Below are positions 1-50,780 of a stretch of 50,780 bases of DNA, one piece after another; the first letter of the stretch is position 1, and each line of letters begins with the position of its first letter. The notes under the pieces were generated by a model. It saw only the letters and a program-made list of their open reading frames with translations, had not been told where the DNA came from and ran no database searches. The translations under genes and the position numbers were made by a program. The DNA comes from Caldithrix abyssi (GTDB lineage: Bacteria > Calditrichota > Calditrichia > Calditrichales > Calditrichaceae). The stretch spans positions 1-50,780 of the forward strand of contig DRQG01000140.1 in the NCBI GenBank assembly GCA_011369465.1, written 5' to 3'.

Positions 1-1791
1 GTCATTAAAAATCTGCGTAAAAATATTACCGTTACACAAGTTAAAAATACAAATATTTTCAGACTATCCGTTCGATCAACCAACCCCCAAATGGCGCAAA
101 TATTAGCAAATACCATAGCAGAGAAATATCGTTTAACCCGTCTTGCCCAAAAACAACAGACGGTACACTATACCTTTGAGTTTGTAGATAACCAACTTAA
201 AAATATCCGCGAAAAACTGAATGAGGCAGAGTTTAATCTTAGCCGGTTCAAAAGTGATTTCCACCTGGTGGATATTACCGAGAACTCCAAGGAAATACTG
301 GATTTTTTATCGGAACTCGAATCGGAGAAGATTAAAACCGACATGGAACTTGCAGAATATGAAAATAAAGTCTTCCACATGAAAAAGCAGTTATCCGACA
401 AAGGGTATTTTGACCAAACTTATTTAACTCCAGGAAGAACTGACGGGGAACGCTCTCCCTTTTCCATACTGTTGCAGCAACTATCCGATGCAGAAATTCG
501 TCGGTTGGAACTTTTGCAAAAAAGAAAAAGTAGTCATCCGGATGTTGTTACCATAGATGAACAAATAGCTCAAATAAAATCTAAACTTTCGGAGTACAAT
601 CAGAACACGCTGATCAGTTATCAGATTATTATTAATTCTTTGCAGAAAAAAAAGTACAGTTTAAAAAAGCTTATTGATAAATATTCCGTAAAAATTAAAA
701 ATCTTCCTGATAAGGAGAGCAAACTGATCAACTTGACGCGTGCCAAAAACGTTTACGAAAAAATGTTTACCATGTTACTGGATAAAAGAGAAGAACTGCG
801 CATGGCCGAACTTTCCAAATTACAGGATATTGTTGTAGTTGATCCGGGCAGGTTACCCATCGAACCGGTGGCTCCACGTAAAATACTTAACCTGATTATA
901 GGTTTTTTATTAGGGTCTATCATCGGACTTACGCTGATTTTTGTCTGGGATTATGCTGATAACAAAATAAAAGACGTTGGAGATCTGGAGAACAATTTTG
1001 ACTTTCCCATTTTGGCAATTTTTCCCCAATATGGTAATGATGTTAAAGAAAAAATAGATAATGCTGACACAGTTAACGAGCGGCTTGTATCCCTTATGGA
1101 AGAACAATCGGTTTTTCTGGAATCATATCGTTTATTGCGTACCAGGTTATTGCAGGCAAAGCAAAAAGACAATGCCTTTTTGTTTACCAGCGGTGAAGAG
1201 GACACGGGTAAAACCACTATTGTAGCTAATTTGGGTATTAATATGGCTAAAGGAGGTCGCAAAATATTAATTATTGATGGGGATTTAAAAAAAGCGGGGA
1301 TATCCCGATTTTTTGATATTCCGAAATCTTTTCCCTCGATCAAGGATTTCCTTATGAATGAAAACTCTTTGCCCATCCTGTTTAATCCCTTCAAAGATAC
1401 AGAAACCCAATTACATTTGAGGATTCTCAGTGCAGGGAGTGGAAATGTGGAAAATTCCAGTGAACTTCTTGAATTGCCTAAGTTGAAAGAATTTCTACAT
1501 TTAGCGCGGAATAACTATGATTTTATCCTGATTGACACACCCCCTGTTACACGTATTATCGACACACTGGTACTAGGAAACCTGGTTAAAGAAGTTTTGA
1601 TGATTGTCAAACCTCGTCATACAATAAAAGACGGATTGAAATTTGCGATAGAAGAGCTTGGACATGCCGACCTGAATATCATCGGTTTTGTACTTAACGC
1701 ATGTAACCTTAACAGTTCTCCGCATCGCTATAAATATGGTTACGGATATGGATATTATAAAAAGGAGAATGAACTCCATCTACAACAATAA
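1..1791 (+). CDS. Polysaccharide co-polymerase / bacterial tyrosine (BY) kinase, Wzc-like. The 5' end is cut by the window edge, because the frame is open from nt 1 upstream of the listed Met at 91.
   Basis: Walker A P-loop SGEEDTGKTT at about 1189-1215. Walker A'-like ILIIDGDLKK. Walker B-like DFILIDTPP. C-terminal tyrosine cluster YKYGYGYGYY at about 1726-1761. The N-terminal part is coiled-coil-rich, as expected for a Wzz/GumC chain-length domain. Frame 1 has no stop between nt 1 and 91. Confidence 0.8.
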   Translation, partial: VIKNLRKNITVTQVKNTNIFRLSVRSTNPQMAQILANTIAEKYRLTRLAQKQQTVHYTFEFVDNQLKNIREKLNEAEFNLSRFKSDFHLVDITENSKEILDFLSELESEKIKTDMELAEYENKVFHMKKQLSDKGYFDQTYLTPGRTDGERSPFSILLQQLSDAEIRRLELLQKRKSSHPDVVTIDEQIAQIKSKLSEYNQNTLISYQIIINSLQKKKYSLKKLIDKYSVKIKNLPDKESKLINLTRAKNVYEKMFTMLLDKREELRMAELSKLQDIVVVDPGRLPIEPVAPRKILNLIIGFLLGSIIGLTLIFVWDYADNKIKDVGDLENNFDFPILAIFPQYGNDVKEKIDNADTVNERLVSLMEEQSVFLESYRLLRTRLLQAKQKDNAFLFTSGEEDTGKTTIVANLGINMAKGGRKILIIDGDLKKAGISRFFDIPKSFPSIKDFLMNENSLPILFNPFKDTETQLHLRILSAGSGNVENSSELLELPKLKEFLHLARNNYDFILIDTPPVTRIIDTLVLGNLVKEVLMIVKPRHTIKDGLKFAIEELGHADLNIIGFVLNACNLNSSPHRYKYGYGYGYYKKENELHLQQ

Positions 1792-1939
1792 TAAAAGTTG
1801 AGCAATTATTACTCAGTTATTCAAACAGATTCTTATCTTAGATATTTAATCCGGTTTGTATTTCCTTTTAGGGTATAGTTTGGCATATATTTTGAAGATA
1901 GGTTTTGTGGCGTAAACGAACGGATAAACAGGACTCAAA

Positions 1940-3211
1940 ATGGGAAACCGGAAAAATTCTAATATAAACTTTTATTTTTTTGTGCTATATATATTTATCG
2001 GTTTAGCCGGTGCACAGGAAAAAACACTCGTTCAACCGATAACGGATCCGGATGTTATTTTATATCCTGAGCCACAAATTGATCGGCCTGCTTATTTACA
2101 ACCACTAACAGACCCTGTGTTTAAAGCGCCGGTCATTCGGATAACAGGTGACGCCGGTACACCGGTATTGGACGGCCAATGGGCTTCGATAGCCCGTCAC
2201 CATTATTCCAAAGATCAACCCTGGAATGCTGATCAGACACTTATTCGAATTGACCGCAATCAGAGCTCACCAAATCCGATTTACCTGGATGGACAGACCT
2301 ACCAGGTGTTATTCAGTAAAAGCAGCCCCGGAGAAGACCGTTGGCATCCCCAAAATCCGGATGTGCGTATCTATGTTAGGGATAATGAAATCGGATTATG
2401 GAACATACATACCGACAATATTACCGTTATTAAATCTTTTAAGGATTATACAAATCTTAAATTCGGTCCTTATGAAGGAAACTGTTCCTACGATGGACGG
2501 TGGATTGCCCCTTTAGGCACACGGTCGGATGGCAAAAAGGTAACTTTTGCTTATGATATGGAAGCAAAGAAAAAATATCCTGATATTGTGCTTGACGGAT
2601 ATGATATCGATTGGGTGTCGATTTCGGCTTTGGGAAATTATATAGTGGTAAACGCTACCATTAACGGCAAAAGAGATAACACACTTGTTTTTGATATTTA
2701 CGGTAAACAAATGGGTTCAATTTGGAGCGAATATGGCCGTCCCAGTCACTATGACTTGACCGTAGATCAAAATGGTGACGAAGTGGCGGTCGGTGTTTCA
2801 AAATCCGCCCCGGATGAAGGGCGGGTAATTAAAAGGCGGTTGAGCGATGGCACAGTTACCGTATTGACAAAGGGAGGCTACGCCAGCCATACATCGGCAC
2901 GTAATTATAACCGCCCCGGTTGGGTGTATGTCAGCTTTCAGTATCGCGGTGATAAATGGCCGCCTTATCTTGATGAAATCGTTGCCGTAAAACTGGATGG
3001 TAGTATGAAAGTAGAGCGGCTTGTACATATGCATACCATCTTAAATGGTTATTATACCGAGGCCCATGCGGTACCGTCCCCGGATGGTAGCAGAGTGATG
3101 TGGGCCAGTAATTGGGATAACGCAAACGGGCCCGTAAATTCCTATGTGGTGGATTGGCGTCCCGCTATATCCGCCCCGGAGAACATTCAAATAAAACCAA
3201 CAGAGCGTTAG
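1940..3211 (+). CDS. Exported hypothetical protein with an N-terminal signal peptide, embedded in the polysaccharide locus.
   Basis: N-terminus MGNRKNSNINFYFFVLYIFIGLAGAQEK has a hydrophobic h-region followed by AQ. No recognisable catalytic motif. Confidence 0.5.
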   Translation: MGNRKNSNINFYFFVLYIFIGLAGAQEKTLVQPITDPDVILYPEPQIDRPAYLQPLTDPVFKAPVIRITGDAGTPVLDGQWASIARHHYSKDQPWNADQTLIRIDRNQSSPNPIYLDGQTYQVLFSKSSPGEDRWHPQNPDVRIYVRDNEIGLWNIHTDNITVIKSFKDYTNLKFGPYEGNCSYDGRWIAPLGTRSDGKKVTFAYDMEAKKKYPDIVLDGYDIDWVSISALGNYIVVNATINGKRDNTLVFDIYGKQMGSIWSEYGRPSHYDLTVDQNGDEVAVGVSKSAPDEGRVIKRRLSDGTVTVLTKGGYASHTSARNYNRPGWVYVSFQYRGDKWPPYLDEIVAVKLDGSMKVERLVHMHTILNGYYTEAHAVPSPDGSRVMWASNWDNANGPVNSYVVDWRPAISAPENIQIKPTER

Positions 3212-3244
3212 ATACGTTCCCTCCGATTTTCTTTACTATGCCAA

Positions 3245-4777
3245 ATGAAAAAACTTAAAAATTTCTTACTCGTATCCATTTCTACCTATTTTAAGCGGGT
3301 TCTAAACCTCGTATTGCAGGTGATGTTATCCACCCTTTTCGGCACCGGAAGGGTTATGGATGCATTTTTCGTTGCTATCGCCGTTCCTCGTTTCATTACC
3401 GATGTTCTAATGGTTTCCTCCAAAAATATTCTCATTCCCAAATTGATTGAGGTGGAAAAAAATGAGAATAAAAAGGATTTTAAGGTAGAACTATTTAACA
3501 ACATTTTGTTTCTTACAATAGCTATTGCCATCTCGGTTATTATCTTTTCCAACCAGATGATCTCTTTGGTCGCTCCCGGAATTCCCGAAGATATTCAAAT
3601 TCAAAGTAGATATTTGTTGATTGCGGCTGCAGGACTTATCGTCCTTGAGGGACTGAACCACTATCTGACCAGTATATTTAATGCCAGAGAAGAATATGTG
3701 TATATTTCTGTCCTTCCGATTATGAGTGGTATTGTGACTTTGGCTTTATTCTATCTTTTATATAATCGATTTAATTTATATGCACTTATAATCGCCTGGA
3801 GTATGAGTTATACGATACAACTTATCATTTTTTATAATGCGCTGAAAAAACGATTTGTTTTTAGAAATATTAAGATTCGATTCAAACCGTTCAGCAGCGA
3901 GTTGATCGAAACGGTAAGGCTGGCCTGGCCACTCCTGCTGTCTGCTGTTTTTATTAATATTATTCCGGTATTTGATAAATTTTTTGCTTCCTTTCTACCC
4001 CAGGGGAGTATTTCCTTTCTGAGTTATGCGGAAAAACTAAACATGGCCATTATGGTTATCCCTTTTTCATTTATGACTATATTTTTGCCTGATCTGGCTA
4101 AATCGGTGGTGGCAGGTAATAAGAACGTTGTAAAAGAAAAACTACAAAAAAGTTTGATCAATTCGCTTTTTGTAGTTGTTCCTGTAATTGTATTTATATT
4201 TTATCATTCTACTACCATTGTAAGCCTGGTGCTGGGCTACGGTAAATTTGACCAATACTCGGTTGCACAAACCGGACTGGCGCTTAAGTTTTATGTGGGT
4301 TCCGTACTGGGTTACAATCTTGTGGTTGTTTCCACTAATCTTTTGTATAGTATTAAAAAAACCAAAATTGTTGCCGCATTATATTTAGCAGGTGCTGTCT
4401 TTAACATTATATTGGCCTTTGGCCTTAGCAAAATTCTCGGTTTCAAAGGTATCGCTTTGGCTTTTTCCATATCTTATGCTCTTTTAGCTATCGCTTTTAT
4501 TGCCTTTATCCACTTTTTTGTCATTCGCCTTTTCCAGTGGGAATTTATTATCCATCTGACTAAAGTGTTACTGTTAGCGGTTTTCTCCCTGATATTTTTT
4601 CATTTCATTAGTCCGGATACTGATCCGTTGCATCCGGATAAAATTCATTTATTACTCACCTTTTTATTTTCCATGATAAAATATTCCGGCTTCATTGTTC
4701 TGCTTCTCTATTTATTATCTTTTAAAAAAGTACATATTTTTTTAAAACTTCATTTTCAAAAAAGTACTATCGATTAA
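3245..4777 (+). CDS. Oligosaccharide flippase of the MOP superfamily, Wzx/MurJ-like polysaccharide biosynthesis protein.
   Basis: 510 aa with about 12-14 predicted transmembrane helices throughout. AT-rich, Ile/Leu/Phe-rich composition. Positioned next to a Wzy-like gene. Confidence 0.7.
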   Translation: MKKLKNFLLVSISTYFKRVLNLVLQVMLSTLFGTGRVMDAFFVAIAVPRFITDVLMVSSKNILIPKLIEVEKNENKKDFKVELFNNILFLTIAIAISVIIFSNQMISLVAPGIPEDIQIQSRYLLIAAAGLIVLEGLNHYLTSIFNAREEYVYISVLPIMSGIVTLALFYLLYNRFNLYALIIAWSMSYTIQLIIFYNALKKRFVFRNIKIRFKPFSSELIETVRLAWPLLLSAVFINIIPVFDKFFASFLPQGSISFLSYAEKLNMAIMVIPFSFMTIFLPDLAKSVVAGNKNVVKEKLQKSLINSLFVVVPVIVFIFYHSTTIVSLVLGYGKFDQYSVAQTGLALKFYVGSVLGYNLVVVSTNLLYSIKKTKIVAALYLAGAVFNIILAFGLSKILGFKGIALAFSISYALLAIAFIAFIHFFVIRLFQWEFIIHLTKVLLLAVFSLIFFHFISPDTDPLHPDKIHLLLTFLFSMIKYSGFIVLLLYLLSFKKVHIFLKLHFQKSTID

Positions 4778-4791
4778 TTATTACAGAAAGA

Positions 4792-5982
4792 TTGATTCGC
4801 ATGGTCAGAAGATGTCTCATCGTTCTGCTTGCCATCAGTATCCCCTTAATGAAGATTATTGAGATAGGTGGGAAAAAAATAAATTTTGCCGTTTGTGATT
4901 TCGTACTGATCCTAATTCTTATTCATATTATGCTTACTTTCTTAAGCAATAGAAAAGAACTCGTTTTCCCCAACCTGGCTTTGTTTTACTTGTTCGTAGC
5001 GGTTACTTTAATATCCACTCTTGTTTCGATGATCTGGATTGCTAAGACGCAATCGGTTTTTTTCACTATGGTCGAAGTTATTAAATTTTTGGTAGTGGTC
5101 ATTTATTTTTTCATTTTTTATTTTTATCTGGAAACCACAGACGAAATTCATCTTTTTTTCAAATATTGGGTGATTATTTCAGTTTTTGAAGTACTTTTGG
5201 GGCTGTTTGGTCTGGTGACGCATAATCCGGATTTTTCATTGGATTACCGTATCCAGGGCTCATTTGCTAATCCAAATTTATTTGCCATGTATCTCAATGC
5301 GTCCGTTTATATATCGCTGTATTTATATCTCAAGTTTCAACAAAAAATCTACCTTTTTGCCACTCTGTTTTTTATTTTCGGTATCATAGTTAGTGCCTCG
5401 CGCGGCGCGTTGCTTGGGCTGACGCTTTCATTTCTTTTCTTTATTTTATATAAAAACAAATATAAACTGCGCATCATTCTATCGTTGTTTTTTGTGGCAC
5501 TGGTTTTTTCATTTTCCCTGGCCTTCACCGATATCGATTTATCGTATAATATCAGCCGTCTCGAAACCTTTTCAAGACTGGATAGCGAAGACAACCTGGG
5601 TGAACGTACTCATCTCTGGAAAATGGGCATTAAAATTATTGAGAATTATCCCTTTTTAGGGGTGGGTAAAGGAAACTTTATTTTCGCTGCCAATAACTTA
5701 GTGGAAACGGAAGGCACAAAATTTAACGCCGCTCACAACACCTATATTAGTATTGCCAGCGAAACGGGAATTCTAAATCTTTTAATCTTTCTGGGACTGC
5801 TGACTCATGTTTTTTTAAATCTGTTTTGGTACGTTAGGGCAAATAATTTGCTGCCAAAAATTATACTTACCATACTTTTAGCTTTCGTTACTCAGGCTCT
5901 GGTCATGAACATAGAAAATATCCGCTTTTTTTGGGGATTTTTGGCAATAGGTTTTGGCATCGAAAAATATCAACACGCTTAA
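4792..5982 (+). CDS. O-antigen polymerase or ligase-like (Wzy/WaaL family) integral membrane protein.
   Basis: 396 aa polytopic membrane protein with a large loop near the C-terminus (NLGERTHLWKMGIKIIENYPFLGVGKGNF), typical of the Wzy_C/O-antigen ligase domain. Sits between the flippase and the sugar-modifying genes. Confidence 0.6.
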   Translation: MIRMVRRCLIVLLAISIPLMKIIEIGGKKINFAVCDFVLILILIHIMLTFLSNRKELVFPNLALFYLFVAVTLISTLVSMIWIAKTQSVFFTMVEVIKFLVVVIYFFIFYFYLETTDEIHLFFKYWVIISVFEVLLGLFGLVTHNPDFSLDYRIQGSFANPNLFAMYLNASVYISLYLYLKFQQKIYLFATLFFIFGIIVSASRGALLGLTLSFLFFILYKNKYKLRIILSLFFVALVFSFSLAFTDIDLSYNISRLETFSRLDSEDNLGERTHLWKMGIKIIENYPFLGVGKGNFIFAANNLVETEGTKFNAAHNTYISIASETGILNLLIFLGLLTHVFLNLFWYVRANNLLPKIILTILLAFVTQALVMNIENIRFFWGFLAIGFGIEKYQHA

Positions 5983-6040
5983 TCCTAAGCTGAATAGATT
6001 AAGGAACGCATAGTTCAAGGAAAATTAACATTTTAAACCA

Positions 6041-7072
6041 ATGAATCATAACACATCCTCCAATCCCGCCGTATTTGTACTTAGCCTCGATACCGAACTG
6101 GCCTGGGGAAATTTTGTACGGGTGAAAGACCCTCTAAAAAAAACTCAGATGTTTCGTACACGGTATTGTATCCAGCAACTGCTCGATTTGTTGGAAACTT
6201 ACAATATTCGTGCCACTTGGGCGGTGGTTGGCCATTTAATGCTGGATGCCTGTCATCCGGACGAAAACGGTGTGAAACACCCTCAGGCAATCCGGCCTGC
6301 CTATAGCTGGCACCCCGGCGACTGGTTCGAGGACGATCCCTGTACATCATTGCAAGAGGATCCGCTGTGGTACGGTATGGACATCGTAAACAAAATCCGT
6401 TCTTGCGCCGTACCCCAGGAAATTGCTTCCCACTCTTTCGCCCATCAAATATTCGGAGACCCGGGATGCCACTGGGCCTGTGCCGATACGGACATCCGGC
6501 TGGCGGTTTTTGCGGCACAGGCATTAAATATTCAAATGGATTCGTTTGTCTATCCTAAAAACAGCATTGCCCATCAAACCGTACTGGCCAAATATGGGTT
6601 CCGAATATACCGTGGCGAAGGAACAGAGTGGTACAATCGATTCCGCCACCCCTTACTACGAAAAATACTCCATTTTCTGGACGATTTGCTGGCCGTGCCG
6701 CCGGCGGCGGATACGTTGCATCGGGATAACGATAACCTGTTTTATACCAACGGTAATATGATGTACCAGTCCATGGAAGGACTGCGTAAGCTCATTCCGC
6801 TTAGGGCCAGGGTACGAAAGGCAAAAATGGGTATAAATAAAGCGGTTGCGCAGGGAAAAATTTTTCATCTGTGGTTACATCCTTTTAATCTGGCCAGCGA
6901 TCCTACCCGCCTTTTGGCCGGATTGGAAGAAATTTTCAAACATGTAAAAAATCTTGAAGATGCAGGACGATTGGTCAATCTGCCGATGAGAGAGTTGCCT
7001 GCATTCTTTGGCATTAAACCAGACCCAGCCGATGTGCTGATCAATGAAGGTACTGCAAATTACATCCGTTGA
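6041..7072 (+). CDS. Polysaccharide deacetylase-like protein, NodB / carbohydrate esterase 4-like.
   Basis: N-terminal VFVLSLDTELAWG is a variant of NodB motif 1 (TFDDG). HSFAHQ matches the metal-binding NodB motif 2 (H-S/T-x-x-H). Read by motif only. Confidence 0.45.
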   Translation: MNHNTSSNPAVFVLSLDTELAWGNFVRVKDPLKKTQMFRTRYCIQQLLDLLETYNIRATWAVVGHLMLDACHPDENGVKHPQAIRPAYSWHPGDWFEDDPCTSLQEDPLWYGMDIVNKIRSCAVPQEIASHSFAHQIFGDPGCHWACADTDIRLAVFAAQALNIQMDSFVYPKNSIAHQTVLAKYGFRIYRGEGTEWYNRFRHPLLRKILHFLDDLLAVPPAADTLHRDNDNLFYTNGNMMYQSMEGLRKLIPLRARVRKAKMGINKAVAQGKIFHLWLHPFNLASDPTRLLAGLEEIFKHVKNLEDAGRLVNLPMRELPAFFGIKPDPADVLINEGTANYIR

Positions 7073-8234
7073 TGAAACGGTAAAACATCTGCTTTTGCCG
7101 TTGATCGACCGCTTACAGGATAACGGGTTTACCGTGGAAACCGTCTGTTCGCGTGGTCGCTACAGCGATCCGTTACGTCGGCAGGGCTATGTAATCCATA
7201 ATGTGTCTGTTCCCCGTTCCCTATCTCTCTGGGCCATCCTGAAAAATATCCGCGCATTATACCGGCTTATGCGTACAAATCAATATGATATCATTCATGT
7301 ACATGCTCCTGTTTCTGCGTTTACGGGCCGAATAGCGGCCAAATTATATGGGAAGGCCGTAATTATTTATACGGTTCACGGGTTCTATTTTCACGAAAAT
7401 ATGTCTCGTCTTAAATATCATTTGTTTTATACCATCGAGAAAATCCTGGCTTACTGTTGCACCCATATCATGTTTTTCCAGAGTGAAGAGGATTACAAAT
7501 TAGCCAAAGAAAAAAAATTCTTACGCGGCCAAAATCTTTTTTATATCGGTAACGGTGTAGATGTGCACGTGCGGTTTAATCCGGCTTCCGTTTCAGCGGT
7601 AGAAGTGAACAGATTGCGCAGTGAACTTGGCCTGGAACCGGAATACATTGTAGTTACTTTTATAGGCCGTTTGGTATATGAAAAAGGAGTAATGGATTTA
7701 CTAAGAGCTTTTACAGCAATCGACATGAATAACGCAATTTTGTTGGTTGTGGGATCGGCCTTAGCTACGGATCGCGATCGAATACCGGAAGAAGAATTAA
7801 AACCCTATCGAAATCATCCGCGCATTATTTTTACCGGCTTTCGGGAGGACATTTCGCAGATATTGGCTCTTACGGATATTTTTTGTATGCCCTCTTACCG
7901 CGAAGGTAAACCTCGTTCAGTTTTAGAAGCGATGGCCATGAATTGTGCCATTATAGCCGGCAATATACGGGGCTGCCGCGAAGAGGTGATTCCCGGCCGG
8001 AACGGCTTCTTATTTGACATTAAAAATGTTGAAGACTTAAGCGACAAACTGATTTCATTACTTAGTAATATTCCTCAACTTAAAATCTTTAAGAAGAACT
8101 CTCATACTATTGCCCGTGCCGTTTATGATGAAGAAACGGTTCTTAACAAGCAAATGGAAATTTATGAACGACTTCATTCCAAAGGTATAAAAGATTTGGA
8201 GTTCAATATTTCACCTACCAGGATTCATAGCTGA
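7044..8234 (+). CDS. Glycosyltransferase family 1 (GT4-type).
   Basis: C-terminal E-x7-E signature EGKPRSVLEAMAMNCAIIAGNIRGCREEVIPGRNGFLF at about 7903-8016. Overlaps the upstream ORF by 29 nt, so the start may lie further downstream. Confidence 0.8.
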   Translation: MKVLQITSVDETVKHLLLPLIDRLQDNGFTVETVCSRGRYSDPLRRQGYVIHNVSVPRSLSLWAILKNIRALYRLMRTNQYDIIHVHAPVSAFTGRIAAKLYGKAVIIYTVHGFYFHENMSRLKYHLFYTIEKILAYCCTHIMFFQSEEDYKLAKEKKFLRGQNLFYIGNGVDVHVRFNPASVSAVEVNRLRSELGLEPEYIVVTFIGRLVYEKGVMDLLRAFTAIDMNNAILLVVGSALATDRDRIPEEELKPYRNHPRIIFTGFREDISQILALTDIFCMPSYREGKPRSVLEAMAMNCAIIAGNIRGCREEVIPGRNGFLFDIKNVEDLSDKLISLLSNIPQLKIFKKNSHTIARAVYDEETVLNKQMEIYERLHSKGIKDLEFNISPTRIHS

Positions 8235-8244
8235 TAGCTTAACT

Positions 8245-8898
8245 ATGTACAAAAAAATCATATCACAGCGAATTAAGATTGTGTTGGACTTTTGTCTGGC
8301 ATTGATTAGCCTGATACTTTTATCTCCGCTTTTTGTCATCATTTCTCTGGTAATAAAACTGGATAATCCGGGAAAAGTTATTTTTAAACAGGCGCGCGCC
8401 GGAAAAAACGGTAAACTGTTTTATATATATAAATTCCGGACTATGGTAGAGAATGCCGAAAACATGGGCCTGGGTTATGGCATTGCAAAAAATGATCCCC
8501 GTATAACCCGCGTGGGCCGGTTTCTGCGTAAAACAAGCCTGGATGAACTCCCCCAGCTGTTTAATGTGTTAAAAGGAGAGATGAGTTTTGTCGGCCCGAG
8601 ACCCGGTTTGCCTTATCAGGTAGAGCGTTATTCGGCTAAGCAGCATCGACGTTTACTGGTTAAACCGGGTATTACCGGACTGGCTCAGGTAGAAGGACGG
8701 GGGCTGATTCCCTGGTCAAAACGAATCGAGTATGACCTATGGTATATCGATCATTGGTCCCTTTGGCTGGATTTAAAAATCATGCTCAGGACGGTTAAAA
8801 ACATTATTCTTTCCAAAGGATATACCGAAGAACAGACTCCGGATATTATCGAAGATTTTGAAACATCATCACCACAAAACAAAGAGCGTTATGTTTAA
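8245..8898 (+). CDS. Small bacterial sugar transferase, the undecaprenyl-phosphate sugar-1-phosphate transferase that initiates the glycan (PglC/WbaP C-terminal type).
   Basis: Single N-terminal transmembrane helix. Diagnostic [21 protein letters not shown] motif at about 8536-8598. Confidence 0.85.
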
Positions 8899-9595
8899 AC
8901 GATTTAACGACCTGACGGAAGATGATATAAATTGTGATTTGCAAATACATACAAATCGTACCGACGGCCAGGCCGGCATTGAGGAAATCGTAAATCGGGC
9001 ACGGCAGATCGGATTAAAAAGAATTGCCTTCACCGAACATGTCCGTAAAGATACCGACTGGTTTAACGAGTTTGCAGATGAGATTGAAGAGGTACGGCGC
9101 AGGACCGGCGGAATCGAAATATATATCGGATGCGAAACCAAGATACTCAATGTACACGGAACGTTGGATGTGAGCGAGCGCATACTCGATCGCTGTGAGA
9201 TCATTTTGGGTAGTGTGCATCGTTTCCCGGATGGAGCAGGCGGCTATCTGGATTTTACATGGATTACCGAAGATGATTTTTCCCGTATGGAGTTTGAATT
9301 GGCCAGCGCTCTGCTACTTTATGCTCCCATCGATGTACTGGCGCATCCGGGAGGCATGTACGCCCGTCATCATGGAAACTTTCCGCAAAACCTGCTGGCC
9401 GAACTGCTGGAACTGAGTAAAAAACGCAATGTTGCCGTGGAACTGAACGCGTCGTATCTGAAAGATATTAAAACCGTCCTTCCGGTTTACCGCGAAATAA
9501 ATCCTTATGTTTCTATCGGATCGGATGTGCACCGTCTGGAGGAATTGGGACTGTGTCGTGATTCACTGCGTTTACTTGGAGTGGGCCGATCATGA
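8891..9595 (+). CDS. PHP-domain metal-dependent phosphoesterase, possibly the CpsB/YwqE-type phosphotyrosine phosphatase partnering the BY-kinase.
   Basis: CDLQIHTNRTDG and FTEHV His/Asp metal-binding motifs of the PHP fold. The likely true start is ATG 8891, overlapping the upstream stop as ATGTTTAA. The ORF track lists Met 8858. Confidence 0.6.
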   Translation: MFKRFNDLTEDDINCDLQIHTNRTDGQAGIEEIVNRARQIGLKRIAFTEHVRKDTDWFNEFADEIEEVRRRTGGIEIYIGCETKILNVHGTLDVSERILDRCEIILGSVHRFPDGAGGYLDFTWITEDDFSRMEFELASALLLYAPIDVLAHPGGMYARHHGNFPQNLLAELLELSKKRNVAVELNASYLKDIKTVLPVYREINPYVSIGSDVHRLEELGLCRDSLRLLGVGRS

Positions 9596-10644
9596 AAGTA
9601 TTTGTCACCGGTGCAGGCGCCCTTTTAGGACAGGGCATTATCAAAAGCTTGTGCCTTGCCGAAACAAAATATACCATAATTGCGGCTGATCCGAATCCGC
9701 ATGCGGTTGGTCTGTATTGGGCCGATAAAGCCTATCTAATTCCGATGGCCGACAGCGAAGAGTATTTAGAGCGCATCTGGTCGATCCTTAAAGCGGAAAA
9801 ACCGGAAGTCATTCTCATCGGTACGGACGTTGAGCTGCTTATCTTTGCCGAAAATAAAGATTTTATAGAAAATAATACCGGATCCCATGTTATTGTAAGT
9901 CCGCCGCAGGTTATCCGCATCGCCGATGATAAATGGCTCACCTATAAATTTTTAAAAGAAAATGGTTTCCCATACCCGCAATCGGTATTGGCGGATGAAG
10001 CGGATCGCCTGGTCCAAAGCTGCGGTTTCCCGTTGATTGTTAAACCCCGCCGGGGAGCGCGATCTGCCGGTGTACGCACTGTTCGGAACGAACATGAACT
10101 ACGTGAGGCTCTGCAGGCCACATCGGAACCGATTATTCAGGAATGTGTAGCCGACGCCCATCACGAATATACCAGCGGTGTACTCACTCTGGGTACAGAA
10201 ATACGATCCGTCGTTACTATGCGACGCGATCTGCGGGACGGCAACACCTACCGCGCCTATGTTCTACCCGGATTTGAGGCCAATGATATGCTAGCCGAAA
10301 TTGCTAAAAGACTGCGTGGTTTTGGACCGCTCAATCTGCAATTCCGCATGGATGACGGTCAGCCCAAAGTGTTCGAAATAAACGCCCGCTTTTCCGGTAC
10401 AACCCCACTGCGGGCCTATGCCGGTTTTAATGAAGTGGATTTCATGATACGTTACGTTGTAAAGGGAGAAAGAATTCCTCCGCCCAAATTATCCCCGAAG
10501 ATACTGCTGCGTTATCTGGATGAAATCATAATAGAACCGGGTAGTTATGAACATCTGGTTTATAAAAAACAGGGCGAAAATCTCTCCTTCACGAAGCCGG
10601 GGCATCATTTATCCCGAGGCAATAATGACGATGAAAGAATTTAA
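9592..10644 (+). CDS. ATP-grasp domain protein, a carboxylate-amine ligase.
   Basis: Rossmann-like N-terminus MKVFVTGAGALLGQGII. Central ATP-grasp region PLIVKPRRGARSAGVR...EYTSGVL. C-terminal FEINARFSGT resembles the ATP-grasp catalytic loop. Start codon overlaps the upstream stop. Confidence 0.65.
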   Translation: MKVFVTGAGALLGQGIIKSLCLAETKYTIIAADPNPHAVGLYWADKAYLIPMADSEEYLERIWSILKAEKPEVILIGTDVELLIFAENKDFIENNTGSHVIVSPPQVIRIADDKWLTYKFLKENGFPYPQSVLADEADRLVQSCGFPLIVKPRRGARSAGVRTVRNEHELREALQATSEPIIQECVADAHHEYTSGVLTLGTEIRSVVTMRRDLRDGNTYRAYVLPGFEANDMLAEIAKRLRGFGPLNLQFRMDDGQPKVFEINARFSGTTPLRAYAGFNEVDFMIRYVVKGERIPPPKLSPKILLRYLDEIIIEPGSYEHLVYKKQGENLSFTKPGHHLSRGNNDDERI

Positions 10645-11749
10645 AATACCTCTCTCTCAACCGGATATTACCGATTTGGAACGCCGTTATGTAATGGAAG
10701 TGCTGCAAACACCCAACCTGAGTCTTGGCCCGAAACTACCGGAGTTCGAGAAAAAAGTGAGCGATTATGTGGGAACCCGATTTGCCGTTGCGGTGAACAG
10801 TGGCACCAGTGCCTTACATTGCTGTATTAAAAGTTTTGGGATCGGCCCGGGCGACGAAGTGATTACGTCGCCGTTCAGTTTTATTGCCACATCCAATGCC
10901 GCTCTGTTCGAAGGCGCGAAACCGGTTTTTGTCGATATCGATCCGGATACCTACAACATCGATTTCCGGCAAATTGAAGAAAAAATAACCGAACGCACCA
11001 AAGCCATTATTCCCGTTCATGTGTTTGGCCTTCCTGCGGAGATGGATGCTATAAACAAAATTGCTAAGAAATACAATCTTCGTGTCCTCGAAGACGCAGC
11101 AGAAGCTATTGGCGCAGAATACAAAAAGCGTAAGGCTGGCAGCCTGGGTGACTGTGCCGTATTTGCTTTTTATCCTAATAAACAGATAACCACCGGCGAA
11201 GGCGGCATAATTGTAACCGATAATGAATCTTTGGCTGCACTATGTCGCAGTTTGCGCAATCAGGGTCGTGGTGATACCTCCGGCTGGTTACAGCATCAAC
11301 GTCTCGGTTATAATTACCGCCTATCCGATATCAATTGTGCTCTGGGTATCGCCCAGATGGAACGTCTGTCCGAAATATTGGACAAAAGAACGCGCGTAGC
11401 CCAATGGTATCTGGAACAATTACATGATGTGCCCGAATTAACCACCCAGCAAATCCCGGCCAATTGTAAAAAAAGTTGGTTTGTATTTGTGGTAGCCCTT
11501 TCGCCTTTATACAGTAAAAAAAGCCGTGATGAAATATTATCCCATTTAAGAAAGAAAGGTATCGCATGTAGTAATTACTTTAGTCCCATTCATCTGCAAC
11601 CCTTTATGGCCGCCCGGTTCGGTTATAAAGAAGGCGATTTTCCGGTAACGGAAAGTTTGTCCAAACGAACCATTGCCCTTCCATTCTTTGCCAATCTAAG
11701 CAAAGAAAACGTTCGATATGTTACAGACGTTTTGAAAAACAGTCTGTGA
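10625..11749 (+). CDS. DegT/DnrJ/EryC1/StrS-family PLP-dependent nucleotide-sugar aminotransferase (PglE/WbpE-like).
   Basis: FAFYPNKQITTGEGGII contains the PLP lysine in its characteristic context. GTSALH motif also present. Probable start MTMKEF at 10625; the ORF track lists an earlier Met at 10547, inside the previous gene. Confidence 0.88.
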   Translation: MTMKEFKIPLSQPDITDLERRYVMEVLQTPNLSLGPKLPEFEKKVSDYVGTRFAVAVNSGTSALHCCIKSFGIGPGDEVITSPFSFIATSNAALFEGAKPVFVDIDPDTYNIDFRQIEEKITERTKAIIPVHVFGLPAEMDAINKIAKKYNLRVLEDAAEAIGAEYKKRKAGSLGDCAVFAFYPNKQITTGEGGIIVTDNESLAALCRSLRNQGRGDTSGWLQHQRLGYNYRLSDINCALGIAQMERLSEILDKRTRVAQWYLEQLHDVPELTTQQIPANCKKSWFVFVVALSPLYSKKSRDEILSHLRKKGIACSNYFSPIHLQPFMAARFGYKEGDFPVTESLSKRTIALPFFANLSKENVRYVTDVLKNSL

Positions 11750-11814
11750 GAACTCTCCTTCTTAGCGCTTCTGTTTAATCATCATAAGTATTAAGTCCTG
11801 CCATTTTAACCTTT

Positions 11815-13746
11815 GTGAGGTGTGTTATGTCCAGAGTAAGTGTGTTTTTTGAGAATTCTCTGGAGAGAATTCAAAACAAATCCGTAATTATTTTTATTGA
11901 TTTTCAGCTCATCTTTCTCTCTTACATTATTTCTTTCTTCCTGCGCTTTGATTTTATTATTCCATCTCAATTTCTGAAAATGATGTTTTTTACCCTGCCT
12001 GTTGTGCTTGGTATTAAAATATTTACCTACATTTATTTCAATATCCACCGGATAATCTGGAAATTTACCGGTATCAGCGATCTGATTAAAATAATTAAAG
12101 TAAGCTCCTTCAATAATGCACTGTTTGCGCTTATTCTGTTCGCGCTAATCGGGTTTAAAGGATATCCGCGTTCCGTTATTCTTATTGACTGGTTTTTAAC
12201 TATTATGTTTCTCGGAGGCAGCCGTATAGCGTGTCGGCATTTGGCTACCCTTATTAAGGATTCAAATAACCACCGTAACCCCTCTACGACTAAAAAGTGT
12301 ATCATACTCGGTTCAGGTGAAGCAGCCGAAGGACTTATACGCGAGATGGTTTCGGGAAAGATTGATTATATTCCACTGGCCATCCTGGATGATGATCCTA
12401 AAAAGTGGGGCTTGTATTTGCATAATGTAAAGATATATGGTCCTATTAAAGACATCGGGGTACTGTTGGACAAATTTAGAATAGATGAAATCGTTATTGC
12501 CATACCCTCGGCGACACGAGCTCAAATGGCTCAAATTCTAAAGCATTGTAAACCTTGCATTGCTAAAAATATAAAATGCAAAACCGTACCCGGCATCAAC
12601 GAGATCTTATCCGGACTGCATTCCCTTACAAAACTGAGAGAAGTACGTCTGGAAGATCTGATGAATCGGGAACTGGTTATGATTAATCAGGTGGAATTGC
12701 GCAGAGAATTCGCCCATAAAACGGTTCTGGTTACCGGTGCGGCCGGTTCAATCGGTTCCGAGCTGGCCAGACAGATTTACTCCTATAATATTACCAAATT
12801 AATCCTACTCGATCGTAACGAAAACAATTTATTATATCTGGAAAAAGAACTCGAAACCCGATATCCGGAGATACGTTACGAGACCGTGGTTACGGATATT
12901 ACAGACAAAGCCATGGTTGAGAGGGTATTTAAACAATATCGTCCGCAATACATTTTTCATGCTGCGGCATACAAGCATGTACCATATATGGAAAAATTTC
13001 CGGCCGAAGCGGTTAAAAACAATGTGTACGGTACCTACGTATTAGCCGGTCTGGCGGAAAAACACCATGCGACAAAATTTGTCCTTATTTCTACGGATAA
13101 AGCGGTATGCCCAACCAGCGTCATGGGGTGTACGAAACGGGTTGCCGAAATGAGCTTATTACATTTCTTTAAAGATTCCGATACCAGTTTTATAATTGTT
13201 CGTTTTGGCAATGTATTGGGCAGCAATGGCAGTGTCATACCTCTTTTTAAACAACAGATTGAAAAAGGCGGTCCTCTTACTGTAACGCATCCGGAAATGA
13301 GGCGTTATTTTATGACCATCCCGGAAGCGGTAAGCCTGACCTTAAAAGCCGGTTCAATTGGCGAACATGGCGATATTATGATACTGGACATGGGTGAACA
13401 AATTCCGATAATTCAAATTGCCGAAAACCTTATTCGACTATCCGGATATACTCCTTACAAAGATATCCCCATACAGATAAGCGGTATACGGCCCGGCGAA
13501 AAATTGTATGAGGAGTTATGGTATAAAGATGAAAATCCCATTCCCACCAATCATCCCAAAATATTTAAAGCCACACAATTTTTTCATAAGAACGGCCTCG
13601 ATGTAGAAGCCTATAACACGGTCATTCAATACAGCCTTTCAGGAGAACAAAACGATAGAATATTAAAATTGCTACGGCATCTGGTGCCGGACTTTCGTAC
13701 GCCAAAAATCGGCAGAATAACTAAGAAAACCTATATTTACAATTAA
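11815..13746 (+). CDS. Membrane-anchored UDP-GlcNAc 4,6-dehydratase (PglF/CapD/WbpM family polysaccharide biosynthesis protein).
   Basis: Four N-terminal transmembrane helices. NAD-binding VLVTGAAGSIGSEL at about 12724-12765. Catalytic AAAYKHVPYME (YxxxK) at about 12961-12993. Confidence 0.88.
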   Translation: MRCVMSRVSVFFENSLERIQNKSVIIFIDFQLIFLSYIISFFLRFDFIIPSQFLKMMFFTLPVVLGIKIFTYIYFNIHRIIWKFTGISDLIKIIKVSSFNNALFALILFALIGFKGYPRSVILIDWFLTIMFLGGSRIACRHLATLIKDSNNHRNPSTTKKCIILGSGEAAEGLIREMVSGKIDYIPLAILDDDPKKWGLYLHNVKIYGPIKDIGVLLDKFRIDEIVIAIPSATRAQMAQILKHCKPCIAKNIKCKTVPGINEILSGLHSLTKLREVRLEDLMNRELVMINQVELRREFAHKTVLVTGAAGSIGSELARQIYSYNITKLILLDRNENNLLYLEKELETRYPEIRYETVVTDITDKAMVERVFKQYRPQYIFHAAAYKHVPYMEKFPAEAVKNNVYGTYVLAGLAEKHHATKFVLISTDKAVCPTSVMGCTKRVAEMSLLHFFKDSDTSFIIVRFGNVLGSNGSVIPLFKQQIEKGGPLTVTHPEMRRYFMTIPEAVSLTLKAGSIGEHGDIMILDMGEQIPIIQIAENLIRLSGYTPYKDIPIQISGIRPGEKLYEELWYKDENPIPTNHPKIFKATQFFHKNGLDVEAYNTVIQYSLSGEQNDRILKLLRHLVPDFRTPKIGRITKKTYIYN

Positions 13747-13908
13747 TCGTCTATTTTTCTTTAGCGTCAATTTAAGAGGGAAAAAATAGCTGAATTCTTT
13801 GTTTTTTAGATGGCTAACATCATTAATATAAATTCCTTCCTTTATTAGCTTTATCATCCTTCCGGCCTTCCTCTATAATAACAATGGAGAAAACGCTCCA
13901 AACACAGA

Positions 13909-15822
13909 GTGACTTTTTTAGCATTGTTATTTTATCTGAAATCCTCTAATTTACACCCCGTGAAAAAAACTACAATTCCAACCGCCAAAGATTCGGATGC
14001 CTGGCTGCCTATTACCGCCAAAGAGGTGAAACAACGCGGCTGGCAGCAGTTGGATGTTATCCTGTTTTCCGGTGACGCCTACATCGACCATCCGGCTTTC
14101 GGTCCGGCCGTGGTCGGACGGCTAATCGAAAGCACGGGCTTACGTGTGGCCATTGTGCCCCAGCCCAACTGGCGCGACGATTTAAGGGATTTTAAAAAGC
14201 TGGGCGCCCCGCGTTTATTTTTTGGCGTAACAGCCGGCAGTATGGATTCCATGGTCAATCATTACACCGCGCACCGTCGGCGGCGTTCGGACGATGCCTA
14301 TTCGCCGGGCGGTATGGCCGGTTTGCGGCCCGATTACGCCGTAACGGTGTACACCCGCATTCTGAAAAAGCTCTATCCCGATATTCCGGTGATTATCGGC
14401 GGTATCGAGGCTTCCCTGCGGCGGTTGACCCACTACGATTACTGGTCGGATCAATTAAAGCCGGGTATCCTGTTTGAAAGCGGTGCCGATTTGCTCATCT
14501 ATGGAATGGGCGAGCAGCCTTTGCGGGAAATCCTGCACCTGCTGGAAAAAGGCGTACCCCCGGCCAGCTTGAAAACCATTCCTCAAACAGCCGTTCTGCT
14601 TGCCGCTGACGAACCGCTGCCCAAGCAAAAAAAATGGGAAACATTGGAGCTGGCCTCTCATGAGACCTGCCTGCAGGATAAAATAGCCTTTGCCCGCAAT
14701 TTTAAATATATCGAAATCGAATCCAATAAAATGCAGGCCCGGCGGTTGGTACAGCGGATTGGCGAACAACAAATCGTTGTCAATCCTCCTTATCCCGTGA
14801 TGACTGAAAGGGAAATGGACGCTTCTTTTGATTTGCCTTATACCCGGCTGCCCCATCCCAAATATCGGAAAAAAGGCTCCATTCCGGCTTACGAAATGAT
14901 CCGCCATTCCATCACCATGCACCGTGGCTGTTTCGGCGGATGCAGTTTTTGCACTATTTCGGCTCATCAGGGTAAATTTGTGGCCAGCCGTTCGTCGGAA
15001 TCGATTATGCGTGAAGTGGAGGCGGTAACGCGCATGCCCGACTTCCGCGGTACTATCAGCGACCTTGGCGGGCCTTCGGCCAATATGTACCGTATGATGG
15101 GCAAGGATTTATCCATTTGTGCCCGCTGTCAAAGCGCTTCCTGCATCTTTCCGGTAAAATGCTATAACCTGAACACCGATCATCAACCAATGATTGATAT
15201 TTATCGTAAAGTAGCGGGACATCCCAAAGTTAAAAATGCTTTTGTTGCCAGCGGAATCCGTTACGATCTGCTGGTGGGACGCACGCCCGAAGAGGAAAAG
15301 GTAAATCATTACAACGAATATATCGATCAGTTGGTGCGCCATCATGTTTCCGGAAGGCTCAAAGTGGCGCCCGAACACTCAGCCGACAATACCTTGAAAA
15401 TTATGCGCAAACCGTCGTTTAAATTATTCTACAAATTTAAAGAAAAATATGACCGCGCCAACCGCCGCGCCGGTAAAGAGCAGCCGCTGGTGCCCTATTT
15501 TATTTCCAGTCATCCCGGATGTACTCTGGAAGACATGGCCGAACTGGCAGCCGAAACAAAATCGTTGGGTTTTCGCTTGCAGCAGGTGCAGGATTTTACC
15601 CCCACGCCCATGACGGTGGCCACGGTGATCTATTATGCAGGGTATCATCCTTACACTTTGAAACCGGTTTTTACGCCCCGCTCAGTGAAGGATAAACGGG
15701 ATCAGAAACGCTTTTTCTTCTGGTATAAACCGGAAAACAAACAATGGATTCGTTCCGTGTTGAATCGGCTTGGTCGCAAAGACTTAATCGATAAATTATT
15801 GTGGAACAAAAACAGGAGATAA
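13909..15822 (+). CDS. ygiQ: YgiQ-family (UPF0313) radical SAM protein.
   Basis: N-terminal WLPITAKEVKQRGWQQLDVILFSGDAYIDHPAFG aligns with the conserved YgiQ N-terminus. Radical-SAM CxxxCxxC present in HRGCFGGCSFCTIS at about 14923-14964. An in-frame GTG at 13960 is an alternative start. Confidence 0.85.
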   Translation: MTFLALLFYLKSSNLHPVKKTTIPTAKDSDAWLPITAKEVKQRGWQQLDVILFSGDAYIDHPAFGPAVVGRLIESTGLRVAIVPQPNWRDDLRDFKKLGAPRLFFGVTAGSMDSMVNHYTAHRRRRSDDAYSPGGMAGLRPDYAVTVYTRILKKLYPDIPVIIGGIEASLRRLTHYDYWSDQLKPGILFESGADLLIYGMGEQPLREILHLLEKGVPPASLKTIPQTAVLLAADEPLPKQKKWETLELASHETCLQDKIAFARNFKYIEIESNKMQARRLVQRIGEQQIVVNPPYPVMTEREMDASFDLPYTRLPHPKYRKKGSIPAYEMIRHSITMHRGCFGGCSFCTISAHQGKFVASRSSESIMREVEAVTRMPDFRGTISDLGGPSANMYRMMGKDLSICARCQSASCIFPVKCYNLNTDHQPMIDIYRKVAGHPKVKNAFVASGIRYDLLVGRTPEEEKVNHYNEYIDQLVRHHVSGRLKVAPEHSADNTLKIMRKPSFKLFYKFKEKYDRANRRAGKEQPLVPYFISSHPGCTLEDMAELAAETKSLGFRLQQVQDFTPTPMTVATVIYYAGYHPYTLKPVFTPRSVKDKRDQKRFFFWYKPENKQWIRSVLNRLGRKDLIDKLLWNKNRR

Positions 15823-15824
15823 AA

Positions 15825-16682
15825 ATGCGCCTCTCATTTATTTTTCCACTTATTTTCATTTGTATTTTACCTCTTATTGCCCAACCCGCAGATGAATACC
15901 AAAACGTAGCCGTCGGAGATACGGTACGCATTGTAACAAACGATGGCAGTGAATTTATCGGAAAAATTAAAGAAAAGAATGATCTCTATTTATATTTGGT
16001 AACCCTTTCGAATTTGGATATTAAAATCCCGGCGGAAAGCATCGAATCGATTGTGAAGGTTTCCGGCCAGATAAAATCCGGAGCCTATTGGCATGACGAC
16101 CCTAACAACACCCGTTTGTTTCTGGGTCCCACCGGAAGAACCCTAAAGAAAGGGCGCGGATATTTTTCCGCTTACGAAATCTTTTTTCCCACGTTCGGAT
16201 ATGGCATCAGCGATTATATCAGTTTAGCGGGAGGGGTAACTTTAATTCCGGGATCATCCACGCAAGTGGTCTATATAAATCCCCAATTTCGAATTTATAG
16301 AAGCGGTCAGTTTGCCGTGGCCGCCGGGGTAAATTTACTAACGACAACCGGATTTGATGACCTGGAGCCCCTGGTGAATCTGGCCGCTACTTACGGGGAT
16401 GAGAAATCGGCATTGACGGCTGCCATGGTGGTGCCCATATCAGACGGCGAAGAAATCAACGATCCCATATTTATGGTGGGGGGAGAGGTACGGGTATCCC
16501 AAAGTATTAAATTAATCAGTGAAAACTGGTTCAGCGTCCAGGGCGAAGATCCCGTTCTTTCCGCCGGGGTGCGTTTCTTCGGTAAAAGCCTGGCAGCAGA
16601 CCTGGGTTTCTTCTATTTAACGGGAGCGAGCATCAGCGGCTTTCCCTTCTTGCCCTGGATTGGTTTTGCTTATAACTTCTGA
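15825..16682 (+). CDS. Exported hypothetical protein, possibly an outer-membrane beta-barrel.
   Basis: Signal peptide MRLSFIFPLIFICILPLIAQ. Alternating hydrophobic beta-strand-like segments. C-terminal ...GFAYNF ends in an aromatic residue, the outer-membrane-protein signature. Start set at Met 15825, immediately after the ygiQ stop. The ORF track lists 15801. Confidence 0.5.
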   Translation: MRLSFIFPLIFICILPLIAQPADEYQNVAVGDTVRIVTNDGSEFIGKIKEKNDLYLYLVTLSNLDIKIPAESIESIVKVSGQIKSGAYWHDDPNNTRLFLGPTGRTLKKGRGYFSAYEIFFPTFGYGISDYISLAGGVTLIPGSSTQVVYINPQFRIYRSGQFAVAAGVNLLTTTGFDDLEPLVNLAATYGDEKSALTAAMVVPISDGEEINDPIFMVGGEVRVSQSIKLISENWFSVQGEDPVLSAGVRFFGKSLAADLGFFYLTGASISGFPFLPWIGFAYNF

Positions 16683-16692
16683 GAAACGGAAT

Positions 16693-16790
16693 GTTGAAAT
16701 ACCGGATTAGTGGAGTATTGGAGTGGTGGAGTTATGGGATTGAAAAAGCAACACTCCAGCACTTCAATACTCCGTCAACCCAAGCCATAG
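16693..16790 (+). repeat. Partial copy A of the intergenic repeat family (GGAGTGG module), forming a long imperfect hairpin.
   Basis: GGAGTATTGGAGTGGTGGAGTTATGGGATTG...ACTCCAGCACTTCAATACTCC forms an imperfect inverted repeat of about 21 bp. Its left arm resembles 27333-27362 in copy C. Confidence 0.55.
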
Positions 16791-16799
16791 GAGATCATT

Positions 16800-17789
16800 T
16801 TGCCTTACAATCCGGATGCTCATCGTTATGATATAATGCACTACCGTCGCTGCGGCCGGAGTGGTTTAAAACTGCCTGTTGTTTCCCTGGGACTTTGGCA
16901 TAATTTCGGACATGTGGATCATTTCGAAAACGCCCGAGCGATGATTTTCAAAGCCTTTGATCTGGGTATTACCCATTTTGATCTGGCCAATAACTACGGC
17001 CCGCCGCCCGGTTCAGCCGAGGAAAACTTTGGCCGCATTTTTCGGAATGATCTCAAACCCTTCCGGGATGAATTGGTTATCTCCACCAAAGCCGGCTGGC
17101 CCATGTGGCCCGGCCCGTACGGCGATTTCGGCTCGCGCAAATATCTGATTGCCAGCCTGGATCAAAGCCTGAAACGCATGGGACTGGACTACGTGGATAT
17201 TTTTTATCACCACCGCCCCGATCCCGAAACGCCTCTGCACGAAACGGCGCTGGCTCTGGATCATATCGTGCACAGCGGACGGGCGCTGTATGTGGGCGTA
17301 TCCAATTATAATCCGCGGCAGACTACGGATATGGCTAAAATTTTAAAGAAGTTAAACACACCTTTTATTATCCATCAACCGAAATATAATATGTTTTACA
17401 GAAACATCGAATCCGGTTTAACGGATGTTTTGAAACGTGAGGGCTTGGGTTGTATTGTTTTTTCGCCTCTGGCCCAGGGGCTGCTTACGGATAAATACCT
17501 TAACGGTATCCCGAACGACTCCCGCGCCGCCAATCCGCATGGATTCTTAAAAAGTGAACACATAACCGGGGAAGCGATAGAGAAAGTAAAAAAACTATCC
17601 CAAATCGCCAATGCGCGCGGGCAAAGCATGGCTCAAATGGCTGTGGCCTGGACGCTGCGCCTTCCGGAAATAACCTCAGCGCTTATCGGTGCCCACACGC
17701 CCGCCCAGATTGAAGAACTGATCGGCGCTCTTGAGCATTTGGATTTCGAGGAAAGAGAATTGCGGGAAATAGAGGCTATATTGGCCTGA
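16800..17789 (+). CDS. Aldo/keto reductase family oxidoreductase (YghZ/Tas-like, related to the Kv-beta subunit).
   Basis: Full-length match in pattern to the AKR TIM-barrel: GLWHNFG, DLANNYG, STKAGW, GVSNY, LAQGLLT. Confidence 0.85.
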   Translation: MPYNPDAHRYDIMHYRRCGRSGLKLPVVSLGLWHNFGHVDHFENARAMIFKAFDLGITHFDLANNYGPPPGSAEENFGRIFRNDLKPFRDELVISTKAGWPMWPGPYGDFGSRKYLIASLDQSLKRMGLDYVDIFYHHRPDPETPLHETALALDHIVHSGRALYVGVSNYNPRQTTDMAKILKKLNTPFIIHQPKYNMFYRNIESGLTDVLKREGLGCIVFSPLAQGLLTDKYLNGIPNDSRAANPHGFLKSEHITGEAIEKVKKLSQIANARGQSMAQMAVAWTLRLPEITSALIGAHTPAQIEELIGALEHLDFEERELREIEAILA

Positions 17790-18950
17790 GTTTTCCCGCA
17801 AATGAATTTATGGCTTAATGGCGCCTCGTACCTGACAGGACGAATTTTAATAATGATTGTTTAAACTCCAACGCGGGACGATGGGATGCCTTTAGCTTTA
17901 TGCAATAGAAAATAACCCCAATCTACGGATGCATACCAAAGAGTAAAAAATACCAGGCCGGTAATATGTTGATGGTTTTATTCCCTTTTTTGATCGTCTT
18001 CGATTCGTTCCACGTTATAATGTAGCCCGTCTTGCTTCCTGCAAATTCAAGGTATTTTATCAATCCCTGAATTTCCCTTTCAAATGTGGTTGGCTCGGAT
18101 AAGGTGTAACACACCTGCAGTGGAATTTTATCTTCCAGTAAAAAATCAATTTCCTGGGAATTGCGAAAATATTGGAGGGACTCTCCTTGAAAGGAAAGAT
18201 GAGTTGCTAAGGTATTTTCTAATTTTTTACTCATATTACGGGAAATTTAAAAGGTTTGCGAATAACTGTGATCGATAAAATACATTTTTCGCTCTTTTTC
18301 TCTGGATATTCTGATTCATGAAAGTATTCAAAATGTTATTATTTCGTTTCCTTAAGGGAACATATAAAAAGGCATGCATCTGACAAGAAGGAATTTGATT
18401 CAGCTTCAAACCGAGCTGTTGTTCAGGGTAATATTTTTTCGGCCGTAGTTTGAATTTTACATGTATTTTTTGGATATCGGTCAAAATTTTACAAGATTTT
18501 AACGATTTCGGAACAAAGGAGGTAAATGATTTAAATAAATCAGAAGACCCTTCGGCACAATTACCAACGGATCTTTTTTTACAAAATAATAACTTTTTGC
18601 CCGATTTTACGGCATCCCGTCCCCTTCGGGACGGTATTGGGGATGGGATCGGGTATTTGTTTTCCCACAAATGAATTTGTGGGCTAAAGGCACCTCGTCC
18701 CTGCCGGGACGAATCTAAATGCCAAATGTTCACAAAAACCATCGCGAAGCGATGGAATGCCTATAGCCCATATTTTCAAATATGGGTAAAATGGAATCCA
18801 CAAACAATAAATTTGTCCCGTAGGGACAATTGAAGAAATAGATGTTCTTGGTGTGTAAAATCATTGTGCCAACCGCAATCCGATTAATGCGGGACGGTAT
18901 TTTAGGGTTTGGGTTGGCGTTTGTTTTCCCCCAATAGAATTATGTCTGTT
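17790..18950. repeat. Cluster of at least three copies of a MITE/REP-like palindromic intergenic repeat.
   Basis: Shared core TTTGTTTTCCC(A/G/C)CAAATGAATTT(A/G)TGG...GGCRCCTCGTMCCTGMCRGGACGAAT at 17793-17850 and 18650-18716, with a partial copy at 18925-18955. Shared upstream arm CCGATT..GGGACGGTATT.GGG at 18602-18650 and 18880-18925. Multiple GTCCC-N4-GGGAC hairpins at 18618, 18697 and 18817. Confidence 0.65.
17923..18234 (-). pseudogene. Remnant of a DUF4143-containing AAA ATPase gene. Only the C-terminal roughly 100 codons remain.
   Basis: The translation (...EIDFLLEDKIP...TGYIITWNE...) resembles the C-terminal DUF4143 region of 'ATPase (AAA+ superfamily)' proteins. The upstream DNA is occupied by palindromic repeats rather than an AAA domain. 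Confidence 0.4.
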
Positions 18951-18989
18951 CCGTCTAAAATCCTTTGTTGTTCAGCCCCATGTTTCAAT

Positions 18990-19529
18990 TTACTGTCCCT
19001 GTCGTTGTTTTGTTATTACTTCTATAATCCCCTGGCAAAACTGCGGCAGGTCGTCCGGACGACGGCTGGAAACCATATTACGGTCGATTACCAGCGGCTC
19101 ATCCACCCATTGCGCTCCGGCGTTGATTAAATCGTCCTTTATACCGGGGGTGGAAGTGCATTTATAACCCTTCATAATGCCTGCTGAAATAGGTATCCAC
19201 CCGGCGTGGCAAATATGGGCGATTAATTTACCGGCATTATGAATTTGGCGGGTCAGATCCAATACTTTGGCATCGCGGCGTAGTTTGTCCGGCGCAAATC
19301 CGCCAGCTAAAACCAATCCGTCAAAATCTTCCGCCCGCATATCAGCGATTCGGGCATCCGGCTTACAGGGATAACCGTTTTTGCCCAGATAAATATTACC
19401 GGTATCCGGGCCGGCGACGATGACTTCCGCTCCGGCTTCGCTCAGGCGAATTTTCGGATACCACAGTTCCAGATCTTCATACATATTTTCTACAAACATT
19501 AACAGGCGTTTACCATCTAACTCACCCAT
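18990..19529 (-). CDS. DJ-1/PfpI family protein (class-I glutamine amidotransferase-like, intracellular protease/glyoxalase-type).
   Basis: 179 aa. Nucleophile-elbow context KLIAHICHAGW with Cys. Overall collinear with PfpI (DGLVLAGGFAPD...). Confidence 0.8.
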   Translation of the reverse strand: MGELDGKRLLMFVENMYEDLELWYPKIRLSEAGAEVIVAGPDTGNIYLGKNGYPCKPDARIADMRAEDFDGLVLAGGFAPDKLRRDAKVLDLTRQIHNAGKLIAHICHAGWIPISAGIMKGYKCTSTPGIKDDLINAGAQWVDEPLVIDRNMVSSRRPDDLPQFCQGIIEVITKQRQGQ

Positions 19530-19732
19530 GGTTGCCTCCTTTGGTGAATCAGTTTTTCTATTTTTTTTACTTTCCTGAATTTATAACCATTTCAAAATTT
19601 AAACAACAACGAATTTATCTTCTTTTTTTTGAATATTTTTGCATTAAATAACATTTCTTCGGCATTTCTCTGTTGACAGAATCGGTCTGGAACACTTATA
19701 TTGTTATACCCCGAATTTAATTGTAATCCCAA

Positions 19733-20194
19733 GTGAAAGGATGGCGTATGCACTCTTCCCTAAAAATTCTTAGTGCCGTATTGGTTTTCATTTCGTTTAA
19801 CGGGCTGTTAAACGCGCAGGATAATTCGATTGTGGGCCGCTGGAAAACGATCGATGACGAAACCGGCGAACCCAAATCCATTGTAAGCATCTACGAAAGA
19901 GACGGCAAGTATTACGGCCGCATCGACTCACTTTTTCGTAAGCCGGGTGAAGACCCCGATCCTATATGTGATAAGTGCCCGGAAGACGATCCCCGCTATA
20001 AACAAAAAACAATCGGTATGGAAATTATAAAAGATATGGTAAAGGACGGCGATGAATATGTGGATGGCACCATCCTCGATCCCAAAAAAGGGAAAATTTA
20101 TAATTGCAAGCTGTGGATTGAAGACGGAAAATTGATGGTACGGGGCTACATACTGTTTCTATACCGAACACAAACCTGGTACCGGGTAGATTGA
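19733..20194 (+). CDS. DUF2147-family secreted protein.
   Basis: Signal peptide followed by the pattern GRWKTIDDETGEPKSIVSIYERDGKYYGRI...ILDPKKGKIYNCKLWIEDGKLMVRGY...RTQTWYRV, which is characteristic of DUF2147. Confidence 0.55.
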   Translation: MKGWRMHSSLKILSAVLVFISFNGLLNAQDNSIVGRWKTIDDETGEPKSIVSIYERDGKYYGRIDSLFRKPGEDPDPICDKCPEDDPRYKQKTIGMEIIKDMVKDGDEYVDGTILDPKKGKIYNCKLWIEDGKLMVRGYILFLYRTQTWYRVD

Positions 20195-20242
20195 CGGAGC
20201 CCCCGATTTTGAAAGCGACGTGTACAACGACCTGACTCACCA

Positions 20243-20284
20243 AAAGCTTCCTCTTATCTACCATAAAGAGGAAGCTTTTTTTTT
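20243..20284 (+). terminator. Rho-independent terminator downstream of the DUF2147 gene.
   Basis: Perfect 14-bp stem AAAAGCTTCCTCTT / AAGAGGAAGCTTTT with a 10-nt loop, followed by a T8 run. Confidence 0.7.
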
Positions 20285-20322
20285 GATAGAAGTTTTTTTA
20301 CCCAAAAGAAAGAGAGAAACCC

Positions 20323-21273
20323 ATGCTGACAGCTATTATTATTTTCGTTATCCTCTTAGGGTTCATTTATGAATACCGCCTGAGAAAGCCGGATCAGCTC
20401 GTTTTATACGAGTCGCGCGGCGTTGTTAAACAGCGGAAGGGAAAGTTCTATCCCCGTCATTTCAGCCTGGCCATCCCGGCTACCATTCATTCTTCCGCGG
20501 TTAAAGTCGAAGCAGAGGCCAAAGGGAAATTACCGATCCTTGTGCAGGTGGCCCTGGCCTGCGCCGCCTCGCCCTCGCAGCTAAGCGAATTGGTGCGCGT
20601 AGGTGGATGGGACAAAAACGCGGTACCCAAAGCCGCCGCCGAACTGGAAATCCTCATTACAAGTTATGTGAAAGAATTTGCCCAGCAGTTTGAAATAGAA
20701 GAATTAAGCGCCGAAAAACTAACCCAGCATCTGAACAAAAAACTGGGACTAACCGTACACGCTCTGGGGCTGGACATCATCAGTTGTCAGGTGCAAGCGG
20801 TAGATCCGCTGGATGAAGAGATAGCCGAAGCCATGCGCAAACAGGAAGCGGCGCGTATTATGGAGCAAACCGAACAGGCCAATCAAAAAGCGCGGGTAGC
20901 CGCGGCGCAAGCCCGTATCGAAGCGGACGACAAAATCGCACAAACGGAGCACCAACTAGCCTTAAAGAAACTGGCTCTGGAAGAAAAACAGCAGCAAAAA
21001 GAGGCTCTTCTGCAAAAGCAGCGGGTGGAAGAAGAAATCAAACGCCGCAAAATGCAGATGGAAGTGGAAAAGAAAGAGGTGGAGTTGCTTAAGGAAAATC
21101 CCGAGCTGCTGATTCTCAGCCCGCAAATAGCGCGTCTGGCCGAAGCCAGTCAAAGTATGCCCAATGCCAAAACGGTGGTTTCCCTTTCTCCCGAACAGGC
21201 CGCGCAAAGCTCGCAAATCATATCCGTCATTCAGGAGTTGCTGCAGAAAATGGTGGAGAAAAAGAAGGAGTAG
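20323..21273 (+). CDS. Membrane-anchored coiled-coil protein, possibly SPFH/flotillin-like.
   Basis: N-terminal transmembrane helix [17 protein letters not shown]-terminal roughly 120 aa rich in Q/E/K/A heptads ([56 protein letters not shown]), as seen in flotillin. Confidence 0.4.
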
Positions 21274-21279
21274 GATATA

Positions 21280-21750
21280 GTGTGTGGAGTAATGGGGAGC
21301 CGGATGCCGGGAATTTGAAATTAGAAATTGGAAACTGGGAACTGGGAATTGGGAACTGGATGCTTGATGCTGGAAATTGGATACTGGTAGCTGGTAATGA
21401 AATGAAAAATTAAGAATGACTCTGTGATCTCGGCGTTCTCTGCGGTTGGATAAAACAGGGGCAAAGGCACAAAGGCACAAAGTACCGCAAGATTTATCTT
21501 GCGCTCAGGGTAGGCAGACAACCCTTCGACCCCGACAAGCCGGGGCAGGCAGAGCTCAGGGAACGGAGGCTGATAACCGATAGCCAAGAATTTCGAACGC
21601 CGATTAACGACTTAAGAACTGACAACTAACAACTGAAAACTGATAACTGATAACTGACAACTGAAAACTGAAAACTAATTACCGATAGCCAACAGCTAAC
21701 AGCCTATAGCCAAAAGCAGATGACCGACAGCTAATAACTGAAAACTAAAA
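21280..21750 (+). repeat. Composite intergenic repeat element, copy B (full length, three modules).
   Basis: Module 1: GGAAYTGG-type tandem run GGAAACTGGGAACTGGGAATTGGGAACTGGATGCTTGATGCTGG at about 21312-21400. Module 2: conserved core GTTGGATAAAACAGGGGCAAAGGCACAAAG..GCAAGATTTATCTTGCGCTCAGGGTAGGCAGACAACCCTTCGAC at about 21440-21530. Module 3: A-rich AACTGA(C/A/T)A and GATAGCCAACAGCTAACAGCC words at about 21570-21750. Confidence 0.75.
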
Positions 21751-21754
21751 ATCT

Positions 21755-24700
21755 ATGCCTCAAAACAATAACAACATAAACCCGCTGGAGTATTTTCGCT
21801 TACGACCGATCAAGGCGGCCAAGGTTTCCGAAATCAGCGAAGCGACGGCTTCCTCGCCTCTGTCGCCGGCCGAACGGGTTAATTTCCACATCGGACACCC
21901 GCTGCAGGAAGAAGAGCTGAGCGCGTTTTATTTTCGTCTAACCGTTTCCGCAGCGGAAGAAGAGGAACACAGCGAAGCAGGCCGGGCTGATTTTCTGCGC
22001 CGTTGCATTGCCCAATGCGCGCCGTATATGCCGCGCGGCGGGTATGCCGCAGCCGACGGACATCCTCTGCTGGAACATCTGCAAAACTGGCTTAAAGGAC
22101 AGAGCGAGCCGCTGGAATACGAATCCGGCCTTCGTCGGGAAATTATTTTCGGCAGCGGCGGCGTTACCGAAAATTTGCGCGTATTGTTTACCGCCCTGCA
22201 GCGATTCCTGCGCTACCAACCGGCGCAGATTTGCCTTTTCCAAAGCGAGCTACCGGAATTTTTACGTAACTTTCCTCCTTTACAGTTTTTATACTATGAT
22301 GAAGCCTCGTCTCTGCCGGATTATCTGCAAAACTTACTAAACGCCCATCCGCAGCGGCCCCTGTTTTTAATCTATCAAACCGTGCTGCCGGAAGCGGTGC
22401 GGCGTGAACTGCGGGAAATCAGTCTGCAAAAGCCCTTGTTTTTTATCGAGCTGAATGACGCGCCCAATCATTTGTCCATGGCCCGTGAGGCGCGCATGCA
22501 GGAAAGGGTACTACGTTTTCTGACGCCCAAAATATTCCACCCGGCGCTGCAGCATCTGTCCACCATATTCATTTTGGGCAGCCACGATTATCTTAAAGTG
22601 CTGGAAACCGTACACTTCGAACTGAAAGGCACGCCGGCCGCCGCCGAAATAGAATGGCTGACTTATGCGCTGGACAACCATATCCTGCCTCCGGAAAATG
22701 AGTCCTCATCTTTGGAGGCTCCGTCCGACCGGCACCGGCATACCAGCCCGTTCATTTCCACCGGTGAGCGGCTCGTGCGCAAATTCGGGGGATTGGTCAG
22801 CGGACAACCGCTTTTACTGGAAACGGCCGCAACCGTGGTAGAGCAATACAGTCAGCGGCAGCAAGAGCGTTTTTCCTCTTTGTATCGTTTCATAAATCGT
22901 TTACCGTTTGTGGAAAGGGAACAGGGTGAAAACCTCGACCATATTCCGGCCTTAAAAATACTGGACACCCTGCTGAAACAACCGCAGGATAAAGCCTTTG
23001 CCGCATTACTGCAGGAAAACTTCCTGTCCGCCTTCCTGCGTCATCACCCGGAATACGAGATGGAACACTGTGCGGTGGTCAGCGGATCATCGCGTACGGC
23101 GCTGAGCCTTTTGGGAAAACATTGCGGAGTCAGCGAGGTGATCAGTCCGGATTTGGGCTGGACGTACGAACACTGTTTCCCGCGGGTCAGCTTTGTTCCG
23201 CTTAAAAGCGATCTGTCGCTGGACAGCGAGGCTATCCTGCAAACCGTGCAGCGCAAAAGGGAAGCGGACGCCCGCTGGACCGAGTACGGCGCGGTGATAC
23301 TCAACAATCCCCACAACGCCAGCGGCAGTGTTTTCGACAGTAGCCGGATGAGCGAGCTGCTGCGCCGGCTGCTGAAAGCCGGTGTGCGGGTCATCGATGA
23401 TCTGTCTTATCAGAATGTAAACCCCGGCGAAACCTGGCGGGAGATTCCCACGCTCAAGCAGCTCACCGCCGAATTGCGGCGCAACGGTTACCTTTCCGAA
23501 GAACAGGCGGCGCGCCTGATTACCGTTCATTCGCTGTCCAAAACGGACGCCTTTGCCGGAGGTCGTCTGGCCGTTATCGAACTTCCCGAAGAGGATTTGC
23601 GGGATAGCTACCGGAAAATCACCGCGCATATCTACCCTAATATCATGGCCGTTTTGCTGGCCTATCTGTTTTACCGCAATCCGCCGGAAAAACTGAACGC
23701 TTACTGGCATTTGCGCAACCGCATTTTTGACCGCCGCATGCAAGCTATCGAGCAGGCCTTGCAGGAACTGCCCGCCAACCGTAATCCCTACGGCATCAAA
23801 GTGAAACGTCCCTCCGGAAGCATGTATCCGCGCATGGTCATCGAACGCCTGCCCGAGGGGCTTTCGCTGGACTGGCTTTCTTCGGGGCTGGCGGTACAGG
23901 GTATCGGGCTGGTGCCGCTGTCCACGTTTTCGCGCACGGCGGAAGGGTACGAGCTGGGACGTAAATCCTTCCGCTTGACGCTGGGCGGCGCTTCCGGCGC
24001 AGCGGAGCTGAAGAACAAAACCCGCCGCGTGATCATCGACCTGAACCGTATGCTGGCCCGCCAGGATGAAGGATACAACCGCAAACGCTTTGCCGTGCGC
24101 ACAACCATCGACGCCGGCCGGGGCTTCTTCCCCGGCGCCTGGGAAGCCTGGAAAGGCATCGATGAGGAAATCCGCCGTTGGGCCGTGCAGGCGCTGGACT
24201 TTTATCTGAAAAAACAACCCGCAGGCAGCGAACGGCATAAATTATTAACCGAATTCGGGAAAGAGTACCTGCCGCATCGATTGGCCGTGTACCGCCAGCG
24301 GCTGCAGGATCGGCTGCATATTGGCGGCCGGTTAATCGAAGCCGGACGAGGGCCGGGCAAACCGGAACTGCTGGAGGTTCTGGAAAGAGAATTTTACAAA
24401 GAGACGCTGCCGGAACGGGGCGAACGGTTCCGCCGCCGTTTATTTGACCGCACGGTGCACCCCACGCAGATGTATGCTCTGCAAAGCGAAGCGGTCTTTA
24501 ACGGGATAATAGATCGCTTGCTTACGGACGGAGATATTTCGCGAGAGATATTACGCCGCGCCGGAAAAACCCTGGCCGAAGAGTATCTGGGCCGCAACGT
24601 ACCCGTCAGTTCAGTGCAGGAGGCCGAGGAACTGCTGCTTGATCTCAACGACGTCATCGCCGCCGAAGAATTTGCCCGCTGGAACGGTGATTTCCGCTTC

Positions 24701-27316
24701 CGACCCTTCCTTTCCTTTTGGGGCGATTGGGACGGCAGTACGCGGCCTTCCGGGCAGGGGCACCGGCTGGTGGCGGCGGTGGTGATGGAAAATGTAAAAC
24801 GCCAGACCAACATACTCAATACGCTGCTGCAAATCGACGGGACGCTGCCGCTGGACGCCGCTCTGCGCCGGGAGATGCTGGCTTTGCCCGCGCACAACAA
24901 ACGTTTCTGGAATCTGCTGAACCGTATTACCCAATTGACCAATCAATTGGAAAAGCGCTACCGCAGCGTTCTGCCTTTCGAAACGGATTACGGCGCCTGG
25001 CGTAAATGGGCTGTGCGCGTTCATCTGCGCCGCGATCCCGTTACCGTACTCTGGCAGCATAACGACCGATTGGAAAAAAAGATGCGCGAGCTGCGCGCCC
25101 GTCGCCGCGAGATGCTGGAATATTATTTTGCGCTCAATAAACGGCTGCGCAAAACTCTGCACGGGCTTTTGCCGCACATCGAAACGCATCTGCACCATAG
25201 GGAAATCGCCCTGAGCGCGGGCGGCTTTCGCAGTTTGCTGGCCCGTTTTGTGCTCACCCCGCGTATTCATCAAAAAATGATTTTGGCCAAAGACGCCTTT
25301 CCCATCAACACCACAGCGTATAATTTAACCGAGTTGAATGAGATTGCCGGCAAATACGGCAATCCGGGCGTGGTGCTGGCGCTGCAAATCAGTATGTCCA
25401 CACAGGCGGAAGCGTTGATCGCTTTGGACCGCAAACTGAACGCCGAGCGCGAACGAACCCTGCGCCGCGAACCGGAGGCTGACATTCCGTCCATTTGGCT
25501 GGTGCCCTTATTCGAAGGCGCCGACGAGGTAAAAACAATAGACGACTATCTGAACAAGCTGTGGGATTACGCCGTGCAGAGCCGCCGCCTGAACCGGAAG
25601 CCGGTGGAACGGCTGTCCGAACTGCTGTGTGAGTTGTTCATCGCCGGGTCGGATTTAAGCCAGCAGGTCGGCCAGTTGAACGGTGCGGCGTTGTACAGAC
25701 AAGCCAAAATGAAAATCATCCGCTGGCTGGCCCGGCGCGATTTAACCGATCAGGTGCGCATTAAATTGGGCTGCGGCGAACCGATGCAGCGACAGGGCGG
25801 CTACTACGACGCGCTGGCAGGGGCGCCCGCTTTTGAAACAAACCCAAGCGCCGCGCGCCGCCTCAAAGAGTATTTGCCTCCTTCCGCGCAAAAAAGCGCC
25901 GAATTTGCCCGCAGCCCCCTGCGCGGCATTCTGGCCGACGGCGACCTGCGCACCTATCAGAGCAACCTGATGGAGCATTTACGCCGCCTGGGTATGGAAG
26001 AACGCAGCCAGATTTTTTATCACGTTATTCAGACGCAAAAGAACTACCACAGCGAACTGGTTAAGGCGGCCGAACCGCTGTTGGATACCCGTCTGCCCTA
26101 CACGGAACGCGGGTTGGGAAATTTGAAAATGCTTATCGGACTGAACGAAGATGAGGCGTTCGGCCGTTTTCTGGAACTGTACACCCGCAATTTCCGGCAG
26201 ATTCTTTACGGCAGCGAGGAAGATGTGGTGGGCATTCATATCGTGTCCTATTTTATTTCCCGCGCCATGCCGGCCCTGCGCGACCGTCCCACGGTTCGGC
26301 CTTCCGCTACGTCCGGGGAAGTGCGCGGCCAGCAGATTATTCAACGTATCGCCAAAACCCTGCCGCTGGCCAATCACGGCAGTCTGCTGCGGGCCATCGG
26401 TCACAACCGCGCGCAAACCTTCGTTCTGGGCGTCAACCAGCTTACCACCGGCCTGTTCCGCGCCCTGCAGGAATTCAGCAACGAAGAAAGCGGCTCTTCC
26501 CGGATCCACGAACGCGTTTTGCCGCAGTTAGCCGTTTACGATATCCTGCGCGCTCTGCGGCTGTATCACGATCCCGAACTACGCTACGCGGCCAAAATGC
26601 AGGAAGCTTTTTCTCCCGGAAATTCATCCTTTTTGCTGTTGCGCGAAGATGTGGACAGTATTCCCTCGTTTTTATACGGCCTGCGCCGTGAGCTGATCCG
26701 CCGACAGGGATTGGACCCGGCCGATTTTTTTGAAGGCGGACGGTTTAAGCCGCAGCTCTTGCCCGCCCTGCGTCCCGATCTGGCCGTTCTGATGCAGGAC
26801 GACCTGTTTAACACCGACGCGGCCGTTTTCTTTTCAGCCATCGGCGGGAAATGGGATGATACCTGGGAAAAAGAGATACGCCGCCTGCTGAATATCCCCA
26901 GACGCATCCGCGAATGGCGGCAAAAAATATGGACATTGATTGAAGAACCGATATTCCAGCAGACGGCCAGTTTCAGAGAGCTGGCCCGGGCGATTCATTT
27001 CTTTAGCGGGAACAAGGACGCGGCCGAGCTGCCCTTTTCGGCCAGTCCGAGCGAGGTATTGCGTATCGGCAGCAGCGTTACCCAGGCACTGCGCGGCACT
27101 GTAGATGACAGCATGCGCCAGTTTCTGCTTTCCGCGGTACAATTTTTAACCCAACTGCCGGGCAAACTGCCCGAAGTGCCCATCGACATCATCCGCGCCC
27201 TGCGCGACGTGGAACGCATCATTCAAATTGAAGAGCAGGCCCTATCCGCCGCCCAGCAGGACGAGCTGCGCTTCTATCTGCTGCAAATGGCCCGGTTGAC
27301 GGGGGAGAACGGATAG
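21755..27316 (+). CDS. Giant 1853-aa multidomain protein: unknown N-terminal region, a class-I/II PLP aminotransferase-like domain, and a C-terminal divergent phosphoenolpyruvate carboxylase (PEPC)-like module.
   Basis: Aminotransferase motifs: NNPHNASG (23301-23324), VIDDLSY, and HSLSKTDAFAGGRLA with the PLP lysine (23529-23573). Collinear PEPC motifs with near-native spacing: TVHPTQ ~ PEPC TAHPTE (about 24451-24468); FWGDWDGS ~ WMGGDRDGN (24716-24739); LVPLFEGADEV ~ VPLFETLDDL (25499-25531); FIAGSDLSQQVG ~ MIGYSDSAKDAG (25637-25672); KLGCGEPMQRQGG ~ FHGRGGSIGRGG (25763-25801). Uninterrupted 5.56-kb ORF at about 60% GC. Confidence 0.6.
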   Translation: MPQNNNNINPLEYFRLRPIKAAKVSEISEATASSPLSPAERVNFHIGHPLQEEELSAFYFRLTVSAAEEEEHSEAGRADFLRRCIAQCAPYMPRGGYAAADGHPLLEHLQNWLKGQSEPLEYESGLRREIIFGSGGVTENLRVLFTALQRFLRYQPAQICLFQSELPEFLRNFPPLQFLYYDEASSLPDYLQNLLNAHPQRPLFLIYQTVLPEAVRRELREISLQKPLFFIELNDAPNHLSMAREARMQERVLRFLTPKIFHPALQHLSTIFILGSHDYLKVLETVHFELKGTPAAAEIEWLTYALDNHILPPENESSSLEAPSDRHRHTSPFISTGERLVRKFGGLVSGQPLLLETAATVVEQYSQRQQERFSSLYRFINRLPFVEREQGENLDHIPALKILDTLLKQPQDKAFAALLQENFLSAFLRHHPEYEMEHCAVVSGSSRTALSLLGKHCGVSEVISPDLGWTYEHCFPRVSFVPLKSDLSLDSEAILQTVQRKREADARWTEYGAVILNNPHNASGSVFDSSRMSELLRRLLKAGVRVIDDLSYQNVNPGETWREIPTLKQLTAELRRNGYLSEEQAARLITVHSLSKTDAFAGGRLAVIELPEEDLRDSYRKITAHIYPNIMAVLLAYLFYRNPPEKLNAYWHLRNRIFDRRMQAIEQALQELPANRNPYGIKVKRPSGSMYPRMVIERLPEGLSLDWLSSGLAVQGIGLVPLSTFSRTAEGYELGRKSFRLTLGGASGAAELKNKTRRVIIDLNRMLARQDEGYNRKRFAVRTTIDAGRGFFPGAWEAWKGIDEEIRRWAVQALDFYLKKQPAGSERHKLLTEFGKEYLPHRLAVYRQRLQDRLHIGGRLIEAGRGPGKPELLEVLEREFYKETLPERGERFRRRLFDRTVHPTQMYALQSEAVFNGIIDRLLTDGDISREILRRAGKTLAEEYLGRNVPVSSVQEAEELLLDLNDVIAAEEFARWNGDFRFRPFLSFWGDWDGSTRPSGQGHRLVAAVVMENVKRQTNILNTLLQIDGTLPLDAALRREMLALPAHNKRFWNLLNRITQLTNQLEKRYRSVLPFETDYGAWRKWAVRVHLRRDPVTVLWQHNDRLEKKMRELRARRREMLEYYFALNKRLRKTLHGLLPHIETHLHHREIALSAGGFRSLLARFVLTPRIHQKMILAKDAFPINTTAYNLTELNEIAGKYGNPGVVLALQISMSTQAEALIALDRKLNAERERTLRREPEADIPSIWLVPLFEGADEVKTIDDYLNKLWDYAVQSRRLNRKPVERLSELLCELFIAGSDLSQQVGQLNGAALYRQAKMKIIRWLARRDLTDQVRIKLGCGEPMQRQGGYYDALAGAPAFETNPSAARRLKEYLPPSAQKSAEFARSPLRGILADGDLRTYQSNLMEHLRRLGMEERSQIFYHVIQTQKNYHSELVKAAEPLLDTRLPYTERGLGNLKMLIGLNEDEAFGRFLELYTRNFRQILYGSEEDVVGIHIVSYFISRAMPALRDRPTVRPSATSGEVRGQQIIQRIAKTLPLANHGSLLRAIGHNRAQTFVLGVNQLTTGLFRALQEFSNEESGSSRIHERVLPQLAVYDILRALRLYHDPELRYAAKMQEAFSPGNSSFLLLREDVDSIPSFLYGLRRELIRRQGLDPADFFEGGRFKPQLLPALRPDLAVLMQDDLFNTDAAVFFSAIGGKWDDTWEKEIRRLLNIPRRIREWRQKIWTLIEEPIFQQTASFRELARAIHFFSGNKDAAELPFSASPSEVLRIGSSVTQALRGTVDDSMRQFLLSAVQFLTQLPGKLPEVPIDIIRALRDVERIIQIEEQALSAAQQDELRFYLLQMARLTGENG

Positions 27317-27317
27317 G

Positions 27318-27580
27318 ATAAGTGAGAAGTTGTGGGAGTGGAGTGATGGAGTTTTGGATTACTGGGTGGGGGGAGAGCGTAGGAATTAGGAACTTGGAAC
27401 TGGATGCTGGTTTCTGGAAACTGGAAATTGGGAACTTGGAACTGGGAAACAATTACGAATCATTCAATTATTTGTCTGCCGTAGGCACGGTGAATTACGA
27501 ATTAAGGGTGATAGCTTACAGCCAATAGCCAACAGCTAACAGCCCAACAACTCAATAACTTAATAACTGACAACTTTTGT
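27318..27580 (+). repeat. Composite intergenic repeat element, copy C (modules 1 and 3).
   Basis: GGAGTGGAGTGATGGAGTTTTGGATT...GGAACTTGGAACTGGATGCTGG...GGAAATTGGGAACTTGGAACTGGG followed by CCAATAGCCAACAGCTAACAGCC...AATAACTGACAAC. Confidence 0.7.
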
Positions 27581-27930
27581 CGCGAAGCAAAGAACCCTCC
27601 GGAAGAATCAATGAAATCGTACTGGTTTAAAGAAGAATGGCCCGGATTATTTTATAATCGGTTGTTGTTCTAATTATAGTTTGTCCATTGCAAAGAAAAT
27701 CCAAACGGTCTATATTATGGTAAACTATGCTATAAATCAAATCTTAGGCTGTATGAAAGCATGGGTATAATATGGAATAGTTATATAAGGTGGTATAATT
27801 GGTATTTTTATTGGCAATGAAAAAAACCGCAATAAACAGCTGATTTTGACCGGCGAAAAATACAACTTAGCAAGAGAAATTGAGACGTTTGTTTAAAAAT
27901 TTTTTTAATTAGAATTCAGGAATAAAACAA

Positions 27931-28281
27931 GTGAAATTATTTTTAATCACCATCGGATTGCTTAATGGAAGCTATATGCTCATAGACGGTGTCTATGTGC
28001 TGGTTAAGGGGAAATACATCGGCCCGGAAAAACCCGGACCGTGGGCCGGTATTTTTGCGGGTCTGGGAATAGACGTCTTTAAACTCGGCCCTTTGTTTGT
28101 GCTGTTCGGATTGCTGTGGCTGATCTTTGTGTACGGGGTGCAAACTTCACAAAATTGGGTTTATGTTTTCGGCCTGATTGTGTCCGCTGCTACCCTATGG
28201 TACCTGCCGTTTGGTACGTTCATTTCCATCATATCTATTGTTCTGCTGCTTTTTTTCAGGCAGAATTTGGGTATCCAATAA
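27931..28281 (+). CDS. Small hypothetical membrane protein (116 aa, about 3 transmembrane helices) with a GTG start.
   Basis: Hydrophobic segments LFLITIGLLNGSYMLIDGVYVLV, LFVLFGLLWLIFVYGV and VFGLIVSAATLWYLPFGTFISIISIVLLLFF. Preceded by a 340-bp AT-rich spacer with TATAAT-like boxes. Confidence 0.45.
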   Translation: MKLFLITIGLLNGSYMLIDGVYVLVKGKYIGPEKPGPWAGIFAGLGIDVFKLGPLFVLFGLLWLIFVYGVQTSQNWVYVFGLIVSAATLWYLPFGTFISIISIVLLLFFRQNLGIQ

Positions 28282-28323
28282 ACAGACAAGAAATAAAAGC
28301 CTATAAAACCTCAGGGATTTCGT

Positions 28324-29634
28324 ATGACAAAGAACAAAAAACTCAGCCTTGCGGAAGTTATTTCCATGGCCGTCGGCACGATGATCGGCGCCAGCATCTT
28401 TTCCATTTTCGGTTTAGGAGCTAAAATTGCCGGAACGGATCTGCCCGAAGCTTTCGTTCTTTCCGGCATTTACGCTTTGGTCGTAGCGTATTCCTACGCC
28501 AGATTGGGCGGAAAAATCATATCCAATGCCGGGCCGATTGCTTTTATTCTAAAAGGAATGGGAGATAGCATTGTCACCGGCGCCCTAAGCATCCTCATGT
28601 GGCTCACCTATGTTATTTCCATAGCGCTTTTTGCCAAAGGTTTTGCCGGCTATTTGCTGCCCTTTATCCGTGTGGAAACAACCCCGCTGGCCTATGCTAT
28701 TGTTGAAATAAGCGTTATTTCCTTTTTTACGGCTTTAAATTTTTTTGGCAGTAAGGCGGTCGGGAAAGCCGAGTTCTATATTGTTCTGATCAAAATATCC
28801 ATTTTATTGGTGTTCATTTTCGGCGGATTTATGACGGTAAACTGGACGACGACCCAGCCGCTTTTGGATGCCATGCATACCAACGGTATGCTAAACGCCT
28901 CCGTGATATTTTTCCTGTCCTATATGGGTTTCGGTCTGATAACCAATGCATCGGAAAATATTAAAAATCCGCAAAAAAATATACCGCGGGCTATCTACAT
29001 CAGTATTTTGTTTGTAATGATGATCTATGTTCTTATTTCTCTGGTTACCATCGGCAATCTGCCCCTGGCGGATATTATTAAGGCGCAGGAAAACGCTCTG
29101 GCCATTGCCGCCAAACCATTTCTGGGACGCTTCGGCTTTATTCTGATTACGATCGGGGCGCTGTTTTCCATTTCCTCAGCCCTCAACGCTTCCCTTTTCG
29201 GCGGAGCCAACATCGCTTATTCATTGGCCAAAGACGGCGAACTACCGGAAGTTTTCGAAAGAAAGGTCTGGTTTAAATCAACTGAGGGTTTGTACATAAC
29301 CGCCGGACTCAGCCTTTCCTTCGCCCTGTTTTTCGACCTGGGCGCCATCGCTTCCATTACCAGTACGGTTTTTACGGTTATTTATATCTTTGTGTTAATA
29401 TCTCATTTTAAATTGCGAAAAGAATACGGCGGCAATACGATACTGCTGATCATTAATCTGATCATTCTCATTGCCGTTTTTATCGCCCTGATGAAGTATC
29501 AATGGAATACGCACAAAAATGCTTTTTACGCCAGCATAGTGACCTTTGCCGCCGCCGCTGTGGTGGAATATGTTTTCAGAAAATTCGCAAAGCGGGATAT
29601 GACCGGCACGAAAATAAGCACCTATCCGGAATAA
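28324..29634 (+). CDS. APC-superfamily amino acid/polyamine permease.
   Basis: 436 aa with 12 predicted transmembrane helices. N-terminal LSLAEVISMAVGTMIGASIFSIFG is the typical APC first helix with a G-rich unwound segment. Confidence 0.8.
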   Translation: MTKNKKLSLAEVISMAVGTMIGASIFSIFGLGAKIAGTDLPEAFVLSGIYALVVAYSYARLGGKIISNAGPIAFILKGMGDSIVTGALSILMWLTYVISIALFAKGFAGYLLPFIRVETTPLAYAIVEISVISFFTALNFFGSKAVGKAEFYIVLIKISILLVFIFGGFMTVNWTTTQPLLDAMHTNGMLNASVIFFLSYMGFGLITNASENIKNPQKNIPRAIYISILFVMMIYVLISLVTIGNLPLADIIKAQENALAIAAKPFLGRFGFILITIGALFSISSALNASLFGGANIAYSLAKDGELPEVFERKVWFKSTEGLYITAGLSLSFALFFDLGAIASITSTVFTVIYIFVLISHFKLRKEYGGNTILLIINLIILIAVFIALMKYQWNTHKNAFYASIVTFAAAAVVEYVFRKFAKRDMTGTKISTYPE

Positions 29635-29789
29635 TCTATGTTGGATGGATACCAATCAAACCTCAAGGCGATAAGAGGTATTTCTTTCCTTTGTTTTGCT
29701 GACAGGTCGATAATCTTCAAATTTTTTAGTGTATTTATGTGGACAGGTAATTGGTACCATTCGAATAAGAGAATATAAAGTACATAGTA

Positions 29790-30235
29790 CCGAGTACAGA
29801 GAAGGTGGTGACGGGTGACAGGAATTTGGAAATTAGAAACTCGGAACTGGGAACTGGTTACTTGATGCTGGAAATTTAATGAAAAATGAAGAATAACCCT
29901 GTGTTCCCGGGGAATGCGCTGGTTGGATAAAGCAGGGGCAAAGGCACAAAGTAACGCAAGATTTATCTTGCGCTCAGGGCAGGCAGACAACCCTTCGACA
30001 GGCTCAGGGTTCGTAGGCTGAGCTCTGCCTGTCCCGACAAGTCGGGATCGAAGCCGATGTCCGTTCCCTTCGACCCCGATTTCATCGGAACAGGCAATGC
30101 TCAGGGAACGTAGGCTGAGCTTTGTCGAAGCCGATGGCCGATCCTTCGACTTCGCTCAGGACAAGTAGCTGATAGCCGACAGCTAATCCAATAACCTAAT
30201 AACCTAATAACCAATAACGTAAAGTGGATTCTCGA
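29790..30235 (+). repeat. Composite intergenic repeat element, copy D (three modules).
   Basis: Module 1 at 29822-29880 (GGAAATTAGAAACTCGGAACTGGGAACTGG..GATGCTGGAAAT). Module 2 at 29910-30000 is near-identical to copy B, including the GCAAGATTTATCTTGC hairpin at 29956-29971. Internal GCTCAGGG..CTGAGC hairpins and CCTTCGAC / CGAAGCCGATG words at 29990-30170. Module 3 at 30160-30225 (AATAACCTAATAACC). Confidence 0.75.
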
Positions 30236-30335
30236 ACACCGGTTAATCTGTCCGCTAGTGGCGGGCGGATATTGATGTGAGACTCGACCGAAGATAAAAG
30301 GTGGATAAAGCGCTTCGTACATCAATTAAAAACAA

Positions 30336-30371
30336 AAAGACCTTCCGGGTTTTCAAAACCCGGAAGGTCTT
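30336..30371 (-). terminator. Rho-independent terminator of the pntAB operon, with a hairpin usable in both directions.
   Basis: Perfect palindrome GACCTTCCGGGTTTT / AAAACCCGGAAGGTC, flanked by A/T runs on both sides. Lies 10 nt beyond the pntB stop. Confidence 0.85.
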
Positions 30372-30380
30372 TTCAATTTA

Positions 30381-31760
30381 TTACAGTTCTTTCACTTCCT
30401 TCACCAACTCGGTAACCATTTTTTTGGCGTCACCGAAGAGCATCATGGTTTTCTGGTCGTAAAACAGTTCGTTATCCTCGCCGGCAAAACCGGGGCTGAG
30501 GCTGCGTTTTACGATCATGATGCTGCGCGCTTTGTCTACATTTAAAATGGGCATACCGTACAGCGGGCTGTCCTTTTTATAACGCGCCGCCGGATTGATC
30601 ACGTCGTTGGCGCCGATAACCAGCACCACGTCGGTGTTCTGGAAGTCGTCGTTGATGTCGTCCATCTCCACCAGCTTATCATAGGGCACGTTGGCTTCGG
30701 CCAGCAATACGTTCATGTGGCCGGGCATGCGACCGGCAACCGGGTGGATGGCATAGCGCACTTCGATGCCCTTTTCTTCCAACAGTTCGGCCAGTTCCTG
30801 CAACACATGCTGCGCCTGCGCCACAGCCAGACCATAACCCGGCACGATTATCACCGATTGCGCCGCTTCAAAGACCAGCGCGGCATCTTCGGCCGAGTAT
30901 TCGGTAACGGTTTTCTTTTCCGTACTCTTGCTTGTTCCGGAGCTGTCAGCCGTACCCACGGCGGCAAACAGCACGTTGGCCAGCGAGCGGTTCATCGCTT
31001 TACACATGATTTGTGTTAGAATAATACCTGAAGCGCCCACCAACGCCCCGCTGATAATCAGTACGTTGTTGGACAGCACAAAACCCGTGGCTGCAGCGGC
31101 CAGACCGGAATAGGAATTAAGCAGGGAAATCACCACCGGCATATCCGCCCCGCCGATGGGGATCACCGAAAGCACGCCCAGCACGGCCGAAATAGCCACA
31201 ATAACTATCAGCGTCACTTCCAGTGAGGCGTCCATGGTAAACATAACGCCCAGGACAACCACCGCCAAAAGCAGCAGGCCGTTTAGCCATTTCTGTCCGG
31301 GAAATACGATGGGCGCACCGGTCATTAAGCCCTGCAGCTTGGCAAAGGCAATCATACTGCCGGTAAAAGTCACCATACCGATCAGCAGGCTGAGCACCAG
31401 AGTGATGCTGGTATCCATCGCGAACACATGACCGCCGTGATGGATATATTCGGAATAGGCCACAAAGGCCGAGGCGATACCGCCGAAACCGTTAAACAAA
31501 GCCACCATCTGCGGCATCTGGGTCATTTCCACCTTTTTGGCGGCCACAGCCCCGATGGCTGCGCCGATGACCATACCGGCGATGATATAGGTGTAATCGA
31601 GAATGCTTTTATCCAGCAGGGTAACCACGATGGCCAGCAGCATACCCAGCATGGCCAGCAGATTCCCGCGTCGGGCCGTTTTAGGCGAGCCCAGGTTTTT
31701 AAGGCCTAAAATGAACAGCACAGCCGCTATCAGATAGGCAATATTCGTAATCGTAACCAT
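30381..31760 (-). CDS. pntB: NAD(P) transhydrogenase subunit beta.
   Basis: 459 aa. N-terminal membrane domain and C-terminal NADP(H)-binding domain (GYGLAVAQAQH..., VIGANDVINPAA), collinear with PntB. Confidence 0.92.
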   Translation of the reverse strand: MVTITNIAYLIAAVLFILGLKNLGSPKTARRGNLLAMLGMLLAIVVTLLDKSILDYTYIIAGMVIGAAIGAVAAKKVEMTQMPQMVALFNGFGGIASAFVAYSEYIHHGGHVFAMDTSITLVLSLLIGMVTFTGSMIAFAKLQGLMTGAPIVFPGQKWLNGLLLLAVVVLGVMFTMDASLEVTLIVIVAISAVLGVLSVIPIGGADMPVVISLLNSYSGLAAAATGFVLSNNVLIISGALVGASGIILTQIMCKAMNRSLANVLFAAVGTADSSGTSKSTEKKTVTEYSAEDAALVFEAAQSVIIVPGYGLAVAQAQHVLQELAELLEEKGIEVRYAIHPVAGRMPGHMNVLLAEANVPYDKLVEMDDINDDFQNTDVVLVIGANDVINPAARYKKDSPLYGMPILNVDKARSIMIVKRSLSPGFAGEDNELFYDQKTMMLFGDAKKMVTELVKEVKEL

Positions 31761-31771
31761 TCATCGGCTCC

Positions 31772-32068
31772 TTATTGTTGTTGTTTTTTATCTTTTTTGA
31801 ACATTTCCAGCATCCGGTCCGTAACCATAAAACCGCCCACCACATTGATGGTCGCGGAAATTACGGCCAGCATGCCAAGAATTTTACCCAGTTGTGAATT
31901 GCCGACGCCGGCGCTGATAATAGCGCCCACTACGGTAATTCCGGAAATGGCGTTGGAACCGGACATCAACGGTGTGTGGAGCAGCGGCGGTACTTTGGTG
32001 ATGACCTCAAAACCGACGAAAATCGCCAGTACAAAAATATAAAGCGATACGAGTATAACCTGATCCAT
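31772..32068 (-). CDS. pntA: NAD(P) transhydrogenase alpha subunit, part 2 (membrane segment, PntAB).
   Basis: 98 aa with three transmembrane helices (GFEVITKVPPLLHTPLMSGSNAISGI..). Sits between pntAA and pntB, the classic split-alpha arrangement. Confidence 0.8.
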   Translation of the reverse strand: MDQVILVSLYIFVLAIFVGFEVITKVPPLLHTPLMSGSNAISGITVVGAIISAGVGNSQLGKILGMLAVISATINVVGGFMVTDRMLEMFKKDKKQQQ

Positions 32069-32069
32069 T

Positions 32070-33224
<1,155 letters not shown>

Positions 33225-34055
33225 ATTATCCTCCTGAGGTTAACACGGTAACAATGCATTGTTGAATGGATGAATTATCGGATTAATGGAATGAAAAAGT
33301 TTCAGAGTACCGTTTTTAGGCATCAATCCAATAATTCGCTGATTCATTAATTTCTTTTTTTTGTACAGACGATGGTAAACGACGGAAGATGGGGATTTTA
33401 TTCCGCTTATAGCATTAAGAGGATTTTTGTGTGTATCGATTCCAACATTTTAGGAGATGGAAGAGTCAGTTATCTTTGTGATGAGCACAGTGATGCGGCG
33501 ATCCTTGGCTACAACCCGGTTGACAACCGCATGCTTTTATAGTCCCTCACCCGTCATGTTGAACTCGTTTCAGCATCCCATGTTTAGGTGACGGGATTCC
33601 GAATCAAGTTCGGAATGACACCGTCTTTTCCGGCACAGAGCTGAGATGAGGAAAACCGATGCCATCGCTTGGAGCGATGGTATCGGTGAAACAGACAACA
33701 AACCCAAGACGGGACAGCCAGCGATACATCGGAGCGTACGGCCGCGCTTCGCTCGCCATAACGACACGACGACCACAACACACCCCATTCTTTTCCCTTC
33801 GCCGGCGAAGGGTGGGGCGTAACGTGGCATCGGTATTGTTTATACGCAGCGAGGTGGGGTGCCCGCCGGTATATTTACGGCACTCTGGGGGCGATAGCAG
33901 AAAAAAATTATCATTGCAAACAGCGATTTACCGTTGGGAAGAATCTTTGCTACCGAGCCAAAGAAAAATTTCACTTTTATTTCCTATCCTCTTGATAGAA
34001 AAATCGTCTATCCCTAAGTTAGCCTAAAAACCACCGTAACGGGAGAACGCTCCAA

Positions 34056-35738
34056 ATGCCTTTCATAAAAACAACCGCACAATGGAAAAAGGGAATAAGA
34101 AACCTGCTGGTGCTTTTGGTCGGTCTTTCCTTTTTGCCTCTCCGAGCCCAGGTTACCGACACCTTGTTTATCCTGCAAACCACCGACGTCCACGGCAATA
34201 TTATGCCCTATAATTATTTTAAGGACGCCCCGGCCGATTACGGGCTGGCCAAAATTTACAACCGCGTCATCGAGTACAGAAAGCGGCATAAGAATGTACT
34301 TTTGCTGGACAGCGGCGATCTGCTTCAGGGAACGCCGTTGGTTTCTTATTTCAACACCATGGAAACCAACCTGCCTAACCCGTTGATTTTAACCCTCAAT
34401 TATATGGGCTATGAAGCCTTTACCGTGGGTAACCATGATATCGAACAGGGGCTGTTTGTTTATAACCGCGCCCGGCGCGAATCCGATTTCCCCTGGCTAT
34501 CGGCTAATTCCCTGTTGGAGGACGGACGCACCTATTTTAAACCGTACACTATCATCAACAAAAACGGCCTGCGCATCGGCATTATCGGTTTAACCACACC
34601 GGGTATTCCCATGTGGCTGGATAAATCGTTGTATCCCGGCATTACCTGGGCAGATATGGTTAAAACCGCGCAGAAGTATGTTCCTCTGCTGCGCCCGCAG
34701 GTAGATGTGCTGGTAGGTCTTTTCCATGCCGGATTTGAAGCCGGATACAGCGCAGCTCAAACCGAAAAAGCCGGCTTGCCCAACGAAAATGCCTCACTGC
34801 TTGTGGCCGAAAATATTCCCGGCTTTGATGTGGTACTGGCCGGCCACTCCCACAGGCCGAGGCCGAAAAACGCAAAAGAACAGATAAAAGATCAGCAAAA
34901 GCCATTGTTGATCAACGCCGGTTCCTGGGGACGAAATCTTGGGGTGGCGCAGATCATTCTGCGTAAAGATGCCGACGGGGGAAAATGGCGGGTTGTAGAA
35001 AAAAGCGGCTGGCTGGAGCCAAGCAAAAATGTACAACCATCCACCGCCATACTGGAACTCAACGCCTATTATCACAAGAAAACTTTACAGTATATCCGCC
35101 AGCCTATCGCTAAATTGAACGGAACCATGTCCACCGAAAAAGCGCGTTTTGAAGACACGGCCGTGATGGAGCTGATTAACGATGCCCAAATGCAGGCTGC
35201 CGGGGCGGATATTTCTTTTGCCGCCTGCTTTAACGATCGGGTGCGTTTTAAACAGGGGACTTTGCGCGTAAAGGATGTGTATGCCATATATCCCTATGAA
35301 AACTATCTCTACCTTGTGGAAATGACCGGCAAACAGATCCGTGATTTTCTGATCTATTCCGCCCGCTATTTTATTCTGGACCACGGAAAGGTGGTTCGCA
35401 ATCCGGCTGTAAACGGCTACAACTACGATATGGCCGAAGGCATCGGTTATACGATCAAAGTGGAAGCCACAACAGAACACCCGCAGATTCCAAATAAAAT
35501 AATTGATTTGATTTATCTGAAAACGGGAAAGCCGCTGGATTTGAACAAAACCTACAAAGTGGCCATGAACAGCTACCGGGCCAGCGGCGGGGGCGGACAC
35601 ATGGCTTTTGCCGGCGCGCAAGAGGCGCCGGTTCTCTGGAAATCCAACGCGGATATGCGCACCATATTAATCGACTATTTAAAAAATAAGCAAGTGATCG
35701 AACCGAAATCGGACGGCAACTGGAGGTTGGAATATTAA
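34056..35738 (+). CDS. Secreted bifunctional metallophosphatase / 5'-nucleotidase (UshA/YfkN family).
   Basis: Signal peptide. Calcineurin-like motifs DVHGN, GDLLQG, GNHD and GHSH. C-terminal 5'-nucleotidase substrate-binding domain (YPYEN..L). Confidence 0.8.
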   Translation: MPFIKTTAQWKKGIRNLLVLLVGLSFLPLRAQVTDTLFILQTTDVHGNIMPYNYFKDAPADYGLAKIYNRVIEYRKRHKNVLLLDSGDLLQGTPLVSYFNTMETNLPNPLILTLNYMGYEAFTVGNHDIEQGLFVYNRARRESDFPWLSANSLLEDGRTYFKPYTIINKNGLRIGIIGLTTPGIPMWLDKSLYPGITWADMVKTAQKYVPLLRPQVDVLVGLFHAGFEAGYSAAQTEKAGLPNENASLLVAENIPGFDVVLAGHSHRPRPKNAKEQIKDQQKPLLINAGSWGRNLGVAQIILRKDADGGKWRVVEKSGWLEPSKNVQPSTAILELNAYYHKKTLQYIRQPIAKLNGTMSTEKARFEDTAVMELINDAQMQAAGADISFAACFNDRVRFKQGTLRVKDVYAIYPYENYLYLVEMTGKQIRDFLIYSARYFILDHGKVVRNPAVNGYNYDMAEGIGYTIKVEATTEHPQIPNKIIDLIYLKTGKPLDLNKTYKVAMNSYRASGGGGHMAFAGAQEAPVLWKSNADMRTILIDYLKNKQVIEPKSDGNWRLEY

Positions 35739-36025
35739 ACCGTTAAAGCAATAGCTTGGCCCAAACATTGAAATTCACAGACAAAAATACAAACTCAAAC
35801 TTTTATCTGCCCCCTGGCTATGATGCCATTATTATTCGGTTTTACAGGGATTACAAAATTATCAAGGCCGTGTTCTGATACTTACTAAATCTTCGTTTTA
35901 TCGCATTGTTTTACTCCAATCAAAATATTTCTTTTCTCTAATTATTCAATTCTTACAGTCGATATTTATAAGGGATGAATGTATTGTATCCAATTTCGTA
36001 AAAATCTAGAATTCATTGAGACAAG

Positions 36026-38866
36026 ATGAAACAACGCTTAAAAATACTTTATCTTGAAGATGAAGAAATCATTATAAACATTGTACGCAGCTTACTACAA
36101 AGCGAAGGTATTTCTCCTCAAATCACGATGGTACAGACCAAAGAAGAATATTTATCCGCCCTGCAAAACAATAAATTTGACTTCGTCCTGGCCGATTATG
36201 CTCTACCCGATTTTAACGGGTTAGAAGCGCTCAAATTACTTCGAAAAAAGGATAAACATCTTCCTTTTATTTTATTCTCCGGATCAATTGGCGAAGAGAA
36301 AGCTTTGGAAAGCCTTCGTCTTGGAGCAACCGACTATGTTTTAAAACAAAACATCAAAACACTTTTACCTGCCATTAGAAAAGCCGTCGATGAATACAAT
36401 GCTAAAAAAAAATCGGAAAAGAAATTGCAAACATTGAGTGAAAACGAAACAAAATTCCGCCTATTGGCCGAATACGCCGGCGATTGGGAATACCTATATC
36501 ATCCGAAAAATGGCTATATGTATGTTTCACCCGCTTGCGAACGGGTTACCGGTTATACGCCAAAAGATTTTAAGGCCGATCGGGATTTGTTTCTTAAACT
36601 TGTAGCTCCGGAATATGTAGATAAAATTAGAAATCATTTTCAAATGGAAACAGGGCAAGAGGAATTGCCCACACCAATCGAGTTCCCTATCCACACCCGT
36701 GACGGCAAAAAGATCTGGATTGAACATCACTGTACTCCGGTGTACGATAGCCGCGGAGAATTTATAGGGCGTCGTGCGAATAATAGAGACATCTCACAAC
36801 GTAAACAGTTTGAATTAACCCAACAATTTATGCTGCGTGTTTCTACCGCTGCATTACAAAAAAATGACGAACTGGCGTTTTACCAAACCCTGGTCAACGA
36901 GCTTAACCACCTGATCGACACAAGTAATTTTTATATTGGGATTTATAACAAAAAAACAGAAACATTGTCTTTCCCGTTTATGCGTGATGAAAAAGATCAT
37001 TTTACCGATGTACCGATAATGGATACGATAAGCCGCTTTGTAATTACAGAAAAAAAATCGGTTCTTTTACGGGGAGAACAGGTAAACGCATTTATAAAAG
37101 AAAAAGGAATCCGGCCCACCGGCGCACCGGCCAAATGCTGGCTTGGAGTACCGCTTCTCATCGATAAAGAAGTAATCGGCCTGATCACCGTTCAAAATTA
37201 TTCCGATCCGGAGGCTTATAACGAGTCCGATAAATATTTGCTGGAATTCGTTGCCAACGAAATAGCCGCACTCATCAAACGCCAGGAGATGGAAAAAAGA
37301 ATTTATCAGTTGTCGCGATCAGTGGAACAGAGTCCTGTTTCCACTGTAATAACTGACCTGGAAGGCACTATTCAATATGTAAATCCCCGGTTTTGCCAGC
37401 TCACCGGCTATTCCTACGAAGAGGCCATCGGCCAAAACCCGAGGATTCTGAAATCCGGAGAAACCCCGAAGGAAAAATATAAAGAATTGTGGGAAACCAT
37501 AACACGAGGTGAAGTTTGGAAAGGCCGTTTTCATAACCGACGTAAAAACGGGCAACTCTTCTGGGAAGATGCTACCATCGGGCCCATTAAAGATAACAAG
37601 GGCCGGATAACCAATTTTGTAGCCGTAAAAGAAGACATAACCGACCTCGTTAAAAAGGAAAAGGAATTACAGCGTTTGCACCGCTATAATGAATTACTAA
37701 ACGATTCCTTTCCTGCTGCGTTGATCGTTATGGATCAGGATGAAAAAATAATCCGCTGGAATCAAAAAGCTGAAGAACTCTTTGGAATGAGCTGGGAAGA
37801 GGTAAAAAACAATCATCTGATTCAATTGCCGCTAACCTGGAGTTGGGATCAGATATCCATGGGGATCTATGATTGCCGGGTGGATAAAAAAACCGTTCAT
37901 TTAAAAGATATTCCTTATGAAAAAGAAAAAGACGTACACGGCTTTTTGGATATTGTGATCAAATTCCTTAAAAATGAGGAAGAACAGATCGAAGGATTTT
38001 TCATCGTCTGTGAAGATGTTACCAGACAAAAGATAATCGAAAATCAACAGGTTCAGGCTCAGAAGCTGGAATCCATCGGCCAGTTGGCGGCAGGAATAGC
38101 GCACGAGATTAACACACCGGCTCAGTATGTGAGTGATAACATTCATTTTCTCGAGGATGCATTTGGGGATATAATGAAGCTGATAACCGTATTCGAGGAG
38201 ATGGGGCAAAATGCAATAGAAAATGCGGAACTGGCTAATTTGATTCAAAAGGCTGTAAAGATCGCCGAAGAGATAGATTTGGAATTTCTATCGGATGAAA
38301 TCCCCGCTGCACTTACCCAGTCCATGGAGGGTATAACCAAGGTGAGCAAAATTGTTCGGGCTATGAAAGAGTTCTCTCACCCCGGTACGAAGAGTAAAAC
38401 CTTAATCAATTTGAACCGGGCTATAGAAAACACGGCCACGGTTTGCCGGAACGAGTGGAAGTATGTTGCTGAATTGGAAACCGATTTTGACACATCTCTT
38501 TCGGAGGTACCCTGCTACCACGATGAATTTAACCAGGTTATTTTGAATATGATTATCAATGCCGCCCATGCCATTGGCAAAGAATCCGTTAATGAACAAA
38601 AAAAGGGACAAATTCGTATCGTAACCAGAAAAGAGGATGGGCAGGCCGTTGTCTGCATTAGCGATAACGGAAGCGGGATTCCCCAAAATATTATTGATAA
38701 AATATTTGATCCGTTTTTTACAACTAAAGAAGTGGGTAAGGGAACCGGCCAGGGGTTGGCCATTGCACATGACGTAATAGTAAACAAACACGGCGGAACG
38801 ATTGATGTGGAAAGTGAGCCCGGAAAAGGCACAACCTTCACTCTTCGGATTCCGCTGGAAGAATAA
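36026..38866 (+). CDS. Hybrid sensor histidine kinase with REC, PAS, GAF-like, PAS, PAS, HisKA and HATPase_c domains.
   Basis: Receiver Asp in FVLADYALPDFNG. PAS boxes, for example [20 protein letters not shown]-box ESIGQLAAGIAHEINTP at 38069-38119. G-boxes GTGQGLAIAHD and GKGTTFTL. Confidence 0.85.
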   Translation: MKQRLKILYLEDEEIIINIVRSLLQSEGISPQITMVQTKEEYLSALQNNKFDFVLADYALPDFNGLEALKLLRKKDKHLPFILFSGSIGEEKALESLRLGATDYVLKQNIKTLLPAIRKAVDEYNAKKKSEKKLQTLSENETKFRLLAEYAGDWEYLYHPKNGYMYVSPACERVTGYTPKDFKADRDLFLKLVAPEYVDKIRNHFQMETGQEELPTPIEFPIHTRDGKKIWIEHHCTPVYDSRGEFIGRRANNRDISQRKQFELTQQFMLRVSTAALQKNDELAFYQTLVNELNHLIDTSNFYIGIYNKKTETLSFPFMRDEKDHFTDVPIMDTISRFVITEKKSVLLRGEQVNAFIKEKGIRPTGAPAKCWLGVPLLIDKEVIGLITVQNYSDPEAYNESDKYLLEFVANEIAALIKRQEMEKRIYQLSRSVEQSPVSTVITDLEGTIQYVNPRFCQLTGYSYEEAIGQNPRILKSGETPKEKYKELWETITRGEVWKGRFHNRRKNGQLFWEDATIGPIKDNKGRITNFVAVKEDITDLVKKEKELQRLHRYNELLNDSFPAALIVMDQDEKIIRWNQKAEELFGMSWEEVKNNHLIQLPLTWSWDQISMGIYDCRVDKKTVHLKDIPYEKEKDVHGFLDIVIKFLKNEEEQIEGFFIVCEDVTRQKIIENQQVQAQKLESIGQLAAGIAHEINTPAQYVSDNIHFLEDAFGDIMKLITVFEEMGQNAIENAELANLIQKAVKIAEEIDLEFLSDEIPAALTQSMEGITKVSKIVRAMKEFSHPGTKSKTLINLNRAIENTATVCRNEWKYVAELETDFDTSLSEVPCYHDEFNQVILNMIINAAHAIGKESVNEQKKGQIRIVTRKEDGQAVVCISDNGSGIPQNIIDKIFDPFFTTKEVGKGTGQGLAIAHDVIVNKHGGTIDVESEPGKGTTFTLRIPLEE

Positions 38867-38926
38867 ATCATTCATCTTAAATTGGATCCACCTCTAATAA
38901 TACAGGTGTTTTAGGGATAGATATAA

Positions 38927-40141
38927 ATGAAGAGGGTTCTTTTTGTAGATGATGAGCCGAATGTGTTACAGGGTCTTCGCCGAATGATGCATTCGTTACG
39001 GAATGAGTGGGAAATGTATTTTGTGGAGAGCGGACAAGAAGCATTGGATTTACTTTCATCAAACAGGTTTGATGTTATTGTTAGCGACATGAGGATGCCT
39101 GTGATGAACGGTGCCGAACTGCTTTCCATAGTACGAGAAAAATATCCCCATATGATACGCATCATACTTTCTGGTTATTCCGATCAGGATTTGTTGCTTA
39201 AAACTGTTCGACCTGCGCACCAATTCTTGACAAAACCCTGTGATGCTGAAACAATAAAGACAACGGTTCAAAGAGCCAGCAAAACGCAGAGTGTATTGGC
39301 CAGTCTCAATGTAAAAAAGGTAATAACGGGGATCGATTCCCTGCCCAGTCTGCCCGCCCTTTACAATGAAATTATACAAAAATTGCACCAGGAAAACGTA
39401 TCCGCTAAGGAAATTGCCGGGATCATTCAAAAAGATATGGGAATGACCGCCCAGATTCTTAAACTGGTTAATTCCTCTTTTTTCGGTTTTTTTAAAAAAA
39501 TGTCCAATCCGGTTCAGGCGGTTACCTTTTTGGGGCTCGACACGATCAAAACTCTGGTTTTATCCCATAAGATTTTTTCGGCGTTAAAATTTAACCGGAA
39601 AGACCTTGTCTCTTTCGAACAGCTCTGGGGACACAGCACCCTAACTGCGGTATTCTCCCGCCATATAGCAGGTTCCATCGATAAGACCGATAAAGCGTTT
39701 ATCGAGGATGCCTTTATGACCGGATTTCTGCACGATATCGGTATTCTAATATTAGCCTCCAAATTGACCGGAGAGTATGAGAAAGTGCTTAAGCATACAC
39801 TAAACAGTGATCAGGAACTATGGAAAACGGAACATGAACTCATGGGCACCAGTCATGCTGAAATAGGTGCCTATCTACTGAGCTTATGGGGGTTTTCCGA
39901 GAATATTATCGAAGCAATTTTATATCATCATCAGGTTAAAATTTTCGGGGATGAGCCAAAATCTTTGATTTTTGTAGTTCATCTGGCCGATGCCTTTGCT
40001 CTGCATCTTAATCCGGCGTTAAATAAAAAAGGATTGGCCCGTTTAAATCAGAACTATCTCAAAGCTCTGGATTTATATGATAAAGCTAAAATCTGGTATA
40101 ATGAGTGTAAAAAAATATTTGAAGAAGGGGCAATTCAGTGA
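38927..40141 (+). CDS. Response regulator with a C-terminal HDOD domain.
   Basis: REC domain: DDEPNVL..DVIVSDMRMPVMNG. HDOD signature IIQKDMGMTAQILKLVNSSFFG at about 39421-39486. Downstream H..HDIG-like LHDIGILIL. Confidence 0.8.
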   Translation: MKRVLFVDDEPNVLQGLRRMMHSLRNEWEMYFVESGQEALDLLSSNRFDVIVSDMRMPVMNGAELLSIVREKYPHMIRIILSGYSDQDLLLKTVRPAHQFLTKPCDAETIKTTVQRASKTQSVLASLNVKKVITGIDSLPSLPALYNEIIQKLHQENVSAKEIAGIIQKDMGMTAQILKLVNSSFFGFFKKMSNPVQAVTFLGLDTIKTLVLSHKIFSALKFNRKDLVSFEQLWGHSTLTAVFSRHIAGSIDKTDKAFIEDAFMTGFLHDIGILILASKLTGEYEKVLKHTLNSDQELWKTEHELMGTSHAEIGAYLLSLWGFSENIIEAILYHHQVKIFGDEPKSLIFVVHLADAFALHLNPALNKKGLARLNQNYLKALDLYDKAKIWYNECKKIFEEGAIQ

Positions 40142-41295
40142 ACGATAGAATTTTATTTGTAGATGATGAGCAGCACGTATTGGGTTCCTATCGTCGGATA
40201 TTACGGAAAAACTGGGACATCGTTACTGCACTCGGCGGTGAAACCGCTTTAGATATTTTTGACAACAAAGGTCCTTTCGCAGTTGTTGTAAGTGATATGC
40301 GCATGCCCGGAATGAATGGGATTCAGCTTTTGACTAAGATAAAAGAAATAAGTCCCGATACTGTGCGTATGATGCTTACCGGTTATGCCGATTTTAATAC
40401 AGCAATGGAAGCCGTTAACGAAGGACATATTTTCCGTTTTCTTACCAAACCCTGTCCGCCGGACTTACTCAACCGTGCTTTACAGGAAGGAGTACGCCAA
40501 TACCGCCTGATAAAAGCGGAACAGGAGCTGTTGAACAAAACTCTGAAAGGAACCATCCAGGTACTTATAGAGATACTTTCCGTGATGGATCCTAAAGCCT
40601 TTAACAGGGCAAACAGACTACGCGATTACATCAAACGACTAACCGAACAAAAAGCAATAGCCGGTAATTGGGAAATTGAAATTGCTGCTCTGCTATCGCT
40701 AATCGGACAAGTAACGGTTCCCGGTACCGTAATGGAAAAAGTCCATAATAACGTATCATTAACGGATGTGGAAAAAGCGATGATTATGCGCATTCCTAAA
40801 GCAGGATTTGATTTATTGGTGAAAATACCCAGACTCGAACAGATTGCTAAAATCGTTTTGTATCAAAATAAACGCTTTAATGGTGAAGGTTTTCCCGAAG
40901 ATGACATAAAGGGTGTCGATTTACCCCTTGGTGCAAGGTTGCTAAAAATCTTAAATGACTTGATAATTCTTGAAGACAAGGGTATCTTGAGGAAGGACGC
41001 TTTTGTTACCATGGCCAAAAGAACCGGTTGGTATGACCCTAATTTGCTCTTAACTATATCCAACAAAATATCCGGCTCTTCAGAGAACGTACCTGCTTTT
41101 AGAAAAGAAACCAAAAAAGTAAAGATCAGCGAATTACACAGCGGATATTTACTTCTGGAAAATATCGAGACCAGCACCGGCCAAATGTTGATGATGGCCG
41201 GTCAGGAAATATCAGACTCACATATTATGCGTATAAAAAACTGGGCTAAATTATATACCATAAAAGAGCCTATTAAAGTGCTTCAAAAAATTTAA
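40138..41295 (+). CDS. Response regulator with a degenerate HD-GYP-like output domain.
   Basis: REC domain: VVVSDMRMPGMNG. The C-terminal region is collinear with HD-GYP, but LSLIGQ replaces HDIGK and YQNKRFNGEGFPEDDIKGVDLPLGARLLKILNDL (about 40861-40960) replaces HHErwDGsGYP..IPLgARI..vaDafDA. Confidence 0.6.
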   Translation: MNDRILFVDDEQHVLGSYRRILRKNWDIVTALGGETALDIFDNKGPFAVVVSDMRMPGMNGIQLLTKIKEISPDTVRMMLTGYADFNTAMEAVNEGHIFRFLTKPCPPDLLNRALQEGVRQYRLIKAEQELLNKTLKGTIQVLIEILSVMDPKAFNRANRLRDYIKRLTEQKAIAGNWEIEIAALLSLIGQVTVPGTVMEKVHNNVSLTDVEKAMIMRIPKAGFDLLVKIPRLEQIAKIVLYQNKRFNGEGFPEDDIKGVDLPLGARLLKILNDLIILEDKGILRKDAFVTMAKRTGWYDPNLLLTISNKISGSSENVPAFRKETKKVKISELHSGYLLLENIETSTGQMLMMAGQEISDSHIMRIKNWAKLYTIKEPIKVLQKI

Positions 41296-41456
41296 CATCT
41301 GGATTATTATCGACAGATATTTGATTCAATTGTTCATTTTTAACTATTCCGTATCAATACTTCTCGTGCAACCGGTAATGGTTTTATTGTAGTAGTGGGG
41401 GGAGGAAATTTTTATAAGCTGACCTGTATTCTTGCGGAAGGAGAAAGAGTTGTTGT

Positions 41457-44264
41457 ATGAGAGAAAAAAACGGAAATAAACCTCGTAACTCCTCTGATAC
41501 TATTAAACCCACGTCGGCTTTATTCCAGGCCGTTATTTACTGTATTAGCGATGCCGTGATAACCACGGACTCCCATGGGCGAATTGTAATCATGAATCCC
41601 GTAGCTGTAAAACTCACCGGTTGGGAAGAACATGAAGCACGTGGTAAACCGTTGGAAGAGGTGTTTAGAATTGTTAATGAGGACACCCGTGAAACAGCGA
41701 CTGATTCTGTTAAGCGAATCCTGAAAGAGGGTCTGGTGCTCGGTCTGGCAAATAATACCCTGCTCATATCCAAAAACGGCCGGGAAATTCCTATTGCCGA
41801 TAGCGGTGCTCCCATACGTACGCCAAGCGGCCGGATTAAGGGAGCGGTTATAGTTTTTCGCGACCAGACAAAGGAACGGGCTGCACAGAAGGCTATGGAA
41901 GAAGCAAAACTACTTGCTGAGAGTATTGTGGCCACAATTCATAATCCCTTGCTGGTTTTGGATGCTGATTTGTGTATCATCTCGGCCAACCGTTCATTTT
42001 ATCAAAAATTCAAAATCGGCCGGGACGAAACCGTCGGTAAGTTTTTTTACAACCTGGATGGCGGTCAATGGGATATCCCTGAGCTTAAAATACTACTGGA
42101 AGATTTACTCCCGCAAAACACCGCTGTTGACGCATGCCAGGTTGAAAAGGAATTTCCCCGTATAGGAAAACGGATCATGCGTTTAAATGCCCGCCGTATT
42201 TATAGTGAAGATAAGAAAACAAAAATGATTTTATTGGCTATCGAAGATATCAGCGAACAGAAACGTAGCGAACGTATGCAAAAAGCACAGTACAATATTG
42301 TCCAAAGCATACTGGCTTCATCAACTCTTAATGAAATCATTGAAAAAATCCGCCGTGAATTGACCGATATTATCGAACCCAAAAATTTTGTAATCGTTTT
42401 GTATGATGAGAAAAAGGATTTGCTTTATTCCTATATTGAAAAAGATGAAAAGGATGAAATTCCTCCCTACTGGCCGGTAAAGGGTTCATTGACCGGCTAC
42501 GTGGTTCGCCAAAAAAAAACTTTACTACTGAAAAAACAAGAGATCAAACGGTGGATTCGGTCTAAAAAAATAATTAAACGGGGTACGATTCCGGAAACCT
42601 GGTTGGGGATTCCTTTGTTGAGCGGAGAGAAAACAGGCGGCGTCCTGGTGCTGCAAAACTATGAACATCCTTCCGTCATAGATAAGAATCTTGTTCAATT
42701 AATGGAGTTTATCGCCCGCCAAACAGGCATTTTTTTAAGCCGTATGCAGGCCAGGGCAGAGCGGGAGCTCTTAAGCACGGCTATTGAGCAGGCGGCAGAG
42801 ACCATCGTCATTACCGATAATTTAGGTACAATTCAATACGTAAATCCGGCTTTCGAAAGGGTATCCGGATATTCGCGGGAAGAGGCGTTGGGACAAAATC
42901 CCCGAATTTTAAAAAGCGGCAAGCACGATCCGCTGTTTTATGAGAATCTTTGGGGAACTATTACCAGCGGTAAAACCTGGCGCGGCCGCTTCATTAATAA
43001 GCATAAAGACGGCACCCTGTACACGGAAGAAGCCGCTATTTCGCCTGTATCGGATGCCAACGGAAGGATATCCAATTTCGTAGCGGTCAAACGCGACATC
43101 ACACGCGAAGAAAAACTGGAATTACAGTTTCGCCAGGCGCAGAAAATGGAATCCATCGGACGCCTGGCCGGAGGTGTAGCGCACGATTTTAATAATATGC
43201 TTAGTGTTATTTTGGGCTATTCGGAATTGCTTTTATCGAAACTTAACCCCGAAGAAAAAATATACCGCGATATACAAGAAATACATGCCGCCGGCAAACG
43301 CTCAGCATCGCTTACCACCCAGCTGCTGGCCTTTGCCCGTAAACAAACCATAGCACCGGAGTGCCTGAATCTTAATGAATGCGTGAGCAATATGCTTAAA
43401 ATGCTGCGCCGTTTAATCGGTGAAAATATTGAGCTTATTTGGATACCCGATGAACATCTGGACAATGTATATGCCGATCCTTCTCAGATTGACCAGATAC
43501 TGGCCAATTTATGTGTGAACGCCCGCGACGCCATTGGCAACGCAGGAAAGATCACCCTGGAAACAACCAATGTTACGATGGACGATGTCTATTGTAGCGA
43601 CCATGCTTATTTTAAACCCGGCCCCTATGTTATGCTGGCAGTCAGTGACGACGGCCGTGGTATGAACGAAGAGACCCGTTTGAAAATATTCGATCCCTTC
43701 TTTACCACAAAAGAACCCGGCAAAGGAACCGGGTTGGGTATGTCCACTGTTTACGGTATCGTTAAACAGAATAACGGTTTTATTAATGTGTACAGCGAAA
43801 TCGGCAAAGGTACAACAATAAAGATCTATCTGCCGCGTTATTCCAAAGCCGATGTTACGGGTAAACAGGAAGAGCAGGAAGAAATCATACACGGTCAGGG
43901 AGAACGTATTTTGTTGGTAGAAGATGAAACGGCCATCCTGGAACTTATCCAGACCATGCTGGAAGACATTGGATACCAGGTTATCGCCGCCGAATCACCC
44001 GAAGAAGCGGTTTTGCTGGCCGGGGGACAAAAAGAATCCCTTCATTTACTTATGACTGATGTGGTGATGCCGGAAATGAGCGGTAAAGAATTGGCAGTCC
44101 AATTACAAAAAATACATCCCAAAATCAAAATCCTTTATATGTCCGGATATACATCTAATATCATCGCCCATCGGGGAATTTTGGAAAAGGGTGTGTATTT
44201 TATAAACAAACCTTTTTCAATGCGTGAATTATCCAAAAAGATTCGCCAGGTTCTTACAAGTTAA
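41457..44264 (+). CDS. Hybrid sensor histidine kinase with PAS, PAS, GAF, PAS, HisKA and HATPase_c domains and a C-terminal REC.
   Basis: H-box [20 protein letters not shown] boxes [18 protein letters not shown] and [10 protein letters not shown]-terminal receiver ILLVEDE...[13 protein letters not shown]. Confidence 0.85.
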
Positions 44265-44299
44265 ACAGATTATCACTCTATTCGATAAAGTTGCTTGAT

Positions 44300-45397
44300 T
44301 TATTCTTGCAAGTTCTCAAGTGTTTGTACAATGCGCTCGCTTGCTTTACCGTCCCAAAGCGGCGGAATTTGCCCTTTTTTCCATTGATCGTTGAGAATTT
44401 TGTCCGTCAAAGTGATGAGCTTTTCGGTATCGGTGCCCACAATTTCATTGGTGCCCAGTTCGGCGGTAATGGGGCGTTCGGTATTTTCGCGTACTGTTAA
44501 ACAGGGTTTCCCCAGGTAGGTGGTTTCTTCCTGCAGGCCTCCGGAATCGGTAATAACAAACCGGCAATTCATCTCCAGATTGATGAAATCCAGATAACCC
44601 AACGGCGGTACTAATTTAAGATTGGGCAGATGATCAACCTGATTCATCAAACCGAACGATTCGAGATTTTTCCGTGCTCTGGGATGAATAGGAAAGACAA
44701 CCGTAATCCGTTCCTGAATGGTTTGCAAAGCGTTCAGCAAGCGCGGCAATATCTGCGGATCGTCCACATTGCTGGGACGATGCAAAGTTACCAAAACAAA
44801 TTCTTCCTCAACAAGGCCAAAACGCGACAGGGTATCCATTTGCCGGGCTTTTTCCATAAAACCGATCAGAGAATCGATCATCACGTTTCCGGTAAAATGG
44901 ATTTTATCGGGATGTACGCCCTCACGAAGCAGGTTTTCTTCACCGCTTTTTTCGGTTACAAAAAGATGATCGGCCAGCGCGTCGGTAACTAAGCGGTTGA
45001 TCTCTTCGGGCATCTGACGGTCAAAACTGCGCAATCCCGCTTCTACGTGGGCTACGGGAATCCACAGTTTGCTGGCCACAATACTGCAGGCCATAGTGGA
45101 ATTTACATCGCCGACTACCAGCACCAGATCCGGTTTTTGCTCCTGGCAGATTTTTTCGAACTCCACCATTATTTTTGCGGTTTGCTCAGCGTGGCTGCCC
45201 GAGCCCACTCCCAAATAGACGTCCGGTTTGGGCAGCTGCAAATCATTAAAAAAGAATTTGCTCATTCGTTCGTCGTAGTGCTGTCCGGTATGGACCAAGA
45301 TCGGCTCCAGAGCTGAATGTGTATTTTGCATTCGTCGATGAATAGGAGCGATCTTCATAAAATTGGGCCGGGCGCCCACCACATTAAATATGCGCAT
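44300..45397 (-). CDS. wecB: Non-hydrolysing UDP-N-acetylglucosamine 2-epimerase.
   Basis: MRIFNVVGARPNFMKIAPI.., HTGQHYD and HVEAGLRS motifs. Collinear with WecB/MnaA. Confidence 0.88.
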   Translation of the reverse strand: MRIFNVVGARPNFMKIAPIHRRMQNTHSALEPILVHTGQHYDERMSKFFFNDLQLPKPDVYLGVGSGSHAEQTAKIMVEFEKICQEQKPDLVLVVGDVNSTMACSIVASKLWIPVAHVEAGLRSFDRQMPEEINRLVTDALADHLFVTEKSGEENLLREGVHPDKIHFTGNVMIDSLIGFMEKARQMDTLSRFGLVEEEFVLVTLHRPSNVDDPQILPRLLNALQTIQERITVVFPIHPRARKNLESFGLMNQVDHLPNLKLVPPLGYLDFINLEMNCRFVITDSGGLQEETTYLGKPCLTVRENTERPITAELGTNEIVGTDTEKLITLTDKILNDQWKKGQIPPLWDGKASERIVQTLENLQE

Positions 45398-45438
45398 AGT
45401 TCAAAATCTTTCGTCGTATAATCCGTTCCATTCTCAAT

Positions 45439-46365
45439 TTATTGTTGTTCCTTAAACCAGCGGTAGGTTTCAGTAATACCCTGTTCCAGACCGATTTTAG
45501 CCGACCAACCCAGTTTGTTAAGGCGGCTCACGTCCAGCAGTTTACGGGGCGTTCCGTCAGGTTTGCTTGTATCAAAGGTCAGTTCACCCGTATACCCCAC
45601 AATCTGTTTAATCAACAAGGCCAGTTCTTTGATGGATATATCCTGGCCGACACCGATGTTTACAAAATCGTTTCCGGAATAATTTCGCATTAAGAACAGG
45701 CAGGCGTCCACCAGGTCGTCCACGTGTAAAAACTCCCTTTTAGGGTTGCCTGTACCCCAAATTTGCACAACCGGCGCCTGCTTCAGTTTAGCTTCGTGAA
45801 ATTTACGGATCAGTGCCGGAAGCACGTGGGAGGTTTGCAGATCGAAGTTATCATTCGGCCCATACAAGTTGGTGGGCATAACGGAAATGAAATCCGTGCC
45901 GTATTGATCATTGTAAGCCTGGCACATTTTGATACCGGCGATTTTGGCGATAGCGTACGGTTCATTGGTGGGTTCCAGCGGGCCGGTAAGCAGATGCTCT
46001 TCCTTCATAGGCTGAGGGGCGTGTTTCGGATAGATGCAGGAGCTGCCCAGAAAGAGCAGTTTTTTTACGCCGCTCAAATATGCGGAATGGATGATATTAT
46101 TCTGAATTTGCAAATTTTCATAAATAAATTGAGCGCGGTAAGTATTGTTAGCCAGAATACCGCCCACCTTGGCCGCTGCCAGAAATACAAAATCCGGTTT
46201 CTCAGTTTCAAAAAAACGACGAACAGCGCTTTGATCCAGCAGATCGAGTTCTTCTCTGCCGCGCAGCAACAAGTTTACAAAACCATCTTTTTGCAGCCGG
46301 CGCACAATAGCTGAGCCCACCATACCCCGGTGACCGGCAACGTAAATTTTACTTTCTTTTTTCAT
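45439..46365 (-). CDS. fcl: GDP-L-fucose synthase (GDP-4-keto-6-deoxy-D-mannose 3,5-epimerase/4-reductase).
   Basis: Near-collinear with E. coli Fcl: [80 protein letters not shown]. Confidence 0.93.
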
Positions 46366-46368
46366 TCT

Positions 46369-47442
46369 CTAATACCCTCTGCGCTGAACCAGTTCCCAGT
46401 CGGCCCGGGCCATAATCCGTACCAGTTCTTCAAAGCGCACTTTGGGATTCCAGCCCAGTTCCTTTTCGGCCTTTGAAGCATCGCCGATCAGCAGATCCAC
46501 CTCTGTGGGACGGTAATATTTAGGGTCTACCGCTACTACAGCGGTTCCGGCCGGAATATCGCCGCCCTGAGGGCGGGTCAGCTTATGGATAAGACGCCCC
46601 ACTTCGTCGGCGCCCTGGCCGCTCCATTCCAGTTCCATGCCCAGCTCGGCAAATGTTTTGTCCACAAATTCGCGTACGGAGTGGGTCTCGCCCGTGGCAA
46701 TTACATAATCCTGGGCTTTGTCCTGCTGAAGCATCAACCACATAGCTTCCACATATTCCGGAGCATATCCCCAGTCCCGTTTGGCGTTCAAATTACCGAT
46801 GAGCAGTTTATTCTGTAATCCGTACTTAATTTTTGCCGCAGCCATAGTAATTTTACGGGTTACAAACGTACCGCCCCGGCGCGGCGATTCGTGATTAAAC
46901 AGGATACCGTTGCAGGCAAACAGATTGTAGGCCTCGCGGTAATTCACAATAATCCAGTAGGCGTATAATTTGGCCACCCCATACGGCGATCGCGGGTAAA
47001 AAGGCGTTTTTTCCGTCTGCGGCACTTCCTGCACCTTTCCGTACAATTCGCTGGTGGAGGCCTGATAAAATCTGGTGTCGATCCCGGTTTCCTTGATGGC
47101 GTCGATAAAACGCAGCGTACCCACCGCGTCCACCTCGGCTGTGTATTCGGGGACGTCAAAAGAAACTTTTACGTGGCTTTGCGCGGCCAGGTTATAGATT
47201 TCGTCCGGATGTATCTTTTCCAGCAGGCGGTTCAGATTGCTGGAATCGGTCAGGTCGCCGTGATATAAAAAGAAGCGTTGGTCATGCAGGCTGCGGTCAT
47301 TAAAAATGTGATCTATCCGGCCGGTGTTAAAGGAGCTGGCCCGGCGGATGATGCCGTGCACTTCGTATCCTTTTTCCAGCAACAACTCGGCCAAATAGGA
47401 ACCGTCCTGTCCGGTGATGCCGGTAATCAGCGCTTTTTTCAT
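46369..47442 (-). CDS. gmd: GDP-mannose 4,6-dehydratase.
   Basis: Near-collinear with E. coli Gmd: [73 protein letters not shown]. Confidence 0.95.
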
Positions 47443-47482
47443 TCTAATTGCTCTCTTTCTGAATTATATTTGAATACATTGT

Positions 47483-47845
47483 TTATTTGGGAATCGTTTT
47501 TGCCGGGAACAACAACCGGCTGGCCTCCGCCGAAAGCCGGATTAAATGGATGTAAAGCAATGTGTTCATGCGTATATCTTTTTTCTCTGCGGTGTATTGC
47601 ATAGCCAGCACTTCTCTGAAGCGGCGCAGCTCCTTTAATTTGCCGCGCCATTTAGGATCGCTCGAAGTCAGATCGGTAAGTTCAAAGGCCCGTTCGTAGC
47701 ATTCATTTACTGAATCCGTTCTTCCGGTTACAATATGGTTTTTTGCCCGATTTAGCTCATTGGCGATCATCAACACCTGCTGCCCTCTGGAACGGTTAAA
47801 CCATTTTTCTTCGCTCAGGTTTTTATGCCATTTTAAAGAATACAT
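47483..47845 (-). CDS. Hypothetical small helical protein (120 aa).
   Basis: ORF only, with no recognisable motif. Its start overlaps the upstream gene's stop by 1 nt. Confidence 0.4.
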   Translation of the reverse strand: MYSLKWHKNLSEEKWFNRSRGQQVLMIANELNRAKNHIVTGRTDSVNECYERAFELTDLTSSDPKWRGKLKELRRFREVLAMQYTAEKKDIRMNTLLYIHLIRLSAEASRLLFPAKTIPK

Positions 47846-48180
47846 TATCTTATGAGTTCCGTAATAATAGATTGGATTTTAGCACGCAACGCTTCATCTT
47901 CTACTTCCATCGAGCGGTTGCCGTTTGCCGGTCTGATATTGATAAAAGAGGTATATTCTATCCTATATCCGTCATCTGTCAGTTCCAAATTGGCCCCCCA
48001 AAGGTCTTGCTGCTTCGAGCCTTCTTCTAAGAGTTTTTCTTCAATATCGGCATGCATTTCTTCATCGGCACCTATTATTTTTTTGGAAATGTCCACCACA
48101 ATTTTAATGATTCCGCCCAAATCTATTTCTTTTGTTTGCCACAAGGTTTTGAAGGCAATCGGTTCTTTAATCAGTATCAT
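47845..48180 (-). CDS. Hypothetical small acidic protein (111 aa).
   Basis: ORF only. Overlaps by 1 nt with the downstream ORF on the same strand. Confidence 0.4.
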   Translation of the reverse strand: MILIKEPIAFKTLWQTKEIDLGGIIKIVVDISKKIIGADEEMHADIEEKLLEEGSKQQDLWGANLELTDDGYRIEYTSFINIRPANGNRSMEVEDEALRAKIQSIITELIR

Positions 48181-48190
48181 AGCCTGTTTT

Positions 48191-48805
48191 TTATTTTATG
48201 CTTTTATCTTCCGGCCAATCCAGACATCTGAGCAGGCCTTTTTCCACTTCCTTATATTTCCAGCCGCTTTTGGGGCAGGTCATAATACCCTGATCATCCG
48301 GATGGGATAAGCGGGCCCCGTGCCGGCTCATCCAGCCGATGCGCCGCGCCGGTACGCCGGCCATCAGCGCGTAGTCGGGCACGTGTTTGGTCACCACCGC
48401 TCCGGCGGCGATAAAGGCAAAACGGCCGATATCGTGCCCGCACACGATCGTCGCGTTGGCGCCGATGGTAGCGCCGTATTTCACCACCGTTTTTAAATAA
48501 AATGCGCTTCCCCGCTGGGGAAATTCGCAGCGCGGATCGATGATATTGGTAAAAACCATCGAAGGACCGCAAAATACGTAGTCTTCCAATTCTACCCCTT
48601 CGTAAATGGAAACGTTATTTTGTATTTTGCAATAATTACCGATGCGAACGTTGTTGCCAACATTCACATTTTGCCCAAACACGCATCCCCGGCCGATAAC
48701 CGAGCCGCTCTGGATATGCGAAAAATGCCAGATTTTTGTGCCTTCGCCGATTTGTACGTTATCATCCACGAAAGAAGATTCGTGTACAAAGTAGTTTTTA
48801 TCCAA
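48191..48805 (-). CDS. Hexapeptide-repeat (left-handed beta-helix) sugar N-acetyltransferase, WbpD/WlbB-like.
   Basis: Tandem [LIV]-G-x-x-x-x repeats (VQIGEGTKIWHFSHIQSGSVIGRGCVFGQNVNVGNNVRIGNYCKIQNNVSI). C-terminal extension as in WbpD-type UDP-amino-sugar acetyltransferases. Confidence 0.75.
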   Translation of the reverse strand: MDKNYFVHESSFVDDNVQIGEGTKIWHFSHIQSGSVIGRGCVFGQNVNVGNNVRIGNYCKIQNNVSIYEGVELEDYVFCGPSMVFTNIIDPRCEFPQRGSAFYLKTVVKYGATIGANATIVCGHDIGRFAFIAAGAVVTKHVPDYALMAGVPARRIGWMSRHGARLSHPDDQGIMTCPKSGWKYKEVEKGLLRCLDWPEDKSIK

Positions 48806-48808
48806 AAT

Positions 48809-49183
48809 TCACTCCTCCGTCAAGCGATAGATTTTATCCAATAATTCGCCGTATTCCGTTTTAAGCCGATTAAAAATTTCCATAATTCTCTTTTCGTCAT
48901 AGGTATGCGTTGTCTCGTTTCGGTCGTCCACCATTTTAAGCAGACGTTCCGTTGTATCCTCGTCATACAATCCAAGACTAAAACCTTCCCTGAAACATTG
49001 TTTGGGCGAGTTGCATACCAGACCATGAACCCGGCGCAGATAATCGCGCAACGATTTCCAGGCCAGTTCAAAAGTAAATTCAAAACGCTGTATGGCGGCG
49101 TCTCTTACGATAACAGAGGGTTCCATCTCCAGCGCTTCTTTCAATTTTTGCACAGCGTTATAAAAATTGGCGCGTTTTACCAT
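48809..49183 (-). CDS. HEPN-domain protein, HepT / 'nucleotidyltransferase substrate-binding protein' (HI0074 family), a toxin-type component.
   Basis: IVRDAAIQRFEFTFELAWKSLRDYL and DRNETTHTYDE match the HI0074/HepT family, including the R-x4-HxY-like region. Overlaps the MNT gene by 7 nt. Confidence 0.78.
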   Translation of the reverse strand: MVKRANFYNAVQKLKEALEMEPSVIVRDAAIQRFEFTFELAWKSLRDYLRRVHGLVCNSPKQCFREGFSLGLYDEDTTERLLKMVDDRNETTHTYDEKRIMEIFNRLKTEYGELLDKIYRLTEE

Positions 49184-49464
49184 AGTTTGCCTTCCCGGAT
49201 AATGCGCTGTTTCAGTTCTTCGGAAATGCCGTTTAGGTCAACAATATCCACTTTATAAGGGATATCCGAATTCTCCAGTTTTTCTTTGATTCTGGATATA
49301 AAGCGGGCCGGAATCTTTTCCGACAGGTCAATCGCGATATCAAAATCCGAAGTGGCGTGAGCGTCGCCTCTGGCACGGGAACCGTACAGAATAATCTTTA
49401 ACTGAGGATCGGGAATGATCTCGCGAATAATTTTGATAATACGATCCCTATAACCGGCGGGCAA
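49177..49464 (-). CDS. Minimal nucleotidyltransferase (MntA-type) antitoxin component.
   Basis: LKIILYGSRARGDAHATSDFDIAIDL is the GS-x9-DxD polymerase-beta nucleotidyltransferase signature. 95 aa. Confidence 0.8.
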   Translation of the reverse strand: MPAGYRDRIIKIIREIIPDPQLKIILYGSRARGDAHATSDFDIAIDLSEKIPARFISRIKEKLENSDIPYKVDIVDLNGISEELKQRIIREGKLW

Positions 49465-49489
49465 TTCCCTTACTCCTTTTTGATCAGCG

Positions 49490-50446
49490 TTATCCGATTT
49501 TTACCAAAGGATGGACGGTCTCTTTGCTGCCCGAAATGATTTCACTATGCCGGATTTTGTGCACCAGTTCGATCGACGGCCGGGCCTCGGGGATGCCGTA
49601 CCCACCGCCTTGGAGAATATCCCGGTAAACAACCGTATGTAAATCCGTAAATCCTCCGGAGAATTCCAGCTCTGCACCATCTATTTTTATACTGCGATAG
49701 GTAGGCTGTCCCTTATCGAGAACATCTTTGGGTAAATCGTTTTTATCCAAAGATAGAAACCAGCGCACATCAGCCTTTTCCAGTTCGATAAAACCGGCCA
49801 TCTTTTTGGGATCGTTCAGATACACTTCGTTGTGCCGCACTTTACCAAAAATCCACATCAGCATATCAAAAAAATGAATACCGATATTGGTGGCAACCCC
49901 GCCCGATTTGTGAATATCCCCTTTCCACGAATAAAAATACCACTTGCCGCGCGAGGTGATATAGGTTAAATCGATTGAATGCTTTTGGCCGGGAGGAAGG
50001 GAATCAATTGTCTTCTTTAGATCCTTTATGGCCTGATGAACGCGCAGTTGAAGTACATTGTAAATTTTGATTCCGGTTTCGGCTTCCAACTCTTCCAGCG
50101 CGTCCAGATTCCATGGATTGAGCACCAGCGGTTTTTCGCAGATAGGATGGGCGCCCACACGCAGCGCAAAACGGATATGGGCGTCATGCAGATAATTGGG
50201 TGAACAGATGCTGATATAATCGATCTTTTTCCCCTCATCGTGGCGGCGCAGCAATTCAATGTGACGGTCGAAGCGCTCAAATTCGGTAAAAAAATCAACA
50301 TCATCAAAATAACGATCCAAAATGCCTACCGAGTCAAAAGGATCGAAGGCGGCGATGAGCCGGTTACCGGTATCTTTTATGGCCTGCATGTGCCGCGGAG
50401 CGATATACCCGGCAGCCCCGATCAGGGCAAAATTTTTTATATTCAT
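49490..50446 (-). CDS. Gfo/Idh/MocA-family NAD-dependent oxidoreductase, likely a WbpB-like UDP-sugar 3-dehydrogenase.
   Basis: N-terminal Rossmann MNIKNFALIGAAGYIAPRHMQA. ICSPNYLHD and EKP motifs. Sits in a nucleotide-sugar operon beside a WbpD-like acetyltransferase. Confidence 0.78.
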   Translation of the reverse strand: MNIKNFALIGAAGYIAPRHMQAIKDTGNRLIAAFDPFDSVGILDRYFDDVDFFTEFERFDRHIELLRRHDEGKKIDYISICSPNYLHDAHIRFALRVGAHPICEKPLVLNPWNLDALEELEAETGIKIYNVLQLRVHQAIKDLKKTIDSLPPGQKHSIDLTYITSRGKWYFYSWKGDIHKSGGVATNIGIHFFDMLMWIFGKVRHNEVYLNDPKKMAGFIELEKADVRWFLSLDKNDLPKDVLDKGQPTYRSIKIDGAELEFSGGFTDLHTVVYRDILQGGGYGIPEARPSIELVHKIRHSEIISGSKETVHPLVKIG

Positions 50447-50569
50447 AAGAAGTCCTGTATCGTTTTTATATTTATTGATAAATAATGAAAATACAAAGAA
50501 TTGCCAGATTTATCAAATGAGAAAAGTGTGTAAAAATTAGATAGTACAGAGTAATTAGTACTTAGTACA

Positions 50570-50660
50570 GAAGGGGAGTTGGATGCGGGGAACTGGGAAT
50601 TGGGAACCGGATGCTGGATGCTTGATGCTGGAAAAAGATAGAAATTAAGAATTATGAATG
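50570..50660 (+). repeat. Composite intergenic repeat element, copy E (module 1, lying upstream of the minus-strand operon).
   Basis: GGGAGTTGGATGCGGGGAACTGGGAATTGGGAACCGGATGCTGGATGCTTGATGCTGGAAA is near-identical to module 1 of copies B and D. Confidence 0.7.
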
Positions 50661-50780
50661 AAGAATAATGTCACTTGGCATGAACAAAAGCACCATTTGG
50701 CATAGAGCCAATAAATTTAAAAAGGTAGTTTTTCCTGTTCGCGGCGTTTTTGTTCCATTTTTTGTTTTTTAATTTCATCA

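Follow-up and report, generated by a model that had tools for sequence, protein, structure and literature searches.

A Caldithrix abyssi polysaccharide locus predicted to N-acylate a 4-amino sugar with an ATP-grasp ligase and a companion phosphoesterase

The use of an ATP-grasp enzyme in place of the acetyltransferase PglD is not new; precedents are Pyl of B. cereus, PglB2 of Neisseria and CDR20291_0245 of C. difficile. In the UDP-yelosamine pathway of B. cereus ATCC 14579 (Hwang et al. 2014, as cited in PMC11626204 and PMC8987622), Pyl joins 2-oxoglutarate to UDP-4-amino-FucNAc; the pathway consists of a dehydratase, the aminotransferase Pat and the ATP-grasp enzyme Pyl, the genes of which lie upstream of that for a small phosphoglycosyl transferase (PGT). 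PglB2 of Neisseria is an ATP-grasp/PGT protein, the product being 4-glyceramido-2-acetamido-2,4,6-trideoxyhexose (GATDH) (PMC11130364, PMC6959607). In C. difficile, mutation of the ATP-grasp gene CDR20291_0245 leads to loss of the peptidyl-amido sugar (PMC5207246). In C. jejuni, Cj1438C ligates a phosphorylated partner, and the product is then dephosphorylated by Cj1435 (PMC11800397). A sequence-only reading of the locus described below had regarded ATP-dependent amidation of the 4-amino group as a rarer decoration. This was overstated; N-acylation of UDP-4-amino sugars by an ATP-grasp enzyme was demonstrated biochemically in 2014, and hence the idea is less unusual than that reading had it.

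The locus was found in C. abyssi, in a stretch of 50,780 nucleotides that was analysed as a whole and is called the window here. A polysaccharide cluster of the Wzx/Wzy type spans positions 91-13746, and 8245-13746 is its sugar-precursor half; all genes described for it are encoded on the plus strand. The cluster starts with a GNVR plus P-loop protein of the chain-length regulator/BY-kinase type (91-1791; Pfam GNVR, AAA_31), followed by a 423-aa ORF with no family match in Pfam (1940-3211), a MurJ/MOP-family flippase in the Wzx role (3245-4777; Pfam MurJ, E 1.5e-44), a member of the Wzy-type polymerase/O-antigen ligase family (4792-5982; Pfam Wzy_C, E 7e-24), a 343-aa ORF with no match in Pfam or NCBIfam (6041-7072) and a GT4 glycosyltransferase (7044-8234; Pfam Glycos_transf_1, Glyco_transf_4), which is probably the second sugar transferase for the repeat unit. 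The precursor half was read earlier as a PGT, an ATP-grasp ligase, a DegT aminotransferase and a PglF-type dehydratase, and strong family matches confirm all four; a PHP-family metal-dependent phosphoesterase encoded at 8891-9595 (Pfam PHP, E 1.8e-14) had been overlooked. The genes for the PGT, the PHP protein, the ATP-grasp enzyme and the DegT protein are translationally coupled through overlaps of their starts and stops. The PHP reading frame is open from a TTG at 8858, the likely start being the ATG at 8891, which overlaps the PGT stop; its own stop shares the ATGA at 9592-9595 with the ATP-grasp start. The DegT frame is open from 10547, the ATG at 10625 yields a typical N-terminus, and from this ATG the DegT gene shares 20 bp with the end of the ATP-grasp gene.

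The first gene of this half (8245-8898) encodes a small monotopic PGT of the PglC type with 217 aa (Pfam Bac_transf, E 2e-71). Its match to TIGR03025 in NCBIfam (306 bits) exceeds the cut-off, its closest solved relative is PglC (8e37/8g1n, 161 bits), and it would transfer the phosphate of the modified sugar to undecaprenyl phosphate as a sugar phosphate unit. The PLP-dependent sugar aminotransferase of the DegT family (10625-11749; Pfam DegT_DnrJ_EryC1, E 5e-125) has PseC as top NCBIfam match (347 bits, under the cut-off), with LegC and ArnB next; the solved relatives include perosamine synthetase (278 bits), ArnB, PseC (178 bits) and PglE (164 bits). It presumably makes the 4-amino group; perosamine synthetase is at least as close to it as PglE or PseC, which leaves the exact sugar uncertain. 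The last gene (11815-13746) encodes a membrane-anchored UDP-GlcNAc 4,6-dehydratase of the PglF/CapD type with 643 aa, in which the PseB and FnlA models cover residues 299-584 and the N-terminal region resembles the N-terminus of EPS_sugtrans; among solved structures, C. jejuni PglF (5bju, 269 bits, E 6e-79) is the closest.

Between the PGT and aminotransferase genes lie those of the phosphoesterase and of the ATP-grasp carboxylate-amine ligase (9592-10644; Pfam ATP-grasp_3, ATPgrasp_Ter and PylC-like_N; PF02655, PF15632, PF21360). The latter matches the NCBIfam model NF009402 with 391.6 bits, at a cut-off of 218. The AF2 model (pLDDT 94.8) shows the ATP-grasp fold, with 2pn1, PurK, PylC, PurT and biotin carboxylase as fold neighbours. 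The Mg/ATP residues are conserved, and K151, E192, R212, Q250, E262, N264, R266 and S268 are invariant. In the PHP protein, the metal ligands H20, H50, E82, H110, H152, D212 and H214 are invariant among 14 homologues, and among solved structures this protein is nearest to the PHP domains of YcdX and PolX. It would dephosphorylate the product of the ATP-grasp enzyme, though its target could be other than the acyl moiety. No description of phosphatase coupling of such ATP-grasp enzymes was found in the literature.

As had been noted, no left-handed beta-helix acetyltransferase is encoded inside the cluster (91-13746). The sole enzyme of this kind on the contig lies 34 kb off on the minus strand (48191-48805). 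It was ruled out as a PglD-type enzyme, as the N-domain of PglD is missing from it and its score for the NeuD/PglB/VioB family is 87 bits, at a cut-off of 161 bits.

The ATP-grasp family comprises 367 representatives at E ≤ 1e-30, with loci from cyanobacteria, Chloroflexi, Myxococcota, Firmicutes, Flavobacteriia, Lentisphaerae, one archaeon and Sinorhizobium; it occurs specifically in glycan loci and is no housekeeping family. A census was made of 35 non-redundant loci flanked by 2.5 kb or more on both sides. A phosphoesterase was found near the ATP-grasp gene in 34 of the 35, an adjoining SDR in 27, a DegT gene within 6 kb in 25 (about 30% of the well-flanked loci have none within this distance), a small PGT within 4 kb in 21 and NeuB in 7, whereas a PglD-type acetyltransferase was present in only 2. 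In L001 a true PglD-family acetyltransferase directly follows the ATP-grasp gene and in L053 one is nearby, so the two enzymes can coexist. The phosphoesterases belong to three unrelated folds that are swapped at the same position beside the ATP-grasp gene (14 PHP, 23 Metallophos and 1 HAD in the 39 loci before de-duplication). Fusions to the ATP-grasp domain were seen for PHP (P0140, P0158, L108), Metallophos (P0204), the PGT domain Bac_transf (P0216, P0275-277, L051, L052, L058) and SDR (P0178, P0252). In nonulosonic-acid clusters (L003, L004, L006), the gene order is PseB-like, DegT, Metallophos, ATP-grasp, SDR and NeuB; the cassette thus sits between PseC and NeuB, at the N-acetyltransferase step of the canonical Pse pathway, which supports the replacement of PglD. 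Distant relatives beside DegT genes (27-30% identity, clostridial ones included) are coupled to GNAT and have no phosphoesterase, and the phosphatase link is therefore specific to this subfamily.

The conserved synteny across phyla, the PGT fusions and the published precedents give good support to the proposal, already made in the sequence-only reading, that the ATP-grasp enzyme takes the place of PglD and N-acylates the UDP-4-amino sugar; most likely a non-acetyl acid is joined. The predicted ligase role in ATP-dependent amidation is thus supported. With the overlooked phosphoesterase, however, the acyl donor is likely to be phosphorylated and the product to be dephosphorylated afterwards. 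In the resulting pathway, UDP-GlcNAc would be converted by the PglF-type dehydratase into the UDP-4-keto-6-deoxy sugar, as homology suggests, and aminated, presumably at C4, by the DegT enzyme. The ATP-grasp enzyme would activate a carboxylic acid as acyl phosphate and join it to the new 4-amino group, which equals the acetyl-CoA-dependent task of PglD in bacillosamine pathways. The acid would enter as a phosphate ester because a phosphoesterase, of any of the three folds, is nearly always beside or fused to the ATP-grasp enzyme; the PHP protein encoded just upstream would cleave the phosphate off the amide product, an order modelled on the biochemistry of C. jejuni Cj1438C/Cj1435. Finally, the PglC-type transferase would move the finished sugar phosphate to undecaprenyl phosphate and so start the repeat unit. 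For this pathway as a whole, we put the chances slightly above even. The leading guess for the acid is 3-phosphoglycerate, in which case the sugar would carry a 4-N-glyceroyl group, as does the GATDH of Neisseria; alternatives are O-phosphoserine, giving an N-seryl group, and a phosphorylated 2-oxo acid. There is no SDR beside the ATP-grasp gene in the window, so the cluster would hold a two-enzyme version of the cassette.

Other assignments of the cassette are also conceivable. The ATP-grasp enzyme might attach an amino acid, possibly O-phosphoserine that is dephosphorylated by the PHP protein, to give an aminoacyl-amido sugar which FemAB or GNAT enzymes extend or cap in other loci, comparable to the peptidyl-amido flagellin glycan of C. 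difficile. ATP-grasp::FemAB/Acetyltransf_6 fusions are indeed common in the family (P0122, P0157 and many 718-aa proteins), FemAB-like genes adjoin the cassette in four loci (L001, L022, L053, L068), the C. difficile locus with its mutant phenotype unites FemAB, ATP-grasp and DegT, and the clostridial relatives are GNAT-coupled. This possibility is nevertheless doubtful, as FemAB and GNAT genes are absent from the window, a phosphatase would be needless for free amino acids, and the sole sugar found in the literature for the PGT::ATP-grasp architecture, that of PglB2, bears a glyceroyl group. Amidation of a uronic acid would follow the characterized logic of Cj1438C/Cj1435: the ATP-grasp enzyme would activate a sugar carboxylate, that of a uronic or nonulosonic acid of the glycan, and join it to a phosphorylated amine, for instance ethanolamine phosphate or serinol phosphate, with the phosphate removed by the PHP protein, the 4-amino sugar being free or modified elsewhere. 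The NeuB loci, which supply a sugar carboxylate, are consistent with it, as is the PHP-ATP-grasp-SDR triad of S. meliloti, which has neither DegT nor PGT within 15 kb. We consider it improbable, however, since Cj1438C is a TupA-like ATP-grasp enzyme (PF14305) with no detectable profile similarity to the window's family (hhalign probability 0.14%), the strongest associations are those with DegT and small PGTs, including the PGT fusions, Pfam and NCBIfam profile searches found no UDP-sugar 6-dehydrogenase within the window's cluster, and the cassette is not accompanied by any PLP decarboxylase or class I/II transaminase as a possible source of a phospho-amine.

Equally improbable is a sugar whose 4-amino group stays free, as in zwitterionic polysaccharides of the AAT type, with the PHP-ATP-grasp pair as an unrelated cassette for another component. 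In AAT-type pathways a dehydratase, an aminotransferase and a small PGT suffice without an acetyltransferase, and certain loci with the pair show no visible DegT gene; the translational coupling from the PGT to the DegT gene, the occurrence across phyla of the ATP-grasp enzyme with DegT and PGT but almost never PglD, and the PGT fusions all speak against it. Tyrosine phosphatases of the PHP family are a typical feature of capsule loci in Gram-positive bacteria, and a GNVR/P-loop protein is encoded in the cluster; the PHP protein could accordingly be seen as a CpsB/YwqE-type phosphotyrosine phosphatase that acts on the BY-kinase-like protein (91-1791) with no link to the ATP-grasp enzyme. This is very improbable, given that no similarity to CpsB/YwqE structures was detected at E<0.01, that PHP is fused to ATP-grasp in some proteins and replaced by Metallophos or HAD at the same position in others, and that many loci with the pairing have no Wzz gene.

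The proposed pathway, in which a phosphorylated acid is ligated to the 4-amino sugar and then dephosphorylated, was compared with the described systems. The system of B. cereus, as described, resembles that of the window in that genes for a UDP-GlcNAc 4,6-dehydratase, a 4-aminotransferase and a small PGT accompany the ATP-grasp gene. Pyl ligates a carboxylic acid to a UDP-4-amino-6-deoxy-HexNAc at its 4-amino group and so takes the place of an acetyltransferase, as is predicted for the window's enzyme. The acid used by Pyl, 2-oxoglutarate, is unphosphorylated, whereas that of the window is proposed to be phosphorylated, and no Bacillus proteins are among the close homologues of the window's ATP-grasp enzyme. 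In PglB2, the ATP-grasp domain replaces the acetyltransferase domain of PglB, beside a dehydratase and an aminotransferase. This PGT::ATP-grasp architecture also occurs in the window's family (P0216, L051, L052, L058); PglB2 was not retrieved among the family matches. The two differ in that PglB2 is one fused protein, while the window has separate PGT and ATP-grasp genes with the PHP gene between them. The glyceroyl product of PglB2 would fit the route by phosphoglycerate and phosphatase; a description of a phosphatase partner for PglB2 was not found in the literature, and to our knowledge none has been reported for either Pyl or PglB2.

The logic proposed for the window is shared by the capsule glucuronamide system of C. 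jejuni, where the C-terminal amidoligase of Cj1438 acts on a phosphorylated partner and has a dedicated phosphatase, Cj1435, in a surface-polysaccharide locus. The polarity there is opposite, a sugar carboxylate being joined to a phospho-amine, the ligase works on the growing polymer, and the phosphatase has the HAD fold and not that of PHP. The flagellin type B locus of C. difficile RT027 brings together CDR20291_0244 (FemAB-like), CDR20291_0245 (ATP-grasp) and CDR20291_0247 (an FdtB-like aminotransferase) and is thus similar to the window's family with its FemAB fusions and neighbours, while the window itself has no FemAB; no phosphatase is reported for that locus, and the clostridial relatives are only 27-30% identical. 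With the bacillosamine pathway of Campylobacter and Neisseria (PglF, PglE, PglD, PglC), the window shares a PglF-type dehydratase, a DegT aminotransferase and a PglC-type PGT in a single operon. It has no PglD, however, and its PGT and aminotransferase genes are separated by those of the PHP phosphoesterase and the ATP-grasp enzyme.

The segment 91-13746 of the window, a 50,780-bp contig of a Caldithrix abyssi metagenome-assembled genome, was recognized with Pfam and NCBIfam as a Wzx/Wzy-type polysaccharide cluster in which all genes lie on one strand (+). It contains a GNVR/P-loop chain-length regulator (91-1791), an ORF of 423 amino acids without a Pfam or NCBIfam match (1940-3211), a MurJ-type flippase (3245-4777), a Wzy_C protein (4792-5982), another ORF without a match in either collection (343 amino acids, 6041-7072) and a GT4 glycosyltransferase (7044-8234). 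These are followed by a small phosphoglycosyl transferase (PGT) of 217 amino acids (8245-8898; Bac_transf, E 2e-71), the best solved relatives of which are PglC structures; a PHP-domain phosphoesterase (8891-9595; Pfam PHP), with the ORF open from 8858 and the ATG at 8891 as the probable start; an ATP-grasp protein (9592-10644; Pfam and NCBIfam), 100% identical to its NCBI entry; a DegT aminotransferase (10625-11749; Pfam DegT, E 5e-125); and a PglF-type dehydratase of 643 amino acids (11815-13746), which among solved structures is closest to C. jejuni PglF (5bju, matched by residues 275-631, E 6e-79). The sequence-only reading had named the PGT, the ATP-grasp protein, the aminotransferase and the dehydratase; Pfam, NCBIfam and the solved relatives agree on the presence of all four, though the fifth gene, that of the PHP phosphoesterase between the PGT and the ATP-grasp protein, had been overlooked. 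The start of the PHP gene overlaps the stop of the PGT gene, the ATGA at 9592-9595 is common to the PHP stop and the ATP-grasp start, and the DegT gene begins at 10625, 20 bp ahead of the ATP-grasp stop; the overlaps at these three junctions imply translational coupling. The GC content of the flippase/polymerase part (3001-6000) is 34-39%, well below the 40-49% of the precursor genes, a pattern typical for horizontally exchanged wzx/wzy genes in O-antigen loci.

The ATP-grasp protein matches the NCBIfam model NF009402 (PRK12767.1-1) over residues 1-317, with 391.6 bits against a cut-off of 218; the label of this model, 'carbamoyl phosphate synthase-like protein', carries no tested function. 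Exhaustive search gave 367 cluster representatives of the family at E<=1e-30, under generic names ("carbamoyl phosphate synthase-like" or "ATP-grasp domain-containing"), and word-indexed searches returned thousands of relatives across phyla with 50-63% identity, all of them labelled simply as "ATP-grasp domain-containing protein" or "carbamoyl-phosphate synthase large subunit". When the AlphaFold (AF2) model of the protein (pLDDT 94.8) was submitted to Foldseek, it was matched to 2pn1, PurK, PylC and PurT with E-values of 1e-18 to 4e-22. The closest solved folds are 2pn1, an uncharacterised structural-genomics protein, and then PurK, PylC, PurT, biotin carboxylase and CPS, all at <=22% identity; the protein has no characterised close relative of known structure. 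The expected ATP/Mg-binding residues K151, E262, N264 and R266 are invariant and, together with the fold, lead to the prediction that the protein is a competent carboxylate-amine (or carboxylate-activating) ligase.

Related loci were sampled from named genomes (21), from contigs with close homologues (7), from metagenomes (80) and from Sinorhizobium pSymB, and their ORFs were labelled via seed proteins whose families had been established with Pfam. The first genome scan, with a single-sequence query, had given just 21 loci, and the many true carbamoyl-phosphate synthases among them (loci L011-L021) were left out of the census. The loci were de-duplicated at an ATP-grasp identity of 80%, which left 35 with at least 2.5 kb of flank on each side for the count. 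A phosphoesterase is found near the ATP-grasp gene, coupled or fused, in 34 of the 35; an adjacent SDR of the Epimerase/RmlD/NAD_binding_4 type in 27; a DegT gene within 6 kb in 25; a small PGT within 4 kb in 21; a NeuB-type nonulosonic acid synthase in 7; and a PglD-type acetyltransferase in 2. The phosphoesterases belong to three mutually unrelated folds, PHP (14), Metallophos (23) and HAD (1, in locus L002 only), as counted in the 39 loci present before de-duplication. The orders PGT-PHP-ATPgrasp-SDR-DegT and PGT-ATPgrasp-SDR-Metallophos-DegT(-PglF) recur, with 4-bp overlaps at the junctions. In nonulosonic-acid clusters from flavobacteria and others (L003, L004, L006), the genes follow one another as PseB-like, DegT, Metallophos, ATP-grasp, SDR and NeuB, and this order puts the cassette between aminotransferase and synthase, which is the place of the N-acetyltransferase in the canonical Pse pathway. 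The SDR of the cassette is absent from the window, as from a minority of the PHP-type loci (L001, L029, L037).

The fusions within the family give the same picture as the neighbourhoods. The ATP-grasp domain is fused to PHP (proteins P0140 and P0158, locus L108), to Metallophos (P0204), to an SDR (P0178, P0252), to Bac_transf (P0216, P0275-277, L051, L052, L058) and to FemAB/GNAT domains (P0122, P0157 and many proteins of 718 amino acids), and a PGT is fused to DegT in L096. P0216, with the PGT::ATP-grasp arrangement, is 36% identical to the window's ATP-grasp protein. In Clostridia, more distant relatives (27-30% identity) that neighbour DegT are paired with a small GNAT or with WbqC, and a phosphoesterase is lacking; hence, the phosphatase link is specific to the subfamily of the window's protein. 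The sole exception in the census, L074, has, downstream of a methyltransferase, a cytidylyltransferase-like gene of 136 amino acids (PF01467, 3687-4097) that overlaps the start of the ATP-grasp gene; this is another type of enzyme handling a small phosphorylated substrate.

Several loci carry additional genes. A WbqC and PIG-L (deacetylase) pair lies directly upstream of PHP-ATP-grasp in L022 (4816-6185), L028 (5931-7282), L034 (936-2288) and L108 (6715-8086), which hints at an extra re-acylation of the 2-amino group. The ATP-grasp::FemAB/Acetyltransf_6 fusions (P0122, P0157, P0281-P0379, about 718 amino acids) are abundant, their named carriers being Verrucomicrobiota (including Chthoniobacter) and Deferrimicrobiaceae, and suggest that the ligase step is followed by a second transfer, of an acyl or aminoacyl group. 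Large ORFs without a Pfam match are located between the small PGT and PHP/ATP-grasp in the myxobacterial L023 (5456-7972, 838 amino acids) and in L024 from Chloroflexi (5427-7274, 615 amino acids). In Sinorhizobium, a PHP-ATP-grasp-SDR triad directly follows cysD-nodQ-cysQ (PAPS synthesis); in S. meliloti pSymB it is located at 10581-16934 of L110 (CP140955.1) and at about 790-793 kb of NC_003078.1. No DegT or PGT was found within 15 kb of the S. meliloti triad, which does not fit readily with the amino-sugar N-acylation reading. A sulfotransferase, a formyltransferase-like gene and a PglF-like gene occur nearby, and the triad is conserved on megaplasmids in 76 Sinorhizobium records as well as in Ensifer and Rhizobium; a link to sulfated glycans is possible.

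The PHP partners keep the metal ligands H20, H50, E82, H110, H152, D212 and H214. For the window's protein, assignment as a CpsB-type tyrosine phosphatase was considered and rejected on account of its sequence, of the fusions and of the displacement of the PHP fold by others: its PDB matches are the PHP domains of YcdX and PolX, neither CpsB nor YwqE is found among the PDB matches at E<0.01, and Pfam gives the generic PHP model only. A UshA-like 5'-nucleotidase/Metallophos protein is also encoded on the window (34056-35738, +); it is separated from the cluster by 20 kb, has an unrelated context and was rejected as a cassette-type phosphoesterase.

The remainder of the contig includes an ORF of 1853 amino acids (21755-27316, +) with an aminotransferase class I/II domain at residues 428-743 as its sole family match; the GC content around it is 53-58%, compared with roughly 35-50% in the first 21 kb. 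A second sugar-nucleotide gene set (44300-50446, -), cut by the contig end, comprises a UDP-GlcNAc 2-epimerase, a GDP-fucose-synthase-like SDR, a GDP-mannose 4,6-dehydratase, a hexapeptide acetyltransferase which is not of the PglD type, a GFO/IDH/MocA oxidoreductase and small ORFs, one of which is an HI0074-family nucleotidyltransferase substrate-binding subunit (toxin-antitoxin-like).

The context of the ATP-grasp family consistently points to one job and to a two-step chemistry, the ligation of a phospho-acid followed by dephosphorylation. The ATP-grasp protein would N-acylate the 4-amino group of a UDP-sugar, the acyl donor would bear a phosphate ester to be removed by the PHP enzyme after ligation, and the PGT would use the finished sugar. 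The identity of the acyl group can only be guessed. If it came from 3-phosphoglycerate, the product would be the glyceramido sugar that PglB2 strains are known to make; 3-phosphohydroxypyruvate with subsequent reduction would provide a role for the SDR of most loci, and the Pyl precedent makes a 2-oxo acid a possible substrate; O-phosphoserine would agree with the associations with FemAB and GNAT. The more specific proposal is that the ATP-grasp protein acts with a phosphatase, whichever of the three folds this has, and usually with a ketoreductase-type SDR, and that such a cassette places glyceroyl-type N-acyl groups on UDP-4-amino sugars, drawing directly on the phosphorylated central metabolites 3-phosphoglycerate or 3-phosphohydroxypyruvate; it is put forward with considerable doubt and is rather unlikely as it stands. 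The proposed phosphatase-coupled and usually SDR-coupled N-acylation of amino sugars by ATP-grasp enzymes would be widespread, and no description of an ATP-grasp and phosphatase (and SDR) cassette was found in the searchable literature.

The antigenicity of bacterial surfaces is determined in large part by the N-acyl groups that 4-amino sugars and nonulosonic acids carry, and for most of the non-acetyl ones we know of no enzymes. If the two-step chemistry is true, the misleading "carbamoyl phosphate synthase-like" annotation would be corrected, the sequence would allow glycan structures to be predicted for many phyla, with S. meliloti, a model symbiont, among the organisms covered, and enzymes would be at hand for the chemoenzymatic synthesis of rare UDP-sugars. 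If the glyceroyl proposal is also true, it would supply the long-sought genetic basis for GATDH of Neisseria and for Pse7Gra of Tannerella and Vibrio vulnificus, and N-glyceroyl-type sugars would be predicted in Calditrichota, cyanobacteria, Chloroflexi, myxobacteria, flavobacteria and rhizobia. Should only a role like that of Pyl or PglB2 be true, the window's protein would be a routine addition to a known enzyme class.

[quoted passage not shown] The sole hexapeptide-repeat protein of the contig (48191-48805, minus strand), which lies 34 kb off within the separate sugar-nucleotide gene set, was rejected as the missing PglD, having no PglD_N and reaching 87 bits against the 161-bit NeuD/PglB/VioB cut-off. 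Among solved relatives, perosamine synthetase (278 bits) and ArnB resemble the window's DegT protein more closely than PseC (178) and PglE (164) do, and the protein scores under every NCBIfam equivalog cut-off. In two loci, L001 and L053, a true PglD-family gene stands next to the cassette, which does not fit readily with a replacement of PglD.

Ligation of a phosphorylated partner is known from C. jejuni, where it is carried out by Cj1438C, and Cj1435 subsequently takes off the phosphate (PMC11800397). However, Cj1438C matches the TupA-like ATP-grasp model PF14305, unlike the window's protein, and was rejected as its relative (hhalign probability 0.14%). Cj1435 and the window's phosphoesterase differ in fold, the partners within the family being PHP or Metallophos, with HAD in L002 only, and no UDP-sugar 6-dehydrogenase domain, a feature of the glucuronamide system of C. 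jejuni, was detected among the cluster ORFs with Pfam and NCBIfam. C. difficile RT027 has a cluster of a FemAB-like gene, one for an FdtB-like aminotransferase and one for an ATP-grasp protein named "carbamoyl-phosphate synthetase"; when the ATP-grasp gene is mutated, the terminal peptidyl-amido sugar is lost (PMC5207246). For Tannerella, the genes for the N-glyceroyl substitution of pseudaminic acid were reported to be unknown and "a major challenge", and the Pse locus holds several unassigned genes (PMC5378307).

Pyl and PglB2 are further published precedents. In B. cereus, Pyl couples 2-oxoglutarate to UDP-4-amino-FucNAc, and a small PGT follows directly downstream of the Pyl-pathway genes (PMC11626204; Hwang et al. 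2014, by title in PMC8987622). In Neisseria, PglB2 is a PGT fused to an ATP-grasp domain which replaces the acetyltransferase domain, the product being 4-glyceramido GATDH (PMC11130364; PMC6959607). With P0216 as query, only environmental fusions and no Neisseria protein were returned; a Firmicute ATP-grasp homologue gave no Bacillus protein among its matches; no literature description of an 'ORF8' acquired with pglB2 was found; and the mentions of ATP-grasp and PHP in the Lipocone preprint are unrelated to the cassette. The sequence-only reading, in which an ATP-grasp enzyme takes the place of the acetyltransferase and N-acylates a 4-amino sugar, was broadly right, but it already has these published precedents and the idea is less unusual than it supposed. 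The window's protein is likened to Pyl and PglB2 by gene context and architecture, not by sequence: it has the ATP-grasp fold with intact nucleotide and Mg ligands, it is encoded with a dehydratase, an aminotransferase and a small PGT and without an acetyltransferase, and the PGT::ATP-grasp architecture of PglB2, though absent from the window itself, is present in its family.

Follow-up and report, generated by a model that had tools for sequence, protein, structure and literature searches.

Intergenic elements of a Calditrichota contig that combine heptamer arrays with small palindromic modules

The DNA analyzed here (the window, 50.8 kb) is one contig of a hydrothermal-vent metagenome assembly, and its source organism is a Calditrichota bacterium. 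Its intergenic elements are, on balance, best read as BIME-like mosaic clusters of two known kinds of selfish or neutral DNA, namely heptamer arrays of the STRR type and REP/REPIN-like palindromic modules. Since they are built from 7-nt arrays and small hairpin modules, they point to a lineage-specific mosaic of two known repeat kinds and not to a new RNA gene; nor do they appear to be a defence or regulatory system. They are probably selfish or neutral.

An earlier note on this DNA had described a family of at least five copies (here called A to E, Table 1). The sequences that it named are indeed present at the coordinates it gave and, as it claimed, all copies lie between ORFs and on the same (+) strand. 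The elements account for ~30% of the intergenic DNA in the window (~1.4 of 4.7 kb). That they have no coding capacity is also borne out: the only ORFs within copies are spurious, and for one of these, an 88-aa ORF across the core of A, a search of protein space (5.8 billion proteins) returned no candidates. Could the copies be assembly artefacts? This was rejected because independent assemblies agree; an ENA assembly matches A, C, D, and E at 99.9% identity, and part of B is covered by a Logan contig. The repeats are thus genuine, and their abundance is far above chance. CTTGATGCTGGAAA and ATAGCCRACAGCTAA each occur exactly three times, always on the + strand and within the named copies, against 0.56 (at up to two mismatches) and 0.21 expected occurrences, respectively. 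The short word GGGAAYTGG, allowing one mismatch, is weakly above chance window-wide (40 vs 28 expected); the signal of the heptamer words resides in their clustering and in longer words.

Table 1. Positions of the elements and their parts in the window
Feature	Position	Strand	Remarks
Copy D	16693..16790	+	Inverted repeat, arms 16712-16732 and 16753-16773 (21 nt, 90% complementary)
Copy A	21274..21754	+	Entire spacer from Band_7 gene to 1853-aa gene; 5' end at stop codon (TAG/GATA), 3' end at ATG 21755
A, module i	21306..21400	+	G-rich, C-poor heterogeneous heptamers (GGGAAYT / GATGCTK / GNNNCTG), ending in GATGCTTGATGCTGGAAAT
A, non-repetitive spacer	21401..21461	+	AATGAAAAATTAAGAATGAC..GGTTGGATAAAACAGGGG; collinear with B, partly with E
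A, octamer array	21462..21482	+	(CAAAGGCA) x2.6
A, REP-like hairpin	21482..21503	+	GTAC + CGCAAGAT-TT-ATCTTGCG
A, single palindromic unit	21504..21575	+	GCTCAGGG..CCCTTCGAC-CCCGACAAGCCGGGG-..GCTCAGGGAACGGAGGCTGA
A, module iii	21576..21754	+	A-rich, G-poor heptamers (AACTGAN, 8.6 units) and (ATAGCC/ACAGCT) units
Copy C	27317..27580	+	Begins at stop codon of 1853-aa gene (TAG/GATA)
C, GGAGTGRT words, then G-rich heptamers	27372-27452 (heptamers)	+	
C, own (different) core	27453-27508	+	AATTACGAAT x2 and TGCCGTAGGCA hairpin
C, module iii	27509-27575	+	
657-bp segment	29721..30377	.	Copy B, unique flanks and pntB terminator; missing in a 98.6%-identical strain
Copy B	29786..30235	+	Between convergent genes, amino-acid permease and pntB
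B, REP-like hairpin	29951..29972	+	GTAA + CGCAAGAT-TT-ATCTTGCG
B, 19-mer	~29991-30009	+	CCCTTCGACAGGCTCAGGG; overlaps the doublet
B, inverted doublet	29994..30129	+	CTTCGAC..GCTCAGGG..CTGAGC unit; REPIN-like 135-nt hairpin
B, extra module, then module iii	30130..30235	+	CCTTCGACTTCGCTCAGGAC module; module iii is ATAGCCGACAGCTAA, then (AATAACCT) x4
Copy E	50540..50672	+	(TAGTACN) heptamers, G-rich heptamers ending GATGCTTGATGCTGGAAA, start of spacer

Are these copies members of one family? In this respect the earlier note overstated the case. A and B are true paralogs, collinear over ~250 nt that include the non-repetitive spacer (in B through 30001), with indels of 7, 8, and 21 nt between them. 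C and E share modules only: a profile of the 5' half of A and B matched E (7.8e-8) and C (2.2e-7) but left D unmatched. C has the G-rich heptamer module and the A/C-rich module in common with A and B, and another 350 nt of AT-rich DNA separate it from the next gene. E has the G-rich heptamer module in common with them, diverges after the spacer, and runs on into a long hairpin that reaches the contig end, where two assemblies break. D stands apart, with no homology to the other copies detected by the profile; it is a hairpin with a 21-bp stem (fold z = -4.1), and a sister species (L135) has an orthologous one. The core that was thought to be conserved is found in A and B (94% over 66 nt) and is absent from C, D, and E, and its GCAAAGGCACAAAG duplication is present in A but in no other copy.

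The heptamer arrays are the first of the two components. Period-7 arrays called by TRF are nearly confined to the element regions, and a sequence-blind lag test at periods 5 to 11 across the whole window gave hits at period 7 only, all three of them within A and C. The arrays follow a common plan, with a G-rich array (GGGAAYT)n on the 5' side, an A/C-rich array (AACTGAN / ACAGCYA)n on the 3' side, and palindromes between. On the coding strand, the G-rich, C-poor array is at the stop of the upstream gene and the A/C-rich, G-poor array lies towards the downstream gene. The two are direct variants of one register (GGGAACT vs GAAAACT), not complements. MFE folds draw the G-rich 5' arm as paired over a long range with the A/C-rich 3' arm, but this pairing was rejected because the duplexes are no more stable than those of dinucleotide shuffles, with z = -0.2 for A, -1.4 for C, and -2.6 for B. 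Two assemblies of the same organism differ over 12.9 kb by a single indel, which is one 7-nt unit of module iii in A (AACTGAT, ~21638-21644) that the independent assembly lacks.

That the elements are not obviously of a known type, as was first supposed, does not hold for these modules, which match the STRR and Xanthomonas (GGGAATC)n kind. The unit of STRR1, described by Mazel et al. in 1990, is reportedly CCCCAGT. In the literature, arrays of heterogeneous G-rich heptamers are described as intergenic, near the upstream ORF, and variable in length, with no function known (Rehm et al. 2015, PMC4692102). The elements share with STRR, Xanthomonas (GGGAATC)n, and Nostoc GGGGA(C/T)T repeats (PMC4692102) a build of heterogeneous tandem 7-nt units, and their GGGAAYT unit is nearly identical to those of Xanthomonas and Nostoc. 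Like STRR-type repeats, too, the arrays are intergenic, with A and C adjoining the end of the upstream ORF (they start at its stop codon), and their unit number varies between close relatives (the 7-nt indel, and 7 + 21 nt between A and B); pairing of inverted arrays, as in STRR-type repeats, is seen in D, in the pntA leader, and in the hairpin continuation past E. The differences are the host phylum and the coupling in cis of the G-rich array to an A/C-rich array on the same strand and in the same GNNAACT register, with palindromes between them.

The resemblance to the published units, from both of which GGGAAYT is one base away, would also allow the G-rich arrays to be regulatory repeats that form G-quadruplexes, like those of Xanthomonas and Nostoc. 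We regard this as very improbable. Unlike published G-rich heptamers, the elements have fewer than four G3 tracts, hence no canonical quadruplex: the motif of four G3+ tracts with loops of ≤7 nt is in no copy, and with loops of up to 12 nt E alone qualifies. In its module-i array, A has a run of three G3 tracts; the total for B is two.

The second component is palindromic. Of the possibilities raised in the earlier note, which were REP/BIME-like elements, small-RNA genes, and regulatory or insulator elements, the first is the best supported, given a core of small palindromes, a family of GTAC-hairpins, a doublet in B, and a mosaic arrangement with other motifs. The GTAC-hairpin set comprises 12 copies from three genomes: the window, the sister species L135, and a member of the Anaerolineales (L001). 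In these, 95.8% of cells are paired, the stems show compensatory changes (one pair occurs as GC, CG, and AU), and the covariation score was reached by 0 of 500 shuffles. The window has two copies in 50.8 kb. L001 has nine in 8 kb, forming tandem and inverted clusters (a doublet is at 6018-6071) that lie upstream of or partly inside a T-box leader and downstream of a 1054-aa ORF. The tetranucleotide on the 5' side of the stem is conserved as GTAC (GTAA in B). A further unit, CCCTTCGAC..GCTCAGGG, occurs singly in A and as an inverted doublet in B; the A singlet is inverted relative to the first unit of the B doublet and matches the second. Folded as single-stranded DNA, the B doublet has a z of -4.7.

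Such doublets are the replicative unit of REPs, and singlets are remnants (PMC3116915). The hairpins resemble REP/REPIN sequences in being short and extragenic and in the compensatory variation of their stems; a 5' tetranucleotide is conserved too, though as GTAC. The resemblance extends to the occurrence of a singlet (A) and an inverted doublet that forms a long hairpin (B), and to presence/absence at the strain level. The tandem and alternating clusters of L001 recall REP/BIME arrangements, and the mosaic combination with other short motifs recalls BIMEs. There are departures as well. Described REPs have GTAG or GGAG as their tetranucleotide, not GTAC, and there is no cognate RAYT among the window ORFs; indeed, a Pfam scan of the ORFs in these 50.8 kb found no RAYT, Y1_Tnp, or other transposase. 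The cyanobacterial SDRs of Elhai et al. (2008, Genome Res 18:1484) are reportedly hairpin modules of ~20-30 nt, apparently mobile, in genomes that also have heptamer arrays, and are said to nest in such arrays. Very small hairpin modules alongside heptamer arrays are also what we see here, a likeness in general build.

Comparison with the sister species bears on when the elements arose and on what they might do. Its orthologous spacer, between Band_7 and a 1855-aa gene, is 171 nt long vs 481 nt in A. It lacks module i and the core but retains an A/C-rich leader with the shared words ATAGCCGACAGCT and AACTGAAAA. Both A and C start TAG/GATA at a rare TAG stop; the orthologs use TAA and diverge directly after the stop.

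The suggestion in the earlier note that the copies might be small-RNA genes fared poorly. As to a known RNA family, Rfam gave no match at the gathering threshold in the whole window, and in E-value mode regions 21200-21800 and 27300-30400 gave chance-level matches only (E ≥0.39). In folding, whole elements show no excess over shuffles (A, z = +1.3; C, z = +0.5) and the palindromic core of B alone is significant (z = -4.7). The core is also missing from the orthologous spacer of the sister species.

These results also bear on whether the elements act in cis on mRNA expression, the heptamer array and A-rich leader tuning downstream transcription or translation and repeat number serving as a volume control, as with the hmw heptamer repeats of H. 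influenzae (or, in a variant, the core being a small RNA). Several observations fit. The elements are on the coding strand of co-directional genes, and A adjoins the ATG of the 1853-aa gene, for which a Shine-Dalgarno sequence is lacking in both species; the leader of A keeps its shared words in the sister species and shows the one-unit length polymorphism; and phase variation by way of heptamer repeats in 5' regions is an established mechanism (PMC12721329, PMC8262952). We nevertheless consider such a role quite unlikely. B lies between convergent genes, the gene after C is separated from it by the AT-rich DNA, the orthologous leader does without module i and the core, promoter-like enrichment was not seen, heterogeneous arrays have a lower slippage rate, and neither Rfam nor whole-element folding lends support.

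A rather unlikely alternative is a single non-autonomous transposable element of the MITE or PATE type, mobilized for example by an IS200/IS605 or RAYT Y1 transposase. It would be a unit of 450-660 nt that inserts at or beside stop codons, with C and E as copies that have decayed or recombined. This would account for the collinearity of A and B through a non-repetitive spacer, for the absence of the composite from the orthologous spacer, for the starts of A and C at TAG, and for contig breaks at the elements. Subterminal hairpins without terminal inverted repeats would likewise suit Y1-transposase elements, of which IS608 and ISDra2 are examples that have this structure. Finally, there is a presence/absence polymorphism: the 657-bp segment that contains B is bordered by the imperfect direct repeats TTCAAATTTTTTA / TTCAATTTATTA (TTCAA and an imperfect extension, TTCAA(A)TTT). 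However, this segment includes 65 nt at its left end and ~140 nt at its right end that are found in no other copy, plus a canonical bidirectional terminator. Since the indel takes unique sequence and a terminator as well, the other strain may have lost the segment by deletion, in which case it is not evidence of mobility. Other points also tell against a transposon. Terminal inverted repeats did not turn up in a repeat search, and the two arms of A lack complementarity; a target-site duplication is definable at none of A, C, and E, direct repeats being present at the B indel only; the core of C differs; the window has no transposase; and pattern and protein-space searches gave no further copies. 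The elements are like MITEs in being non-coding, dispersed, a few hundred nucleotides long, and polymorphic between strains, but unlike them in having neither terminal inverted repeats nor a demonstrable target-site duplication, and in their directional, modular build.

For the BIME-like mosaic that we favor, the following history can be proposed. The heptamer arrays would grow, shrink, and diversify through replication slippage. The GTAC-hairpin and CCCTTCGAC..GCTCAGGG modules, which sit inside the arrays, would belong to families common to distant phyla. Once the lineage had parted from the sister species, copying would have brought the ~250-nt combination of modules to at least two sites, A and B, and portions of it to C and E. 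Single-strand mobilization of the hairpins of the RAYT or IS200/IS605 type, together with recombination between arrays, would be the favored mechanism. Transcripts of the flanking genes probably include the elements as untranslated spacer; effects on expression, if any, through the unstructured A-rich leader of the 1853-aa gene or through 3' hairpins, would, we infer, be secondary. That said, all four or five copies are on one strand and two start exactly at a rare TAG stop, which pure neutrality does not predict.

How widespread are the modules? Relatives carry single modules, not the composite; for instance, L006 has an array related to the (CAAAGGCA) octamer array of A. A scan of GTDB representative genomes for the hairpin plus GCTCAGG junction gave one match, in a metagenome-assembled Anaerolineales genome. 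The A/B core junction was not found by exact-pattern scans of GTDB representatives and JGI metagenomes, which may mean that the composite is rare or of very recent origin. The JGI scan for GGCACAAAGTANCGCAAGAT gave four chance matches only, a viral scan with a 14-mer gave uninformative chance matches, and blastn against plasmids gave low-complexity A-rich matches for A and none for B. A literature search on peptide-style signatures of the palindromes (FDKLR, FAQNDK, and others) found nothing relevant.

More than 120 unrelated IMG/VR viral contigs, with a locus GC content of 36-72%, contain the 19-mer CCCTTCGACAGGCTCAGGG of B, which is the most intriguing loose end of this work. The submodule CTTCGACTTCGCTCAGGAC occurs in 20 IMG/VR contigs. 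Control 18- and 19-mers from the same elements had no IMG/VR matches, with one exception that had four, all in one homologous phage gene. Striking pairs of the 19-mer with a neighboring heptamer array are seen in L143, L153, L154, L168, and L184; the association is not significant across 120 contigs. No other short tandem repeat is as common in these 120 contigs as the heptamer arrays, but the arrays show no enrichment within 120 nt of the module (ratio 0.7), so the pairing of array and palindrome may be coincidental.

Classic REPs are specific to a species or genus, whereas the present modules are common to Calditrichota, Anaerolineales, and IMG/VR contigs of widely differing GC content. Verbatim sharing of palindromic modules between distant phyla and viral contigs is therefore unexpected, and makes the spread of such tiny sequences directly testable. 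An unlikely extension is that the 19-mer, CTTCGACTTCGCTCAGGAC, and the GTAC-hairpin represent an undescribed cross-phylum class of ultra-small mobile DNA, from which the A/B composite was built as a lineage-specific mobile element. Such modules, ~20-30 nt long, sometimes in-frame in genes and often with inverted or tandem partners, may spread horizontally, possibly on phages, and the composite may insert at stop codons (TA/GGATA).

For the phylum Calditrichota, the earlier report was of an 18-nt palindrome only (PMC5317091). The C. abyssi palindrome of this length, aAACCGTTgaAACGGTTt, is a different motif from the elements, and STRR-type heptamers and REP-like palindromes are now extended to this phylum. 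Contigs L002, L003, and L008, like the window itself, end in an element or within ~110 nt of one; since the elements coincide with contig breaks in three assemblies, they affect the assembly and annotation of metagenome-derived Calditrichota genomes.

The repeat sequences described in the earlier note are present where they were reported, and period-7 arrays (TRF) are nearly confined to its five regions, A to E. An assembly artefact is excluded, since the elements recur in an independent assembly at 99.9% identity over 12.9 kb and 7.3 kb. When lags of 5 to 11 were compared in a sequence-blind autocorrelation of the window, none but 7 gave any match, all three matches lying in A and C. The longer signature words occur far more often than chance predicts: CTTGATGCTGGAAA occurs exactly three times (0.56 expected with up to two mismatches), as does ATAGCCRACAGCTAA (0.21 expected), both on the + strand only.

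Are the five copies one family, as had been proposed? A and B are paralogous and collinear. Their collinearity runs from a GAGTA-type lead-in across (GGGAAYT)n and GATGCTGGAAAT, spacer DNA free of repeats (AATGAAAAATNAAGAAT...GGTTGGATAAA), a (GGCACAAAG) array, and a hairpin followed by GCTCAGGG.AGGCAGACAACCCTTCGAC; from the hairpin to CTTCGAC they are 94% identical over 66 nt. C and E belong only in part: a profile built from the A/B region (nhmmer) picks up both, E at 7.8e-8 and C at 2.2e-7, but solely by module i, the 5' G-rich heptamer array, and the core of C is its own. D drops out, the profile matching neither D nor anything in ~66 kb from related species. D is the window's strongest local inverted repeat (21-nt arms, 90% complementary, z = -4.1 on both strands), and the sister species L135 has an orthologous, sequence-diverged counterpart at the corresponding position (z = -2.5). 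The D hairpin is intergenic, with a 293-aa ORF on one side and the gene for an aldo-keto reductase on the other.

Positions of the repeats and of associated features
Feature	Sequence	Positions
Element D	window	16693-16790
D hairpin	window	16712-16773
D hairpin counterpart	L135	6346-6419
Additional repeat, three copies	window	17787-17851, 18656-18720, 18920-18941
Segment with two small ORFs	window	17790-18990
Element A	window	21274-21754
1853-aa protein gene	window	21755-27316
Element C	window	27317-27580
Segment missing from L003	window	29721-30377
Element B	window	29786-30235
19-mer of B core	window	~29991-30009
Bidirectional terminator	window	30335-30373
Divergent intergenic region	window	33225-34055
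pntA leader hairpin	window	33237-33345 (- strand)
pntA leader hairpin	L004	7523-7612
pntA leader hairpin	L129	2197-2281
SNP cluster	window	50449-50468
Element E	window	50540-50672
Indel junction	L003	3116-3127
GTAC-hairpin tandem cluster, T-box leader and 8-nt array	L001	2254-2413, 2436-2705, 2797-2846
GTAC-hairpin within T-box leader	L001	2549-2573
Three-part layout	L154	2405-2542
GFO oxidoreductase neighbourhood	L135	1-5500

The best-supported interpretation is that the repeats are a BIME-like mosaic of STRR-type heptamer arrays and REP/REPIN-like palindromic modules. Slippage would drive the arrays, and the array-palindrome composite would have been duplicated within this genome by a copying mechanism that, like co-transcription with the flanking genes and any effect of the elements on expression, we infer. 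The earlier judgement that the elements are not obviously of a known type needs qualifying: the repeat family is real and moderately interesting, and known repeat kinds largely account for it, in a phylum and a directional combination that are both new.

The 5' arm is purine-rich (63–68%) and C-poor (7–14% C); the 3' arm is A-rich (39–45%) and G-poor (11–15%). They have a common heptamer register, GNNAACT: the 5' heptamers are GGGAACT/GGGAATT, the 3' ones GAAAACT/GATAACT/GACAACT, joined there by ATAGCC/ACAGCT units. Each arm is thus a direct variant of the other and not its complement. In A, predicted pairing between the arms did not exceed that of shuffled arms. The arrays of the closest heptamer system described, which are (GGGANTN)n in Xanthomonas and in Nostoc GGGGA(C/T)T, are intergenic, near the upstream ORF, length-variable, often in inverted pairs and of unknown function, and their excess was ascribed to polymerase slippage (Rehm et al. 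2015, PMC4692102). Module i is like these in unit, position and variability, but its motif count argues against a G4 element.

The core is made of palindromes. The first is GTAC plus CGCAAGAT-TT-ATCTTGCG. Across 12 aligned copies of this GTAC-hairpin, 95.8% of cells are paired, one pair occurs as GC, CG and AU, the covariation score was reached by none of 500 shuffles, and GTAC is near-invariant. The second is a CTTCGAC...GCTCAGGG...CTGAGC unit of ~55 nt, present once in A and twice, inverted, in B, where the doublet folds as a 135-nt hairpin (ssDNA z = -4.7). The proposed REP/BIME likeness holds in that the modules are extragenic hairpins, vary in a compensatory way and form doublets, but the tetranucleotide, GTAC, is unlike that of REPs and REPINs (PMC3116915). 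The suggestion of small-RNA genes was not borne out: whole-element RNA folds were no more stable than shuffles (A, z = +1.3; C, z = +0.5), and an Rfam search for a known RNA family gave nothing.

An 831-bp divergent intergenic region of the window is dense with further palindromic modules, e.g. GTCATTCCGAACTTGATTCGGAATCC, ACCGATGCCATCGCT/AGCGATGGTATCGGT and CCCTTCGCCGGCGAAGGG. Here a long hairpin lies directly 5' of the Shine-Dalgarno sequence of pntA (z = -3.5 sense vs -1.0 antisense). It has no Rfam match and is retained in three related species, its arms differing (GAAUUAUUGGAUUGAUG..., GUGAAUUGUUGAAUUGGUGAA..., GCGAAUUG..CGGAUGA...) with pairing kept; it is possibly a conserved leader structure.

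Comparison with relatives shows how the mosaic changes. In L135 the giant protein encoded between A and C has 75% identity, and gene order is kept all the way from radical-SAM to the giant gene. The spacer between the Band_7 gene and the giant gene is 171 nt there vs 481 nt in the window, and the composite is absent from it: module i and the core are both missing. An A/C-rich leader of ATAGCCGACAGCT and AACTGAAAA words is retained, reaching the ATG without a Shine-Dalgarno sequence. Downstream of the L135 giant gene is a different mosaic: a GTAC-hairpin variant (GTACCACGACATTTATGTTGTG) right after the stop, a purine-rich hairpin resembling E (38/45 aligned columns match) and ACAGCT/AACTGA heptamers. 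A further relative, L006, combines a GGGACAAAG array with GC-rich palindromes of other sequence, TTAGTACTTAGTACA plus AATTACGAATGAAGAATTAAGAAT words, and an A/C-rich run ahead of a start codon. Judged from these differing mosaics, mosaic spacers characterise the lineage and their modules turn over fast, whereas the A/B composite is organism-specific.

Do the elements move or vary in place? Over 12,958 bp the sole indel between two assemblies is one AACTGAT unit in the 3' array of A, which is consistent with strand slippage or a heterogeneous population; the assemblers may also have resolved the repeat differently. A 98.6%-identical strain (L003, ENA JOHN19-1 scaffold) lacks 657 bp, its permease and pntB 3' ends being joined directly. 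The missing segment comprises B, unique flanks and a perfect 19-bp bidirectional terminator between the two genes, and the junction lies within imperfect direct repeats (TTCAAATTTTTTA / TTCAATTTATTA). Because the terminator is also gone, we tend to see the event as a deletion by microhomology on the L003 side. This strain indel, the A/B collinearity and the TAG|GATA at which both A and C start could suggest a unitary, MITE/PATE-like transposon. TAG is a rare stop here (5/39 genes), and the orthologues end in TAA at the same residue (giant gene) or nearly the same (Band_7), diverging immediately 3'. Such a transposon is nevertheless unlikely: the elements have no terminal inverted repeats, their ends do not coincide, no target-site duplication could be defined at A, C or E, and the window encodes no transposase. 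Less likely still is a regulatory leader or phase-variable repeat, which only A fits, B lying between convergent genes. The mosaic reading is preferred to both. As expected of multi-copy DNA, contigs break at the elements: Logan contig L002 ends within B, L003 ~60 nt past C, and L008 and the window ~90–110 nt past annotated E, within a hairpin continuing from E.

How far do the modules extend? The exact A/B junction pattern gave only chance-level matches in JGI metagenomes, and a search of 5.8 billion proteins found no relative of the spurious 88-aa ORF that spans the core. Single modules are shared across phyla. The hairpin plus GCTCAGG has one genome-collection match, an Anaerolineales metagenome-assembled genome (L001), with the hairpin at least nine times in 8 kb, in tandem alternating clusters and an inverted doublet. 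One tandem cluster there is directly 5' of a T-box leader (Rfam, 95.9 bits), which itself contains a copy; the ATG of a 1054-aa ORF is immediately preceded by an 8-nt array (AACTATCA / AACTACGT). The B-core 19-mer CCCTTCGACAGGCTCAGGG is found verbatim in at least 120 IMG/VR (viral or proviral) contigs and CTTCGACTTCGCTCAGGAC, also of B core, in 20; other 18- and 19-mers of the same elements gave no matches, or four all in one homologous phage gene. Among the matches listed, CCCTTCGACAGGCTCAGGG loci range from 36 to 72% GC and flanks show no consensus; among 132 modules listed, 22 have an inverted partner within 150 nt and 26 a direct one. In at least one case (L195) a module seems to sit within coding sequence. 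A literature search found nothing on CCCTTCGACAGGCTCAGGG or CTTCGACTTCGCTCAGGAC. The most novel thread, of which a first documentation is given here, is the verbatim occurrence of the 19-mer and hairpin modules in different phyla and in viral contigs. The three-part layout of the window's elements recurs in some contigs, most clearly in L154, as (GACGGTC)n, CCCTTCGACTCCGGTCAGGGAC, (GCAATCC)n, and is also seen in L143, L153, L168 and L184. In the 120 contigs listed, lag 7 is the commonest short tandem repeat (51 runs vs 16 at lag 8, 33 at lag 14, and at most 8 at other non-multiple lags tested). Heptamer arrays are not enriched within 120 nt of a module in these contigs (ratio 0.7), and we therefore claim no site-level coupling.

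The genes flanking the repeats are ordinary: a polysaccharide-synthesis cluster; radical-SAM, aldo-keto reductase, DJ-1, DUF2147 and SPFH genes; that for the 1853-aa protein with a PLP-aminotransferase domain; an amino-acid permease and pntAB; and PAS/response-regulator genes with sugar epimerases. None encodes a transposase. After an identical entry, PntB relatives have ~80% identity and below and are mostly named Calditrichaceae or Calditrichota; by exact-protein look-ups, the sequence itself also occurs in an assembly of a hydrothermal-vent metagenome (ENA ERZ940665, SRR4453772) and in one from Logan. The 1853-aa protein, whose sole Pfam domain is the central PLP-aminotransferase, is conserved over its full length (47–51% identity) in metagenome-derived Ignavibacteria, Melioribacter, Bacteroidota and Aminicenantes; its gene has 53–59% GC vs ~45% in the rest of the window and no Shine-Dalgarno sequence. 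Between the aldo-keto reductase and DJ-1 genes, a segment missing from L135 holds two small ORFs (103 and 168 aa, ~38% GC, no Pfam match), accompanied by another repeat, GTTTTCCCRCAAATGAATTT...GGACGAAT. Just 5' of the start codon of the GFO/IDH/MocA oxidoreductase gene, two otherwise 99.9%-identical assemblies differ by 6 SNPs in 20 nt, the other allele being more Shine-Dalgarno-like (AAGGAAAC). In L135 the GFO gene adjoins those for sulfate adenylyltransferase, APS kinase and radical-SAM. The window has GFO at its right end, whereas its left end carries a low-GC polysaccharide cluster of 14 kb and, after it, radical-SAM. Either the two contig ends (1, 50780) adjoin each other across a gap caused by repeats, or the cluster was inserted; both are possibilities.

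Follow-up and report, generated by a model that had tools for sequence, protein, structure and literature searches.

A giant protein joining a class-I aminotransferase to a divergent PEP-carboxylase-type module, encoded beside an SPFH gene in Caldithrix abyssi

What might a bacterium do with one protein that carries the signatures of both an aminotransferase and a PEP carboxylase (PEPC)? The question is raised by HGY56936.1, deposited as a 'PLP-dependent aminotransferase' in a Caldithrix abyssi MAG and encoded in the 50,780-nt stretch of DNA analysed here (the window). An earlier note, made from the letters of the window, had described an unbroken 5.56-kb ORF of 1853 aa with motifs of both enzymes. 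The ORF is indeed open throughout from an ATG start (21755..27316; all coding features given below lie on the plus strand), and every motif quoted in that note was found in the translation in collinear order: NNPHNASG (aa 517-524), VIDDLSY (aa 546-552) and SLSKTDAFAGGRL (aa 593-605, with Lys596) in the central domain, and TVHPTQ (aa 900-905), WGDWDG (aa 989-994), LVPLFEG (aa 1249-1255), GSDLS (aa 1298-1302) and GCGEPMQRQGG (aa 1339-1349) in the C-terminal module. Since these motifs are invariant among 79 full-length orthologues, and since fold and profile comparisons support the homology, they are not chance matches.

The aminotransferase-type domains

The central third of the protein, which had been read as a PLP aminotransferase, is a class-I aminotransferase domain (aa ~396-778, 22940..24088) with a PLP site that is intact as judged by conservation. 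In the hmmscan check against Pfam, PF00155 matched aa 428-743 (E 7.5e-14, 52.1 bits against a gathering cut-off of 19.7). The family profile found the Bna3 kynurenine aminotransferase among PDB sequences (1.6e-9), and Foldseek placed the domain beside LysN, AspAT and ACC synthase (E ~1e-15, TM 0.62-0.71 relative to the targets), structural neighbours that span many substrate specificities. The residues N521, D549, Y552, S593/S595, K596, R604 and R740, which make up the PLP set, are each present in 79 of 79 orthologues. From the order of the motifs in AspAT we take Lys596 (codon 23540..23542, in SLSK), the predicted Schiff-base lysine on motif and conservation grounds, to bind PLP, D549 to face the pyridine N, N521 and Y552 to contact O3', R604 to hold the phosphate and R740 to hold the substrate alpha-carboxylate. 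Like class-I (fold-type I) aminotransferases such as AspAT Ib, the kynurenine/glutamine aminotransferases and LysN, the domain matches PF00155 and has its PLP residues in canonical order. Unlike them, it reaches none of the NCBIfam equivalog cut-offs of the subfamilies (best 24 bits against 415), the AspAT equivalog model included (best AspAT score 20.7 bits against 550). It also lacks an N-terminal Tyr segment of its own, the PF00155 match beginning at profile position 55, and instead of (only) a homodimer there is a probable degenerate copy preceding it within the 1853-aa chain.

This N-domain (aa 1-312, 21755..22690) is an alpha/beta domain with a seven-strand sheet in the AlphaFold2 model of aa 1-800 (pLDDT 86.4, pTM 0.85). 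A profile search with it gave no match among PDB sequences, and hhalign against the central domain gave E 0.11 with a consistent topology; from this alignment and its secondary structure it is probably a degenerate fold-type-I PLP half-domain. Among the 79 orthologues it has an invariant P-Y91-x-P-R-G-G segment, and where the PLP lysine would stand no lysine is conserved. In AspAT, Tyr70* is given by the partner subunit to complete the active site. The two PLP-fold domains are degenerate in complementary ways, the N-domain having Y91-x-P-R-G-G without the Lys and the central domain having the Lys with a PF00155 match that starts late. Between them lies a variable linker (aa ~313-395, 22691..22939), predicted to be disordered (pLDDT <50 at aa 315-357 and 381-390) and showing no alignment consensus.

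The divergent PEPC-type module

The rest of the chain (aa ~779-1853, 24089..27313) consists of a helical N-region, an eight-stranded barrel and an expanded C-terminal third. Direct profile searches did not identify it as a PEPC. For the whole 1853-aa protein hmmscan against Pfam gave no match to PF00311 or PF14010 at E<=1, no Pfam or NCBIfam model matched residues ~779-1853 (the NCBIfam matches of the whole protein were weak aminotransferase ones), and neither phmmer nor the family HMM found a PEPC among PDB sequences, the matches being aminotransferases. When the family was compared directly with E. coli Ppc or with an alignment of 10 PEPC sequences, hhalign placed the motifs correctly, with E 0.1, 0.049 and 0.014, scores that are not significant by themselves.

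These negative direct searches are overtaken by fold searches and by a bridge through a sister family. The AlphaFold2 model of aa 780-1853 (pLDDT 85.4, pTM 0.87) has the eight-stranded barrel together with the PEPC-specific helical shell, and in Foldseek its significant matches were PEPCs alone (top 36 matches E 4e-11 to 2e-6, next E 0.035). A phmmer search with the module among 1.84e9 proteins reached P0254 (E 1.1e-14), a member of a rare sister family of eight clusters (P0254, P0265-P0271) of stand-alone, unannotated metagenomic proteins of 865-1051 aa. By hhalign the fused family matches the sister family over 762 columns (Prob 99.8, E 4.4e-28) and the sister family matches canonical PEPC (Prob 84.8, E 6.6e-6). 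P0265, P0267 and P0270 pass the Pfam PEPcase_2 / PEPcase cut-offs, scoring 28-30 bits where 25 are needed and 25.2 where 22.4 are, so that the fused family reaches a curated PEPC profile only transitively. The earlier note had tied its PEPC-like module to a PEPC HMM match: taken literally that match is absent, neither PF00311 nor PF14010 being hit, and the structure model and the sister-family profiles nevertheless support the module. Hence residues ~779-1853 appear, from sequence and modelled structure, to be a deeply divergent and apparently functional PEPC homologue.

The sister family shares with the fused family the motifs xHPSQ, DFDG, VPLFE, AGSDLS and G-x-G-E-x-P-F-R-Q-G-G. In contrast to the fused family it has no aminotransferase and no SPFH neighbour, it ends in SPGM where the fused family ends in GENG, and it keeps Lys546 (E. 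coli numbering), so the loss of this lysine is specific to the fused family. A 994-aa stand-alone version of the C-terminal module exists as well (P0150), which speaks for the autonomy of the PEPC-type module.

The active-site counterparts are distributed along the module in the order of E. coli PEPC. In TVHPTQ (24452..24469) His902 corresponds by hhalign to the catalytic His138 (TAHPTE), and WGDWDG (24719..24736) corresponds, again by hhalign, to the W-x-G-G-D-R-D-G-N-P strand/loop. LVPLFEG (25499..25519) contains Glu1254, equivalent to the metal ligand Glu506, and AGSDLSQQ (25643..25666) contains Asp1300, equivalent to the metal ligand Asp543, with Gln1303 in place of Lys546; both ligands are aligned in this way in every comparison. 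GCGEPMQRQGG (25769..25801) corresponds to the glycine-rich loop FHGRGGSIGRGG; its Arg1346 falls on Arg587 in the sister-family register and is shifted by one position when family and PEPC are aligned directly. On hhalign and conservation, RDRPTVRP (26279..26302) corresponds to the GSRPAKR loop (Arg1511 to Arg699, Arg1515 to Arg703) and LLRAIGH (26384..26404) to LRAIPW (Arg1546 to Arg713). The C-terminal GENG (27302..27313) aligns end-to-end with the PEPC C-terminus RNTG, its terminal Gly being present in 78 of 79 sequences. H902, E1254, D1300, R1346, R1511, R1515 and R1546 are invariant in the 79 orthologues, as are T1400/Q1402 (T611/Q613). The counterpart of R396 depends on the register: it is either R1170, which is invariant and lies on the same strand, or K1174, which is not conserved. 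Other positions carry fixed replacements: K546 by Gln1303, H579 by Leu/Met, R581 by Cys/Ser, E612 by Phe/Tyr and E615 by Asn. The near-native spacing claimed for the motifs holds in the core when the module is compared with E. coli PEPC (GDxDG to PLFE 263 vs 254, PLFE to SD 46 vs 37, SD to loop Arg 46 vs 44); it does not hold in the expanded last third (loop Arg to RP loop 165 vs 112, RAI to C-terminus 307 vs 170).

We know of no recognised PEPC type that is fused to another enzyme. Four types are recognised, namely archaeal-type, bacterial, plant-type and bacterial-type in plants, of which the archaeal-type is a stand-alone protein of 55-60 kDa (PMC8100219). From bacterial/plant-type PEPC (PF00311; E. 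coli Ppc, maize, Arabidopsis) the module differs by ~10-14% identity in structural alignments without an HMM-level match, by ~190 extra residues that lie mostly past the RAI motif, by the ~780 fused residues in front of it, by showing no sign of the allosteric sites and by the five replacements listed above. Compared with archaeal-type PEPC (PF14010; Clostridium perfringens PepcA, PDB 3ODM) it is about twice as long (~1075 residues), is fused and has no PF14010 match.

Family distribution and proposed function

The fusion is not a peculiarity of one assembly. Recurrence in other genomes, which the earlier note had put forward as a check, proved to be widespread: the fused family is found in at least 394 species genomes of Ignavibacteriota, Calditrichota, Acidobacteriota and Chloroflexota. 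Its members are annotated in databases as 'PLP-dependent aminotransferase' or 'hypothetical protein' only, and literature searches found no description of an aminotransferase-PEPC fusion or of an SPFH link, in agreement with the claim that no such fusion has been characterised. The partner gene (20323..21273) encodes a 316-aa membrane-anchored SPFH/Band-7 protein with a hydrophobic N-terminus that contains a TM helix and with a long coiled coil; Pfam Band_7 (PF01145) matches aa 52-190 (30.5 bits against a cut-off of 23.6). Of 80 related loci, 76 have an orthologue of this gene immediately upstream and in the same orientation, and the other four are truncated by the end of a contig. The linkage thus holds in every informative locus (76 of 76), and these loci come from at least four phyla. 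No other neighbour is conserved among the compared loci, and we rejected the remaining, variable neighbours as a source of functional clues. Classical SPFH operons pair SPFH with NfeD. As in operons of stomatin/flotillin/HflKC-type SPFH proteins, an N-terminally anchored coiled-coil SPFH protein here stands in a two-gene unit; in contrast to SPFH-NfeD operons, it is paired with a very large, soluble metabolic enzyme and not with an NfeD protein or a protease.

We propose, with about even confidence, that the protein is a single-chain enzyme that converts PEP, HCO3- and an amino donor to aspartate. It would consist of three modules and be co-transcribed with the membrane-anchored SPFH protein. 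The third module (aa ~779-1853), with its retained Mg2+/Mn2+ ligands, PEP-phosphate arginines, catalytic His and lid-loop Arg, would bind PEP and carboxylate the enolate to oxaloacetate, and the second (aa ~396-778) would transaminate the oxaloacetate to aspartate. Over the whole chain, PEP, HCO3- and an amino donor (probably glutamate) would thus yield aspartate, a 2-oxo acid and Pi, the labile oxaloacetate not being released. The first module (aa 1-312) would be an aminotransferase half that has lost its PLP lysine and kept the Tyr-x-Pro-x-Gly-Gly segment, which is normally inserted by the partner subunit into its neighbour's active site; it may pair with the second module within the chain, giving a pseudo-dimer in which one site works. 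A fuller version, which we put forward tentatively and regard as possible but doubtful, is that the family is a third, hitherto unrecognised PEPC-type lineage, a single-chain 'aspartate synthase' with an intramolecular pseudo-dimeric aminotransferase, serving a membrane SPFH assembly as its client in an SPFH-organised metabolic module, or alternatively that its remodelled bicarbonate/lid region catalyses an undescribed PEP-dependent C-C bond formation.

The family-specific, invariant changes at the bicarbonate/carboxyphosphate positions (Gln1303, Cys/Ser, Leu/Met, Phe/Tyr, Asn) might also mean that the module binds PEP and carries out another reaction. For example, PEP might be hydrolysed to pyruvate, from which the aminotransferase would make alanine, or the enolate might attack some electrophile that is not CO2; in such a case a product other than oxaloacetate would be transaminated. 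The retention of Lys546 in the stand-alone sister family and its loss in the fused family fit this reading, as does the fact that no PEPC HMM recognises the module. We nevertheless consider it rather unlikely. In E. coli PEPC, H138 and R587 are needed specifically for the carboxylation step and not for PEP hydrolysis, mutation of either abolishing carboxylation while hydrolysis is kept, and their counterparts H902 and R1346 are invariant here; the lid loop and the C-terminal Gly are kept as well. Lys546 (maize Lys606) is linked to bicarbonate affinity, and mutants of canonical PEPC at this position remain active.

It has also to be asked whether one half is regulatory, the aminotransferase serving as an amino-acid sensor for the PEPC or the PEPC-like part as a PEP-sensing scaffold for the aminotransferase. 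Aspartate is a classical PEPC inhibitor, and the N-domain of the same protein is probably already a degenerate PLP-fold domain. Catalytically silent fused domains do give allostery at the PEP-pyruvate-oxaloacetate node, as in large malic enzymes, where a fused inactive PTA domain mediates allosteric control (PMC8100219). Like these, our protein combines an enzyme of that node with a large domain of another enzyme family; unlike the dead, regulatory PTA domain, its aminotransferase site is fully conserved. The residues of PLP chemistry and the metal/phosphate ligands of the barrel are all present in 79 of 79 orthologues across phyla, and this full invariance is the pattern of catalytic selection and not of ligand sensing, which makes a regulatory half improbable. 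Equally, the strict linkage to the SPFH gene amid variable neighbours, together with the high conservation of the first ~35 residues in the family alignments, could suggest that the main role of the protein is as a structural component or client of an SPFH membrane assembly, its metabolic domains serving a membrane-linked process outside anaplerosis. We give this very little weight, as the 1853-aa sequence contains no TM segment or signal peptide and the conserved catalytic sites point to enzymology; moreover, such an association is compatible with the main explanation and does not exclude it. A defence system was considered and rejected, since PADLOC models match neither the giant protein nor the SPFH protein.

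If the proposed PEP-to-aspartate enzyme is active, it would represent a natural case of substrate channelling of labile oxaloacetate, a single-chain analogue of the PEPC and AspAT pair of C4 plants, and the first instance of a metabolic enzyme being strictly tied to an SPFH scaffold. Neither Pfam nor NCBIfam identifies the family as a PEPC, and metabolic reconstructions for the Ignavibacteriota, Calditrichota, Anaerolineae and Bryobacterales therefore overlook a possible route that might be anaplerotic and CO2-fixing and might join carbon to nitrogen metabolism by leading directly from PEP to aspartate. In the genome analyses published for Melioribacter roseus and Caldithrix abyssi, pyruvate carboxylase, malic enzyme and PEP carboxykinase are listed and a PEPC is not. 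Both organisms carry the fused gene and are in culture, so the proposal is directly testable.

Base composition and flanking repeats

The earlier note had put the GC content of the ORF at about 60% in a window whose membrane genes are below 40%. The second part is correct, with MurJ and Wzy at 35-36%; the ORF itself has 56.6% GC (GC3 66%), against 44.3% for the remainder of the 50,780-nt window. Since pntA/pntB and a GDP-mannose dehydratase gene of the window reach 53-55%, the ORF marks the upper end of a broad spread of values and is no outlier. The note had also seen the same intergenic repeat on each side of the ORF, and arrays of AACTGRR-type heptamers do lie both upstream (21312-21400 and 21560-21750) and downstream (27377-27455 and 27495-27575), with 14 matches to the pattern against 0.59 expected. 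A horizontal-transfer island, which high GC and flanking repeats might suggest, was rejected: a 75%-identical orthologue shares this synteny (AKR, DJ-1, DUF2147, SPFH) and lacks the repeats, and the GC argument fails too, given the further window genes just named. As the repeat is missing from the locus of that orthologue and has further copies at 29.84 and 50.59 kb of the window, it is a trait of this particular genome and not of the gene.

Architecture and homology of the giant protein

The gene at 21755..27316 (+) is a single unbroken ORF, as borne out by ORF listing and translation, and its 1853-aa product carries all the motifs listed in the earlier note, in the order given there. Its GC content was put at about 60% in that note and is in fact 56.6% (GC3 66%), and the remainder of the window has 44.3%; the accompanying statement that membrane genes lie below 40% holds, the genes concerned being MurJ and Wzy within the polysaccharide cluster. 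pntA, pntB and the GDP-mannose dehydratase gene have 53-55% GC. The protein is public as HGY56936.1 / UniRef100_A0A7V4U2M7 from a Caldithrix abyssi metagenome-assembled genome, under the name 'pyridoxal phosphate-dependent aminotransferase'.

In the central module (aa ~396-778) the PF00155 profile matches aa 428-743 over profile positions 55-346, with 52 bits against a cut-off of 19.7, confirming the predicted aminotransferase domain. The family profile finds the yeast kynurenine aminotransferase Bna3 (1.6e-9) and other class-I enzymes, and an AlphaFold2 model of aa 1-800 (pLDDT 86.4, pTM 0.85) matches LysN, AspAT, ACC synthase and similar enzymes with E about 1e-15. Residues N521, D549, Y552, S593, S595, K596, R604 and R740 are invariant in 79/79 full-length orthologues; by motif order, as established for AspAT, we take them to be the canonical PLP and alpha-carboxylate residues. 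At the level of sequence we show the aminotransferase site of the central module to be complete. None of the NCBIfam subfamily models came near its cut-off, hence the substrate is not readable from sequence.

For the C-terminal module (aa ~779-1853) the PEPC profile match that the earlier note had proposed to look for did not appear: neither PEPcase nor PEPcase_2 of Pfam matched, and no PEPC was among the PDB sequences matched by the family HMM. Against E. coli Ppc, or against a set of ten diverse PEPCs, hhalign of the family was negative or marginal (E 0.1 to 0.014). The marginal alignments pair ISMS with ISMA, PLFE with PLFE and GSD with YSD, as well as the glycine loops; run permissively, the alignment is collinear over E. 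coli Ppc residues 25-873. In a library of representatives the module matched P0254 (942 aa, E 1.1e-14), which belongs to a small stand-alone family, here called the sister family. Three of its members pass the Pfam gathering score for PEPcase_2, one of them also that for PEPcase. By hhalign the giant family aligns with the sister family over 762 columns (Prob 99.8, E 4.4e-28), and the sister family with canonical PEPC over 655 columns (Prob 84.8, E 6.6e-6). We conclude that the C-terminal module is genuinely homologous to PEPC, although very divergent, and that its structure comes closest to the archaeal type. The PF00155 match and this bridge through the sister family support the presence of an aminotransferase and a divergent PEPC-like module in one chain, and we hold the architecture and homology as read here to be very probable.

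The sister family (P0254, P0263, P0265-P0271; loci L098-L100) is rare and unannotated, 865-1051 aa in length, and bridges the giant family and canonical PEPC; some members lie only just above the PEPcase_2 or PEPcase cut-offs. One of its genes (L099) lies between nusA/ppa/tig and type-II/IV secretion genes. P0150 (L097 412-3396) is a stand-alone copy of the PEPC-type module (994 aa, 40% identity, GENG end). Since no aminotransferase part was found within the 411 bases upstream, where an unrelated gene ends, this copy indicates that the module may function alone; a separate aminotransferase beyond these 411 bases is possible.

Distribution and the SPFH partner

The fusion recurs in other genomes, a point that the earlier note had proposed to check: among 5.8 billion proteins searched, relatives of full length (1840-1900 aa) number in the hundreds at 45-51% identity, and there is one more at 75%. 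When one genome per species was scanned, at least 394 genomes contained relatives. The best 80 of these matches are all full length and carry the labels Ignavibacteriota/Melioribacteraceae, Calditrichia, 'Bacteroidetes' MAGs, Acidobacteriota (Bryobacterales, Solibacteraceae) and Chloroflexota (Anaerolineae). The C-terminal 1074 residues matched only 211 proteins among 1.84 billion representatives, nearly all of them full-length fusions or their fragments. Column identity averages 60% in a 34-sequence alignment of the family, which is very high for a cross-phylum protein of such size.

The sole neighbour kept between lineages is a gene of ~315-327 aa directly upstream on the same strand. In the window it lies at 20323..21273 (+), and its product combines a Band_7/SPFH domain (30.5 bits against a cut-off of 23.6) with a hydrophobic helix at the N-terminus and a long coiled coil. 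By tblastn it occupies the upstream position at 76/80 related loci (42-57% identity), and the four loci without it are those ending at a contig end; therefore the functional unit is a two-gene SPFH-plus-enzyme cassette. PADLOC defence models matched neither protein. The first 35 residues of the giant protein (window 21755-21860; family consensus DPLxYFxLRPxKAAKVSEISEATAxSP) are almost invariant across phyla and lie outside recognisable domains; they may act as a peptide for docking to the SPFH partner.

Catalytic residues and possible chemistry

Residues were mapped onto E. coli PEPC by hhalign, directly and through the sister family, and the roles given are those of the counterparts in the E. 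coli and maize enzymes. Conserved in 79/79 orthologues are H902 (E. coli H138), the metal ligands E1254 (E506) and D1300 (D543), R1346 (lid-loop R587 in the register set by G-T-G-E-A-P-F-R-Q-G-G of the sister family), T1400 and Q1402 (T611, Q613), R1511 and R1515 (R699, R703) and R1546 (R713). In an end-to-end alignment the C-terminal G-E-N-G corresponds to R-N-T-G, with the terminal Gly in 78/79. The counterpart of R396 depends on register, being either the invariant R1170 or the variable K1174. Other positions are fixed in a changed state: K546 is Gln1303 (the sister family retains Lys), R581 is Cys/Ser, H579 Leu/Met, E612 Phe/Tyr and E615 Asn. This pattern suggests that the PEP/metal site is retained, as are the two residues with the most specific link to carboxylation, and that the remodelling affects positions connected with the lid and with bicarbonate affinity.

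The N-domain (aa 1-312) matched no Pfam model and no PDB sequence. Its model is an alpha/beta fold with seven strands, followed by a variable linker (aa ~313-395) predicted to be disordered. Aligned profile to profile, the N-domain and the central domain match weakly (E 0.11) but with consistent topology; the alignment pairs REIIFGSGG with VVSGSSRTAL and FFIELNDAPNH with VIDDLSYQNV, and the position matching the PLP lysine is not conserved. In dimeric aminotransferases a Tyr-x-x-P-x-x-G segment enters the active site of the partner subunit (AspAT Tyr70*). The N-domain contains a similar P-Y91-x-P-R-G-G, invariant in the 79 orthologues, whereas the central domain lacks such a segment. Because the two domains, the first of them a probable PLP fold, have degenerated in complementary ways, this suggests an intramolecular pseudo-dimer with one working site.

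What we show is a single chain that combines a complete aminotransferase site with a PEPC-type barrel, and a membrane SPFH partner that is conserved with it. The metal, phosphate, His and lid-Arg residues of the barrel are conserved, and it might carboxylate PEP to oxaloacetate, which the aminotransferase would turn into aspartate (PEP + HCO3- + amino donor to Asp + 2-oxo acid + Pi); the fusion of the two sites would limit loss of labile oxaloacetate. We give this whole statement, from architecture through chemistry, about an even chance. No PEPC appears in the published reconstructions of M. roseus and C. abyssi, which do include pyruvate carboxylase, malic enzyme and PEP carboxykinase; the proposal is consistent with this, though not proven by it. 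The remodelled bicarbonate and lid positions would also suit a different PEP-dependent chemistry, which we consider rather unlikely in view of the conserved residues. That one half serves as an allosteric sensor has a precedent in malic enzyme-PTA fusions (PMC8100219), yet seems improbable here; a chiefly SPFH-linked role, despite the conserved partner, seems quite improbable.

As to novelty, none of the four PEPC types recognised in a 2020 review (PMC8100219) is fused, and our full-text literature search found no description of an aminotransferase-PEPC fusion, in line with the earlier note, which knew of no characterised one. The sequences are already public and annotated only as aminotransferases, the source names of all relatives being 'aminotransferase' or 'hypothetical protein', and neither Pfam nor NCBIfam covers the PEPC-type module. 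Tentatively, we regard it as possible that the family is a third lineage of PEPC type, in which the module is fused to an aminotransferase as well as a pseudo-aminotransferase and has an obligatory SPFH partner.

Repeats and other genes of the window

The same repeat does flank the gene on both sides, as the earlier note had observed; it is a tandem heptamer of AACTGRR type. Degenerate intergenic arrays, with AACTGGG, AACTGAA and CAGCCAA types and all on the + strand, lie at 21312-21400, 21560-21750, 27377-27455, 27495-27575, 29838-29858 and 50591-50632, and the AACTGRR-type pattern has 14 matches in the window against 0.59 expected. In the closest relative the orthologous locus (L014) has no such repeat; we regard the repeat as intergenic and genome-wide, not as part of the giant gene. 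The arrays resemble the short tandemly repeated heptamers (STRR) of cyanobacteria. Two 8-bp tandem repeats, (CAAAGGCA)x2.6 at 21462-21482 and (AATAACCT)x4.2 at 30190-30222, also lie in intergenic DNA.

The remaining window genes, for which no conserved linkage to the giant gene was found, comprise the polysaccharide cluster, a radical-SAM gene, AKR, DJ-1, DUF2147, an amino-acid permease, pntAB, a 5'-nucleotidase and two-component systems. After the giant gene the AT-rich spacer (27580-27930, ~600 bp as reported) is unusually long. It is followed by a very hydrophobic 116-aa ORF with a GTG start and no Pfam match (27931-28281), just upstream of the permease gene (28324-29634). The polysaccharide biosynthesis cluster (1-13750) is low in GC (35-45%), contrasts in composition with the rest of the window and encodes a GNVR/tyrosine-kinase-like protein, a MurJ/MatE flippase, a Wzy-type polymerase, glycosyltransferases and a sugar transferase, together with a PHP phosphoesterase, an ATP-grasp enzyme, a DegT aminotransferase and a Polysacc_synt_2 dehydratase.

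Follow-up and report, generated by a model that had tools for sequence, protein, structure and literature searches.

Results

A signalling locus with two kinases and two response regulators

The window analysed here is a stretch of 50,780 nucleotides from Caldithrix abyssi (contig DRQG01000140.1), in which an initial annotation, made from the sequence alone, had placed four signalling ORFs. All four are present at exactly the coordinates given, and their Pfam architectures agree, including one multi-PAS kinase with an N-terminal receiver (HK1) and one with a C-terminal receiver (HK2). The genes, and the parts of protein 3 discussed below, are:

36026-38866, + strand: HK1, cassette kinase, 946 aa; Pfam order REC, PAS, GAF, two PAS, HATPase_c
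38927-40141, + strand: protein 2, REC-HDOD response regulator, 404 aa; Pfam REC 4.9e-21 (aa 1-120), HDOD 2e-56, 191 bits (aa 139-336)
40138-41295, + strand: protein 3, 385 aa; REC (Pfam 1.8e-19), an apparently dead HD-GYP-like domain (HD_5, PF13487, 4.5e-33) and a small C-terminal beta domain
40138-40497, + strand: receiver of protein 3, with D9-D10, D53, T81 and K104 intact
40561-41046, + strand: HD_5 / HD-GYP-like domain of protein 3, without metal ligands in alignments to PA4781, V-cGAP3, PmGH and DvhD
41101-41292, + strand: conserved C-terminal beta-rich domain of protein 3, about 64 aa
41457-44264, + strand: HK2, accessory hybrid kinase, 935 aa; Pfam two PAS, GAF, PAS, HisKA (His576), HATPase_c and C-terminal REC

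The GTG start of the protein 3 gene overlaps the stop codon of the protein 2 gene (GTGA). An Rfam scan of the window returned no RNA families, a search with defence-system models found nothing relevant, and promoter and terminator scans gave matches at chance level.

Proteins 2 and 3 have paralogous receivers, 40% identical to each other, that conserve the phospho-acceptor residues; those of protein 3 (D9, D10, D53, T81 and K104) are invariant across the homologue alignment (A1). In protein 3 the receiver runs on into a long helix with an invariant ELLxKTLxG motif (aa 128-138); its match 3kcn is 45% identical, linker helix included. At the other end of the protein, a disordered linker (aa 315-321) leads to the C-terminal beta domain, which has the consensus L..G..L..dv.T..G.lL..aG..it...l.Ri.N.a...gIkEPI.V. 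The AlphaFold model of protein 3 has a mean pLDDT of 87.9. Its order of domains, a phospho-acceptor receiver followed directly by an HD-GYP-type domain, is that of the RpfG family, which as defined by Galperin and Chou explicitly takes in inactive forms.

The output domain of protein 3 has an HD-GYP fold without the metal ligands

The initial annotation had described protein 3 as collinear with HD-GYP phosphodiesterases, and this is borne out by an alignment to PF13487 over profile positions 2-170 of 170, as expected of an HD-GYP-type fold (Pfam HD_5 / ProSite PS51832-type). A PDB search with full-length protein 3 matched receiver domains only, and matches for the output domain come from separate searches with the output region and with the clade profile. 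The profile matched 5z7c, 9rbz, 4r8z and 4mcw, while the best single-sequence match was the N-terminal pseudo-HD-GYP domain of V-cGAP3 (PDB 5Z7C), through the GYP-loop region. In Foldseek, 9rbz matched protein 3 with a TMt of 0.72, and the 50 matches listed contained no other HD-GYP-type structure. We compared the output domain with the active HD-GYPs PA4781 (4r8z), V-cGAP3 (5z7c) and PmGH (4mcw) and with the inactive DvhD (9rbz).

In these alignments LLHDIGK becomes LLSLIGQ (aa 185-191, nt 40690-40710), so that the HD dyad is replaced by S187-L188, as had been proposed, and the lysine by Q191. The first metal-binding histidine (now R157) and the HHE triplet (now Q243-N244-K245) are lost as well. 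The segment around the GYP motif, LYQNKRFNGEGFP (nt 40858-40896), carries QNKRFNGEGFP (aa 243-253) in place of HHE.(W/F)DG.GYP; of the motif HHExx(D/N)GxGYP, HHE is thus replaced by QNK, although the (D/N)GxG(F/Y)P half is kept as NGEGFP. Relative to PmGH, ligands E185, H189, H221, D222, H250, H276 and H277 align with K153, R157, S187, L188, I219, Q243 and N244, respectively, and D274 (or the neighbouring N273) is the sole possible counterpart of D305. Residues that are kept comprise N248-G-E-G-F-P253, R267, D274 and R295-x-x-x-Y299-D300. The GEGFP sequence had been read as a further sign of degeneracy; this does not hold, as active PA4781 also has GFP, and phenylalanine is the commonest residue at that position in the clade of protein 3 (75 of 145 representatives).

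As judged from these alignments, protein 3 is related to HD-GYP proteins and has lost their catalytic metal site, the outcome anticipated when alignment to PF13487 was suggested as a check. A canonical metal-dependent hydrolase is ruled out because the metal ligands are absent. Hydrolysis through a non-canonical active site might still be imagined, given that there are HD-GYPs that withstand losing individual ligands, Lysobacter RpfG being discussed in this respect (bioRxiv 10.1101/2021.11.05.467447). With seven or more of the eight metal-ligand positions of PmGH substituted, several of them by Arg or Lys, and with DvhD and HnoD inactive after comparable substitutions, we consider such an activity extremely improbable.

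Degeneracy is shared by a large clade

All 120 of the closest homologues of protein 3 are degenerate, and an intact HD is missing from every one of the 145 nearest cluster representatives (50% identity). The same 145 representatives conserve L186, P195, L208, P220, Q243, K245, D/N-G-x-G-(F/Y)-P, R267, D274 and Y299-D300 at approximately 80-99%. Among 61 clade members scanned in their genomes, the consensus at the HD position is SQ (35 of 61; SL in protein 3). The output domain alone matches 2,762 clusters at E <= 1e-10. Degeneracy on this scale is far beyond chance and is not local decay; by sequence, a clade comprising thousands of cluster representatives is fixed for this state.

The HDOD partner retains the predicted ligands of a di-metal site

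We know of no established biochemical function for HDOD, a widespread signalling domain. In protein 2 the HDOD model (PF08668) scores 191.1 bits against a cut-off of 22.9, and Pfam HD also matches (1.3e-07). The best solved match of this domain is a Geobacter HDOD protein, 3HC1 (E 4.7e-26), in which two irons are bound through five His and one Asp (PMC12075610). H236, H269-D270, H310 and H334-H335 of protein 2 align identically to 3HC1, and the putative di-metal ligands (five His and one Asp) are kept in 43-52 of 54 cassette HDOD proteins, or about 80-96% depending on position. By alignment, then, protein 2 keeps the predicted di-metal ligand set. The initial annotation had expected alignment to PF08668 to confirm the loss of metal ligands and had counted the HDOD protein as one of “two pseudoenzyme outputs”; the retention of all six 3HC1 residues contradicts both expectations.

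Three described proteins, MmoQ (PDB 3LJX, 3P3Q), DVU0330 and GsmR, have the same REC-HDOD architecture as protein 2, and the MmoQ HDOD domain matches that of protein 2 at 1.8e-18. DVU0330, like protein 2, keeps the HD residues, whereas GsmR lacks the active-site His. DVU0330 weakly hydrolyses bis-pNPP and has no activity on c-di-GMP (PMC4114195). The literature consulted on DVU0330 and GsmR makes no mention of pairing with a dead HD-GYP regulator, the situation of protein 2.

Three of the genes form a widespread cassette

The region from 36026 to 41295 is one copy of a widespread two-component cassette, in which a sensor kinase is followed by a REC-HDOD regulator and a REC-pseudo-HD-GYP regulator. 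In this window it lies between two polysaccharide gene clusters; other carriers include Pararhodospirillum oryzae, Stieleria marina and a Pseudodesulfovibrio. Both partners, an HK1-type kinase and a REC-HDOD protein, are present at 41 of 61 degenerate loci; among the 44 with sufficient upstream DNA the count is 35, with the degenerate gene placed downstream of the two. The full cassette is thus absent at about 20% of informative loci. Intact HD-GYP homologues had both partners at only 2 of 12 loci (Fisher p = 0.002 versus degenerate loci). Cassette loci are spread over about a dozen phyla, with the genes on one strand and often translationally coupled, their stop and start codons frequently overlapping or nearly so. 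At loci L002 and L004, for example, the kinase, HDOD and HD_5 genes are adjacent, while five others (L026, L027, L036, L050 and L051) have another gene order or opposite strands. An intact REC-HD-GYP is additionally present at two cassette loci. Inheritance of the three genes together spans about a dozen phyla, and we found no description of a kinase, REC-HDOD and REC-pseudo-HD-GYP unit in the literature searched.

HK1 has an atypical DHp domain, which carries the H-box AHEINTP (His693, nt 38099-38119) and is longer than that of HK2 by an insertion of about 50 residues. Pfam HisKA gave no match to HK1, and NCBIfam T2SS_HK scored 220 bits, under its cut-off of 450. The HK1 catalytic core is conserved (E 1e-70 to 1e-104) in kinases adjoining both regulators in other phyla, and the N, G1, F and G2 boxes of the cassette-kinase core are intact. 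The sensor region varies among genomes: HK1 has REC, PAS and GAF domains there, whereas only 7 of 64 cassette kinases carry a REC at the N terminus.

The second kinase has a different standing. Other cassette loci do not regularly have a kinase of the HK2 type beside them, and a kinase directly downstream of the cassette occurs only at a minority of loci; in a relative (L002) the HK2 position is taken by a PAS/PocR protein. HK2, which scores 421 bits with the NCBIfam CckA-like model (cut-off 1000), is therefore a local addition outside the conserved cassette. The earlier description of two kinases bracketing the regulators is accurate for this window, and as a conserved unit it applies to the HK1-type kinase only.

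The initial annotation had further suggested a phosphorelay, which would run His-Asp-His-Asp between the two hybrid kinases and feed two pseudoenzyme regulators. Both kinases have a receiver and they share a paralogous GAF-PAS module (39% identity over 286 aa), so cross-talk between HK1 and HK2 is conceivable. No Hpt domain was matched in the four proteins at E <= 1, nor in the other window ORFs scanned (those of at least 180 aa except three antisense or overlapping ones, plus one of 120 aa). The conserved neighbourhood of the regulators does not include HK2, few cassette kinases have the N-terminal REC, and one of the supposed pseudoenzymes, the HDOD protein, keeps its putative metal ligands. 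A phosphorelay of this kind is consequently very unlikely.

A c-di-GMP receptor role is poorly matched by the pocket of protein 3

Protein 3 had initially been expected to be a non-hydrolysing c-di-GMP receptor or adaptor. The loss of the metal ligands and the precedents of HnoD, NosR and DvhD as receptors or adaptors agree with the general idea, while c-di-GMP binding itself finds poor support. The specific form of this proposal is that protein 3 is a metal-independent receptor of c-di-GMP or another cyclic dinucleotide, as is DvhD, with ligand and phosphorylation together setting the output. DvhD of Desulfovibrio vulgaris (PDB 9RBZ, 9RC0) has a helical stalk before its HD-GYP domain, which has HD changed to SQ, as in the clade consensus, and HH changed to non-ligands; c-di-GMP binding by this domain needs no metals and is not followed by hydrolysis (PMC13090378). 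Protein 3 likewise has a predicted metal-free pocket with HD replaced, and this pocket is conserved and basic. DvhD is, besides the sole HD-GYP-type Foldseek match listed, the second-best PDB profile match (8.4e-16), and its contacts L577, P567, Y621 and M646 correspond to L208, P195, F252 and L278 of protein 3, which are conserved.

Several of the DvhD contacts are, however, missing. DvhD R650-x-Y652-R653 clamps base and phosphate (RPYR/K in V-cGAP3, PA4781 and PmGH); the corresponding loop of protein 3 is five residues shorter and lacks the motif, which makes DvhD-style binding doubtful. The guanine-specific E668 of DvhD aligns to a mostly conserved arginine (R295), so that the clade lacks both the R-x-Y-R and the Glu contacts that DvhD keeps, and Y523 of the canonical site is replaced too, by K153, in a mapping made by sequence alignment, not superposition. 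The HDIGK lysine is not conserved in the clade, and the counterpart of DvhD K582 (K213) is semi-conserved. Moreover, the G.G.P loop is gone in 35 of the 61 clade members of the genome scan, which still keep the cassette. No GGDEF or EAL gene was found linked to the cassette; the PAS/PocR protein at L002 has neither domain and therefore adds no link to c-di-GMP. DvhD also differs in being a membrane dCache-PAS receptor, where protein 3 is a response regulator. Taken together, a DvhD-like receptor is a possible but unlikely account of protein 3. The strongly conserved, now basic pocket (R157, K245, R267, R295), together with the DG.G(F/Y)P loop that is kept, may point just as well to a small-molecule ligand as to a pure protein interface, and to that extent speaks against the modulator reading favoured below.

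A proposed branched cassette with a protein-contact modulator

The reading that we favour, at a probability of roughly 0.4, is a branched cassette in which protein 3 is a phosphorylation-dependent modulator acting by protein contact, with the HDOD regulator as its likeliest target. An HK1-type kinase would phosphorylate both receivers, so that the pathway branches. The pseudo-HD-GYP regulator would hydrolyse nothing and would act through phosphorylation-dependent contacts made by its stalk helix, remodelled pocket and C-terminal beta domain. Its likeliest target would be the co-encoded, putatively metal-containing HDOD regulator, in parallel with the inhibition of HnoB by HnoD. HK2, with the sensor module it has in common with HK1, would add a further input peculiar to this lineage.

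HnoD (SO_2541), considered here from its published description (bioRxiv 10.1101/2021.11.05.467447), is a catalytically inactive REC-HD-GYP protein of Shewanella oneidensis; it inhibits HnoB, a sister regulator, and phosphorylation lifts this inhibition. [quoted passage not shown] HnoD is one of several regulators under one kinase and acts by protein contact. The partners differ (the REC-EAL phosphodiesterase HnoB versus a REC-HDOD protein), as do the input kinases (H-NOX-associated versus PAS/GAF type), and protein 3 has a conserved C-terminal beta domain. H-NOX, FIST and EAL domains were found in none of the four proteins or the window ORFs scanned, and an H-NOX/NosP network with a REC-EAL partner is thus missing here.

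NosR (BPSS1648; NCBIfam NF053512) of Burkholderia pseudomallei, a REC protein with a degenerate HD-GYP, was hypothesised by its authors to modulate another c-di-GMP enzyme (PMC12570481). Its degenerate motifs read HG...GTP, and the kinase that phosphorylates it is soluble and has the H-box H-E-I-N-N (H-E-I-N-T in HK1). Protein 3 scores 241.8 bits with the NosR model, under the curated cut-off of 400 and thus outside the family; protein 2 scores 131 bits, through its receiver only (aa 4-123). NosR has no HDOD partner, and the protein 3 locus has no FIST/NosP gene. The pseudo-domain of V-cGAP3 stands in tandem with an active HD-GYP in a single fused enzyme, and is not a stand-alone, receiver-controlled output like protein 3.

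Proteins 2 and 3 might instead share a kinase and have unrelated outputs, their pairing reflecting co-regulation only. It is common for branched two-component systems to have independent outputs, and the differing gene order or strand at the five loci named above would fit such an arrangement. A weak test of docking surfaces also gave no specific signal: identity in helix alpha1 was 0.444 within loci and 0.406 between loci, a small difference that the remainder of the domain showed to a similar extent. Against this, the association persists across about a dozen phyla with stop and start codons that frequently overlap or nearly so, and a conserved-neighbour search at cassette loci found no other recurrent gene family that could be a separate target. 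On balance we regard unconnected outputs as possible but unlikely, about as much so as a DvhD-like receptor.

Discussion

Inactive HD-GYP response regulators have so far been a handful: HnoD, NosR and PA2572, the last also an inactive HD-GYP response regulator. The clade of protein 3 adds an apparently dead HD-GYP lineage with thousands of sequence clusters, under strong purifying selection for a remodelled, basic pocket, and genetically tied to two partners, one particular kinase core and an HDOD regulator with a predicted di-metal site still in place. The labels “response regulator RpfG family c-di-GMP phosphodiesterase” and “HD domain-containing phosphohydrolase” would then be carried by many proteins that are not enzymes, and two uncharacterised output types become one defined, reconstitutable three-protein system.

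A more far-reaching possibility, which we hold as a speculative one, is that the cassette is an ancient dedicated unit in which the HDOD regulator is a receiver-controlled enzyme (with, for example, a nucleotide messenger as substrate) or a metal/redox sensor, and the dead HD-GYP protein is its obligate allosteric partner or a metal-free ligand sensor. If true, the two regulators would be an enzyme-pseudoenzyme pair, and a biochemical function would finally be assigned to the HDOD domain.

Loss of the metal site in an HD-GYP-like response regulator

Four ORFs on the forward strand make up the signalling island, with boundaries exactly as in the initial annotation and with domains assigned here by Pfam:

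36026-38866 (+): HK1, the cassette kinase, 946 aa; REC, PAS, GAF, PAS, PAS, HATPase_c
38927-40141 (+): protein 2, the REC-HDOD regulator, 404 aa; REC, HDOD (2e-56)
40138-41295 (+): protein 3, the regulator with an HD-GYP-like domain, 385 aa; REC, HD_5/PF13487 (4.5e-33, all 170 profile positions)
41457-44264 (+): HK2, an accessory hybrid kinase, 935 aa; PAS, PAS, GAF, PAS, HisKA, HATPase_c, REC

Protein 3 begins at a GTG codon that overlaps the protein 2 stop (GTGA), and the receivers of these two regulators, 40% identical to each other, both have intact phospho-acceptor residues. Pfam placed no Hpt domain in any of the four proteins. The phospho-acceptor region of HK1 gave no match to the HisKA model despite a normal H-box (AHEINTP, His693); after this box HK1 carries some 50 inserted residues that HK2 lacks. 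The kinases share a paralogous GAF-PAS module (HK1 aa 255-539, 36788-37642; HK2 aa 264-549, 42246-43103; 39% identity over 286 aa), and HK2 therefore looks like a lineage-specific extra input. Within this module PAS is far more alike than GAF. The two kinases match the NifL model at 202 and 185 bits, both below its cut-off, and since the first PAS domain of NifL binds a flavin, the shared PAS domains might be flavin or redox sensors.

Protein 3 was aligned, pairwise and by profile, to the active HD-GYP proteins PA4781 (4r8z), V-cGAP3 (5z7c) and PmGH (4mcw), and to the inactive, c-di-GMP-binding domain of DvhD (9rbz), with results that agree. R157 stands in place of the first metal-binding histidine, S187-L188 (inside LLSLIGQ) replaces the HD dyad, Q191 the lysine of HDIGK, I219 the third histidine, and Q243-N244-K245 the HHE motif. 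The initial annotation was thus right that the HD dyad is replaced and the domain degenerate, and it understated the case: essentially the whole metal site is lost from a domain that still matches PF13487 in full. The (D/N)-G-x-G-(Y/F)-P loop is retained as N-G-E-G-F-P. Its GEGFP had been read as a further sign of degeneracy, but active PA4781 also has GFP, and phenylalanine is the commonest residue there in the clade of protein 3-like degenerate proteins, so GFP is no defect in itself.

An AlphaFold model (mean pLDDT 87.9) predicts, in order, the receiver, a long helix (aa 108-150) with the invariant ELLxKTLxG motif, and a helical domain of HD type, which a disordered linker joins to a small beta-rich domain (aa 322-385). 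Among the 50 fold-search matches listed, DvhD was the only HD-GYP-type structure (TMt 0.72). Protein 3's receiver (aa 1-140, 40138-40557) is 45% identical to that of a Rhodopirellula baltica "adenylate cyclase homolog" (PDB 3kcn), with which it shares the linker-helix motif ELLxKTxxG, so that the receiver-plus-stalk module seems, by sequence likeness, to be reused with a different output domain.

Metal-site loss as a family trait

All 120 of the closest homologues of protein 3 have degenerate motifs and a REC-HD_5 architecture by precomputed Pfam domains, most being 44-71% identical over the full length. The named ones carry the source labels Calditrichia/Calditrichales, Acidobacteriota/Terriglobia, Armatimonadota, Verrucomicrobiota/Opitutaceae and Nitrospinaceae, and many are named "RpfG family c-di-GMP phosphodiesterase" at source. 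When the output region (aa 128-385) was used by itself, excluding the receiver, an exhaustive search gave 2,762 cluster representatives (50% identity) at E <= 1e-10, of which 631 reached E <= 1e-30. Nearly all are about 385-395 aa long and align from around residue 128 onwards. HD was present in none of the best 145 new representatives, over which conservation was then counted at each protein 3 position.

Conservation of protein 3 positions (number of 145 representatives)
L186, 137; P195, 142; L208, 135; P220, 139
Q243, 115; K245, 131; G249, 140; G251, 137; P253, 135
D at position 248, 125, with Asn in 13 more (N248 in protein 3 itself)
R267, 142; D274, 131; Y299, 136; D300, 143

At positions 157 and 295 most representatives have arginine, as does protein 3 (86/145 and 87/145), and therefore basic residues occupy former metal-coordination sites. 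As judged from these alignments, the remodelled pocket is under purifying selection, the pattern expected of a pseudoenzyme that keeps a non-catalytic function, and the loss of the metal site is a family trait rather than decay.

Four representatives, P0017 (583 aa), P0121 (512 aa), P0134 (478 aa) and P0145 (1,004 aa), have two to three separate output-domain matches or are much longer, which suggests tandem pseudo-HD-GYP domains or fusions inside the clade. A contig of a Leptospira interrogans serovar Manilae MAG also encodes a member (L074:7983-9137; LFSHIGC...LYQNKNYDGSGPP; REC N-terminus); no cassette was found near it, and it is missing from the five HD-GYP proteins of a 2026 Leptospira c-di-GMP census (PMC12943098).

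A conserved three-gene cassette

Gene neighbourhoods told us more than any other line of evidence. An ENA metagenome scaffold encodes a protein identical to protein 3, with the same neighbours, and the order kinase, REC-HDOD, REC-HD_5 recurs beside a relative with 56% identity (L002) and in an Armatimonadota genome (L004, 47%). We scanned one genome per species and classified 80 loci by phmmer, among them 61 degenerate homologues and 12 with intact HD...HHE...GYP. A locus counted as having both partners when a REC-HDOD gene lay no more than 3 kb away and a kinase whose core is of HK1 type (E < 1e-60) no more than 5 kb away. Both partners lay near 41 of the 61 degenerate homologues, or 35 of 44 (80%) once loci with less than 4.5 kb of upstream DNA are set aside, and near 2 of the 12 intact ones (Fisher p = 0.002). 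The loci span Planctomycetota, Verrucomicrobiota, Acidobacteriota, Desulfobacterota, Alpha- and Gammaproteobacteria, Myxococcota, Chloroflexota, Nitrospirota, Bdellovibrionota and others.

The cassette kinases have a highly conserved catalytic core and widely varying sensor regions (424-1,236 aa); 7 of 64 have an N-terminal REC, as in HK1. No further gene family recurs beside the cassette (the largest extra cluster is present at 6 of 75 loci), nor does an HK2-type kinase as a regular neighbour. Bracketing of the regulators by two kinases, as initially described, therefore holds in the window; elsewhere, only the HK1-type core is conserved.

The G-x-G-x-P loop is wholly lost in 35 of the 61 degenerate members, the more distant ones, including the focal genes at L021, L023, L028, L030, L035, L036, L039, L040, L043, L044, L047, L048, L050-L052, L055-L057, L059-L062, L083 and L084. 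These members usually retain the kinase-HDOD cassette, and so the loop is not needed for its function in those lineages.

These losses bear on the proposal that protein 3 is a c-di-GMP receptor or adaptor. DvhD, with HD replaced by SQ, binds c-di-GMP tightly and metal-free (PMC13090378), and when its published contacts were mapped onto the clade several were kept: L577 (L208) and P567 (P195) are conserved, K582 (K213) is semi-conserved, Y621, the tyrosine of GYP, is F252 (Phe or Tyr in 91/145), and M646 is L278, hydrophobic in protein 3. Against this, the R650-x-Y652-R653 segment, RPYR/K in the three aligned active enzymes, is absent from the clade, where the loop is five residues shorter; the guanine-specific E668 corresponds to R295 (Arg in 87/145), Y523 is unmatched in protein 3 (K153), the HDIGK lysine has gone, and the GYP loop is missing from over half of the members scanned. 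A DvhD-like receptor role for protein 3 is thus doubtful, and the loss of contact motif and loop makes such binding unlikely as the common function of the clade; another anionic ligand could occupy the basic pocket.

A metal-site-bearing HDOD partner

The HDOD partner had been taken for a second degenerate HD-type pseudoenzyme, a view that alignment does not bear out. The best solved relative of protein 2 is the Geobacter HDOD protein 3HC1 (E 4.7e-26), in which five histidines and one aspartate hold two iron ions (PMC12075610). H236, H269, D270, H310, H334 and H335 of protein 2 pair one for one with this putative di-iron ligand set, and the six positions are kept in 43-52 of 54 cassette HDOD proteins. 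In D. vulgaris, the REC-HDOD protein DVU0330 likewise retains its HD residues and shows weak Mn-dependent hydrolysis of bis-pNPP and none of c-di-GMP (PMC4114195).

Genomic surroundings

The signalling genes sit between two polysaccharide-biosynthesis clusters, which hints at control of surface polysaccharide in the present organism; other cassette loci do not conserve this linkage. The source labels of named close homologues suggest that the window comes from a Calditrichia-like bacterium.

91-13746: GNVR/AAA_31 Wzz-type tyrosine kinase, MurJ/Wzx-like flippase, Wzy_C, GT4, Bac_transf, PHP phosphatase, ATP-grasp, DegT, CapD-like
34056-35738 (+): UshA/CpdB-type 5'-nucleotidase / 2',3'-cyclic phosphodiesterase (Metallophos, 5_nucleotid_C)
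44300-50446: UDP-GlcNAc 2-epimerase, GDP-fucose synthase, GDP-mannose 4,6-dehydratase, hexapeptide transferase, GFO/IDH oxidoreductase

The UshA/CpdB-type gene directly precedes HK1 in the same orientation, at a distance of 288 nt, and its product is putatively secreted (N-terminal hydrophobic leader, signal-peptide-like by eye). CpdB-type enzymes break down cyclic dinucleotides (PMC12943098), a link to the cassette that may be coincidence. A 1,853-aa ORF (21755-27316, +) falls in a stretch with a GC content of about 0.58, whereas the surrounding DNA has about 0.45; the sole Pfam match of this ORF is an aminotransferase class I/II (aa 428-743), and long antisense ORFs overlap it.

A proposed mechanism

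What is established is the architecture, the metal-site loss and its fixation in the clade, and the inheritance of the gene together with those for a dedicated kinase core and for an HDOD regulator that bears a metal site; translational coupling is frequent in the cassette. In the reading we favour, at a probability of roughly 40%, the cassette kinase would phosphorylate both paralogous receivers, and the dead HD-GYP regulator would work through protein contacts, with its HDOD sister as the most plausible target. A test for kinase-docking residues shared by the two receivers gave only a weak, non-specific signal. The template is Shewanella HnoD (HD to SE, HHE to QLE), which hydrolyses nothing and is an inhibitor of HnoB, its sister regulator (Galperin and Chou, bioRxiv 10.1101/2021.11.05.467447). 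B. pseudomallei NosR (HG...GTP) offers another precedent: NosK phosphorylates it, and the hypothesis is that it acts on a different enzyme (PMC12570481). Against the NCBIfam NosR model protein 3 reaches 241.8 bits, short of the cut-off of 400.

An intact REC-HD-GYP is encoded as well at two cassette loci, one from a Desulfovibrio and one from a Terriglobales MAG (L029:9149-10159, L023:2804-3955; LVHDIGK...HHERIDGTGYP and LLHDVGK...HHEWFDGSGYP); at L029 it comes directly after the degenerate gene. Anecdotally, this favours a modulator role.

Inactive REC-HD-GYP regulators are an acknowledged class (Galperin and Chou, bioRxiv 10.1101/2021.11.05.467447), so the central idea of the initial annotation, whose observation holds and whose interpretation is partly supported, is not new in kind. 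The literature searched, whose coverage is incomplete, contained no description of the present clade (SQ / Q-x-K plus C-terminal domain), of its scale or of the conserved pairing of a dead HD-GYP with REC-HDOD and a dedicated kinase, and no occurrence of the term "REC-HDOD". While a pseudo-phosphodiesterase response regulator is of an ordinary kind, the genetic arrangement is apparently undescribed, very widespread and strikingly conserved, and its three genes offer a handle on HDOD function.
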